Source: Haloferax volcanii DS2 (GTDB taxonomy: Archaea > Halobacteriota > Halobacteria > Halobacteriales > Haloferacaceae). Taken from it: a stretch of 32,000 nucleotides of DNA. The notes under the pieces were generated by a model. It searched no databases and was not told where the DNA came from. It saw only the letters and a program-made list of their open reading frames with translations. The position numbers and the translations under genes are program-made. This document shows positions 1 through 32,000 of the stretch, one piece after another; the stretch's first letter is position 1; each line of letters starts with the position of its first letter. The stretch lies in NCBI RefSeq assembly GCF_000025685.1, contig NC_013967.1:1950001-1982000 (forward strand), written 5' to 3'.

Positions 1-182
1 AACGGAATCGCATGCGCGGGGTCGACGCGTTCACGTTGGGACTCGACGCGATGTGTGTGTTCCCCGCGACCAAAGATTACACAAATAAGGGTGTAATCCT
101 ATCTCGTGCCCACCCGACGTTCGGTCCGTGCCCGTGTTTAGTTCGACGGTACAGGTGTGTATAAAACGGACCTCACGATTCG

Positions 183-198
183 GTAATACCGGTATTAC
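183..198. repeat. perfect 16-bp palindrome GTAATACC|GGTATTAC overlapping the GH3 stop codon
   Basis: Read directly: 183-190 gtaatacc is the reverse complement of 191-198 ggtattac. The TAA stop of the minus-strand GH3 gene lies at 195-197. Confidence 0.9.
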
Positions 199-2456
199 GA
201 TATCGCCAGCGTCTGGGTTCGGTCGCCGACGAACAGCTCGTACGCCCCGCTTTCGAGCGTCCGGGAGCCGTCCGGTTTGACGACCCGGAGGTCGTCGGCG
301 GTGAGCGTTATCATCACCGTTCGCGTCTCGCCCGGCGAGAGCGTGACCTTCGTGAAGCCCTGCAACTCACGGACGGGCGTCACCACGGAGCTGTGTCGGT
401 GCTCACCGAACAACTGGACCGTCTCGGTTCCCGCGCGGTCGCCGGTGTTCGTCACCGTCACCGACACGGTCACCTCGCCTCCGTCAGCGATGGTCTCCTC
501 GGACACGTCGAGCGAGTCGTACGTGAACTCCGTGTAGCTCAGCCCGAAGCCGAATTCGAAAAGCGGGTCGTACGACGGGAGATGTTCGTCCATCCCCAAC
601 GGACTCGGATGCGGAAGCCAGTCGTATCGAACCGGGAAGTCGCCCATCGAGCGGGGGAACGTAATCGGCAGGCGACCGGACGGGTTCGTGTTCCCGACCA
701 GCACGTCGGCAATCGCGCGACCGCCTTCGAGACCGGGGAAGAACGCGACGACGACCGCGTCGACCTGGTCGAGCACGTCCGTCAGAACCAGCGGTCGCCC
801 GGTGACGAGCACGAGGACCGTCGGCGTGTCGGTTGCGGCCACGGCGTCCAGTAGGTCCCGCTGTGCCGGTGGCAGTTCCAGCGAGTTCCGTTGCGGGAAG
901 CCGCCGTTCTCGCCGCGTAGCGACGCCGGGCCGAACTCGTGGAGGTACCACGGCTCACCGAGGACGGCGACCGTCGCGTCGGCGCGTTCGGCGCGACTTG
1001 CGACGGCGTCTCTCCCTGCGGACTCGTCCGAACCCACGCCCGGTTCGTACGTCACCGTCGTTCCGTCGTCGACGACGTGTTCCAAGCCGTCCCGAACGGT
1101 CGGGCCTTCGTTTTCGTCGAAGTCGAACACCGTCCAGCCGCCGAGGAGGTTATCGAGCGAGTCGGCGTTCGGCCCCGTCACGAAGAGTTCGTCCACGTCG
1201 CCCAGCGGCAGCGTCTCCTCGTCGTTCTGCAAGAGGGTCACGGACTGTCGGGCGGCTTCCCTCGACACCCGCCGGTGGTCCTCGGACCCCACGTCGATGA
1301 TTGCAGACCGCGGTGAGACGTACGGGTCCTCGAACAGCCCGAGTTCGAACTTCAGCGCGAGGATGCGCCGCACGCTTCGGTCGAGTAGTGACTCCGGGAG
1401 GTCGCCCGACTCGACCAGTTCACAGAGCGTGTCCGCGTGCTGGGTTCCCCCCACGGACGCGATGTCGAGTCCGGCGGTCGCGACTTGTTCGACCGCCTCG
1501 GCGAACGATGCGGCGGTCTGGTGCCGCTCGACGAGCATCCAGACGGCGAGCCAGTCGGAACAGGTCACGCCCTCGAACCCGAGGCGGTCTCTGAGGAGGT
1601 CGGTCAGGTAGAACGTCGAGGAGTGCGCGGGTTCGTTCCCGAGCGCGTTGTACATGGGCATCACCCCCGCGACCCCCTCGTCGATGGCGCGCTCGAACGG
1701 CGGGAGGAAGACGCGTCGGAGCGTCCCCATCGAGATATCGACGGGTGCCGTGTCCTCGCCGCGGGTCGGCTCACTGCTCGCCGGGTAATGTTTCACCGTC
1801 GCCGCGACTGACGTGGGGTCGCGCAACGACTCACCTTGGAGGCCCCGCGTCTCCGCCGCGACGAACGCCTCGACGAGCGACGAGGACTCGCCGTACGTCT
1901 CGTACGTTCGCCCCCATCGGGGCTCCCGGGCGACGTCCGCGGTCGGAGCGTAGTTCTGGTTCGCGCCGGTCGCCGCCATCTCGACCGCCGTGATTCGCGC
2001 GGCGCGCTCGGCGAGGTCGGGGTTCCACGTCGCCGCCATGGCGAGATTGTGCGGGAACACGGTGGCTCCCTCGATGTGCGCGTGGCCGTGAATCGCGTCG
2101 ACCGGGACGAGAAGCGGGATGCCCAGCCGCGTCTCGTTCACGGCGACGCGCTGGAGTTGATTCGCGACGCGGCCCGCGACGACGGCGGTGTTGTACGGCG
2201 AGAAGCCGGTGCCGAACGGCGTGGCCGACCCGACCTGGTGGTCGCGGATGGCGTCTTTGGCGTCATCTAACGTCGTCGTCCAAGAGGTCTCGCGCTGTAA
2301 CACGGTGAACGAGCCGACGTGCAGCCCCACCATCTGCCCGGCTTTCTCCCGGAGCGTCATGCGCTCCAGCAGGTCAGCGACCCGGGCCTCGGTCGACTGA
2401 CCTGAGCCCATGTATGGCGGCTGGCTGGTCATACTAGACGATGCTGTGAAACCCAT
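195..2456 (-). CDS. glycoside hydrolase family 3 beta-glucosidase/beta-xylosidase-like (BglX-type), no signal peptide
   Basis: 753-aa ORF with GH3 hallmarks in the translation: MTLREKAGQM near the N-terminus, a KHYP (KHF-type) motif, nucleophile context GFEGVTCSDW, and a C-terminal Fn3-like tail (LQGFTKVTLSPGETRTV). The start is ambiguous: Met codons at 2456, 2432 or 2411. Confidence 0.9.
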   Translation of the reverse strand: MGFTASSSMTSQPPYMGSGQSTEARVADLLERMTLREKAGQMVGLHVGSFTVLQRETSWTTTLDDAKDAIRDHQVGSATPFGTGFSPYNTAVVAGRVANQLQRVAVNETRLGIPLLVPVDAIHGHAHIEGATVFPHNLAMAATWNPDLAERAARITAVEMAATGANQNYAPTADVAREPRWGRTYETYGESSSLVEAFVAAETRGLQGESLRDPTSVAATVKHYPASSEPTRGEDTAPVDISMGTLRRVFLPPFERAIDEGVAGVMPMYNALGNEPAHSSTFYLTDLLRDRLGFEGVTCSDWLAVWMLVERHQTAASFAEAVEQVATAGLDIASVGGTQHADTLCELVESGDLPESLLDRSVRRILALKFELGLFEDPYVSPRSAIIDVGSEDHRRVSREAARQSVTLLQNDEETLPLGDVDELFVTGPNADSLDNLLGGWTVFDFDENEGPTVRDGLEHVVDDGTTVTYEPGVGSDESAGRDAVASRAERADATVAVLGEPWYLHEFGPASLRGENGGFPQRNSLELPPAQRDLLDAVAATDTPTVLVLVTGRPLVLTDVLDQVDAVVVAFFPGLEGGRAIADVLVGNTNPSGRLPITFPRSMGDFPVRYDWLPHPSPLGMDEHLPSYDPLFEFGFGLSYTEFTYDSLDVSEETIADGGEVTVSVTVTNTGDRAGTETVQLFGEHRHSSVVTPVRELQGFTKVTLSPGETRTVMITLTADDLRVVKPDGSRTLESGAYELFVGDRTQTLAIS

Positions 2457-2582
2457 ATCAAACTACCTCCGATGCGGGGAAACTGTTATGCCCGCGGCGA
2501 GTAACCCGTAATACGAGTAATACACGATGTCTCTCACAGCGATATTCGACACGGATGCCACCGCCTTCCGGGAGGCCCACGC

Positions 2583-2957
2583 ATGACTGACGACGAACCC
2601 ACGGACGCCCCGGAACAAAGCCCGCTGGAGCATCAAGAAGCGCCGACCGGGCTCGCAAAGCAGTGGTCAAACCGGTCGAACCAGCAGACGACGCTCCCGA
2701 ACGACGACCTCGACGTGAAATCCGAGTGGGTGGGGATAACCGTCTACCTCCCCGCGGAACTCCGCGAGGAGTTGGAGCTGGTGTTCCGAGAACACAGCCT
2801 CGAATCGAAGCGGTCGAGCGGTGCCGAGCTAAAGAAACTCCGGCACTACTACCCGCTCGTCGTCGCACTCGGTCTCGAACTGCTCGAAGACGCCGAACCG
2901 CGAGACATCGCGCCGCTTCTCTCCTACGTGATGGACCAGTACGAGACCGAACAGTAA
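2583..2957 (+). CDS. hypothetical acidic protein, possible ribbon-helix-helix-like segment
   Basis: 124-aa ORF with an ATG start and halophile-type acidic composition, divergent from the GH3 gene. The segment ITVYLPAELREELE resembles an RHH beta-strand/helix start. I recognise no family with certainty. Confidence 0.5.
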   Translation: MTDDEPTDAPEQSPLEHQEAPTGLAKQWSNRSNQQTTLPNDDLDVKSEWVGITVYLPAELREELELVFREHSLESKRSSGAELKKLRHYYPLVVALGLELLEDAEPRDIAPLLSYVMDQYETEQ

Positions 2958-3184
2958 GTTCACTATTGGGCCGGCAGATTCGACCGCGATATCGCCGCGT
3001 TCGGCGGGCTCGGCTCACTCATCGGGGTGGACCGGCGCGTCGAGGATGATTAAAGCGCTGTCGCAGGACTACTCGTCGCTCGGTCCGCGCCGGTCGACTG
3101 CGGCGCTCGCTCGTTAGGTCGTGGTGTCCTTGGTATCGAGGACCCCCGTGGTAAACACTGATTCGAGACGCGATTACCGCGAAC

Positions 3185-3480
3185 AACCCCCTATATAGTA
3201 GTGCAAATACTATTCAATAATATCTGGAGAGAATATATTAGAAGCGACGATATAGAATATCTATTCTCAGAGCTATTTTGAAGTTTTTGACTTATATTGG
3301 TATAAATGGAGGTACACTATTCAAGTATGATGTAAGTAAGTATTTATCTGAGATTTTCCCAACTCTAGTTTGATTTCAGCAATAAAGCTATTTCTCAAAG
3401 ATAGCTAATTCTCTCCATAGAAACTATACTAGCATGTATATTTGTCTGTTAACTCAGATGGCTGTATTGTTCGAATAGAG
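3185..3480. other. AT-rich non-coding island (no credible ORF)
   Basis: Visibly AT-rich sequence in a GC-rich window. It contains only very short ORFs, a 6-2-6 palindrome AGAATAtcTATTCT at 3254-3267 and AGCTAT-N9-ATAGCT at 3386-3406. Confidence 0.7.
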
Positions 3481-3551
3481 CACATATGTGGTGAAGATAC
3501 TGACCGACCGGCCTGCCTCACGGTGAGTCGTTCGCGGCGGACGCCCTCCGC

Positions 3552-3713
3552 TCACCACTCGGCGAGTCGGCCGTCGTCGTGGTGCCAGACGGGGTTGTAC
3601 CAGTTGACCTCGTCTTGGGAGCGCTCGCGGACGTACCCCTCGTCCACCTCGATACCCAACCCCGGACCGGTCGGTCGCTTGACGAAGCCGTCGTCGAGAA
3701 CCAGCGTGTTGAA
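3552..3713 (-). pseudogene. dgoD: 3'-terminal stump (about 54 codons) of an enolase-superfamily D-galactonate dehydratase (DgoD-type) gene
   Basis: The translation ...LVLDDGFVKRPTGPGLGIEVDEGYVRERSQDEVNWYNPVWHHDDGRLAEW* matches, as I recall it, the characteristic C-terminus of DgoD-family dehydratases (...KPGLGVEIDE...WRNPLWRHEDGSVAEW). Everything N-terminal of about 3713 is missing, and the listed 78-aa ORF's first ~24 residues are not dehydratase-like. Confidence 0.65.
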
Positions 3714-3923
3714 CGTGGACTGTACGTGTGTAAGGAGTGCGATACAGTGGCGAACGCGGACGTGAATGGTGCAGAGAATATTCGACAAAAGGTACTCTCA
3801 AGTCTCGCCACGGATGGCGGTGATAGGGATAGCGGCAGGTTGGCACAGCCAGCGGTTCACCTGTTCGACCGTAGTGAGGGCCGTTTCGCCCCACGAGAAC
3901 AAGTTGCTAACCGCGAACCCTAA
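3711..3923 (+). mobile_element. tnpB: 3'-terminal fragment of an IS200/IS605-family (IS1341-type) tnpB/orfB gene
   Basis: The translation ...ERGLYVCKECDTVANADVNGAENIRQKV... carries the TnpB C-terminal zinc-finger CxxC plus the RuvC-III D-x-N-G/A-A-x-N-I motif, with a TAA stop at 3921-3923. Only about 70 codons remain, and there is no N-terminal part, no tnpA and no left end. Confidence 0.7.
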
Positions 3924-4165
3924 TATCCCAACTGCGGTCGGGATTCCCGCGTTGACGAGACGCTCTGCGCCTCGTTCGCACACCAGAACGCTCTGCGTTC
4001 TGGGGACGTCTTCAGGCGCGGGGAGATGTCAACGGGGTTGGAACCCCATCGCCCTGACTGCGCGCGCCAGCGGCGGCTATCGGGGTCTGCGGGCCGTCGA
4101 GTCGACTCACCGGCCGGTATCTCGAAGAGGACATCACCGGGCAGGTCATCAGCACCGCGAAATCT
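3800..4165 (+). ncRNA. possible right-end / omega-RNA (sotRNA-like) scaffold remnant of the truncated TnpB element
   Basis: Its position (the last ~120 nt of tnpB plus downstream sequence) is where TnpB guide-RNA scaffolds are encoded. It holds a dense set of hairpins: ATCCC-N10-GGGAT at 3925-3944, a 9-bp stem CCAGAACGC-tct-GCGTTCTGG at 3983-4003, GGGGTT-gg-AACCCC at 4034-4047, and GTCGA-g-TCGAC at 4096-4106. The boundaries are not determinable by eye. Confidence 0.3.
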
Positions 4166-4167
4166 AT

Positions 4168-5493
4168 TCAGGTCGACCTGACGCGGTGAGTCGCGACGCT
4201 GTCGAGGGCGGTTTCGAGGCATTCGAGTGCGAGGTCGAGTTCGCGGTCGGTCACGTCGAGCGGCGGCAGGAGGCGAAGCGACCGCTTACCGCAGCCGAGC
4301 GTGAGAAGCCCCTCGGACAGCGCGGCCTCGAGGACCTCGTCGCGACGGTCCTTGGTATCGAATTCGACGGCAGTCATCAGCCCGAGGCCACGCACGTCAG
4401 TGAGACAGGGGGTCCGCTCGGCGAGCCGAGAGAGGTCCGAGCGGAACCGCGTGCCCTTTTCGGTCGCGTTCGCCATGAGGTCCTGTTCCTGAATGACGTC
4501 GAGCGTCAGCGTGCCCTGAATCGACGCGAGGATGTCGCCCGCACCCCACGTCGATGACAGTCGCGCTTCGGTGTCGGGGAACAGCGCTTCGTTCGCCACC
4601 GTCGCGCCGACCCGAAGCGCCTTCGCGCTGGTGATGACATCCGGTTCGAGGTCGTAGTGGTCCGAGGCCCACAGTTCGCCGGTCCGACCCACGCCGGACT
4701 GAATCTCGTCGGCGATGACGGGGATGTCGTGTTCGTCGCAGATGGCCTGTACCTCGCGCATGAACGCCTCGCTCGGGACGTGGTAGCCGCCTTCGCCCTG
4801 AACGGGTTCGAGGATGAGGAACGCCACTTGGTCGGCGGGGAGGTGACCGTGGGTATCGTCGAGTTTGTCGCGCAGCGTTTCGAGGCCCGCCATCGAGTAC
4901 GGCACGTCGTGGATGCCGCTCACTTCGGGGAACTTGCGGCGGTGGACGGACTTCGAGCGGTTGAGCGAGAGCGCGCCGAGAGTGCGGCCGTGGAACGCCC
5001 CGTCGAAGGTGATGCCGTACTTCGGGGTCTCGCAGGCGTCGTAACAGATTTTGATGGCGTTTTCGACCGCTTCGGCCCCGGAGTTCGACAGGAACACCGT
5101 GTCGAGGCCGTAGTGGTCGGTGAGGTCGGTCAGGCGGTCCATGAGGTGGGCCGGCCCGGGCAGCGACGCCGTCTCGGGCGACCCGCCGGTGCTCACGTAG
5201 AAGTCCTGACCCGCGATTTTCATCGGGTCGACGAGGTCGAGGTCGTCGAGGCGGGACCGCAGTTCGGGGTTGTTGTAGCCGAGCGGCGCGGCCGCGACGT
5301 GGCTCGTGAAGTCCAGCAACACGTTGCCGTCGGGGTCGGTACAGAACGGCCCGACGGCGTCTTTGGTGATATCCCACACGAACTCGTAGACGTACGTGCT
5401 CGTCGCGGCGGTCGACTGGTGATACTCGACCCACTCTGAGGCCTTCGGTCCCGGGAGCGACGTGACGGTCGGCTCGACTGAGTCTCGATCCAT
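4168..5493 (-). CDS. class-III (omega-) pyridoxal-phosphate aminotransferase (GabT / lysine-6-aminotransferase-like)
   Basis: 441-aa ORF with a fold-type-I class-III pattern: LDFTSHVAAAPLGYNNPEL, FLSNSGAEAVENAIK, ILEPVQGEGG, ADEIQSGVGRTG, and Lys context DVITSAKAL. The N-terminal region looks more like lysine-epsilon aminotransferase than canonical GabT. Confidence 0.88.
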   Translation of the reverse strand: MDRDSVEPTVTSLPGPKASEWVEYHQSTAATSTYVYEFVWDITKDAVGPFCTDPDGNVLLDFTSHVAAAPLGYNNPELRSRLDDLDLVDPMKIAGQDFYVSTGGSPETASLPGPAHLMDRLTDLTDHYGLDTVFLSNSGAEAVENAIKICYDACETPKYGITFDGAFHGRTLGALSLNRSKSVHRRKFPEVSGIHDVPYSMAGLETLRDKLDDTHGHLPADQVAFLILEPVQGEGGYHVPSEAFMREVQAICDEHDIPVIADEIQSGVGRTGELWASDHYDLEPDVITSAKALRVGATVANEALFPDTEARLSSTWGAGDILASIQGTLTLDVIQEQDLMANATEKGTRFRSDLSRLAERTPCLTDVRGLGLMTAVEFDTKDRRDEVLEAALSEGLLTLGCGKRSLRLLPPLDVTDRELDLALECLETALDSVATHRVRST

Positions 5494-5739
5494 ACGAACA
5501 CCCTGGTGGACAATGTAACATAAAACTACCTAGAAAAATGAGTAACGTCTTCAAAGATGGGTCTCGGTAGCCGAACGTCTGATTATCTGGGGAAGTTGTT
5601 TGATAATAACGAACTATATCGGAGCGTGCGAACGCGTCGCAGATCGCGAATCGGCGGCGGTTCGCGCCGAGGGCGCTCCTCGTGAGGTGACTCGCCACGC
5701 GCCGGAGTCGCGCGACGTTTGGAATCGTCAAAGTCCGGC

Positions 5740-6543
5740 TCACCGGGACGGGTCGAACGTGGTCGTTTCGAGGTTCACCTCGATGATGTTCGCCGCCTGC
5801 ATCACGAGTTCGGGGATTTCCGAGCGAAAGCGGTCCCCGGAGAGTCGACTCGTCGGCGCGGTGACGCTGACCGCCCCGCAGACGTCGCCGTCGACGCCGC
5901 GAATCGGTGCACCGATAGAGCGCATGCCGCGAAGCTCCTCTTCGTCGTTGACCGCGTAGCCCCGCTCGCGAATCTCCTCGAGTTCGTCGAACAGGCGGTC
6001 GGCGTCGGAGATGGTGTTGTCGGTCTGCTCGACGAGCCCCTGGTCGTCGACGATGTCGCGGACGCGGTCGTCGTCGAAGTGGCCGAGCATCGCCTTCCCG
6101 GTCGCCGTACAATGGAGGTACTGCGGGGCCTCGCGCATCCGGAGGTGGTAGTCGGTCGCGACCGCGTTGTCGCCGCGACTCTCGTAGATGGTCACCTCCT
6201 TGCCGCGGGAGACGACCGTCAGGTGGACGTACTCGCTGGTCGTCTCGGCGAGTTTGTCCACCTCGACCTGTCCCGCGCGGTACAGCGGCGTCTCGTTGCG
6301 CACGGTTTCGCCCATCGTGACCAGTCGGAGGCCGAGGCGGTAGCGGCCGTCGACCTTCGCCACGAGTCCCTCCGCTTCGAGCGTCGCGAGATAGGTGTGG
6401 ACGGTCCCCTTCGAGGCGTCGAGTTCGTCGCAGACGTCGCTGAACGTCGGGTCGGACCGCCGCTGTATCGCGGCCAGAATCTCGCTCGCCGTCTGTACGG
6501 ATTTGATTCGACGCGGGCCGTCCGCGGGGCGACTGTCGTCCAT
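5740..6543 (-). CDS. IclR-family transcriptional regulator (copy 1)
   Basis: N-terminal wHTH (IKSVQTASEILAAIQ...GTVHTYLATLEAEGLV) followed by an IclR effector domain (RGYAVNDEE..GMRSIGAPI..GAVSVTAPTSR). I prefer the Met at 6543 (MDDSRPADGPRRIKSV) over the track's 6606 because it matches the N-terminal length of the other two IclR copies. Confidence 0.9.
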   Translation of the reverse strand: MDDSRPADGPRRIKSVQTASEILAAIQRRSDPTFSDVCDELDASKGTVHTYLATLEAEGLVAKVDGRYRLGLRLVTMGETVRNETPLYRAGQVEVDKLAETTSEYVHLTVVSRGKEVTIYESRGDNAVATDYHLRMREAPQYLHCTATGKAMLGHFDDDRVRDIVDDQGLVEQTDNTISDADRLFDELEEIRERGYAVNDEEELRGMRSIGAPIRGVDGDVCGAVSVTAPTSRLSGDRFRSEIPELVMQAANIIEVNLETTTFDPSR

Positions 6544-6634
6544 ACGACCCCGAACTCGGTGGAGTGCTATTAGTTCTGTTATATCAAACTGCGATTCGAC
6601 TGACATCCCCGTTTGTCCGCTCTAGTCGCTATCT

Positions 6635-6653
6635 TGTTTGACTTTATCAAACA
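6635..6653. promoter_or_regulatory. inverted repeat TGTTTGA-N5-TCAAACA in the IclR-1 / nhaC-family intergenic region
   Basis: Read directly: 6635-6641 tgtttga and 6647-6653 tcaaaca. Related GTTTGAT(A) words occur at 6582-6589 (minus-strand sense) and 5597-5605. Confidence 0.4.
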
Positions 6654-6916
6654 TTCGCTGGTGAAATCTCCAAATAAAAATTTATATGGGACATTCATGA
6701 TTGTTCGAGTGGTATGGACTGTCAACCATCTGGCCGCCGCCGGGATGCGCCCGCGGTGGACCGGGTGCGAGCGCGCACGTATCGGCTTCCAACGACGGTC
6801 GGTGAACGCGGACCGACGGCACGCGCCGACCGCGCCGGTCCGGTCTCGGGCGGCCTCGGCCGCGGAACCCCGACGGGGCGGGCGGGCGACGGACCGCGAC
6901 CGGTGGAGGTGTCACG

Positions 6917-8386
6917 ATGGGGTTAGCGTTCGAGCCCCGCCTGTACGAGGAACTTGACGCCGACGACCGACCCTCGCTGCTCGAAGCGTTGGTCCCCGTC
7001 TTCGGGATGCTCGTCTTCCTCGGCGTCGGCATCGTCGTCTACGGCCTCGACCCGCAGTTCCCCCTGTTTTGGGGCATCAGCTTCACCGGTTTGTTCAGTC
7101 GGTACTGGCTGGGCATCTCCTGGGCGGAGCTCTACGACGGCATCACCGACAGCCTCCACATGGGGATTCAGGTCATCCTCATCATGTTCGTCGTCTACGC
7201 GCTCATCGCGACGTGGGTCGCCGCGGGGACGATTCCGAGCCTGATGTACTACGGCCTCGACCTGCTGACGCCGACGATTTTCCTGCCCATCACGGCGGTG
7301 CTCGCGTCGATCGTCACGTTCGCAATCGGGTCGTCGTGGACGGCCGCCGGCACGCTCGGCGTCTCGTTTATCGGCATCGGCGCCGGGTTGGGGATTCCGG
7401 CCCCGATGACCGCGGGGGCCATCCTCTCGGGGGCGTACATGGGCGACAAACAGTCGCCGCTGTCGGACACGACGAACCTCGCGGCCGCCGTCACGAACAC
7501 CGACCTGTTCGACCACGTCAACGCCATGCGCGACAGTTCCCTCGTCGCGTTCGGCATCGCCGTCGTGCTGTACGCCGTCCTCGGCGTCCAAGCCTCCGGA
7601 AACATCCCGGTGGGACGCATCGCCGAGATTCAGGGCGCGCTCACCGGGTCGTACGCGATCTCGGTGCTCACTTTCGCCCCGCTCGTCGTCACGTTCGGCC
7701 TCGCGCTCTACGGCGTGCCCGCGTTGCCGACGCTCGGCGCGGGCGTGTTCGCGGGCGCACTCACGTCGGTCGTGATGCAGGGAACCGCGTTCGGGGCCGT
7801 GTGGTCCATCGCGCAGTCGGGAACCTCGCCGTCGACCGGGATGGAACTCGTCGACGGCCTGCTGGCCAGCGGCGGGATGATCGGCGGCGCGTGGGTGGTC
7901 ACCATCGCCATCGCGGCGCTGTCGCTCGGCGGGATGCTCGAACGCGCCGGCATCCTCGCCGTGCTCGCACACCACCTCGGCCGGCTGAGCCGCGGTGTCG
8001 CGAGTCTCACCGGCGTGACCGCCGTCTCCGCGGTGTCGATGAACGTCCTCGCCGCCGAGCAGTACATCAGTATCGTCGTCCCCGGCATCACGCTCCGGAA
8101 CCTCTACGAGGAACAGGGACTCCAAAGCGAGAACCTCTCGCGGGCTATCGAGTCCGCGGGGACGACGACGAGCGCGCTCATCCCGTGGAACAGCGGGGCG
8201 CTGTTCATGGCCGGCACGCTCGGCGTCGGTACCCTCGAGTACGCGCCGTACTACTTCTTCGGCCTGCTGTCGCCGCTCGTCTTGCTCCTCATGGGCGTGA
8301 CCGGGTGGCAGATTACCTACCAGCCGGGCGAAGCCCCCGGGGACGCCGGCGACCGTCGCGGCTCGCCCTCGTCGACCGACGACTGA
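6917..8386 (+). CDS. NhaC-family membrane transporter (Na+/H+ antiporter NhaC / ArcD-like family)
   Basis: 489-aa polytopic membrane protein with the family signature SGAYMGDKQSPLSDTTNLAA. It has many hydrophobic segments and an acidic C-terminal tail. Confidence 0.9.
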   Translation: MGLAFEPRLYEELDADDRPSLLEALVPVFGMLVFLGVGIVVYGLDPQFPLFWGISFTGLFSRYWLGISWAELYDGITDSLHMGIQVILIMFVVYALIATWVAAGTIPSLMYYGLDLLTPTIFLPITAVLASIVTFAIGSSWTAAGTLGVSFIGIGAGLGIPAPMTAGAILSGAYMGDKQSPLSDTTNLAAAVTNTDLFDHVNAMRDSSLVAFGIAVVLYAVLGVQASGNIPVGRIAEIQGALTGSYAISVLTFAPLVVTFGLALYGVPALPTLGAGVFAGALTSVVMQGTAFGAVWSIAQSGTSPSTGMELVDGLLASGGMIGGAWVVTIAIAALSLGGMLERAGILAVLAHHLGRLSRGVASLTGVTAVSAVSMNVLAAEQYISIVVPGITLRNLYEEQGLQSENLSRAIESAGTTTSALIPWNSGALFMAGTLGVGTLEYAPYYFFGLLSPLVLLLMGVTGWQITYQPGEAPGDAGDRRGSPSSTDD

Positions 8387-8399
8387 CGAGGACCCGCAC

Positions 8400-9647
8400 C
8401 TACAAACTCCCTCCCGCGACGAGTTCCTCGACCCGCGCGTGGTCGAACAGCTGTTCGTCGGCCCCGAAGTCGGGGTAGTCGTCGCCGTCCTCGTAGGTCG
8501 GCCACGCGCCGAACCGCTCGGGATAGAGCTGTTTGGCCGTCATCTCGGTCTGGAACAGGTTCATCAGCGGCCCCTGCCACCGGGTCCCCTGCGGGTAGAC
8601 GCGGTCGTTCCGGACGGCCGCCAGTTCGCGGCCGACCGGGTCGTCCCGGAGGTTCTGTTTCAGCCCGTCGAAGTCGAACGTCTCCGTGACCGTCCACAGC
8701 GCGAGAATCACGTCGGGGTCGGCTTCGAGAAGCGCCTCCACGTCGACCTCCTGGAACGGCCCCGTGAACTCTTCGTCACCGAAGGCGTCGACCGCGCCGA
8801 GCGGCCGGGTGTGGGCGTTCCAGTAGCCGGGCGCGTTCAGGCGGAGCAGATAGATGCTCGACAGGTCCGTCGAGATGGAGAGGTACGCGGCGGTCGGGCG
8901 CTCGGACTCCGGCGGCAGGCCGTCTTCGACGGTAGTGAGCTGGTCGTCGCGGACGGACTGGAGCGCTTCGTAGCGCTCGCGTTCGCCGTACAGCGACGCG
9001 ACGCGCTCGAACAGCTCCCAGAGGTCGTAATACTCGTAGCCGTCGGCCCACTCTTCGGGCGGCGCGGCGTTGAAGTTACTGTAATAGTTCCCGAACCACG
9101 GGCCGATGTTGTCCGCGACTTCGTCGGTGTCGGATCGGTTCCAGTTGTCCTGCGTGGTCACCCACGCGGGGTCGACGAGGTGGAGGTCGCTGTCGAGTTC
9201 GTACAGTCGCTCCTTCGTGAAGCCGTACTCGCCCGCCGCGTCCGCCCACTCGATTTCGAAGCCGTCGAAGCCGGCGGTGAAGTATTCGAGCCCCGCGACG
9301 GTGCCGTCCCACCAGAGGTTGTTGACGGTGTCGCCCTGCCCGAGCGCGCTCGCCATGTCCGGGAACCACGGGAAGTGGGTGAACACGTTCGTCGGCGGTT
9401 CGTCCAACGTGACCGTCCCGACCGGCGACAACTCGGCCGCGTAGCCCGATTCGGCCGTCTCGGTCGCCGTCTCGGTGGCTTCCGCCTCGGCCTCCGTCGC
9501 CGTGGCGGTCTCGGTCGCCGTCGTCGTCGCGCCGTCGCCCGACTGCCCGGCACAGCCAGCGAGCGCTCCGCCACCGAAAAGCGCCCCGCCGTACTTCAGG
9601 TAATCTCTCCGCGTCGGTTCCGCGTTCTCGTCAGCGTCGTCCAGCAT
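8400..9647 (-). CDS. secreted lipoprotein, ABC-type substrate-binding protein of the siderophore/cobalamin (FecB/BtuF, PBP type 2) class; orphan
   Basis: Tat motif TRRDYLKYGG, lipobox LAGC and a T/A/E-rich linker. The body carries DPDVILALW and W/Y-rich features of Peripla_BP_2-type binders. No permease or ATPase gene is adjacent. Confidence 0.8.
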   Translation of the reverse strand: MLDDADENAEPTRRDYLKYGGALFGGGALAGCAGQSGDGATTTATETATATEAEAEATETATETAESGYAAELSPVGTVTLDEPPTNVFTHFPWFPDMASALGQGDTVNNLWWDGTVAGLEYFTAGFDGFEIEWADAAGEYGFTKERLYELDSDLHLVDPAWVTTQDNWNRSDTDEVADNIGPWFGNYYSNFNAAPPEEWADGYEYYDLWELFERVASLYGERERYEALQSVRDDQLTTVEDGLPPESERPTAAYLSISTDLSSIYLLRLNAPGYWNAHTRPLGAVDAFGDEEFTGPFQEVDVEALLEADPDVILALWTVTETFDFDGLKQNLRDDPVGRELAAVRNDRVYPQGTRWQGPLMNLFQTEMTAKQLYPERFGAWPTYEDGDDYPDFGADEQLFDHARVEELVAGGSL

Positions 9648-9652
9648 ACGAA

Positions 9653-9702
9653 TTAGGCCAGCCTAAAACAATATAGCTGCTTCGAAATTTAGTCCGGCCT
9701 AA
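9653..9702 (-). promoter_or_regulatory. two 14-bp near-palindromes (TTAGGCCAGCCTAA, TTAGTCCGGCCTAA) bracketing a TATA-like box upstream of the binding-protein gene
   Basis: Copy 1 is 9653-9666 and copy 2 is 9689-9702, and both are followed by AAC. A TATA-like aatatag sits at 9670-9676, about 25-30 nt upstream of the ATG at 9647. The arms TTAGG...CCTAA resemble DtxR/IdeR iron-box half sites. Confidence 0.5.
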
Positions 9703-9772
9703 AACTGAGTGATACGACGGTCCGCGTCCGGGAGTCGACCGGGACTCCGCCGCCGCCCGCGTCGGCGTCGGG

Positions 9773-10786
9773 TTAGGGCTCCGATACGCCGACGACCTGC
9801 TTGCCGATGTTGTCGCCGGAGAACAGTCCGAGGAACGCGTCGGGCGCGTTCTCCAGCCCGTCGACGACGGTTTCGCGGTGTTCGAGGTCGCCCGACGCGA
9901 CCCACGACCCGAGCTGTTCGCTGGCCTGTCCGAAGCGGGTGGCGTAGTCACCGACCAGCAGCCCTTGGACTTTCGCGCGCGGCGCGATGAGCTGCGGGAG
10001 CTTTCGCGGGCCGGTCGGTACGCCCTCGTCGTTGTAGTGGGCGATTTGCCCGCAGACGGCGACGCGAGCGTCGAGGTTCAGCTTCGTGAACACCGCGTCG
10101 GTGATGGGGCCGCCGACGTTGTCGAAGTAGACGTCGACGCCGTCGGGGGCGGCGTCGTCGAGCGCCGCCCGGTAGTCGTCGACCGCCTTGTAGTTGATTG
10201 CGGCGTCGAAGCCGAGGTCGTCGGTGAGCCACGACACCTTTTCGTCGGAGCCGGCGAAGCCGACGACGCGACAGCCGTTGAACTTCGCAATCTGGCCGAC
10301 GACGGAGCCGACCGCGCCGGCCGCGCCGGACACGACGACCGTCTCGCCGGGCGAGGGGTCGCCCACCTCGAGCAGGCCGAAGTACGCCGTCCGGCCGGGC
10401 ATCCCGAGCACGCCGAGATAGGCGGGGAGGTCCGCGACCGAGGGGTCGACGGGCGCGACGTTGTCGGCGTCGAGGACGGTGTAGTCGGCCCACGTCCCGT
10501 TACCGCTCACGAGGTCGCCCGCGTCGTACGCGTCGCTTTCGCTCTCGACGACTTCACCGACGACGGCCCCCTGCATCGGGTCACCGACCGACCACGGCTC
10601 GGCGTACGACTCCGCGTCCCGCATCCGGCCGCGCATGTACGGGTCGACAGAGAGGTACCGCACGCGAACGAGGAGCTCCCCGTGTCGCGGCTCCGGCAGG
10701 TCGCCCTCGCGGAGTTCGAAACTGTCCATGTCCGGTTCTTCCTCGGGCCGTTCGGCGAATATCCACTGGCGGTTCGAATCGCGCAT
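9773..10786 (-). CDS. NADP-dependent medium-chain oxidoreductase (alkenal/enone reductase, PTGR1/YncB/CurA-like)
   Basis: Starts MRDSNRQWIFAERPEE. It has the cofactor loop VVVSGAAGAVGSVVGQIAK and the typical C-terminal FLGLFSGDNIGKQVV. The track ORF's 39-aa Arg-rich N-terminal extension is discarded. Confidence 0.9.
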   Translation of the reverse strand: MRDSNRQWIFAERPEEEPDMDSFELREGDLPEPRHGELLVRVRYLSVDPYMRGRMRDAESYAEPWSVGDPMQGAVVGEVVESESDAYDAGDLVSGNGTWADYTVLDADNVAPVDPSVADLPAYLGVLGMPGRTAYFGLLEVGDPSPGETVVVSGAAGAVGSVVGQIAKFNGCRVVGFAGSDEKVSWLTDDLGFDAAINYKAVDDYRAALDDAAPDGVDVYFDNVGGPITDAVFTKLNLDARVAVCGQIAHYNDEGVPTGPRKLPQLIAPRAKVQGLLVGDYATRFGQASEQLGSWVASGDLEHRETVVDGLENAPDAFLGLFSGDNIGKQVVGVSEP

Positions 10787-10955
10787 ACGTGAACACCGAC
10801 CTGCGGACCAACGACGGTGTTGCTTCCAGCAGCACCCGCCGGTTCGACGAGGGATATCGGGTGTCGGGGTCGGTGCTCCACCGCGACGAGTCGCGCACGT
10901 CACCTTCGCTGAACCCAGTCCCTATCTGGCCGGGGGGACTACGGGACAGCGAACG

Positions 10956-11600
10956 ATGCAGGTCGCAGTCATCGGCGCGAACGGCGGTATCGGCCGAGAG
11001 CTACTCCCCCGACTCGCGGACGCCGGGCACGACCCCGTCGGCGTCGTCCGCGACGAATCGCAGTTCGAGGCGGTCCGCGACCGCGGCGGTGAGCCGCGAC
11101 TGGGCGACCTCGAAGGCGACTTCGAATCGGCGCTCGACGGGGCCGACGCGGTCGTGTTCACCGCCGGCTCCGGCGGGTCGACCGGCGCGGACAAGACGCT
11201 CATGGTCGACCTCTGGGGCGCTCGGCGCGTGGTCGACGCCTGCGTCGAGGCGGGTATCGACCGCTTCGTGATGATTAGCTCCACCGGCGCGGGCGACCCG
11301 CTTTCGGGCCCGGAGGCGCTGCGCCCGTATCTGGTCGCCAAGCGCTGCGCGGACGACTACCTCGAACAGTCGTCGCTCGACGCGACGATTCTCCGCCCCA
11401 CGAGGCTCACCGACGCAGAGGGCACCGGCTCCGTCTCGCTGACCGTCGAGAGTCTCGACGGCGACACGCCCGAGATTCCGCGGGCCGACGTCGCACAGGC
11501 GGTCGTCGCCAGTCTCGATATCGACCGGACGGTCGGCGAGACGCTGACGCTCACGGGCGGCGACACGACCATCGAGCGGGCGCTCCGCGGGGACGACTGA
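10956..11600 (+). CDS. NAD(P)-binding atypical SDR (NmrA/YhfK-like)
   Basis: Starts MQVAVIGANGGIGRE (Rossmann GxxGxxG). It is about 214 aa, in frame with track ORF 10635..11600, whose first 107 residues are basic shadow sequence. Confidence 0.85.
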   Translation: MQVAVIGANGGIGRELLPRLADAGHDPVGVVRDESQFEAVRDRGGEPRLGDLEGDFESALDGADAVVFTAGSGGSTGADKTLMVDLWGARRVVDACVEAGIDRFVMISSTGAGDPLSGPEALRPYLVAKRCADDYLEQSSLDATILRPTRLTDAEGTGSVSLTVESLDGDTPEIPRADVAQAVVASLDIDRTVGETLTLTGGDTTIERALRGDD

Positions 11601-11683
11601 GTCGGTGAGGCACCCGCGGCCGCGGCGCAATCGGACCGCAATCACGCGGTTTCATACCCTTCCGCCGAGCAGCTAGCGAAACC

Positions 11684-12892
11684 GTGAGTACGACTGACGA
11701 CACGACGGGCACGCGACGCGAGACACTGGGCATCGTCGTCGGCTTCTTCCTGCTTTCGACGGCGGCCGCGGCCTACGAAATCGCCCCGGCGAGCGTCTTT
11801 CCGGCCATTCAGGACTCCCTCGGACTGAGTTCGAGCGCGGCGGGCTGGCTCGTCAGCATCATGTACGCGACGGCGGTCGTCACGAGCGTCCCCGTCGGCG
11901 TCGTCCTCGACCGGTTTTCCGTGCGCCGCGTGGTCGGACTGGCGACCGTCGCGCTCGTCGTCGCCGGCGGCTGGGGCTGGTACGCGGCCACCGCCGGCGC
12001 GTTCGGCTGGCTCCTCGCCTCGCGGGTGCTCGGCGGACTCGCCTACGTCACGTTCTGGAACGCGGGCGCGAACGTCGTCGGCAACGCGGTCCCGCCGGCA
12101 CGGCGCGCGACCGCGGTCGGCGTGTTCACCGCGAGTGCGCCCGTCGGGTTCGCCCTCGGGCAGTTCGGGAGCCCGCTCATCGCAAACGCGGCGGGCTGGC
12201 CCGCGATTCTCCCGCTTTACGCCGGGGTCGCCGTCGTCGGCGTCGTGTTCTTCGCGGCCGCGACTCGCCGCCGCGTCCCCGGTGTCGACGCGCCGTCCCC
12301 CGACGGGGCGGCACTCCGCGAACTGTTCGGCAGCCTGGCGGTCTGGACCGTCTGCGGGCTCTGTTTTCTCGCCTACTCGCTGTACCTGTTCGTCAACACC
12401 TGGCTGCCGAGCTTCCTCGCCAGCGAGTTCGAAATCTCGTTGGCGGCGAGCGGTCTCCTGACCGCTCTGTTCCCCGCCATCGGCGCGGTCGCGCGGTCGA
12501 CGAGCGGCGTGGTGACCGACCGCGTGTTCGGCGGTCGTCGCCGCCGCGTCATCGTCTCGTCGTTCGCCGTCGCCACGCCGGCGGTCGTCGCGTTCGCGTT
12601 CGTCTCGGAACTCGGCTACGTCGTCGGTGCGGTCGTCGTCGTCGGCTTCGCCATCCAACTCGTGACGGGGCTCATCTTCTCGTACATCGCCGAACTCGTC
12701 GCCCCCGCGGTGCGGACCACGGCCGTCTCACTCCTGACGAGCGTCGGACTCCTCGGCGCGTTCGCCGCCCCCATCGCCGCCGGCGCGATTATCGACTACG
12801 CGGGATACGCACCGGCGTTCTTCGCCGCGGGCGGGGTCGCCCTCGTCGGCGTGCTCTTGGCGCTCCGTGCACCGGAACCGAGTCGGGTGTAG
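11684..12892 (+). CDS. MFS transporter
   Basis: 402-aa ORF with a GTG start and about 12 hydrophobic segments, including MFS-like loop motifs (LDRFSVRRV, GVVTDRVFGGRRR). A TATA-like tttcatac lies about 30 nt upstream. Confidence 0.85.
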   Translation: MSTTDDTTGTRRETLGIVVGFFLLSTAAAAYEIAPASVFPAIQDSLGLSSSAAGWLVSIMYATAVVTSVPVGVVLDRFSVRRVVGLATVALVVAGGWGWYAATAGAFGWLLASRVLGGLAYVTFWNAGANVVGNAVPPARRATAVGVFTASAPVGFALGQFGSPLIANAAGWPAILPLYAGVAVVGVVFFAAATRRRVPGVDAPSPDGAALRELFGSLAVWTVCGLCFLAYSLYLFVNTWLPSFLASEFEISLAASGLLTALFPAIGAVARSTSGVVTDRVFGGRRRRVIVSSFAVATPAVVAFAFVSELGYVVGAVVVVGFAIQLVTGLIFSYIAELVAPAVRTTAVSLLTSVGLLGAFAAPIAAGAIIDYAGYAPAFFAAGGVALVGVLLALRAPEPSRV

Positions 12893-13001
12893 GCCCACCG
12901 TTGCGTCGTGTTTTCTCCCACAGCCATCGCCCCCGCTCTCGCGTCTATTTATGTATTAACTATCCAGTTAGCTTATGTATAGGGCAACCCGACGAATAGA
13001 T

Positions 13002-13151
13002 ATGGCTCGCGCAGTCAACCCCGTTCGAACCGACTACTCGAACATCCAAATGGGTCTCATGGGGACGCTCATCGTCGCTGGAATCGCGGTCCTCATGATC
13101 CCGTTCGCGCCGTTCATCCTCCTCGGACTGGTGTGGCGGCTGTTCCACTAG
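13002..13151 (+). CDS. possible 49-aa single-pass membrane protein (below the ORF-track length cut-off)
   Basis: ATG at 13002 and TAG at 13149-13151. Translation is MARAVNPVRTDYSNIQMGLMGTLIVAGIAVLMIPFAPFILLGLVWRLFH, with one clear hydrophobic helix. A TATA-like ttatgtata lies about 25 nt upstream. Confidence 0.35.
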   Translation: MARAVNPVRTDYSNIQMGLMGTLIVAGIAVLMIPFAPFILLGLVWRLFH

Positions 13152-13458
13152 GCGCGCCGACCTCCCGCCAGGCCGCAGTTCGACACGTGTTTTTTGACCG
13201 CCTGACCGTCAGGTGTGCCGCGACACCCCCGATTGCACTCGAATTTGTGGATAACTGGGGCCTCAGTTCTGCCCCAGTTCGGCCAACGGTTATCGGCCCG
13301 ACGACGAACCAGTCGGTCGGCTGCTGACGCGGCGGCAGGCGCTCGCGGTCGGCGGGACGGCCGCGGCGGCGTGGCTCGCCGGCTGTACGTCCGGCGGTGA
13401 CGCCGAGGGGACAGACACCGAGAACGCGACGAGCACCGAGACGACCGCGTCGCCCGCG

Positions 13459-14253
13459 ATGTCGACCGACGACCCGGACTACCCGGCGACGGGGACCATG
13501 ACCGATACGTCGGTCACGACGAGCGACGGGACGACCGCCTGCGTCGCCCAGCCCGAACTGACCGAAGGGCCGTACTACGTCGACGAGAACCTCCGGCGCT
13601 CGGACATCCGGGCGGACAGCGACACCGGCGAGCAGGAAGACGGCGTCAGGCTCGACCTCGGATTCAAGGTGTTCGAACTGACCGAAGACAGCTGTACGCC
13701 CCTCGATAACGCCATCGTCGACGTGTGGCACGCCAACGCCAGCGGCGTCTACTCCGACGTGGAGATGCAGAACACCGTCGGACAGGACTTCCTCCGCGGG
13801 ATTCAGCTCACCGACGACGCCGGTGCGGCCTCGTTCACGACCATCTATCCCGGCTGGTACACGGGGCGTGCCGTCCACATTCACTTCAAGGTCCGCTCGT
13901 CGGACGACGCGACGGAGGCCTACGAGTTCACCTCGCAGTTGTTCTTCGACGACGATCTCACCGACCGGGTGTACACCCAAGCGCCGTACGCCGACCGCGG
14001 CGACCGCGACACGCTGAACTCGGAGGACAACATCTTCCAACAGGACAACGCGGCACAGTTGGTCCTCGACCTCACCGAGACGAGCGAGGGCTACAGCGGC
14101 ACGCTCAACGTGGCGCTGTACACGTCCGGCGAGACGGCCGCGGACGACTCGTTTTCGGCCGGTGGCGGCGGCCCGGGCGAGCCACCGAACGGGTCCGAGC
14201 CATCGAGCGACTCCAACCCGCCGGCCACGATGAACGACACGACGACCGAGTAG
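13459..14253 (+). CDS. intradiol ring-cleavage dioxygenase-fold protein (protocatechuate dioxygenase-like)
   Basis: Motifs LTEGPYYVD, VDVWHANASGVYSD and YPGWYTGRAVHIHFKV. The first ATG is at 13459, but an in-frame Tat/lipobox signal (LLTRRQALAVGG...WLAGC) lies upstream at 13321-13392 without any ATG/GTG/TTG (see findings). Confidence 0.8.
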   Translation: MSTDDPDYPATGTMTDTSVTTSDGTTACVAQPELTEGPYYVDENLRRSDIRADSDTGEQEDGVRLDLGFKVFELTEDSCTPLDNAIVDVWHANASGVYSDVEMQNTVGQDFLRGIQLTDDAGAASFTTIYPGWYTGRAVHIHFKVRSSDDATEAYEFTSQLFFDDDLTDRVYTQAPYADRGDRDTLNSEDNIFQQDNAAQLVLDLTETSEGYSGTLNVALYTSGETAADDSFSAGGGGPGEPPNGSEPSSDSNPPATMNDTTTE

Positions 14254-14787
14254 TCGTCGCGCCGATCGCTGGCGAATCCGTCGTGACGCGCGACGCCCTC
14301 GTCGGCGACGGCGCTCGTCTCTCGGTCGCGACGCGTGCCGTGACTCCCCCGGTTCGACGCCAGAAACACCAATATAGAATATATATCAGAAATATATAGT
14401 AGGCAGAGGCATTGGTATGATAGTATATCCTCGAAAACACCGATATCAGCGTTTGAAACTGGCAGGAAGCTCAGATAACATCACCGGACGTCAAATCGCG
14501 AGTCTCCGACTATCTGAAATCTGAATCGCCGTCTGATACCATTTACAGTGCGACTATCCGGAATACCCTTCGAACTCTCGAACTATCCACTAAATCATAG
14601 GATATCTGAATGATACCAGAAATCATCATATTTCTGTCTTAGAACCGGTAGGGGAATCGCGACCGATTCCGCGAGGCCGCTCCCCTCCACGGTCGAAGCA
14701 CCGACGCGGTTGCAGGCGGCTTTGTAGTCACTCGTCTCGCCCACTACGTCGTCGGGCGTCGAATCGGCCACGAGTCCGAGCGGTCGT

Positions 14788-15069
14788 CTACGTATCGAGG
14801 TCGAAGTCGTTCCGGACGAGTTCGACGAGTCGCTCGACGGCCTGTTCGCCGTCGTTACCGTCGGCGGTGATGACGATTTCCTCGTCCGGGCCGACACCGA
14901 GCGAGAGAACGGCGATACTGCTTTTGGCGTCTACCTCCGTCTCCCCGCCGGCTTTCCGCACGGAGATGTCCGTCTCGAACTTCGACGCCGTCTGGACGAA
15001 CATCGACGCGGGACGCGCGTGGAGACCAGTCTCGTGCTCTACGACTACTGTCGCTGATTTCGCTGCCAT
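14788..15069 (-). CDS. ptsH: PTS phosphocarrier protein HPr
   Basis: MAAKSATVVVEHETGLHARPAS carries the active-site His context. A conserved Ser region (DAKSSIAVLSLGV) is present. The alternative start at 15081 adds MPAR. Confidence 0.9.
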   Translation of the reverse strand: MAAKSATVVVEHETGLHARPASMFVQTASKFETDISVRKAGGETEVDAKSSIAVLSLGVGPDEEIVITADGNDGEQAVERLVELVRNDFDLDT

Positions 15070-15301
15070 CCGTGCGGGCATTTCCCACGCCGGTACTAAG
15101 GCTTTTCCGCTAGGCGAGCGCCTTTGCCGGCGGACGCGGACTCGACGCCGGCGCTCGCCGAGGCGGCTCTCAGCGCCGAGACCCGCGAGGACGTGCGAGC
15201 GCTCGTCGACTGAGAACTGGAGGAGAGTGGAATGGAGTGAAGTGGAGTACTGGTCGCTCGCTCGTCGTGAAGCACCACTCCGCGGCGTCGTCTTCTCCCT
15301 T

Positions 15302-15763
15302 TCAGCCGTCGAAATCGACGCAGCGCTCGACGACGAGGTCGAGCAGGCCGTCGGCGTCGCGGCGCTTCGTCAGTTCGGCGAACTCCTCGGCCTGGAAGAG
15401 TTTCGCGAGGTTCGAGAGGAACGACGAGTACCCGTCGGTGTCTGTCACGAGGAGTAACACGACGACTTCGGCGTCGACGCGCTCGTCGGGGTTGTCCATG
15501 CTCCGGAACGCTATCGACTCGCCCGCGGGCGGCAGTCCGAGGAGCACGGCCTGTTCTGTGACGTGGTCGGGGTCGGCGTGGGGGATGGCGATACCGAACC
15601 CCATCGTCGGGATGTCGAGTCCCGTCGGGTAATCGGCTTCGCGTGCCAGAAGGGCGTCCGCGTAGCTCTTGTCGGCCCAGCCTTGGTCGTAGGCGTACGC
15701 GCCGAGTTCCGTGAGGACCGCTTCGTCCGTCTCGCCAGTCAGTTCGAGGCTTTCGGTTTGCAT
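15302..15763 (-). CDS. PTS EIIA component (PTS_EIIA_2, fructose/mannitol/galactitol type)
   Basis: Starts MQTESLELTG. The phospho-His context is GFGIAIPHADPDHV. It is 153 aa, and the track ORF's 136-aa basic N-terminal extension is discarded. Confidence 0.9.
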   Translation of the reverse strand: MQTESLELTGETDEAVLTELGAYAYDQGWADKSYADALLAREADYPTGLDIPTMGFGIAIPHADPDHVTEQAVLLGLPPAGESIAFRSMDNPDERVDAEVVVLLLVTDTDGYSSFLSNLAKLFQAEEFAELTKRRDADGLLDLVVERCVDFDG

Positions 15764-15821
15764 CGATGAGTCGTACGCGGGTCTCCGAGAAAAGTGTTGG
15801 TACCGGTTCGCCGGCGATGCC

Positions 15822-15854
15822 GCAAAACGCGGCGACTCGTCGCGGTCGAGTCGC
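15822..15854 (-). terminator. GC-rich hairpin followed by a short T-run between EIIC and EIIA (attenuator/terminator-like)
   Basis: GCGACTCG (15832-15839) and CGAGTCGC (15847-15854) form an 8-bp stem with a 7-nt loop. On the minus strand the stem is followed within a few nt by TTTT (complement of aaaa at 15824-15827). Confidence 0.3.
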
Positions 15855-15878
15855 GGACACCGACGGGTAACTGCGCGG

Positions 15879-17402
15879 TCAGTCGTCGGAGCGACCCTCT
15901 GCGCCCGAGGCGTCGACGGTCGAGCCGAGTTTGTTGGGCAGGAGGCCGCCGCCTTTGCCGGTGTGACGACGTTCGACGGTCTCCCGCGCTTTCTCTTCGG
16001 ACGCGCCGGCGACCATGTACATCCGCTGGGGCCACATCCGAAGCGCGACCCAGATGCCGAGGACGACGACGAGTCCGACCGCGAGGGCGACCGGTGCCGG
16101 GATGAGGGCCAGAATGCCCGTCGCGGGCGACCCCGCGTCAGCGACGGGCGACGTGATGAGCCCGCGACCACCGAGGTCGAAGCCCGCGCTCCCAGCCGCC
16201 TGCGTCAGGAGCGGAGCCACCGCGGAGGAGATGTAGTGCAGCGGAACCAGCAGGATGGTGCCCGTGACGACCATCTTCACGATGTTGCCGTTCATGATAG
16301 GGACCATCAGCGCGAAGAAGAACGGGAACGTCGCCAGGTCGATTCCCCACAGCACGTCGTTGCCGGGGAGGATAATCGACATCACGATGGCGATGGGGAC
16401 GATGAGCAGGCTGGACGCGATGACCGACTCGTGGCCGATGAGGATGGCCGAGTCGAGGCCGATCGCCATGTCGCGGTCTTCGAACCGCGAGGTCATGTAG
16501 TTCCGAATCGACTCCGAAAGCGGCGTCAGCCCCTCCATGAGGATGCCGACCATCATCGGGAGGATGTGCATCACCGCGGCGAACGAGATGCCGGCGGTGA
16601 GGATGGCGTACCAGCTCTCGGCGACGAAGAGCGCGTTACTGTAGGCGGCGATACCGATGACGAGCCCGATGGCGAGGCCGACGAAGATTGGTTCGCCGAG
16701 GATGCCGAACCGGTCTTGAATCGCGTCGGGGTCGGCTTCGATGTTCCCGAGCGGCGTCTTATCCACCGCCCAGTGAATCGGAATCGCGGCGACGGCGTAG
16801 GGTGCCGAGGTCCCGTGCGGAATGGAGATTCCGGGCGTGTCGAACGTCTCCTCGACGGCCGGTTGCGTCCAGTCCGCGGCCACGAGGACGAACAGCCCCA
16901 GCGTCAGCCCGACCGCCACCGAGTACAGCCAGTTGTTCGTGCTCATGTAGACCAGTCCGCCGATGAAGGCGAAGTGCCAGTAGTTCCAGATGTCCACGTT
17001 GAGCGTGTACGTGAAGCCGATAGCGAAGAGGACGAGGTTCATCACCACGAACAGCGGAATCATCCAGACGCCGAGTTCCGCGATACCGAAGGCGATGGCG
17101 GCGGCGGCGGGCCAGCCGACGTCGACCGCTGGAAGCGTGACACCGGTCACCTCGACCATCTGTTGGGCCAGCGGGCTGATGTTCTCGCTGAACAGCCCGA
17201 TGACGAGATTGATGCCGATGAACCCGATACCGATGAGGATGGACGAGCGCGCCGCCTTCAACACGTCCACCCGGAACGCGAGCGCGATGAGGAAGATGAT
17301 TATCGGCAGGAGGACGCTCACGCCCAACGATTGGATTACGCTGTTGATAGAATTCAACAGGGAACTCACACCACTCTGTAAGAATACGTCTGGTACTACC
17401 AT
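15879..17402 (-). CDS. PTS EIIC permease, galactitol family (GatC-like)
   Basis: 507-aa polytopic protein. Blocks match my recollection of GatC: IGIGFIGINLVIGL, AVDVGWP, LNVDIWNYWH, GISIPHGTSA, FGILGEPIFVGL, MEGLTPLS. It has a C-terminal soluble extension of about 50 aa. Confidence 0.92.
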   Translation of the reverse strand: MVVPDVFLQSGVSSLLNSINSVIQSLGVSVLLPIIIFLIALAFRVDVLKAARSSILIGIGFIGINLVIGLFSENISPLAQQMVEVTGVTLPAVDVGWPAAAAIAFGIAELGVWMIPLFVVMNLVLFAIGFTYTLNVDIWNYWHFAFIGGLVYMSTNNWLYSVAVGLTLGLFVLVAADWTQPAVEETFDTPGISIPHGTSAPYAVAAIPIHWAVDKTPLGNIEADPDAIQDRFGILGEPIFVGLAIGLVIGIAAYSNALFVAESWYAILTAGISFAAVMHILPMMVGILMEGLTPLSESIRNYMTSRFEDRDMAIGLDSAILIGHESVIASSLLIVPIAIVMSIILPGNDVLWGIDLATFPFFFALMVPIMNGNIVKMVVTGTILLVPLHYISSAVAPLLTQAAGSAGFDLGGRGLITSPVADAGSPATGILALIPAPVALAVGLVVVLGIWVALRMWPQRMYMVAGASEEKARETVERRHTGKGGGLLPNKLGSTVDASGAEGRSDD

Positions 17403-17492
17403 GTTATTAACTCACAACCCTGTCTCAGAATGAGAGTGTCTCTACATAAATGTTGCTGTCATTCGTGAAGATTCGTGTCGGCGACGTATCGG

Positions 17493-17789
17493 TCAGCCTT
17501 CGAGCGCCGCGGCGATGTCGTCGAGGACCTCGTCTTGGCCGATACCGGTCATGAACGCCGTCGTGTGGATGACCGGGACGTCGAACTTGTCTTCGTTGAG
17601 TTGCGTCGTGGTGACGATGAGGTCGAAGTTCCCCGACGAGACCTTGCCGGGGGCTTCCGTCGCCTTCGCCTTGGCGATGGTCCCGATGTCGAGGCCGCGC
17701 TCCGGGAGCTTCTCTTTCAGCGCTTCCTTGACGACCGTCGACGTCGCAACCGATGTGCCACACACTACGAGGATGTTTTTCGCTGTCAT
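17493..17789 (-). CDS. PTS EIIB component (GatB-like)
   Basis: MTAKNILVVCGTSVATSTVVKEALKE carries the phospho-Cys context seen in GatB-type EIIB proteins. It is 98 aa, and the track ORF's N-terminal extension is discarded. Confidence 0.9.
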   Translation of the reverse strand: MTAKNILVVCGTSVATSTVVKEALKEKLPERGLDIGTIAKAKATEAPGKVSSGNFDLIVTTTQLNEDKFDVPVIHTTAFMTGIGQDEVLDDIAAALEG

Positions 17790-17895
17790 TGTCGTGTATT
17801 GCACATCATCGATGACCACTAAAAAGATTGCGCCGGTCCGACGCGCCGCAGTCCCGAGTGGAGCGAGACGGGACGGTCTGCCGTCGGCGGCCGTC

Positions 17896-18573
17896 TCAGG
17901 GGAAACTCGTGGCGATGTCGCGGAGGAGCGGCTCCGGCTCCGACGCGAGCGACACGGCCGACGCGGCACCGGTCGCGTGACCTCCCTGTTCGAAGGCGAG
18001 GCGGACGTCTTCGGCGGTCGAGATGCCGCCGCCGACGAGGACGCGAGTGCGCGGATTCTCCCTCTCGACCATCGACATGAAGTCGCGAACGCGGTCGGGG
18101 TGCGTCTGCGTAATCGCGCGGTCCGACGAGATGTCCTCGGGCATCTCGTATATCATCGAGTCGGGGTCGAACTCCGCGACCGCGCGACCCATCTCGATGC
18201 TGTCGACGCAGACGACCGAGTCGAGGTCCAGGTCGCGACAGCGCTCGGTTTTCCACACGAGGTCGGACAGCGTGTCGCGGTTCTCCGCGTGGTTGATGAC
18301 GACGCCGTCGGCCCCCGCGTCTGCGACGGTCTCCGGGAGGATTTTCCCCATCCCGCGACCGGGCTCGACGGCGTCCATCGCGGGCGCGGTGACGGCGAGG
18401 TCGGTGTGTTCGGTTATCAGCCGGATGTCCGGCAGTTGCGGCGTCAACACGAAGCGCGCGTCGGTCTCCGCCTCTATCGTTTCGAGCAGCCGCGCGAACG
18501 CGAGCGCGTCCTCGCCGCTCGTGTCCGGATACACCTTGAAGTTGACCTGAAAGTGGGGGTACGGAAGGTTCAT
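17896..18573 (-). CDS. tpiA: archaeal-type triosephosphate isomerase paralogue (TIM-like isomerase, divergent lid loop)
   Basis: 225 aa with QVNFKVY (Asn/Lys), VINHAENR (His), IYEMPE (Glu) and VLVGGGIS blocks, as in short archaeal TIMs. The loop-6 IGTG sequence is replaced by ISSD. Confidence 0.8.
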   Translation of the reverse strand: MNLPYPHFQVNFKVYPDTSGEDALAFARLLETIEAETDARFVLTPQLPDIRLITEHTDLAVTAPAMDAVEPGRGMGKILPETVADAGADGVVINHAENRDTLSDLVWKTERCRDLDLDSVVCVDSIEMGRAVAEFDPDSMIYEMPEDISSDRAITQTHPDRVRDFMSMVERENPRTRVLVGGGISTAEDVRLAFEQGGHATGAASAVSLASEPEPLLRDIATSFP

Positions 18574-18601
18574 CAGTGGGTCCGGGGATTACCTCGGGGA
18601 G

Positions 18602-19378
18602 TCATAATAGCGTCTCCGCCTCCTCGATAGTCGCGCCCTCGTGGACGATGGCCGAGAGCGCGTCGATGATGGCCGCGGGGTCGTCCCGCTGCCAGACGTT
18701 CCGGCCGAACATCACGCCCTGCGAACCGGCCTCGACGGCACCGTGGACCATCTCCAGTACCTCTCGGTCCGTCTCGACGGTGGGGCCGCCGGCGATGTAC
18801 GTCGGCACCGGCGCGTTGTGCACGATGCGCTCGAAGCCCGTGGGCGGGTACGGCGTCTTCAGGATGTCCGCGCCGAGTTCGAAGCCGAGGCGGTTGGCGT
18901 TGACGAGGTAGTCGGTGTCGAACTCGTCGTCAGCGCGCTGGCCCCAGAGTGTGGGCTCGACGATGAGCGGAATCCCCGCGTCGTCGCAGTCCTCGGCCGC
19001 GGCCGCGACGAACTCGGCGTTCTCCTTCAGCACGTCGGGACTCTCCCGCCCGAAGACGAGCGCGACTTTCGCGGCGTCGGCCACCTCGGCGCAGTCCTCG
19101 ACGCTGAACACCTGAGAGTGGATTTCGGCGTTCTCGACGTCGCCCGGCATCGTTGAGTCGTACAGGAGGTCGAGCGTGCCGATGGTGTGGACGTCGGCGG
19201 CGTCGATTCGGTCCTCGAAGCGCTTCAGAAACGGCACGCTCGCCAGGATACCGTCGGGGCCGGCGTCCAACACCGTGTCGAGGAGCGCCGCGGGGTCCTC
19301 GAACCCCTCAAGCGAACCCCAATGGAGGCCGTGGTCGATGGCGACAGTCACCGATCGTCCGAGTCGTTGGTCCGTCAT
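18602..19378 (-). CDS. class-I aldolase of the DhnA / archaeal class-IA (DeoC/LacD superfamily) type
   Basis: Starts MTDQRLGRSVTVAIDHG. The Schiff-base Lys context is GADILKTPYPP. The ATG at 19378 follows the yjbQ-like stop (19381-19383) by 2 nt. The track ORF's 144-aa extension is discarded. Confidence 0.85.
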   Translation of the reverse strand: MTDQRLGRSVTVAIDHGLHWGSLEGFEDPAALLDTVLDAGPDGILASVPFLKRFEDRIDAADVHTIGTLDLLYDSTMPGDVENAEIHSQVFSVEDCAEVADAAKVALVFGRESPDVLKENAEFVAAAAEDCDDAGIPLIVEPTLWGQRADDEFDTDYLVNANRLGFELGADILKTPYPPTGFERIVHNAPVPTYIAGGPTVETDREVLEMVHGAVEAGSQGVMFGRNVWQRDDPAAIIDALSAIVHEGATIEEAETLL

Positions 19379-19380
19379 GG

Positions 19381-19806
19381 TTATCGTAGAATCGTCGTGG
19401 TAATCGTTCGCTCGCGCGGGCCGCACAGTTCGAAGAACATGACCTCTTCCCAGGTCCCGAGGTCGAGCTCCCCGTCGCGGAGGACGAGAAGGACCGGTCG
19501 CTTGATCATCGCGGAGATGAGGTGCGCGTGGGCGTTCGGCTGCTCGCCCGCGGTGATGTGGTCGAGGTCGTGGTAGTAGCCGTCGTCCGGGGGGGCTATC
19601 TGCTTGAACTTGTCTATCATGTCGTCGAGGAGCTTCTCTTCGTACTCGTTGGTCGAGAGCGCCGCAGACGTGTGGGGCGTCGACACGTACACGAGTCCAT
19701 CGGTCACGCCGAGGTCCTCGATGGTCGCTTCCACCTCGGGAGTGACGCTCAGAATCTCGAACCTGCTGTGGCTCTCGATGGAGAAGCTCTCTGTCTGTAT
19801 CTCCAT
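19381..19806 (-). CDS. YjbQ/UPF0047-family protein
   Basis: 141 aa with family blocks LVYVSTPHTSAALSTNE and DLDHITAGEQPNAHAHLISAM. Confidence 0.9.
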   Translation of the reverse strand: MEIQTESFSIESHSRFEILSVTPEVEATIEDLGVTDGLVYVSTPHTSAALSTNEYEEKLLDDMIDKFKQIAPPDDGYYHDLDHITAGEQPNAHAHLISAMIKRPVLLVLRDGELDLGTWEEVMFFELCGPRERTITTTILR

Positions 19807-19828
19807 ACACCGTAGCTCAGGGAGTGAG

Positions 19829-19840
19829 CGTAAATAGTTT
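19829..19840 (-). promoter_or_regulatory. BRE/TATA-like box of the yjbQ-aldolase-PTS unit (AAACTATTTACG on the minus strand)
   Basis: cgtaaatagttt at 19829-19840 is the exact reverse complement of 19985-19996. It lies 23-34 nt upstream of the ATG at 19806. Confidence 0.6.
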
Positions 19841-19950
19841 TTGCCGACAATCTCCCGAACGCCGCACAGCGACCGTTAGGCGGCAGATATCTTGGGCTCT
19901 CCCTTCTACAACCACCGTTCGGACGGTGTCGGTGGTTCGCTCCACTGTCT

Positions 19951-19980
19951 CACCGAGTCGAACAGTTGTTCTGCTCGGTG
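19951..19980. promoter_or_regulatory. 30-bp near-palindrome CACCGAGtcGAACAgtTGTTCtgCTCGGTG (candidate IclR operator)
   Basis: 12 of 15 positions pair when the sequence is folded on itself. It lies 5 nt upstream of the IclR-2 TATA-like box. Further CACCG/CGGTG copies occur at 19911-19936. Confidence 0.5.
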
Positions 19981-19984
19981 GAAC

Positions 19985-19996
19985 AAACTATTTACG
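19985..19996 (+). promoter_or_regulatory. BRE/TATA-like box of IclR-2 (AAACTATTTACG)
   Basis: It lies 22-33 nt upstream of the ATG at 20018 and is the mirror image of 19829-19840. Confidence 0.6.
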
Positions 19997-20017
19997 TTGC
20001 CTCGACGACACGCAGTT

Positions 20018-20779
20018 ATGACAGAAAACGCGCCCAACCGGATCGAAACGAGTCGGAAGACGATTCGGGTGCTCGACGCGCTTCGAGAACACGGGTCGAG
20101 CAGTGTGACGTTCCTCGCGCGGGAACTCGGGATGAACAAGAGCACGGTTCACAACCACCTCAGCACGCTCGAAGCCGAGAAGTTCGTCGTCCGCGACGGG
20201 ACCGATTACGAACTGAGTCTCCGCCTGCTCGGGTTCGGGGGATACGTACAGCACCGCCACCCGCTGTATCAGGTGGCGAAGCGGGAGGTCCACCGGTTGG
20301 CGTCCCAGACTGGTGAGCTCGCGAACCTGATGGTCGAGGAGTACGGACAGGGCGTCTATCTCGCCTCCGAACAGGGTGAGCGGGCGGTCGATTTAGACAT
20401 CTACCCCGGCCTCAGACGGCCGCTCCACGCCATCGGTCTCGGAAAGGCGATACTGGCGCACCTCCCGTCCGAGCGCGTCGACGAAATCATCGAGGAACAC
20501 GGCCTTCCCGCGGAGACCGACCAGACGATTACCGACAGAGCGGAACTCGACGCACAGTTGGCGACGGTCCGTGACCGGGGCTATGCCGTGGACAACGAGG
20601 AACTCATCAGAGGGCTCCGATGCGTTGGCGCACCCATCATCGCGAAAGACGGGACCGTCTTGGGTGCAATCAGCGTCTCGCAACCCGTCAGCCGCATGAA
20701 TAACGAGCGGTTCACCGACGAGGTTCCCGACATCGTCCAGAGCGCCGCCAACGTCATCGAACTCCACACGAATCACTAA
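20018..20779 (+). CDS. IclR-family transcriptional regulator (copy 2), divergent from the PTS unit
   Basis: Starts MTENAPNRIETSRKTIRVLDAL. wHTH is NKSTVHNHLSTLEAEKFV. Effector-domain blocks are RGYAVDNEE, GLRCVGAPI and GAISVSQPVSR. Confidence 0.9.
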   Translation: MTENAPNRIETSRKTIRVLDALREHGSSSVTFLARELGMNKSTVHNHLSTLEAEKFVVRDGTDYELSLRLLGFGGYVQHRHPLYQVAKREVHRLASQTGELANLMVEEYGQGVYLASEQGERAVDLDIYPGLRRPLHAIGLGKAILAHLPSERVDEIIEEHGLPAETDQTITDRAELDAQLATVRDRGYAVDNEELIRGLRCVGAPIIAKDGTVLGAISVSQPVSRMNNERFTDEVPDIVQSAANVIELHTNH

Positions 20780-20782
20780 GAA

Positions 20783-20803
20783 TTACAAGAATACCGTTGT
20801 AAT
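20783..20803. repeat. hairpin TTACAAG-N7-TTGTAAT (copy 1 of 2)
   Basis: Read directly. The arms ATTACAA (20782-20788) and TTGTAAT (20797-20803) are reverse complements. The same two 7-mers recur with the same spacing at 22732-22752. Confidence 0.8.
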
Positions 20804-21095
20804 GAGCGTCTCGACGGCTCTTGCAAGTCGCCGCCGGCTCTGATGGTGCTGTTCAGTTAGTGTGAACACTAGTTCTTAAATACAGAATACATGCTACTCC
20901 AACAATAATTACGGTCTATCTGATTATGTCTCTTCTCTCTGCGGTTATCTAATTGTATTCTCCCGAACCGGAGCCATTTGTCACCCAGATATGCTCTTCG
21001 CTAGAGCGTATGCTAACTATTGCCAACGGAACCCCGCTGTTGCCAGTCGGCCGAACTGCGCCCTCGCGCCCTCGTCGAGGTACCATCCTCGGAAG

Positions 21096-21103
21096 GATTT
21101 AAT
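21096..21103 (+). promoter_or_regulatory. TATA-like box (gatttaat) of the FGGY kinase gene, preceded by CCTCG/CGAGG repeats
   Basis: It is centred about 27 nt upstream of the ATG at 21127. CCTCG-t-CGAGG-taccat-CCTCG lies at 21070-21091. Confidence 0.45.
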
Positions 21104-21126
21104 GGCGTCCTGCGTGACGGCGTGGT

Positions 21127-22587
21127 ATGGAGAGCCCGCAACTGGTCGGCGTTCATCTCGGTACCGCGAGCGTGCATGTCGATGTGTACAGCACCGACGG
21201 CGAACGACTCGCCGGCGGTGAGGCACCCGTCGCCGAGCAGACGACGCTCGCGTGGGAGCGAGCGCTCCACGAGGCGGCGCCGGCGCTCCCGCAGACCGGC
21301 ATCGGCTCGGTCGCGAGTACGTCGGGGACCGCCGTGCTCGTCGACAAGTACGGCGAGCCGGTGTTCCCCCCGCAGATGTACTTCGATTCCGCGCCCGAAC
21401 AGGCGTCGAAGCTCCGCGACCTCGACCTGTCTGACCTCTCGATTAACCAGAATATCGCGTTTTCTCCGACCAGCCCTCTTCCGAAGATTCTGAAGCTTCG
21501 CGAGGAGCACCCCGAAAAGTTCCAGCGGGTGGAGTGGATTCTCAGCCCGACGACGTGGCTGTTGTACCGGCTCCGATTCGACGCGTCGACGCCGTGGCGC
21601 GATATCGAGACCGACTGGACGAACGCGTTGAAGTTCGGCGCCGACGTGACGACGCCACTCCCCACGTGGTTCGAGTCGCTGTTCGAGACGCTCGACCTGC
21701 CTCGGTCGCTCTTTCCAGCGATTCGCCCCCCCGGCTCGTTCATCGGGGTCGCCGACGGTCAGTTGGCCGAGCGGACCGACTTCGACGGTATCAAACTCTT
21801 TCAGGGGCTCACTGACGGCAACGCCTCGGTGCTGGCGAACGGCGGCGTCAAACCCGGGGACTTCAGCATCACCTTCGGCGCGTCGAGCGTCATCAAGTAC
21901 GTCTCGGAGTCCGTCTCGCCCCACCCGGCGCTGTACTACCACCGCCACCCCATCGACGGCTATCTGCCAGGTGCGTCGTTCGACACCGGCAACCTCCTCC
22001 GATGGTTCTTCGACCGCGTCCTCAACTGCACGCCGGAGCGCGGGCTCGAACTCGCCCGACAAGTCCCGAGCGGCCACGGCTACGAGGTGTTCCTCAAGGG
22101 CAACCGAAGCCCGTTTTTCGACGCCGACGTCGCGGGGTCGCTCCTCGGCCTCAACTACGACAACTCCCTGTCGACCGAGGAGGTCCACGGCCGACTGGCG
22201 CGCGGGCTCATTACCGGCATCATCCTGACCGAGTGGACATACATCTCGCTGGTCGAAGAACACTTCGACACGGACATCGACCGCGTGCTCGTCATCAACG
22301 ACGGGACGCCGACGCTCGACGGCAACTACGACTGGTGGAACACGCTCCGGGCGTCGATATGGGACCGCCCGGTCGTCGAGATGGAACCGCGAACGACTGC
22401 CGGCGCGGTCATGGCTCCCGCGCTCATCACGTCGATTTACAGCGACGTCGAGACGGCGGCGGAAAACCTCCTCCGAGAGCGTGACGTTATCGAGCCGGAC
22501 CCGTCGGTCAGCGCGGACTTCGATACGCAAAAAGAGGCCTACTTCGACCGATGGCGGGACATCGCGGCGTTCTATCAACGGGAGTGA
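21127..22587 (+). CDS. FGGY-family carbohydrate kinase, divergent
   Basis: 486 aa, colinear with xylulokinase/glycerol-kinase-type proteins. Blocks: VGVHLGTASV, SPLPKILKLREEHPEKF, QGLTDGNASVLANG, ITFGASSV, VFLKGNRSPFFD, VLVINDGTPT. Confidence 0.85.
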   Translation: MESPQLVGVHLGTASVHVDVYSTDGERLAGGEAPVAEQTTLAWERALHEAAPALPQTGIGSVASTSGTAVLVDKYGEPVFPPQMYFDSAPEQASKLRDLDLSDLSINQNIAFSPTSPLPKILKLREEHPEKFQRVEWILSPTTWLLYRLRFDASTPWRDIETDWTNALKFGADVTTPLPTWFESLFETLDLPRSLFPAIRPPGSFIGVADGQLAERTDFDGIKLFQGLTDGNASVLANGGVKPGDFSITFGASSVIKYVSESVSPHPALYYHRHPIDGYLPGASFDTGNLLRWFFDRVLNCTPERGLELARQVPSGHGYEVFLKGNRSPFFDADVAGSLLGLNYDNSLSTEEVHGRLARGLITGIILTEWTYISLVEEHFDTDIDRVLVINDGTPTLDGNYDWWNTLRASIWDRPVVEMEPRTTAGAVMAPALITSIYSDVETAAENLLRERDVIEPDPSVSADFDTQKEAYFDRWRDIAAFYQRE

Positions 22588-22731
22588 CGCCGAACGCACC
22601 GGCTTTGCCTGCCGGCTGTACGACAACCGGCGACACCGACGGCGCAGACCTGAGCACCGAGACGATCGCGTCGAAGGTGAGATCGAGACTACGAGCACGT
22701 CCCGTGTTTCGTGAAATGAACCTCGGGAGAG

Positions 22732-22752
22732 TTACAAGCATACACTTGTAAT
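22732..22752. repeat. hairpin TTACAAG-N7-TTGTAAT (copy 2 of 2)
   Basis: The arms TTACAAG (22732-22738) and CTTGTAA (22745-22751) are reverse complements. The hairpin lies about 145 nt downstream of the kinase stop. Confidence 0.8.
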
Positions 22753-22808
22753 CCAAAGTGTCCATCGCGCAGCTGACTGAATCACGTGAGAACTCGGTGT
22801 GAAAACAG

Positions 22809-22827
22809 TTTCCAACACGCATGGAAC
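22809..22827. promoter_or_regulatory. TTTCCA-N7-TGGAAC inverted repeat (site A)
   Basis: tttcca at 22809-22814, a 7-nt spacer, then tggaac at 22822-22827. It shares the extended left arm GTTTCCAAC with site B. Confidence 0.4.
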
Positions 22828-22988
22828 CGAACACACGGCGAAACCAACCAGCAGCGACTTCCCCAACGGGTTACGTGCCCGTTGGTCGCTTGCTTGCCGC
22901 CGAGATACCCAGACAACGCTCGAGACCGCGTGCTTGCACGGGTATTACCGGGAATATCTGGGGACCACGTGAGCCAACCCGACTAGTG

Positions 22989-23007
22989 TTTCCAACTGAA
23001 GTGGAAA
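22989..23007. promoter_or_regulatory. TTTCCA-N7-TGGAAA inverted repeat (site B)
   Basis: tttcca at 22989-22994, a 7-nt spacer, then tggaaa at 23002-23007. The arms are perfect 6-bp reverse complements. Confidence 0.45.
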
Positions 23008-23307
23008 TGTCCGTTTCGACTGCCTTTATTCGTAATCGTGGCATTATAACGGGAAAGGCAAGCGAACTATCCACTCGCTCGCGACGCAGGAGACCGTTTG
23101 GAAAGAGGTTCCTCGTGAGCGTTTACGACACACCGCTTACCCCCGGGATGGAGACAATGAGCACTATCCGAAACGGTGCTGATGAAACGGCCAACGACCC
23201 GATACAGAGACGCTTTCTTGACCAGGCCTCGCTTCTGCAATAGTGACCGTTCCGAATCGTGTCCTGAACCCAAATATTTAATCAGGTTGGAAATGGTGTG
23301 TTATCGT

Positions 23308-24072
23308 ATGGCAACCAACAAACCACGAACGCTGGAGGCGGTTGAACGGTCTCTCGAACTCATCGAGGCACTGGTCGAGGAGGACTCGCTAGGGGTGACG
23401 GAACTCTCGGAGCGAACTGGACTTCCAACGAGCACCGTCTACGTGCACCTGCAGACGCTTCGGGAGAACGACTACGTCGTCAAGGAAGGGAGCAAGTACC
23501 GACTCTCGCTTCAGTTCCTCCACTACGGGGGCAAGATTCGAGAACGGCTTCCGGTCTACCGACATGGACGGAAGGTCGTCCACGACCTGGCCAAAGAGAC
23601 TGGCGAACTGGTCAATCTCGCGATTGAGGAGAACGGCCGCGGTGTCGTGATATTCATGGCACGCGGCGACAACGCTGCTGTCGACCTCGCACCCGTTGGG
23701 AAGCACTCGTACCTCCATCGACCGGCTTTCGGGCGGGCCATCCTCTCGTGTTTCTCCGACGAGGAGGTGAACGATATCGTCGACAAATGGGGGCTTCGAG
23801 CGGTCACCGAAAACACCATCCATACGCGTGAGGCGCTCTTCGAGGAACTCGAAGCGACCCGAGAGCGCGGGTACGCGATCGAGCGAGACGAAGGAGACGT
23901 CGGAATCAGCTGTGTCGGCGCGCCGATTCAGGACATCGAAGGAAACCCCGTTGGCGCGATCAGCGTGACCGTCCCCTCGAACAAACTTCGGGACGACCGC
24001 GTCGAAGAAGAACTCTCACACAAGATCCTCAATGGAACCAACATCATCGAACTCAAGATAGAACACGCATAA
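23308..24072 (+). CDS. IclR-family transcriptional regulator (copy 3)
   Basis: Starts MATNKPRTLEAVERSLELIEAL. wHTH is TSTVYVHLQTLRENDYV. Effector-domain blocks are RGYAIERDE, GISCVGAPI and GAISVTVPSNK. A TATA-like aaatattta lies at 23272-23280, and a TGGAAAT half site (23288-23294) sits between it and the ATG. Confidence 0.9.
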   Translation: MATNKPRTLEAVERSLELIEALVEEDSLGVTELSERTGLPTSTVYVHLQTLRENDYVVKEGSKYRLSLQFLHYGGKIRERLPVYRHGRKVVHDLAKETGELVNLAIEENGRGVVIFMARGDNAAVDLAPVGKHSYLHRPAFGRAILSCFSDEEVNDIVDKWGLRAVTENTIHTREALFEELEATRERGYAIERDEGDVGISCVGAPIQDIEGNPVGAISVTVPSNKLRDDRVEEELSHKILNGTNIIELKIEHA

Positions 24073-24085
24073 CCGACGAGACACT

Positions 24086-24106
24086 ATTTCCACGCTGGTT
24101 GGAAAT
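24086..24106. promoter_or_regulatory. ATTTCCA-N7-TGGAAAT inverted repeat (site C) in the convergent gap between IclR-3 and the pdxA-like gene
   Basis: The arms are perfect 7-bp reverse complements, 24086-24092 and 24100-24106. The repeat starts 14 nt after the IclR-3 stop. Confidence 0.45.
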
Positions 24107-24141
24107 GCCGCCGAGTCCACCTGACGGGTTCTATGTACCTG

Positions 24142-25149
24142 TCACGCTCGCTCGATGGCGACGCGAGCGGCGGTTCGAATCGCGTCGACCATACTGGACT
24201 CGGAGGCGATTCCCTGTCCCGCAATATCGAACGCCGTCCCGTGGTCAACACTCGTTCTGATGATCGGCAGTCCGACCGTCATGTTGACGCCGCTGACCGT
24301 GTCGGTGCTGTCGAAGCCGAGCATCTTGATCGGGATATGTCCCTGGTCGTGGTACATCGAGACGACGCAGTCGTACGCGCCAGCGGCTGCCTTGACGTAG
24401 ACGGTGTCCGGCGGAATGGGCCCTTCGGCGTCGATACCAGCCTCACGGGCCTGTTCGACGGCCGGTTCGATGGCGTCGTCGTCTTCCGTCCCGAGAAGTC
24501 CCCCCTCGCCGGCGTGAGGATTCAAGCCAGCGACGGCGATCGTCGGGTCGTCGATTCCCAGGTCGTGTAACCCCTGATTAGTGACAGTGATGGTGTCGAG
24601 GACGTTCTCGGTTGTCACGAGGTCGCACGCCTCGCGAAGCGGGACGTGTGTGCTCACGTGCGTGACGCGAAGCCCCCCCTCGATAAGCATCATGGAATAG
24701 TTATCTGTCTCGGTGTACGCCGCGAGCATCCCGGTGTGGCCCGCGAATTCGCTTCCCGCCTGGGCTGTCGCTTGCTTGTGAATCGGGGCCGTCGCGATGG
24801 CGTCGATGTCGCCTACGATGGCGAGTTCGATCGCGCGTTCGATGTACTCAAGCGAGGCGCGGCCGTACGCCTCGTCGATTTCGCCGTAGGTCAGCGACGC
24901 GACGTTGTCGAGGTCGAGTACGAACAGCGTCGATGGGTCGGATCGAACGTCTGCGACGGACTCGACCGCTTCGACCGACAGGTCGCTATCACACTGGTCG
25001 ACTGCGTGCCGAATCACGTCCGCGTCGCCGATGACCACGAGGCTTGCGTCCTCGGTCACCTCGGGTGCTGCTTCGACGATTATTTCGCTTCCGATGCCAC
25101 CGGGGTCACCCATCGTCACGCCGACGAGAGGTCGCTTTACTGCTGTCAT
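24142..25149 (-). CDS. pdxA: PdxA-family NAD-dependent 4-phospho-hydroxyacid dehydrogenase (decarboxylating; PdxA2-like)
   Basis: Motifs VGVTMGDPGGIGSEI, GLNPHAGEGG, MYHDQGHIPIK and RTSVDHGTAFDIAG. The preferred start MTAVKRPL at 25149 overlaps the upstream stop as TGATG (25147-25151). Confidence 0.9.
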   Translation of the reverse strand: MTAVKRPLVGVTMGDPGGIGSEIIVEAAPEVTEDASLVVIGDADVIRHAVDQCDSDLSVEAVESVADVRSDPSTLFVLDLDNVASLTYGEIDEAYGRASLEYIERAIELAIVGDIDAIATAPIHKQATAQAGSEFAGHTGMLAAYTETDNYSMMLIEGGLRVTHVSTHVPLREACDLVTTENVLDTITVTNQGLHDLGIDDPTIAVAGLNPHAGEGGLLGTEDDDAIEPAVEQAREAGIDAEGPIPPDTVYVKAAAGAYDCVVSMYHDQGHIPIKMLGFDSTDTVSGVNMTVGLPIIRTSVDHGTAFDIAGQGIASESSMVDAIRTAARVAIERA

Positions 25150-26387
25150 CACGGCGTACCGATGAAGTCGAGGCAATTAACTATTGTCGTCGGGTCACCG
25201 AACGACCCCGCCTTGGTCACGAGGAGGGTCTCGTCGGCCGCTCCACCGCGAATTCGGGTGAGTGGAATGCCGTCGTCGAGTTCGATTCCCGTCAGTTCGA
25301 GTGACTCCGCGTCGAGTTCGTCGAGTACCGCGATGGTCGTCGAGCCACCAGTCGTGAACAGACCGGCCAACGGCCGTGTCTCGTGGACTCCGCGGACGGT
25401 CGCACGCAACGTCGTCGCGATTCGATCTTTGACGGCGTGCTCGTCGAGTCCGAGCGCGTCCGCGTTCCGGGTCACTTCGTCGACGGCGCGAGAAGACGGA
25501 GCCGACGTGACGATGGCGAATCCGTGAGCGCGCTGCGCGGCGAGAACCGGGCCGACAGCTTCGGACGCCGCTTCCGTTGGACGCTCGAGCATCGTCTCGG
25601 GGTCCAGCGCAACGATCGCTTGGTCCGGAACCCGCGCGAGTTGCCCGAACGAAGTCTCGCTGACGCTCCCGACCACGCCGAGGACCGATTGGCCCCCACT
25701 TACTGCGGTCGAACGCGACAACGCCCCCGCGAGTCCGCCACTCCCCGCATAGGCGACGGTGGCTGTGAGTCGGCTGGCGGCGTCGGCAAGCGACCGAAGG
25801 TGGGTGTGAGTTGTGGCGTCGGCGACGACGACTACCGGCCCGTCGCGGTTGCGGTCTATCTCGGCGAGTTTCGACCGGACGTGTCCTGTACCCTTGGTTA
25901 CGACGTCCAGCGGGAGTGTTTCGACGGGATACGCGAGCGATGAGAGCAGCTCGACCACCGACGACGTTGCAGGCAGGTTCTCTGAGTCGGTAAGCGTCTC
26001 GACCACGGGGTCACCGTCGACCAACTGGACGCCGTCTTCGGTCGTCCGCCCGTTACTGGGAAACGCCGGTGCAAGCAACAGGATGTCGGGCGTCGCGGCG
26101 TCGAGCACCGCCGCCAGTTCGTCGGTGACGTTCCCGCGGAGCGTGGAGTCGAGCTTGTTGTACAGAAGCGTGGTGTCGTGTTGTGACACGGCGGCGCGAA
26201 CCGTTTCGTACGCCGCTGCCGGTGGTGCTTCCCGTGTCTCCGTATCGACGACGAGGACGTCGCAGCTCGTCGGTGCGCTTGGGTCGAACACCACGTTCGT
26301 CCGATACCCACGGCTGGCGAACTGGCTCCCGGTGTCGTTCGCTCCGGTGATATCGTCTGCAATAACAACTGCGTTCAACTCGGTCAT
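25149..26387 (-). CDS. four-carbon acid-sugar kinase family protein (DUF1537; OtnK/DtnK/DenK-like)
   Basis: 412 aa. The N-terminal signature is AVVIADDITGANDTGSQF, followed by a C-terminal nucleotide-binding half. The gene is translationally coupled to the pdxA-like gene. Confidence 0.9.
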   Translation of the reverse strand: MTELNAVVIADDITGANDTGSQFASRGYRTNVVFDPSAPTSCDVLVVDTETREAPPAAAYETVRAAVSQHDTTLLYNKLDSTLRGNVTDELAAVLDAATPDILLLAPAFPSNGRTTEDGVQLVDGDPVVETLTDSENLPATSSVVELLSSLAYPVETLPLDVVTKGTGHVRSKLAEIDRNRDGPVVVVADATTHTHLRSLADAASRLTATVAYAGSGGLAGALSRSTAVSGGQSVLGVVGSVSETSFGQLARVPDQAIVALDPETMLERPTEAASEAVGPVLAAQRAHGFAIVTSAPSSRAVDEVTRNADALGLDEHAVKDRIATTLRATVRGVHETRPLAGLFTTGGSTTIAVLDELDAESLELTGIELDDGIPLTRIRGGAADETLLVTKAGSFGDPTTIVNCLDFIGTP

Positions 26388-26441
26388 ACCGTCTGAGTCT
26401 TGGTTGCCAGCCTATGAATGTTCGGCCGTGCCATGATAAAT

Positions 26442-26483
26442 GTCAACAAGGATTAGAAATGTATTTACATTACAGTCAAGAAG
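26442..26483 (+). promoter_or_regulatory. TATA-overlapping palindrome AATGTAttTACATT flanked by direct repeats GTCAAcAAG / GTCAAgAAG
   Basis: The palindrome is at 26458-26471, about 22-35 nt upstream of the ATG at 26493. The direct repeats are at 26442-26450 and 26475-26483, with starts 33 nt apart. Confidence 0.45.
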
Positions 26484-26492
26484 CGTAATTCC

Positions 26493-27920
26493 ATGGCATC
26501 GAACGAATGCCGAGACAGTGATAGGACCGCTACGAGACGCCGAACCGTCCTCAAGGCCGTGGGGGGCTCAGCAGTCGCAGGGCTTGCAGGCTGCGTTGGC
26601 GGTGGTGGGGGAGACGGCTCGGGCTCAGGCTCGGGTTCGGGATCCGGCGACGGAACCACCACGGGGACCGTGAACGAAAACGGCTGGCCTGACTACAGCG
26701 GGCGCGAGATGCGCGTTGTCACCGACGAGTGTTCGGACGTGTTCAAGCGCGTCTGGGAAGACGCGTTCGCCGAGTTCGAAAACAAGACGGGCGCGTCCGT
26801 CACCCTCGAATGCGGCGCAGAGGGACAGAGCATTCAAGAGCGTATCATTCAGCTCATTCAGTCCGGCAACCCGCCGGAGCTGTTCCCGACATCGGTGACG
26901 CAATCGACGCAACTCCAGAACCAAGGGACGCTCGCTCCGATGACCGACTTAGTCGAGACGGTCACGGACCGATTAGGCATGCCCCACGAGCGGTCGTTCC
27001 TCGAACGCGACGGCGAACACTACACGATTCCCTTCTTCGCGATTCCGTACCTGCAGTGGTACCGAGAGGACATCGCCGAGTCGAAACCAGACTCCTGGGA
27101 GAACATGGTTGGCTGGATGGAGGAAGCCAGTGGTTCGGACGAGGTGACCGACGCGACGCTGCTTCCGTGGTCGACGCACTACTGTAGCGAACTCGTCGCT
27201 CAGTGTTTCCTCCGAAGTAACGGTGCGAACATGGCGACTCGAAACGATGACGGTGAGGTTGTGGTCTCGATCGACCAGGGAGAGAACCGCGAGCGCTGGA
27301 TCGAAATGCTCGAATTCCGCAAGCAACTCCAGCCCTACACCGGCCCCGGTTCGGACATCGGCTGTGAAGAGCGGATCAACGCACTTCATACTGAGTCGTC
27401 GGCGCATACGACGTACGGTGGTGCGCGGCCGAAGATTCAGTCCATCGAACGCGAGCGTGACTTCCACGAGCATATTCGCGCCGCTCCGATCCCGGGGCCA
27501 GACGGACCGGGGAAGTTCTTCGGCGTCATCAAGTCCATCTGCTCGTTCCAGGGGTCGAACACGGACATGGCCAAGACGTTCCTCGATCAGTTCATCTTCC
27601 AGCCGGAGTACTACGAGCGCTACATCAACATTCAGAACGCGCCGCTGTACCCGAAACAGAAAGAGGAGATCGACATGCGCGAGAAGCTTCCGGACTCCTA
27701 CACCGACGCGGATATCGAGGCGTGGAAGTCGGTGACCGACGCGATTCCACCGGCACACGAGACGAGTCCGCCGAACCCGTACGTCGATTCCATCTTCACG
27801 ACTCGGCCGGGCTCGACTGCCATCTCACTCGTGATCAGCGAGGACATGGACCCGGGCAAGGCAGTCGACCAAGTCGCAGCGAAGGCTCGCGAGTCGCTGA
27901 ACCAGGCGAAGGGGCCATGA
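26493..27920 (+). CDS. ABC transporter extracellular solute-binding lipoprotein (family 1, carbohydrate type)
   Basis: Tat motif TRRRTVLK, lipobox LAGC and a G/S/T linker. It is a 475-aa SBP_bac_1-like body and is followed in the same direction by two carbohydrate-type permease genes. Confidence 0.88.
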   Translation: MASNECRDSDRTATRRRTVLKAVGGSAVAGLAGCVGGGGGDGSGSGSGSGSGDGTTTGTVNENGWPDYSGREMRVVTDECSDVFKRVWEDAFAEFENKTGASVTLECGAEGQSIQERIIQLIQSGNPPELFPTSVTQSTQLQNQGTLAPMTDLVETVTDRLGMPHERSFLERDGEHYTIPFFAIPYLQWYREDIAESKPDSWENMVGWMEEASGSDEVTDATLLPWSTHYCSELVAQCFLRSNGANMATRNDDGEVVVSIDQGENRERWIEMLEFRKQLQPYTGPGSDIGCEERINALHTESSAHTTYGGARPKIQSIERERDFHEHIRAAPIPGPDGPGKFFGVIKSICSFQGSNTDMAKTFLDQFIFQPEYYERYINIQNAPLYPKQKEEIDMREKLPDSYTDADIEAWKSVTDAIPPAHETSPPNPYVDSIFTTRPGSTAISLVISEDMDPGKAVDQVAAKARESLNQAKGP

Positions 27921-28053
27921 GAATACATGCGTAGACACATCGGCCACAGGCACGCTCACCTCGCCCTGTCGAGGAACCCGTAACCAGACCAGCAGACCAC
28001 CTCCAAGTACACTCGAATCCACACATCGACTCACATACGACCTCAACAAACAG

Positions 28054-28989
28054 ATGAAACACGAACTACACGGCGTAAATCCACCGCTTATCACCCCGCT
28101 CGACGCCGACGGTCAGTTGGACGAAGACGCGTTCAGAGATGAGATTCGCTACCATCTCGATGCTGGCGTCTCAGGCGTCGTCGTCGGCGGAAGCACCGGC
28201 GAAGGGATGCGAATGACCGACGACCAACTCAAGCAACTCTACGACGTCGCGGTCGACGAAGTGGACGGCGACGTTCCCGTGGTCGCGGGAGTCATCGCAC
28301 GACAGACGCGCGAGGCCACCGTAAAAGCGGAACTGGCTCGTGACGCGGGTGCGGACTTCATCATGGCGATGCCACCGACGGGGTACGTCGGCTCGCACAT
28401 GGCCGACAACGACTCGATCCGCGACTACTACCGCGCAATTGCGGATGTTTCCGAGTTACCAATCGTCATCTACGACGTCATGTCGTTGCTCGACCTCGAC
28501 GCGGAACTCGTCGGTGACCTCGTCCGGGACATCCCGGAAGTCGTCGGCATCAAAGTCAGCAGCACGCTCGGCAATCTGACGCACTATCTCCGAGCCATCG
28601 GCGATGACGGCTTCGTGCTTGGCGGGATGAGCATCGGCCAGTTCCCAACGTACACATTGGGTGTCAACGGCGGAATCGTGGGTATCAGTAGTGTCTGTCC
28701 ACGCATCTCCGTCCAAATCTGGGAAGCCACACAACGTGGCGATTACGACCGTGCCCGAGACCTTCATTTCGCGCTTGTCCCGCTCATCCGCGCCGCGATG
28801 GAGAACTACGAATCGAACTTCCCCGCTGGCGAGAAAACGGCGATCGACGTGCTCGGACGCGATGCGGGCTGTCTCTTCCATCCCTTCGACGGAGTCGAAG
28901 ACGGTGACGAGAAGCGCGCGGCCATTGAGGACGCAGTCTCACAGATGCACGACCGAGGAACGAGAGAAATCGTCCACGCCGACGATTAG
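28054..28989 (+). CDS. DapA/DHDPS-family class-I (pyruvate-dependent) aldolase or dehydratase
   Basis: Motifs LITPLDADGQLD, VVVGGSTGEG, PIVIYDV, and the Schiff-base Lys context VVGIKVSS. Confidence 0.9.
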   Translation: MKHELHGVNPPLITPLDADGQLDEDAFRDEIRYHLDAGVSGVVVGGSTGEGMRMTDDQLKQLYDVAVDEVDGDVPVVAGVIARQTREATVKAELARDAGADFIMAMPPTGYVGSHMADNDSIRDYYRAIADVSELPIVIYDVMSLLDLDAELVGDLVRDIPEVVGIKVSSTLGNLTHYLRAIGDDGFVLGGMSIGQFPTYTLGVNGGIVGISSVCPRISVQIWEATQRGDYDRARDLHFALVPLIRAAMENYESNFPAGEKTAIDVLGRDAGCLFHPFDGVEDGDEKRAAIEDAVSQMHDRGTREIVHADD

Positions 28990-29249
28990 GACGGAGAAGC
29001 TGGCCAGCACCGACCGGTCTGTCCGTCAGACCTCGAAACAGCCTGCCAATCGGATGGACTCTTCCAGCCACCCGTCCGCTCTTTTCGATAGCCGCCCCCC
29101 TTGAGACGAACGCGCCGACAATCATCGAGCGGACACTCGTCGTCGCTGGCGTCGGTTCTGCCGTGGGAGTTCCAGTTCTCGAGTCCCGCTCGCAGCACGA
29201 CCGCAAAAACAGATCTCGGCTCGGTTCGATTCGCGCCGAGCGTTCGAGG

Positions 29250-30047
29250 TTACCAGTCGACCCAGTCTCGGTCGGCGATTCGAAGCTCGCGGTTGATATC
29301 GTCGATACGGTCGAGTTCCTCAGCGGTGAGTTCGACGTCCGTGGCTTCGAGATTCCCTCGAATGTGCGCCTCGCTCGACGCCTTCGGGATGGGATTAACG
29401 CCGTCTTTCGAGAGCAGCCACGCGATGGCGACCTGTGCCTCGCTGAGGCCGTTTTCACGGGCGATGTCGGTGATCTCCGGAATCTCGAAGACCCTCCCGC
29501 GGGCGAGCGGGGAGTAGGCGACGACTTCGATGTCGTGACCGCGACAGTACTCGAGGAGGTCCGGTTGCGGGAGGAGTGGATGAAGCTCGACCTGGTTGAC
29601 GTCGATTGGGGCATCGCAGGCCGCCTGTGCCTCGTCCAGCAGTTCGGGAGTGAAATTACTCACGCCGAGATGCCGAATCAGCCCCTCGTCTCTAAGCTCC
29701 GAAAACGCGCCGAGCGTGTCGACGGCGTCGTAGTCCTTCGCTGGCCAGTGAACGTAGAGGATGTCGAGATAGTCCACGCCAAGACGTTCGAGACTCTCGT
29801 CGACTGCGTCGTGGACACGGTCAGACGCGAGGTCCCCCGGCCAGAGCTTCGTCCCAAGGGTAATCTCCTCTCGGTCGACGTCCGCTCGTTCGATTCCATC
29901 GCCCACGTAGGCTTCGTTTTCATACAGCTGTGCGGTATCGATGTGTCGGTAGCCCATCTCTAGTGCCGTTCGTACGCTTTCGGCACAGGCCTCCGGATCA
30001 GTGTTCTGCCACGTCCCGAAGCCTACTCTTGGCTCGCTAAATACCAT
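29250..30047 (-). CDS. aldo/keto reductase (2,5-diketo-D-gluconate reductase-like AKR)
   Basis: Motifs VGFGTWQ, GYRHIDTAQLYENE, LGTKLWP, YVHWP, GVSNF, IPKASS. A TATA-like attattatagg (minus-strand sense) lies about 25-36 nt upstream. Confidence 0.92.
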   Translation of the reverse strand: MVFSEPRVGFGTWQNTDPEACAESVRTALEMGYRHIDTAQLYENEAYVGDGIERADVDREEITLGTKLWPGDLASDRVHDAVDESLERLGVDYLDILYVHWPAKDYDAVDTLGAFSELRDEGLIRHLGVSNFTPELLDEAQAACDAPIDVNQVELHPLLPQPDLLEYCRGHDIEVVAYSPLARGRVFEIPEITDIARENGLSEAQVAIAWLLSKDGVNPIPKASSEAHIRGNLEATDVELTAEELDRIDDINRELRIADRDWVDW

Positions 30048-30206
30048 GATCGTCAGTACGTTCTCGGGTGATCCTATAATAATCTATGGGGGGACGCGAG
30101 AAGACAGTGGATCGGGTGACTGGAGTCTTCGTTCGTCTCTCGAACAGCTGTGACTGTACTGATGGGAAGGTTTTTACCGTTGGTTCATGAAGAATTGGCA
30201 CGTTCC

Positions 30207-31151
30207 ATGAGTACAATCAACAAGCATGGCTCCCGGGCTCGAGAGTTACGAGACGAGGTGTTCGAGTTCCTCTCAAAAAAGAAGGTATTGACCGCGCTGA
30301 CGATTCTCCCGCCGATGCTACTCTTCACGTTCGTGAATCTCGTTCCGATTATCGGCGTCATCGGCGCGAGTTTCTTCAACATCAACGCCTTCTCGAACGA
30401 GTGGCAGTGGATCGGGACTGCGAACTTCGAGTCGCTCCTGACGAGCGACTCGTTCTACGATGCGCTCAACCGGTCGGTGATATACGCGGGTGGCTCGGTC
30501 GTCATTCAGGTGATTTTCGGGACGACTCTCGCGCTATTGCTCAACCGGTCGTTCAAGTTCGTGAATATCGCGCGCACGTTCGCAATTCTCCCGTACCTCA
30601 TCCCGAACGCCGTCATCGGCTTCATGGCGCTCTGGATGCTCAATTCGCAGTGGGGAATCGTCAACCAGCTCGCCGTCCAGATCGGTCTCACCCAAGGGTA
30701 CGTGTCGTTCTTCGGAGACCAAGGATCGGCGATGCTCGCGGCGATTCTCACGAGTAGTTGGAAAGACTCTATCTTCGTCACGGTGATGGTGCTCGCTCGA
30801 CTGCAGGCTATCCCCGAGAGCTTCTATGAGGCGGCGAAGATGTCCGGTGCGACGGCCTACCAGCGATTCCGAGATATCACCCTGCCGAACCTGAAGGGTG
30901 TGTTCTTTATCGTGCTGCTGCTGCGTGCGGTGTGGATGTTCAACACCTTCGACTACATCTGGGTCCTCACGCAAGGAGGACCGCGAGGAGCGACGACGAC
31001 CGCACCCATCTACGCGTACAACATCGCCTTCGGGACGAGTCGGCTCGGCATCGCCGCGGCCGTTTCGACCGTGCTGTTCCTCGTCTTGTTGGTCGCGGCA
31101 GTGTTGTACTTCCGGATCTTCGAGCCGTCTGAGGAGGTGCGTGCAGAATGA
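30207..31151 (+). CDS. ABC transporter permease (carbohydrate, MalF/UgpA-like)
   Basis: 314 aa from MSTINKHGSR, with six hydrophobic segments and the EAA-type loop YEAAKMSGATAYQRFRDITLP. A TATA-like gtttttac lies about 30 nt upstream of 30207, which I prefer over the GTG at 30150. Confidence 0.9.
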   Translation: MSTINKHGSRARELRDEVFEFLSKKKVLTALTILPPMLLFTFVNLVPIIGVIGASFFNINAFSNEWQWIGTANFESLLTSDSFYDALNRSVIYAGGSVVIQVIFGTTLALLLNRSFKFVNIARTFAILPYLIPNAVIGFMALWMLNSQWGIVNQLAVQIGLTQGYVSFFGDQGSAMLAAILTSSWKDSIFVTVMVLARLQAIPESFYEAAKMSGATAYQRFRDITLPNLKGVFFIVLLLRAVWMFNTFDYIWVLTQGGPRGATTTAPIYAYNIAFGTSRLGIAAAVSTVLFLVLLVAAVLYFRIFEPSEEVRAE

Positions 31152-32000
31152 GCATTCGTAACGACATCGGACGCAAGTGGTCGAACGTCAAACAGCGGAC
31201 CGTGGACAAGCCGTGGAACCCGCTGACGCACCTCTCGCACCAGGGTCGGTCGACGGGGTGGAACTTGACGCTGAACGCCCTGTTGGTGCTGCAGCTGTTC
31301 GTCGTCATCTTCCCCATCTTCTGGATGGTCAGTACGGCGCTACGGCCGACGGACATGATTTACAACGTTCCGCAAACGCTGCTACCGCAGATATTCTCCG
31401 TCGAGAACTTCGTCAACACGTTCGAGGGGACGAACTTCCCGACGTACTTCAAAAACAGCATGATTCTCTCGGTGGGCGTCGTCGTGGTCACGACATCGAT
31501 GTCGACGCTGGCTGGCTACGGGCTCACGCGCATCGACATCCCACACAAGAAGACGTTCGCGAGAATCATTCTTTTCGGGTACATGTTCCCGCAGATTCTG
31601 CTCGCGATCCCGATGTTCATCTTCTGGAGTCGCATCGGCCTCATCAACAGCCACCTCGGCCTCATCTTGGCGGTTACCGCGACCGCCTTGCCGTTCGGCA
31701 TCTGGTTGATGTGGAAGTTCTTCCAGAACGTTCCCATCTCGCTCGAAGAGTCCGCCCAGATGGCGGGCGCGTCGCCGTTCCGGGCGTTCTACGAGATCGC
31801 ACTACCGATGGCGAAACCCGGTGTCATCGCGGTAGCCATCTTCTCGTATGCAACGGCGTGGGGTGCGTACACGATTCCCCGAATCATCATGCCGACGAGT
31901 GAAAACTGGCCGCTCACCGTGGGTATCCACATGTTCACGATTCAGAAACAGACTCTCTGGGGAGAGGTCATGGCCGCGAGCGTGATGATGGTAATCCCGG
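31148..32000 (+). CDS. ABC transporter permease 2 (carbohydrate, MalG/UgpE-like), 3'-truncated by the window end
   Basis: Not in the ORF track because there is no stop inside the window. The ATG at 31148 overlaps the upstream TGA (ATGA). My translation is MSIRNDIGRKWSN...FPIFWMVSTALRP...EESAQMAGASPFRAFYEIALPMAKPG..., which contains an EAA loop, and the frame stays open to 32000. Confidence 0.85.
   Translation, partial: MSIRNDIGRKWSNVKQRTVDKPWNPLTHLSHQGRSTGWNLTLNALLVLQLFVVIFPIFWMVSTALRPTDMIYNVPQTLLPQIFSVENFVNTFEGTNFPTYFKNSMILSVGVVVVTTSMSTLAGYGLTRIDIPHKKTFARIILFGYMFPQILLAIPMFIFWSRIGLINSHLGLILAVTATALPFGIWLMWKFFQNVPISLEESAQMAGASPFRAFYEIALPMAKPGVIAVAIFSYATAWGAYTIPRIIMPTSENWPLTVGIHMFTIQKQTLWGEVMAASVMMVIP

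Follow-up and report, generated by a model that had tools for sequence, protein, structure and literature searches.

What does a galactitol (Gat)-family phosphotransferase system (PTS) do when its genes lie beside those for a class I aldolase, a triose-phosphate isomerase (TIM)-like protein and YjbQ in a haloarchaeon? Such a cluster lies in the 32,000-nucleotide stretch of Haloferax volcanii DS2 DNA analysed here ("the window"). A preliminary description listed seven minus-strand genes and a divergent IclR gene. Open reading frames, together with Pfam and NCBIfam profile searches, confirmed the position, orientation and family of all of them (Table 1). The cluster had already been noticed: it corresponds to HVO_2101-2106, a predicted PTS operon in the 2010 H. 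volcanii genome paper. No functional study of this operon was found in the literature.

Table 1. Features of the cluster and its flank (window coordinates)
Feature	Position	Strand	Evidence
HPr phosphocarrier	14788..15081 (possible true start 15069)	-	PF00381 E 3e-28; TIGR01003 90.5 bits, above cut-off
3' remnant of deleted ptsI (Enzyme I)	15133..15213	+	81 nt; translation ends ALAEAALSAETREDVRALVD*, the EI C-terminus
PTS EIIA (EIIA-2 type)	15302..15763	-	PF00359 E 5e-18
PTS EIIC permease, galactitol (Gat) family	15879..17402	-	PF03611 E 7e-78
PTS EIIB (Gat/Lac type)	17493..17789	-	PF02302 E 9e-13
TIM-like isomerase, archaeal-type TIM family, variant lid loop	17896..18573	-	PF00121 E 3e-19
DhnA/DeoC class I (Schiff-base) aldolase, haloarchaeal subfamily	18602..19378	-	PF01791 E 1e-31
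YjbQ/UPF0047	19381..19806	-	PF01894 E 3e-30; TIGR00149 95.8 bits, above cut-off
Divergent promoter region	19822..20003	.	Inverted repeat, symmetric AAACTATTTACG element each side
IclR-family regulator, divergent from operon	20018..20779	+	PF01614 E 1e-38; PF09339
FGGY-family carbohydrate kinase, 486 aa	21127..22587	+	FGGY_N E 3e-9; just beyond IclR

A Gat-family PTS without its own Enzyme I

The phospho-relay residues, described earlier as intact, are present in the translations of HPr (His in ETGLHARP), EIIA (His in GIAIPHAD) and EIIB (Cys in ILVVCGTS). EIIA, EIIB and EIIC belong to the same families as their counterparts in the E. coli galactitol system (GatABC, GatD, GatY/GatZ and tagatose-6-P kinase), and galactitol models are the best NCBIfam matches for all three, but each falls far under the galactitol equivalog or subfamily cut-off. 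EIIA scores 49 bits against its closest model, galactitol IIA (cut-off 139), and EIIC, which is 99% identical to a Haloferax "galactitol permease IIC", scores 353 bits against TIGR00827 (cut-off 542). Unlike the E. coli system, the Haloferax cluster has no GatD, kinase or GatYZ, and instead has a class I DhnA aldolase, a TIM-like protein and YjbQ. The reported absence of gatD, pfkB and a class II aldolase gene from the window holds for the large open reading frames scanned outside 31177-31902.

Enzyme I (EI) was also correctly described as missing from the window, which reflects a lineage-specific deletion rather than the design of the system. Compared with Haloferax massiliensis and four further species of the genus, the window has lost ~1.65 kb between the EIIA and HPr genes, and ptsI with it. 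Alignment of the window to H. massiliensis (L001), where Pfam confirmed an intact EI, runs to 12239 and restarts at 13891, and sister Haloferax species have ptsI between the EIIA and HPr genes. Since EI has been deleted here, activity of the operon depends on a ptsI gene outside the cluster and the window. Loss of ptsI, with a remnant left behind, might suggest that the operon is decaying and that its PTS no longer works in the H. volcanii lineage. This is scarcely plausible, since all nine genes are intact and under purifying selection (dN/dS 0.04-0.5), also in comparison with L088, which has the deletion as well; clusters in Halobellus and L085 likewise have no EI gene in cis; and a complete EI/HPr PTS has been reported elsewhere in the H. 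volcanii genome.

Conservation of the cluster and exchange of its entry module

Gene-neighbourhood comparison across haloarchaeal genera bore out the suggestion that the seven genes form a unit. At 60-85% protein identity, the gene order is shared by Haloferax, Halobellus and several uncultured Halobacteriales, with YjbQ-aldolase-TIM-IIB-IIC present in all three, and Halobellus marinus has a bare seven-gene cluster with unrelated genes on its flanks. The arrangement is far beyond chance. A conventional galactitol/tagatose route had been considered unlikely; consistent with this, homologues of gatD, pfkB and gatYZ were found in none of the Pfam-annotated orthologous clusters.

Framing the pathway as archaeal proved too narrow, as Gat PTS, aldolase, TIM-like and YjbQ sets also occur in Firmicutes and Coriobacteriia (Anaerococcus octavius L069, Anaerostipes L039, Holdemania L077). 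As in Haloferax, genes for a Gat PTS, a DHAP-type aldolase, a TIM-like protein of archaeal length and UPF0047 are contiguous, and the minimal form, in L069, has no kinase or dehydrogenase. The bacterial sets differ in having a class II aldolase (PF01116), of the "ketose-bisphosphate aldolase" family, in place of the class I enzyme; a long YjbQ with a ~30-aa insertion; a canonical LIGTG lid in the TIM-like protein; a PRD/Mga regulator; and a small protein with two transmembrane segments encoded after EIIC. A sister-group relationship between the bacterial and haloarchaeal TIM-like clades could not be demonstrated. As for the Haloferax operon, the literature yielded no functional study of the bacterial clusters.

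Minimal clusters with no further enzyme would suit a route in which the Gat-type permease imports dihydroxyacetone (or glyceraldehyde) and yields DHAP directly, with TIM and aldolase forming GAP and FBP. An FBP-type aldolase and TIM are just what is expected downstream of DHAP, hypersaline habitats offer dihydroxyacetone and glycerol as major sources of carbon, and a Dak1 (DhaK) subunit gene adjoins the aldolase gene in Halohasta and Halapricum. We nevertheless regard this route as very improbable: the aldolase lacks FBP-aldolase residues and the haloarchaeal TIM lid is altered; aldehyde-handling genes, FucK/RhaB-like kinases and YjbQ would be left unexplained; and a DhaKLM system has been described in H. 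volcanii.

These kinases come from clusters with a different entry module. In L092, L094, L096, L098 and L104, an FGGY kinase gene stands after the YjbQ-aldolase-TIM trio in place of the PTS, accompanied by SDR and CUT1 ABC transporter genes. Among solved structures, this kinase is closest to L-fuculose kinase (4C23, 205 bits) and L-rhamnulose kinase (2CGJ, 195 bits), enzymes that make ketose 1-phosphates. Genes for aldehyde dehydrogenase and AKR proteins lie near the module in L087, for a glyoxalase/VOC protein in L087, L092, L098 and L104, and for an Fe-ADH of the FucO family in L011. The bacterial L-rhamnose and L-fucose pathways (RhaB-RhaD, FucK-FucA) have the same logic, in which a ketose is converted to a ketose 1-phosphate and then to DHAP and an aldehyde with no second kinase; the sister clusters resemble them in their FucK/RhaB-like kinase and in the lactaldehyde-type downstream enzymes that recur nearby. 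However, the cluster aldolase is a Schiff-base DhnA enzyme, whereas theirs are metal-dependent class II adducin-type enzymes, and the Haloferax cluster lacks a RhaA or FucI isomerase, uses PTS entry, and has TIM-like and YjbQ proteins in addition. The fructose PTS of H. volcanii is, like the cluster, a bacterial-type PEP-dependent PTS from the same organism group, and its ketose is phosphorylated at C1. As outlined by Pickl et al. (2012), fructose-1-P then passes through 1-phosphofructokinase to a class II FBP aldolase. That operon has a Fru-family EIIC, a PfkB kinase that makes a bisphosphate, and a class II aldolase, whereas the cluster has no PfkB, a variant class I aldolase, and TIM-like and YjbQ proteins as extras.

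The same genes would also fit a four-carbon route. Here, the PTS or kinase would produce a tetrulose 1-phosphate, or an oxo-tetronate or oxo-isoapionate 4-phosphate; the TIM-like protein would be a LerI/EryH-type isomerase rather than TIM, shifting the carbonyl from R-CHOH-CO-CH2OP to R-CO-CHOH-CH2OP; YjbQ would be a second isomerase; and the aldolase would be an erythrulose-1-P formaldehyde-lyase, a Schiff-base decarboxylase, or an enzyme condensing erythrose-4-P with DHAP. Tetritol/erythritol pathways (Brucella EryA-EryI; Mycobacterium smegmatis EltD-LerK-LerI-DerI) similarly have a TIM homologue within a sugar-phosphate catabolic cluster, and LerI/EryH isomerise erythrulose-1-phosphate. Their combination of dehydrogenase, 1-kinase and TIM-like protein is that of the haloarchaeal ABC variants, whose SDR, ketose-1-kinase and TIM-like genes parallel EltD-LerK-LerI, and Brucella also has a downstream Fba, a bypass for erythrose-4-P. 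Additional support comes from D-threonate-type PdxA and DUF1537 kinase genes 4 kb off in the window, which also recur beside the module elsewhere, and from Halorhabdus, in which the TIM-like gene has transketolase and transaldolase genes as neighbours but no accompanying aldolase or YjbQ gene.

In Halosimplex, the aldolase-TIM pair adjoins genes for an OiaK-like 3-oxo-isoapionate kinase (497 bits) and an apiosidase, which also favours a four-carbon route. The oxidative D-apiose pathway, as outlined by Carter et al. (2018), proceeds via ApnO-OiaK and then a RuBisCO-like decarboxylase. Halosimplex and Halopelagius-like contigs parallel it, with an OiaK-like kinase followed by the aldolase subfamily and a TIM-like protein, next to apiosidase and GH28 genes. 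They have no RuBisCO-like protein, so the class I aldolase would replace the decarboxylase, with CO2 as co-product in place of an aldehyde. In contrast to the Haloferax cluster, this variant has neither PTS nor YjbQ, and its TIM-like proteins belong to another subgroup with a different lid, which weakens the parallel. Other observations also make the four-carbon route unlikely. RpiB-type DerI/EryI homologues were not found in the window; the haloarchaeal cluster also lacks EryB/EryC homologues, while aldolase and YjbQ are obligatory in it. Formaldehyde would be an unattractive product of a catabolic step, and the kinases that replace the PTS, with their neighbours, resemble 6-deoxyhexose rather than tetritol genes. 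Lastly, to our knowledge, transketolase and transaldolase are missing from most haloarchaea, which make no use of erythrose-4-P; this intermediate would therefore be a dead end.

Active sites and the place of YjbQ

Among PDB entries, MJ0400 is the best match to the aldolase (107 bits). The aldolase retains the motifs DHG, LK(T/S)PY, GGP and GRN, and with them the Schiff-base Lys together with one phosphate site (GGP/GRN), but the Tyr-Pro-Arg motif of the FBP-type enzymes MJ0400 and T. tenax FBPA is absent. In its place, EPTLWG, where MJ0400 has MMYPRG, is invariant in 25 of 25 aligned orthologues. The aldolase misses the cut-offs of all NCBIfam equivalogs (archaeal FBA, 98 bits versus 430; ADH synthase, 143 versus 299). 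Aldolase and TIM-like genes are always neighbours, with a 4-nt overlap in L101 and L104, and this constant adjacency fits a hand-over of DHAP. The TIM-like protein scores 253 bits against PRK04302 (archaeal TIM; cut-off 132), shares 36% identity with P. woesei TIM (1HG3), and conserves catalytic K13, H95 and E143. Its lid loop, EMPEDISSDRAIT instead of EPPELIGTG, is unlike that of every canonical TIM, and GRGMG replaces GSHTG. Because of this lid, which would also suit a non-triose substrate as in the four-carbon route, the protein may be something other than a plain TIM.

These features bear on a conventional reading, in which TIM and aldolase would be ordinary glycolytic/gluconeogenic paralogues acting on DHAP/GAP and FBP and co-expressed with a hexitol/hexose PTS, YjbQ would be a bystander, and the absent dehydrogenase and kinase steps would be encoded elsewhere or covered by the adjacent FGGY kinase. 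The PRK04302 score and intact catalytic triad are consistent with this reading, as is MJ0400, the closest solved aldolase, which is known to cleave FBP. Public annotation also has HVO_2105-06 as triose-phosphate isomerase and class I FBP aldolase, and expression of the pair is reportedly altered in gluconeogenesis-regulator mutants. We consider it distinctly unlikely, given the aldolase scores and missing Tyr-Pro-Arg, the non-canonical TIM lid, the orthologous clusters free of gatD and pfkB, and the exchange of the PTS for a FucK/RhaB-like kinase, which suggests a monophosphate ketose. YjbQ linkage kept in two domains also argues against a bystander. YjbQ-aldolase-TIM genes are contiguous in ~20 haloarchaeal loci, and the linkage extends to Firmicutes and Coriobacteriia, in agreement with the proposal that YjbQ is integral to the unit. 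The 2-nt spacing described between YjbQ and aldolase is also correct (stop codon 19383-19381, ATG at 19378). YjbQ is absent from clusters with OiaK-like kinase entry. Its relatives in the PDB are all "hypothetical" proteins; in E. coli, YjbQ overproduction opens a route to 2-oxo-3-hydroxy-4-phosphobutanoate, a point in favour of four-carbon chemistry.

Regulation and a proposed catabolic route

The arms of the inverted repeat between YjbQ and IclR are 24 nt long (19822-19845 and 19980-20003), and each lies ~21-37 nt upstream of one of the two start codons; the AAACTATTTACG elements are putative TATA boxes. IclR orthologues (47-60% identity) are found beside the module in L085, L087, L090, L092 and L093, and the IclR protein is the predicted regulator of the operon. 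The FGGY kinase aligns with XylB over its full length but weakly (84 bits). In both L085 and L087, an orthologue (58-64% identity) adjoins IclR and the module, so that two lineages besides this one have the kinase and IclR pair next to the cluster; the kinase probably belongs to the operon's regulon. This gene, which often accompanies the cluster in other genera, went unweighed in the preliminary description.

From the gene content, conservation, module swaps and active-site patterns, we infer each chemical step and the substrate of the following route, to which we assign a probability of roughly 45%. The operon would be catabolic, for a keto-sugar or keto-acid-sugar. The PTS (HPr, EIIA, EIIB and EIIC, with EI supplied from elsewhere in the genome) would import the substrate and phosphorylate the primary hydroxyl adjoining its carbonyl, giving a ketose-1-phosphate-type ester, i.e., a substituted DHAP. 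The aldolase would form a Schiff base at the carbonyl of this ester and break the C3-C4 bond, releasing DHAP and a non-phosphorylated aldehyde. The TIM-like enzyme would convert DHAP to glyceraldehyde-3-phosphate or, less probably, shift the carbonyl of the sugar phosphate ahead of cleavage. The FGGY kinase might phosphorylate the released three-carbon fragment or provide an alternative entry for the free sugar. The best-fitting candidate substrates are a 6-deoxy-2-ketohexose (L-rhamnulose/L-fuculose type, yielding lactaldehyde), another 2-ketose, or a C4 compound.

Cleavage of a ketose 1-phosphate to DHAP and an aldehyde had been proposed before, and the FucK/RhaB-like kinase swap and the aldolase, with its Schiff-base Lys and no Tyr-Pro-Arg, argue for it; the accompanying claim that no second kinase is needed fares less well, with an FGGY kinase and IclR adjoining the operon. 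While these data are consistent with the ketose-1-phosphate reading, Gat-family PTSs classically import polyols rather than ketoses, and we know of no free 6-deoxy-ketoses as environmental substrates. Moreover, the "ketose-bisphosphate aldolase" family of the bacterial enzyme usually needs a second phosphate, and the FGGY kinase is a possible source of a bisphosphate. On the ketose-1-phosphate reading, YjbQ would take part in the steps specific to the sugar, with either the ketose phosphate or the aldehyde co-product as its substrate; its absence from the clusters with OiaK-like kinase entry, whose co-product would be CO2, agrees with this. The cluster is thus a testable handle on YjbQ function.

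Composition of the operon and its surroundings

Seven minus-strand open reading frames in a single orientation occupy window positions 14788-19806, and comparison of their translations with Pfam and NCBIfam bears out the gene families, the orientation and the divergent iclR gene given in the preliminary description. The cluster is a putative PTS-linked catabolic operon. The yjbQ stop codon lies 2 nt from the aldolase start, and the phospho-relay residues are intact, both as described earlier: the motifs GLHARP (HPr), AIPHAD (EIIA) and VVCGTS (EIIB) can be read from the translations, and the HPr, EIIA and EIIB domains align end to end with their Pfam models. A Haloferax protein shares 99% identity with EIIC.

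Features of the window and the family assignments of their products
Feature	Window position	Strand or orientation	Family evidence or remark
GH3 glycosidase gene	195-2456	-	
ORF	2458-3018	-	no Pfam match
Stretch of lower G+C	2458-4557		0.53 at 3001-4000 vs ~0.65 elsewhere
ORF	3766-4557	+	no Pfam match
Class III aminotransferase gene	4168-5493	-	
HPr	within 14788-19806	-	PF00381, E 3e-28
3' remnant of ptsI	15133-15213	+	81 nt
EIIA	within 14788-19806	-	PF00359
EIIC, Gat family	within 14788-19806	-	PF03611, E 7e-78, 262.8 bits vs cut-off 24.2
EIIB	within 14788-19806	-	PF02302
Archaeal-type TIM family protein	within 14788-19806	-	PRK04302, 253.5 bits vs cut-off 132
DhnA/DeoC class I aldolase	within 14788-19806	-	PF01791, E 1e-31
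YjbQ/UPF0047	within 14788-19806	-	PF01894, E 3e-30, 105 bits vs 27; TIGR00149, 95.8 vs 67.75
Inverted repeat, 24 nt	19822-19845 and 19980-20003		contains AAACTATTTACG
IclR	20018-20779	divergent from operon	
FGGY-family kinase	21127-22587	located beyond IclR	486 aa
Second sugar-acid island	23176-31902		
IclR of second island	23176-24072		
PdxA-family dehydrogenase	24142-25176	-	D-threonate-4-P dehydrogenase-like
DUF1537 kinase	25149-26387	-	closest to D-threonate kinase

The cluster had been seen before: HVO_2101-2106 make up one of three PTS operons predicted in the 2010 H. volcanii genome paper, and in a 2024 transcriptome study HVO_2105-06 were named 'triose-phosphate isomerase and fructose-1,6-bisphosphate aldolase'. 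This numbering agrees with the gene order in the window, from which the genes for HPr, IIA, IIC, IIB, the TIM-like protein, the aldolase and YjbQ would be HVO_2101, 2102, 2103, 2104, 2105, 2106 and 2107, respectively. No functional work on this cluster was found in the literature beyond the genome paper and the transcriptome mention.

The PF03611 score, far above the cut-off, places EIIC in the EIIC-GAT fold family, as for members of the PTS galactitol (Gat) family (TC 4.A.5), and a conventional galactitol or tagatose pathway might be read from this assignment. That reading is less likely. All three EII components score below the levels for galactitol specificity (49 bits versus 139 for IIA, 45.6 versus 95 for IIB and 353 versus 542 for IIC). 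As the preliminary description had it, the window's large open reading frames that were scanned include no gatD, no tagatose-6-phosphate kinase or pfkB, and no GatY/GatZ or other class II aldolase. The Pfam-annotated orthologous clusters likewise hold no GatD, tagatose-6-phosphate kinase, pfkB or GatY/GatZ companion, contrary to a galactitol/tagatose route.

The 24-nt inverted repeat between yjbQ and iclR places copies of AAACTATTTACG ~21-37 nt upstream of the two start codons. These copies are probably TATA boxes, one for each direction of a symmetric divergent promoter whose transcripts would be near-leaderless. The 10-nt TCTCCCGAAC, which occurs in both the yjbQ-iclR and the iclR-FGGY intergenic regions, was considered as an IclR operator. 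Neither close Haloferax relatives, in the matching regions, nor any other cluster carries it, and it was therefore dropped as a chance occurrence. A scan for sigma-70 promoters and intrinsic terminators was disregarded as not meaningful for an archaeon.

A second sugar-acid island lies beyond the FGGY kinase gene and also encodes an ABC solute-binding protein, permeases, a DHDPS-family lyase and an aldo-keto reductase. It is probably a C4 acid-sugar route that likewise ends in DHAP. The island recurs beside the cluster in some but not all Haloferax species, being missing there in H. prahovense and H. gibbonsii. Membership of its PdxA and DUF1537 genes in the same operon was rejected on account of the island's own IclR, its absence beside the cluster in those two species, and its resemblance to a D-threonate route; it is treated as a separate unit, possibly related in function to the cluster. 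Elsewhere in the window, the stretch of lower G+C falls between the GH3 glycosidase and class III aminotransferase genes.

Loss of Enzyme I

The preliminary description had reported that EI is absent from the window, and comparison with related genomes traces this absence to a deletion of ptsI. The spacer between the EIIA and HPr genes is 1.86 kb long in H. massiliensis, H. sp. Q22, H. prahovense, H. gibbonsii and H. denitrificans, and in the H. massiliensis locus (L001) Pfam identifies a complete EI gene within it, on the opposite strand; the full ptsI gene is thus retained at this site in sister Haloferax species. About 1.65 kb is missing from the window, because its alignment with L001 stops at 12239 and restarts at 13891. 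What is left is the 3' remnant, which encodes the C-terminal ~26 residues of EI; the identification is based on Pfam and on tblastn matches in the correct frame. Around 16 nt at the junction match both flanks, which suggests that the deletion involved microhomology. A 474-kb metagenome contig (L088) that is 98-99% identical to the window carries the same deletion. From these alignments, the EI loss is a lineage-specific deletion, and a cis-encoded EI gene is also missing from the clusters of other lineages. L001 differs from the window at a further place: between the HPr gene and an MFS gene (L001 14706-16662), ~1.9 kb of long overlapping open reading frames with one weak integrase-core (rve_3) match have no counterpart in the window; this segment may derive from the insertion of a mobile element.

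The loss of EI could be taken as a sign that the cluster is decaying. This explanation is less likely, as dN/dS values are 0.04-0.5 for all nine genes, including in the comparison with L088. The operon is maintained and would have to rely on an EI encoded elsewhere in the genome. A complete EI/HPr system in H. volcanii was reported in the 2010 genome paper.

A trio of enzymes with exchangeable partners

The aldolase was aligned with MJ0400 and with the Thermoproteus tenax fructose-1,6-bisphosphate (FBP) aldolase. It keeps the DHG motif, the Schiff-base lysine (GADILKTPY) and the P1 phosphate site (IAGGPT and FGRNVWQ). The Tyr-Pro-Arg motif is missing: the sequence reads EPTLWG, versus MMYPRG in MJ0400 and ESFPRG in the T. 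tenax enzyme (1W8S chain), and EPTLWG is invariant across all orthologues aligned. We take Tyr146 and Arg148 of the T. tenax motif to be the proton shuttle and the second-phosphate ligand, respectively. The protein also falls below the equivalog cut-offs for Fbpase1_Arch (97.6 bits versus 430), ADH_synth (142.6 versus 299) and LsrF (113 versus 297). Because the motif is replaced and these cut-offs are missed, the aldolase is predicted to depart from standard FBP aldolases and ADH synthases; its ligand is probably a monophosphate.

The TIM-like protein keeps the catalytic K13, H95 and E143 (in NFK, NHAE and YEMPE), equivalent to K14, H96 and E144 of the Pyrococcus woesei enzyme (1HG3), and scores 98 bits against the TIGR00419 equivalog cut-off of 130.6. 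Its lid reads EMPEDISSD instead of EPPELIGTG, and GRGMG replaces GSHTG. All members of the haloarchaeal subfamily have a DI(S/A)(S/T)(D/S/E) lid, versus LIG(T/G/S)x in ~120 canonical archaeal-type TIM representatives, which lack the changes seen in the TIM-like proteins. For both subfamilies, the automatic names 'triose-phosphate isomerase' and 'class I FBP aldolase' are probably misleading.

Conservation was searched by tblastn and profiles over 80 genomic EIIC loci, and further loci were fetched using the TIM-like and aldolase proteins. Among the EIIC loci, the order YjbQ-aldolase-TIM-IIB-IIC is kept in Haloferax, Halobellus and two Halobacteriales MAGs; Halobellus marinus has the bare seven genes amid unrelated neighbours. 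Of the further loci, one PTS-type cluster (L085) also has the IclR and FGGY kinase genes, and two (L089 and L093) have the order EI-TIM-IIB-IIC. In another locus (L084 6738-12857), an aldehyde dehydrogenase gene lies between a pair of Gat-family EIIC genes; a gene for a DUF1537 acid-sugar kinase comes next, and EI, HPr, IIB and IIA are encoded close by. Haloarchaeal Gat-type permeases are thereby linked to acid-sugar kinases.

Outside PTS clusters, the trio of YjbQ, aldolase and TIM-like genes is followed in five loci (L092, L094, L096, L098 and L104) by a FucK/RhaB-like kinase, one or more SDRs and a CUT1 ABC transporter. Neighbouring FAA-hydrolase, enolase-superfamily and VOC genes give these loci a setting reminiscent of 6-deoxyhexose catabolism, and in L092 the module is also flanked by a PdxA gene. 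Natrarchaeobius combines a RhaB-like kinase, YjbQ, VOC, TIM-like, AKR, aldolase and aldehyde dehydrogenase genes with an orthologue of the FGGY kinase and IclR. The conserved trio across haloarchaeal loci supports the earlier suggestion that YjbQ is an integral part of the unit.

Other loci hold parts of the trio. The aldolase and TIM-like genes occur without yjbQ behind a gene for an OiaK-like kinase (497 bits to 3-oxo-isoapionate kinase), near apiosidase and GH28 genes. Two such loci, L100 (5517-10491, Halosimplex aquaticum) and L101, comprise a metallo-beta-lactamase-fold protein, the OiaK-like kinase, a PGDH_C dehydrogenase, the aldolase and the TIM-like protein, adjoining the apiosidase and GH28 genes, and are a candidate haloarchaeal D-apiose/apionate route; the bacterial pathway uses a RuBisCO-like enzyme, for which the class I aldolase would stand in. 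In Halorhabdus, the TIM-like and AKR genes adjoin transketolase and transaldolase genes. The lid-variant TIM-like gene is paired with the aldo-keto reductase gene in L086 (9001-10595, Halorhabdus tiamatea), L095 and L097, beside transaldolase, split transketolase, RpiA and Rpe genes, and aldolase and yjbQ are absent. In another arrangement, the aldolase is accompanied by Dak1 and by a member of a third FGGY group, and TIM is lacking. The aldolase subfamily has 174 matches in 5.8 billion proteins, and all relatives with a named source among the 120 matches listed are haloarchaeal.

A parallel association exists in bacteria. In six Firmicute/Coriobacteriia loci, a Gat PTS is accompanied by a class II aldolase (PF01116), a TIM-like protein of archaeal length and a 172-aa YjbQ, together with a PRD regulator and a small membrane protein of two helices. 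Neither a kinase nor a dehydrogenase is encoded in the minimal form. The small protein (~140-170 aa) always directly follows the Gat EIIC (L069 11335-11754, L039 11352-11858, L077 11359-11832 and L050 11363-11845); its two membrane helices are N-terminal, and it matches neither Pfam nor NCBIfam models. A neighbour-joining tree over 149 archaeal-type TIM representatives gave no support for a common subfamily of haloarchaeal and Firmicute TIM-like proteins: they form separate clades whose common ancestor is the tree root. The GRGMG motif common to both may be convergent. Given the tree, the association of YjbQ, TIM-like protein, aldolase and PTS may have arisen twice across domains. If anything, a double origin would make the functional link stronger.

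A candidate pathway and its implications

An activating entry step and this aldolase are common to the variants, nearly always with an adjacent TIM-like gene, which overlaps the aldolase gene in some loci. In the simplest model, the entry step (PTS, ketose 1-kinase or OiaK-like kinase) would put a phosphate beside a carbonyl, the aldolase would split the activated product into DHAP and a variable fragment, and the TIM-like enzyme would pass DHAP on to GAP. YjbQ appears to be limited to variants that would release an aldehyde or a sugar moiety as the fragment, and genes for aldehyde dehydrogenase, AKR, VOC proteins and Fe-ADH are found repeatedly nearby. The fragment pattern and the aldehyde-handling neighbours together support direct cleavage of a ketose-1-phosphate-type product. 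The preliminary description had proposed such a cleavage; the unit is real, conserved and unconventional, with YjbQ as one of its parts, and to that extent the interpretation is supported. Its assumption that no second kinase takes part is unsafe given the FGGY kinase beyond IclR, which had not been weighed; nor is the cluster newly noticed, having been listed in 2010, or its arrangement specific to archaea, given the bacterial loci.

A serious alternative to ketose-1-phosphate cleavage is a C4 route. LerI and EryH, both homologous to TIM, isomerise erythrulose-1-phosphate, which is also made or cleaved by DHAP aldolases, and Brucella employs Fba downstream of erythritol. Overproduction of YjbQ in E. 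coli opens a path to a C4 keto-phospho-acid, and C4 acid-sugar genes, for a DtnK-like kinase and a dehydrogenase of the PdxA family, are located 4 kb away and recur near the module. With regard to the tetritol pathway (LerK-LerI-DerI/EryA-EryI), the cluster encodes a TIM homologue, and no gene of the RpiB type, as for an erythrulose-4-phosphate isomerase, was seen in the window or the annotated clusters. A dihydroxyacetone PTS is a less likely reading.

The joint reading, to which we give a probability of roughly one in four, is that the trio is a new catabolic cassette in which YjbQ has its true physiological role, that the TIM-like protein is LerI/EryH-like, and that the second PTS feeds a new keto-sugar pathway. 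The cassette would consist of YjbQ, an EPTLWG-type class I aldolase and a lid-variant TIM, and organisms would differ in the entry system joined to it (Gat PTS, FucK/RhaB-like kinase or OiaK-like kinase). YjbQ would be, for example, a ketose 1-phosphate isomerase/epimerase or a processor of the aldehyde co-product, and the TIM-like protein would be a carbonyl-shift isomerase instead of a TIM.

To our knowledge, the fructose route is the sole archaeal PTS sugar route to have been worked out, and the cluster represents a second PTS in the genetically tractable model H. volcanii, annotated yet unexplained since 2010. The swaps among loci show DHAP-releasing cassettes recombining with varied uptake and activation systems (PTS versus kinase and ABC transporter), with class I versus class II aldolase as a further exchangeable part. 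Nine structures of YjbQ/UPF0047 have been solved and the family spans all domains of life, yet we know of no physiological function for it; its PDB relatives 2P6H and 1VE0 carry no functional assignment. The conserved linkage of YjbQ with PTS, aldolase and TIM-paralogue genes across domains is a concrete experimental entry to its function. The cluster is of moderate-to-high interest because the function of UPF0047 becomes directly testable in a model archaeon, and, if the joint reading is true, the second PTS of H. volcanii would serve a keto-sugar that is new as a haloarchaeal substrate.

Follow-up and report, generated by a model that had tools for sequence, protein, structure and literature searches.

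A conserved twelve-gene cluster of Haloferax volcanii, possibly encoding a catabolic route for an acidic 3-deoxy-2-keto sugar

Introduction

Do the kinase, PdxA-like enzyme, aldolase-like enzyme, aldo-keto reductase (AKR) and interrupted sugar importer that lie side by side in Haloferax volcanii DS2 belong to one catabolic pathway and, if so, for what kind of substrate? We analysed a window of 32,000 nucleotides (NC_013967.1, positions 1,950,001 to 1,982,000) and the DNA that follows it. A first-pass annotation had proposed that a dehydrogenase and a dehydratase encoded outside the window turn an imported sugar or sugar acid into a 2-keto-3-deoxy acid, which a DapA-family aldolase cleaves to pyruvate and a C4 fragment; the AKR would handle an aldehyde, and the kinase/PdxA pair would yield DHAP.

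Results

Gene content was assigned with Pfam and NCBIfam profile models, which recovered all genes named by the first-pass annotation (Table 1), the IclR gene lying just upstream of where the cluster had been taken to start. The binding-protein gene is indeed set apart from its permeases (2,229 bp from stop to start, with the DHDPS-family gene and the opposite-strand AKR in between), and the two permease genes overlap by 4 nt (ATGA). Of the three functions expected beyond the window, the ATPase is present but the dehydrogenase and the dehydratase are absent; instead, a membrane zinc-ribbon protein and a sialidase-fold BNR protein follow, and then a convergent peptide-type ABC system unrelated to the cluster. 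The cluster comprises 12 genes, from the IclR regulator through the BNR protein. No family could be assigned to the zinc-ribbon protein, which is kept in all Haloferax copies (76-92% identity).

Table 1. Features of the cluster. Coordinates are window positions; those prefixed L001 refer to a segment (contig C1:1970001-1990000) that runs past the window end, and adding 20000 gives the extrapolated window coordinate.
Feature	Coordinates	Strand	Remarks
IclR-family regulator	23308..24072	+	~254 aa; HTH_IclR + IclR_C; ORF open from 23176
PdxA2-like NAD-dependent oxidative decarboxylase (candidate 4-phospho-tetronate dehydrogenase)	24142..25149	-	PF04166, 362 bits
DUF1537 acid-sugar kinase (candidate tetronate 4-kinase)	25149..26387	-	SBD_N + NBD_C
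Divergent control region, kinase/PdxA operon versus binding-protein/lyase operon	26388..26492	.	
Tat-lipoprotein solute-binding protein, CUT1-type ABC importer	26493..27920	+	SBP_bac_1
DHDPS/NAL-family class I (Schiff-base) pyruvate lyase, not DapA	28054..28989	+	PF00701
Aldo-keto reductase, DkgB/YvgN-like; candidate reductase of the aldehyde fragment	29250..30047	-	PF00248, 220 bits
ABC permease 1, MalF/UgpA-like	30150..31151	+	BPD_transp_1
ABC permease 2, MalG/UgpE-like	31148..32000 (cut by window end)	+	BPD_transp_1
ABC permease 2, full length	L001:11148-12068	+	306 aa; stop 68 nt beyond window
MalK/UgpC-type ATPase	L001:12171-13292	+	ABC_tran + OB_MalK + TOBE_2
Membrane zinc-ribbon protein	L001:13304-14137	+	277 aa
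Sialidase-fold BNR_2 protein HVO_2120, cytoplasmic	L001:14201-15358	+	

Gene order and strands are the same in H. chudinovii, H. denitrificans, H. massiliensis and Haloferax sp. Q22 (76-100% protein identity across the five Haloferax species) and also in metagenome contigs whose proteins are ~62-85% identical (roughly 70%), so chance alone does not account for the arrangement. Synteny across Halobacteria, suggested earlier as a check, is therefore kept in Haloferax and its metagenome relatives, but the 12-gene order was not found in 291 other Halobacteria sampled. In every copy the AKR lies on the opposite strand, and the IclR gene adjoins the cluster in every Haloferax copy and in two further loci (L010 and L196). 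The binding protein, which carries a twin-arginine signal (RRRTVLK) and a LAGC lipobox, belongs to a lineage nearly confined to this cluster type.

The regulator likely starts at ATG 23308, with a TATA-like box upstream. The 105-bp divergent region, common to the kinase/PdxA and binding-protein/lyase operons, is conserved, and its ATGAATGTTCGGCCGT and TTAGAAATGTATTTACATTACA blocks (a palindrome over a TATA-like box) do not vary among the five Haloferax species; the AKR gene has a conserved TATA-like box of its own, ~27 nt from the gene start. The divergent promoters are probably under IclR control; a search for an operator common to the cluster promoters found none.

Within the kinase-PdxA pair, the PdxA-family ORF spans 24142-25176 and most likely starts at ATG 25149, overlapping the kinase stop as TGATG. 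Among solved structures, PdxA2 / D-threonate 4-phosphate dehydrogenases match it best (~259-275 bits), ahead of E. coli PdxA (193 bits); the best solved relative of the kinase is 4xfm. The PdxA protein scores 306 bits with the NCBIfam model for D-threonate 4-phosphate dehydrogenase (cut-off 583), and the top model of the kinase, D-threonate kinase, gives 238 bits (cut-off 450); since both scores are below equivalog level, tetronate is a candidate specificity only. The PdxA-family gene is the sole copy in the genome, which has PdxS, has no PdxJ and encodes a true DapA elsewhere, suggesting that neither the PdxA nor the DHDPS-family enzyme is biosynthetic. The cluster PdxA is of the PdxA2 type and could not serve vitamin B6 synthesis here. 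A DUF1537 kinase and PdxA2 convert D-threonate to DHAP and CO2, according to the accounts of Zhang et al. (2016) given in PMC12994016 and PMC7954711. The Haloferax pair resembles that DtnK-PdxA2 system in its adjacent, overlapping genes, in the kinase domains, in a PdxA nearer to solved PdxA2 than to biosynthetic PdxA, and in DHAP as the expected end product; it differs in falling below both equivalog cut-offs and in its partners, which are an ABC importer, a lyase, a reductase and a BNR protein where DtnK-PdxA2 has a tetronate permease.

The lyase is below the cut-off of all NCBIfam equivalogs (dapA, 124.8 vs 206; NanA models, 92-105 bits vs 281-382; KdgD models, 99-106 bits vs 278-374). GSTGE, Y140 and K167 are invariant in its subfamily, and its YN(I/V)PxRT motif lacks the Arg. 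The possibility raised earlier, that this enzyme is a genuine dihydrodipicolinate synthase, fails on the low dapA score, the missing Arg and the separate DapA. It might instead be a dehydratase or decarboxylase of the KdgD or L-KDA-dehydratase type, forming from a keto-deoxy diacid or pentonate a semialdehyde that continues through the AKR or another enzyme, with the kinase and PdxA in a different branch. The family does include such enzymes, KdgD models score only slightly apart from NanA models, and the reaction types are indistinguishable from sequence alone; however, the KdgD scores are far under the cut-offs, the aldehyde dehydrogenase that usually accompanies a semialdehyde is missing from the cluster, and the recurrent bacterial pairing with a reductase and kinase/PdxA2 (see below) fits reduction of an aldehyde, not its oxidation. 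We consider an enzyme of this type very improbable. A Halorarum homolog of the lyase (49% identical) lies with genes for an AKR, an SDR, enolase-superfamily dehydratases, PdxA, DUF1537 and IclR.

Three bacterial loci unite a BNR protein, a DHDPS-type lyase, an aldehyde or keto reductase, a DUF1537 kinase and PdxA2. On a Paenibacillus-like contig, Fe-ADH, regulator, DUF1537, PdxA, DHDPS and BNR genes all point the same way, overlapping or closely spaced, and CUT1 permeases come next; in Cohnella, a single strand carries permeases, DUF1537, PdxA, BNR, TerC, MFS, 2-Hacid_dh, Ldh_2, DHDPS, BNR and DUF386; in an E. coli UTI89 island, one arm holds SLC13, DUF386, a sialidase-family gene, DHDPS and Fe-ADH, and the divergent arm dtnK, D-threonate 4-phosphate dehydrogenase and DeoR. 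Such a bacterial 'pdxA-like cluster' is known from the E. coli B2/ExPEC island GR6 between nagE and glnS and from S. meliloti (Thiaville et al. 2016; PMC12928451); the searchable literature assigns it no substrate. Its roles recur in the Haloferax cluster: both have a local regulator, a DtnK-like kinase with PdxA2 and a DapA-like lyase, together with a BNR protein of the sialidase family and a reductase for alcohols or aldehydes. However, the Haloferax BNR protein is from another subfamily (BLAST gave no match between it and the E. coli protein), the lyases are 27% identical, the kinases of the Haloferax and E. coli island pairs 28% and the PdxA proteins 44%, and Haloferax has an AKR, not Fe-ADH, IclR, not DeoR, and a CUT1 ABC importer with Tat lipoprotein, not SLC13; it has no DUF386 or TerC and an additional membrane zinc-ribbon protein. 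Across the loci the reductase role falls to unrelated families (AKR, Fe-ADH, or 2-Hacid_dh/Ldh_2), and both lyase and reductase belong to other lineages in the bacteria than in Haloferax, the lyases being 26-29% identical, which suggests selection for function and not descent as a block. The recurrence of the same functions in unrelated bacteria implies that the cluster probably encodes one route.

Alternatively, the genes might form two or three independent units that happen to be neighbours. One would be an IclR-controlled kinase and PdxA2 module for free D-threonate or D-erythronate; a second, made up of the ABC importer, BNR protein and lyase, would process a sialic-acid-like or Kdo-like sugar and pass its non-pyruvate product elsewhere; and the AKR would act alone in detoxification. 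As a portable two-gene module, the kinase-PdxA pair occurs without lyase or BNR gene in 19 of 20 other haloarchaeal loci, so it can function as a self-contained tetronate module; a LarA-like gene (~440 aa protein) usually comes next (13 to 16 of the 20), and seven of them have a GntP permease. Lyase relatives in Salinirubellus, a Haloarculaceae MAG and Halomarina have no kinase/PdxA nearby (none within 10 kb for three of four 'type B context' relatives), AKRs of the DkgB/YvgN type are widespread general reductases (this one scores 215 bits with the DkgB model, cut-off 327), and the promoters yielded no common operator. Against this, the same five roles are co-directional and tightly packed in the bacterial loci, the cluster has no importer suiting free tetronate, the conserved divergent promoter region joins the kinase/PdxA and binding-protein/lyase operons, and the entire block is intact over ~30% protein divergence. 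Independent units seem unlikely to us.

The BNR_2 gene (HVO_2120, named in PMC12699388) is single-copy, and no signal peptide was found in its product. The structure model (pLDDT 92.6) is similar to 5hx0 (Z 35) and, with Z 30-32, to GH33 sialidases. At its N-terminus the protein carries the motif FSAWPF, the first Arg of the sialidase triad is seemingly missing, and in a distant HMM alignment an Arg occupies the position of the nucleophile-partner Glu of sialidases, so the protein may not be a glycosidase. The BNR 'type B' family tends to lie close to pyruvate aldolases: of 43 non-Haloferax metagenome loci, 14 carry HpcH/HpaI and 4 carry DHDPS, and no other enzyme families are as frequent among its immediate neighbours.

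The cluster resembles Nan systems (GH33 sialidase, NanA and transporter) in bringing together a sialidase fold, an importer of its own and a class I lyase from the superfamily of NanA, and in the logic of freeing a 3-deoxy-2-keto acid and then splitting off pyruvate. The substrate might accordingly be a ulosonic acid with a single carboxylate, free or as a glycoside; candidates are Kdo, KDN and the sialic-, legionaminic- or pseudaminic-type acids of archaeal or algal glycans. Its aldose product would pass to the AKR. Such a substrate would suit the sialidase fold, the NAL-like GSTGE of a lyase without the DapA-type arginine, a Halorussus BNR homolog adjoining a CMP-sugar-type cytidylyltransferase gene, and the DUF386/NanQ-like gene of the Cohnella and E. 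coli clusters. However, unlike in Nan systems, the BNR protein is cytoplasmic and apparently without canonical sialidase residues, NanA models score far below cut-off, no NanK/NanE-type, pentose or hexose follow-up enzyme is present, and a reductase and kinase/PdxA2 would act afterwards; an AKR would turn an aldose into a polyol, which is not a known substrate type of DUF1537 kinase/PdxA2, and dicarboxylate-type carriers accompany the bacterial versions (SLC13 in E. coli) and other BNR members (TTT or TRAP systems). A Nan-like route is in our view quite improbable.

Discussion

With a probability of roughly 0.55, we favour the reading that the twelve genes form one catabolic pathway whose substrate is an acidic 3-deoxy-2-keto sugar, free or as a small conjugate, the functions being deduced from sequence and genomic neighbourhood. 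Uptake of the compound would fall to the Tat-lipoprotein binding protein and CUT1-type ABC importer, and the cytoplasmic sialidase-fold protein would free or open the keto-acid (by cleavage of a ketoside or opening of an anhydro or lactone form). The Schiff-base lyase would then split it into pyruvate and a carboxylate-bearing aldehyde, which the AKR would reduce to a four-carbon hydroxy acid (tetronate); phosphorylation at C4 by the DUF1537 kinase, followed by C3 oxidation and loss of CO2 by the PdxA2-like enzyme, would give DHAP. Such a route would be redox-neutral and cost one ATP. The back end of the first-pass reading, from lyase to DHAP, thus finds support of a comparative kind in the three bacterial loci, in the PdxA2 type, in PdxS without PdxJ and in a lyase distinct from the DapA of the cell, whereas its front end finds no support, because the genes beyond the window are of other kinds; a 3-deoxy-2-ulosonic or -ulosaric acid already is a 2-keto-3-deoxy acid, so that neither dehydrogenase nor dehydratase would be needed.

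A heptulosaric acid such as Dha would be compatible with this chemistry; by our own working out of the stereochemistry, the C4 fragment of Dha would be reduced to D-threonate. Dha as the actual substrate is a tentative suggestion, which we hold to be possible rather than likely, and the literature searched documents no source of Dha in hypersaline habitats. To our knowledge, the only described Dha-releasing enzyme is GH143 of Bacteroides thetaiotaomicron BT1020, which acts in rhamnogalacturonan-II degradation, and we know of no description of how the released Dha is catabolised. The propeller of GH143 is related to that of sialidases and contains a Tyr/Glu pair (PMC6811678); however, it is five-bladed and lies within a large two-domain enzyme, and its similarity to the BNR model (Z 21) is much weaker than that of GH33 sialidases.

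The only archaeal instance of this gene combination that we found is the Haloferax-type cluster, and its mosaic version is the new part. If our reading is true, Haloferax would possess an undescribed route from a rare acidic sugar to pyruvate and a glycolytic triose phosphate.

Gene Organization and Import

The cluster, which runs over twelve genes from an IclR regulator to a BNR protein, combines an importer with genes for a DHDPS-family enzyme (the lyase), an aldo-keto reductase (AKR), a DUF1537 kinase and a PdxA-family protein (see table). An ORF listing combined with Pfam and NCBIfam scans recovered every gene named in the first-pass annotation on the strand assigned to it; the wide separation of the binding-protein gene from its permeases (2,229 bp to the first permease gene) and the ATGA overlap of the two permease genes were likewise confirmed. 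The kinase stop codon and the PdxA start codon overlap as TGATG. The importer is a carbohydrate ABC importer of the CUT1 type: it has a binding protein of the SBP_bac_1 family, a pair of BPD_transp_1 permeases and an ATPase of the MalK type that carries a TOBE/OB tail. The genes for lyase and AKR divide those of the importer among two or three transcription units. No family matched the 277-aa membrane zinc-ribbon protein encoded in the cluster, and a convergent peptide-type ABC system lies downstream of the BNR gene.

Features of the cluster in window coordinates (the window spans 1,950,001-1,982,000 of C1, the largest of five contigs; values beyond 32000 are extrapolated; L001 is the interval C1:1970001-1990000)
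Feature	Position	Strand	Basis or remark
IclR regulator	likely start ATG 23308	+	Pfam/NCBIfam scan
PdxA family	24142-25149	-	Pfam/NCBIfam scan
DUF1537 kinase	25149-26387	-	Pfam/NCBIfam scan
Tat-lipoprotein binding protein	26493-27920	+	Pfam/NCBIfam scan
DHDPS-family enzyme (lyase)	28054-28989	+	Pfam/NCBIfam scan
AKR	29250-30047	-	Pfam/NCBIfam scan
Permease 1	30150-31151	+	ATGA overlap with permease 2
Permease 2	31148-32068	+	Pfam/NCBIfam scan
MalK/UgpC-type ATPase	beyond the window, 3' of permease 2	+	domain scan
277-aa protein, two hydrophobic helices, C-terminal cysteine ribbon	33304-34137 (L001:13304-14137)	+	
BNR_2 protein HVO_2120, 385 aa, without signal peptide	34201-35358	+	

The first-pass annotation had read the region as catabolic, with a dehydrogenase and a dehydratase, expected past the window, feeding a back end of aldolase, AKR and kinase/PdxA. 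Beyond position 32000 the anticipated ATPase gene was present, but neither a dehydrogenase nor a dehydratase is encoded there, so the front end of that scheme is not borne out; the back end stands on comparative grounds.

Conservation and History

Among 295 sampled Halobacteria, the lyase and BNR genes each occur in only three other genomes, the same three and all Haloferax; the carriers among species-representative genomes are H. chudinovii, H. denitrificans, H. massiliensis and Haloferax sp. Q22. All twelve genes keep the same order and strand in every Haloferax carrier (76-100% protein identity), and metagenome contigs encoding proteins that are ~62-85% identical have IclR, PdxA, kinase, binding protein, lyase, AKR (on the opposite strand) and permeases in this order as well. 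The "interrupted" organization of the importer operon is thus old and stable. In ~70%-identical relatives from metagenomes, an MFS-transporter gene in two pieces lies between lyase and AKR (contigs L196:7228-8400 and L010:6260-7428); the equivalent position in Haloferax is a 260-bp spacer (window 28990-29249), and it looks as if the gene had been decaying and was then lost. This pattern hints that lyase, MFS and AKR genes were probably inserted into the ABC operon as a cassette, from which the MFS gene has since disappeared in Haloferax. A clean insertion site was also sought. The flanking FGGY gene is absent from five other Haloferax genomes as well, and the ATPase of the downstream peptide-type ABC system gave only paralog-level matches (50-62%), so the borders of the island could not be defined.

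Divergence is uneven along the cluster. The 277-aa protein of H. volcanii is 76% identical to that of Haloferax sp. Q22, the genes to its left being 95-100% and the ATPase and BNR genes 94% identical; it thus diverges much faster than its neighbors, and the identity step at this gene suggests a recombination breakpoint inside the cluster. Within the kinase/PdxA operon, too, divergence is unequal: against H. chudinovii, H. denitrificans and H. massiliensis (loci L033-L035) the kinase is only 76-77% identical, the overlapping PdxA 91-93%.

Regulatory Sequences

The palindrome TTCCA-N7-TGGAA occurs three times (window 22810-22826, 22990-23006 and 24088-24104; 0.09 copies expected by chance), twice within ~720 bp of non-coding DNA that precede the IclR gene and once just past the stop codon of this gene. 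As a shared IclR operator it was rejected, because the copies surround the IclR gene only and none lies in the two divergent promoter regions. Five-species alignments of these two regions showed no common palindrome, although conserved blocks were seen, and a bacterial-type promoter/terminator scan of window 27800-30300, which is ill-suited to archaea, gave no match. The AKR/permease-1 spacer (window 30048-30149) holds a conserved TATAATAAT ~27 nt from the AKR start; no conserved TATA-like element was found in this spacer at the matching distance upstream of permease 1, the transcription of which could depend either on a weak promoter of its own or on read-through antisense to AKR.

The Lyase Is Not DapA

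A genuine dihydrodipicolinate synthase (DapA) in this position would have spoken against the catabolic reading, as the first-pass annotation had recognized. The lyase scored 124.8 bits on the DapA model TIGR00674 (124.6 in the genome scan), below the cut-off of 206.15, and the DapA of the genome is a separate gene at C1:1005717-1006568 with 337 bits. In DapA, the arginine of the Y-N-(I/V)-P-x-R-T motif binds aspartate semialdehyde; this residue is absent from the lyase, which has IYDVMSLL (subfamily consensus IYDV) where a bacterial family member has LYNIPGRTG in pairwise alignment. Score, missing arginine and separate gene together rule out DapA.

The lyase belongs to the class I enzymes of the DHDPS/NAL family (PF00701, 161 bits), with G46-S-T-G-E50, the catalytic Y140 and the Schiff-base K167 invariant in 17 subfamily members. 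It falls below the cut-offs of all curated equivalogs, including the NanA models (NF003164, 104.8 vs. 281 bits; TIGR00683, 91.7 vs. 382 bits) and the KdgD model (99 vs. 374 bits). Its nearest relatives outside this type of cluster (45-49% identity) reside in haloarchaeal acid-sugar islands, adjoined by AKR, SDR, enolase-superfamily dehydratases and an HpcH aldolase, and the Halorarum island with such a relative also has PdxA, DUF1537 and IclR genes. These neighbors fit a predicted role as 2-keto-3-deoxy-acid aldolase. One such acid-sugar island is conserved (L009 of Halorarum halophilum, and loci L038, L040 and L012) and comprises three enolase-superfamily dehydratases, an HpcH aldolase, a 2-hydroxyacid dehydrogenase, AKR, SDR, a DHDPS-family lyase, tartrate-dehydrogenase-like Iso_dh genes, an FAD oxidase and Ldh_2.

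The Kinase/PdxA Pair

PdxA passes the broad pdxA model (TIGR00557, 374.8 vs. 290 bits), and is nearer to PdxA2 than to the biosynthetic enzyme: it scored 275, 274 and 259 bits against the solved PdxA2 structures 2hi1, 4jqp and 6e85, and 193 bits against E. coli PdxA. On the D-threonate 4-phosphate dehydrogenase model NF002891 it reached 306 bits, short of the 583-bit cut-off. A function in vitamin B6 biosynthesis was excluded, since a genome search found PdxS, no PdxJ and no second PdxA-family gene. The kinase gene that it overlaps encodes the SBD_N + NBD_C architecture (PF07005, 169 bits; PF17042, 92 bits); the best model for this kinase was D-threonate kinase (NF047819, 238 bits against a cut-off of 450), followed by 3-oxo-tetronate kinase (104 bits).

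Kinase and PdxA are adjacent in 19 of 20 other haloarchaeal loci, and none of these loci has a lyase or BNR gene; from this distribution we infer that the pair is a portable module, predicted to end in DHAP and to take its feed from different sources. In 13 to 16 of these 20 loci (L013-L032) the pair is followed by a gene for a ~440-aa protein, and a GntP permease occurs in seven. This third gene shows a faint N-terminal similarity to lactate racemase (LarA), e.g., at L019:9965-15538, and the loci often include an IclR gene too; they may represent a tetronate operon in its own right, possibly encoding a nickel-pincer epimerase.

The BNR Protein

H. volcanii has a single BNR_2 gene, and the last gene of the cluster is therefore HVO_2120, designated a "sialidase family protein" in a transcriptome paper (PMC12699388). 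Our literature search found no mention of the neighboring locus tags, nor any paper on 5hx0/Dfer_1899, the closest solved structure, and a protein-atlas look-up yielded only generic "sialidase family" clusters.

The AlphaFold model (44 homologs, pLDDT 92.6) is a six-bladed sialidase-type propeller, with Z-scores of 35 to the uncharacterized Dyadobacter protein 5hx0, 30-32 to sialidases of GH33, 27 to GH93 and 21 to the Dha-hydrolase domain of GH143 (Dha being a heptulosaric acid); the rmsd to solved sialidases is 2.6-3.0 Å over ~305-313 residues. BNR_2 and BNR matches accompany this GH33-like fold with its Asp-boxes. In a distant sequence alignment, R252 corresponds to R246 of Clostridium perfringens NanH, an arginine of the sialidase triad, and the GYPR tyrosine Y338 is invariant; the N-terminal motif, however, reads (S/A)WPF and not RIP, and NanH E231 is matched by an arginine, so that the glutamate of the Tyr/Glu nucleophile pair seems to be replaced. 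Bacterial sialidases are usually secreted or surface-located. No signal peptide was detected in the Haloferax protein or in 14 relatives examined, all of which are predicted to be cytoplasmic. The protein might cleave a small ketoside or open an anhydro or lactone form.

Of 43 non-Haloferax metagenome loci with a BNR gene of the Haloferax type, 14 have an HpcH/HpaI aldolase and four a DHDPS-family gene no more than 8 kb away; when the two nearest genes on either side are counted, these two enzyme families rank first. Carboxylate carriers of the TRAP and TTT types are frequent neighbors too, as are ABC systems. A plasmid search gave matches of at most 36% identity (at most 31% where most of the protein was covered), and the one locus inspected, from Rhizobium, was unrelated. 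The metagenome locus L182:5056-9557 provides a single pectin-flavored context for this family: genes for a LacI regulator and a peptide-type ABC importer come first, and after them a type B BNR gene, a DHDPS-family gene, a gene resembling those of oligogalacturonate lyases (PL22) and one for a GFO/IDH/MocA oxidoreductase. In Halorussus ruber (L008:9009-11101), a BNR homolog adjoins a CTP_transf_3 cytidylyltransferase, a carbamoyltransferase and a glycosyltransferase. The CTP_transf_3 family activates Kdo and sialic acids, and the setting in this species is biosynthetic, not catabolic.

Bacterial Counterparts

Similar sets of functions occur in bacteria. On the Paenibacillus-like contig L119, the BNR protein of which is 88% identical to one named Paenibacillus agaridevorans, genes for Fe-ADH, a regulator, DUF1537, PdxA, DHDPS and BNR follow one another on one strand with overlaps or small gaps, and CUT1 permeases come next. 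Cohnella caldifontis has, also on one strand, permeases, DUF1537, PdxA, a BNR gene of a second type, TerC, MFS, 2-Hacid_dh, Ldh_2, DHDPS, a Haloferax-type BNR gene and DUF386. The nagE-glnS interval of E. coli UTI89 contains SLC13, DUF386, a sialidase-family gene, TerC, DHDPS and Fe-ADH, and divergent from this block are dtnK, D-threonate 4-phosphate dehydrogenase and DeoR; this island has been described as a "pdxA-like cluster" with no substrate given (PMC12928451).

In pairwise comparison, the two BNR subfamilies share at most 27% identity. The bacterial lyases group together with 39-67% identity among themselves, and the Haloferax lyase shares only 26-29% with them. The reductase family varies from locus to locus (AKR, Fe-ADH or 2-hydroxyacid dehydrogenase). 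A "pdxA-like cluster" of the E. coli GR6 type would have orthologous BNR, DapA-like and Fe-ADH genes beside dtnK-pdxA2, but the Haloferax BNR protein has no BLAST match to its E. coli counterpart, the lyase is 27% identical, and an AKR takes the place of Fe-ADH; the roles are common, the genes non-orthologous. That the same roles are filled by different genes speaks for a common pathway logic and against the inheritance of one block, and the Haloferax cluster is best regarded as an archaeal mosaic variant of an uncharacterized bacterial acid-sugar cluster.

A Possible Pathway

The lyase product would have to be reduced and then feed an acid-sugar kinase and a beta-hydroxy-acid oxidative decarboxylase; it would therefore be an aldehyde already bearing a carboxylate, and its parent, in turn, a dicarboxylic 2-keto-3-deoxy acid. 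A C4 fragment would imply a seven-carbon parent, and its reduction would give D-threonate, the substrate of DtnK/PdxA2. The cluster might thus encode a complete, hitherto undescribed haloarchaeal route for a 3-deoxy-2-heptulosaric (Dha-like) acid, comprising import, action of a cytoplasmic non-canonical sialidase-fold enzyme, cleavage to pyruvate and 2,3-dihydroxy-4-oxobutanoate, formation of D-threonate, phosphorylation, and oxidative decarboxylation to DHAP, a reading to which we give a probability of roughly three in ten. The net yield would be pyruvate, DHAP and CO2, in a redox-neutral sequence at the expense of one ATP. Dha itself is a guess. A literature search revealed no link of Dha to such an aldolase or to threonate, and no account of what becomes of Dha and related ulosaric acids once they have been freed from glycans; we know of no Dha source in brines.

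Significance

As a model, H. volcanii is genetically tractable: gene deletion is routine, and defined media are available. The twelve-gene unit is compact and has only one gene each for a PdxA-family and a BNR protein and one adjoining IclR regulator, so clean tests should be possible. Even if the proposed reading is wrong, a conserved and unexplained association around a sialidase-fold protein remains. The archaeal lyase lineage and reductase family, being unlike the bacterial ones, amount to a natural experiment that could show what the pathway cannot do without. Should the reading prove true, the D-threonate kinase/PdxA2 pair would gain its missing physiological feeder, and the pathway would have been put together independently in Archaea from non-orthologous parts.
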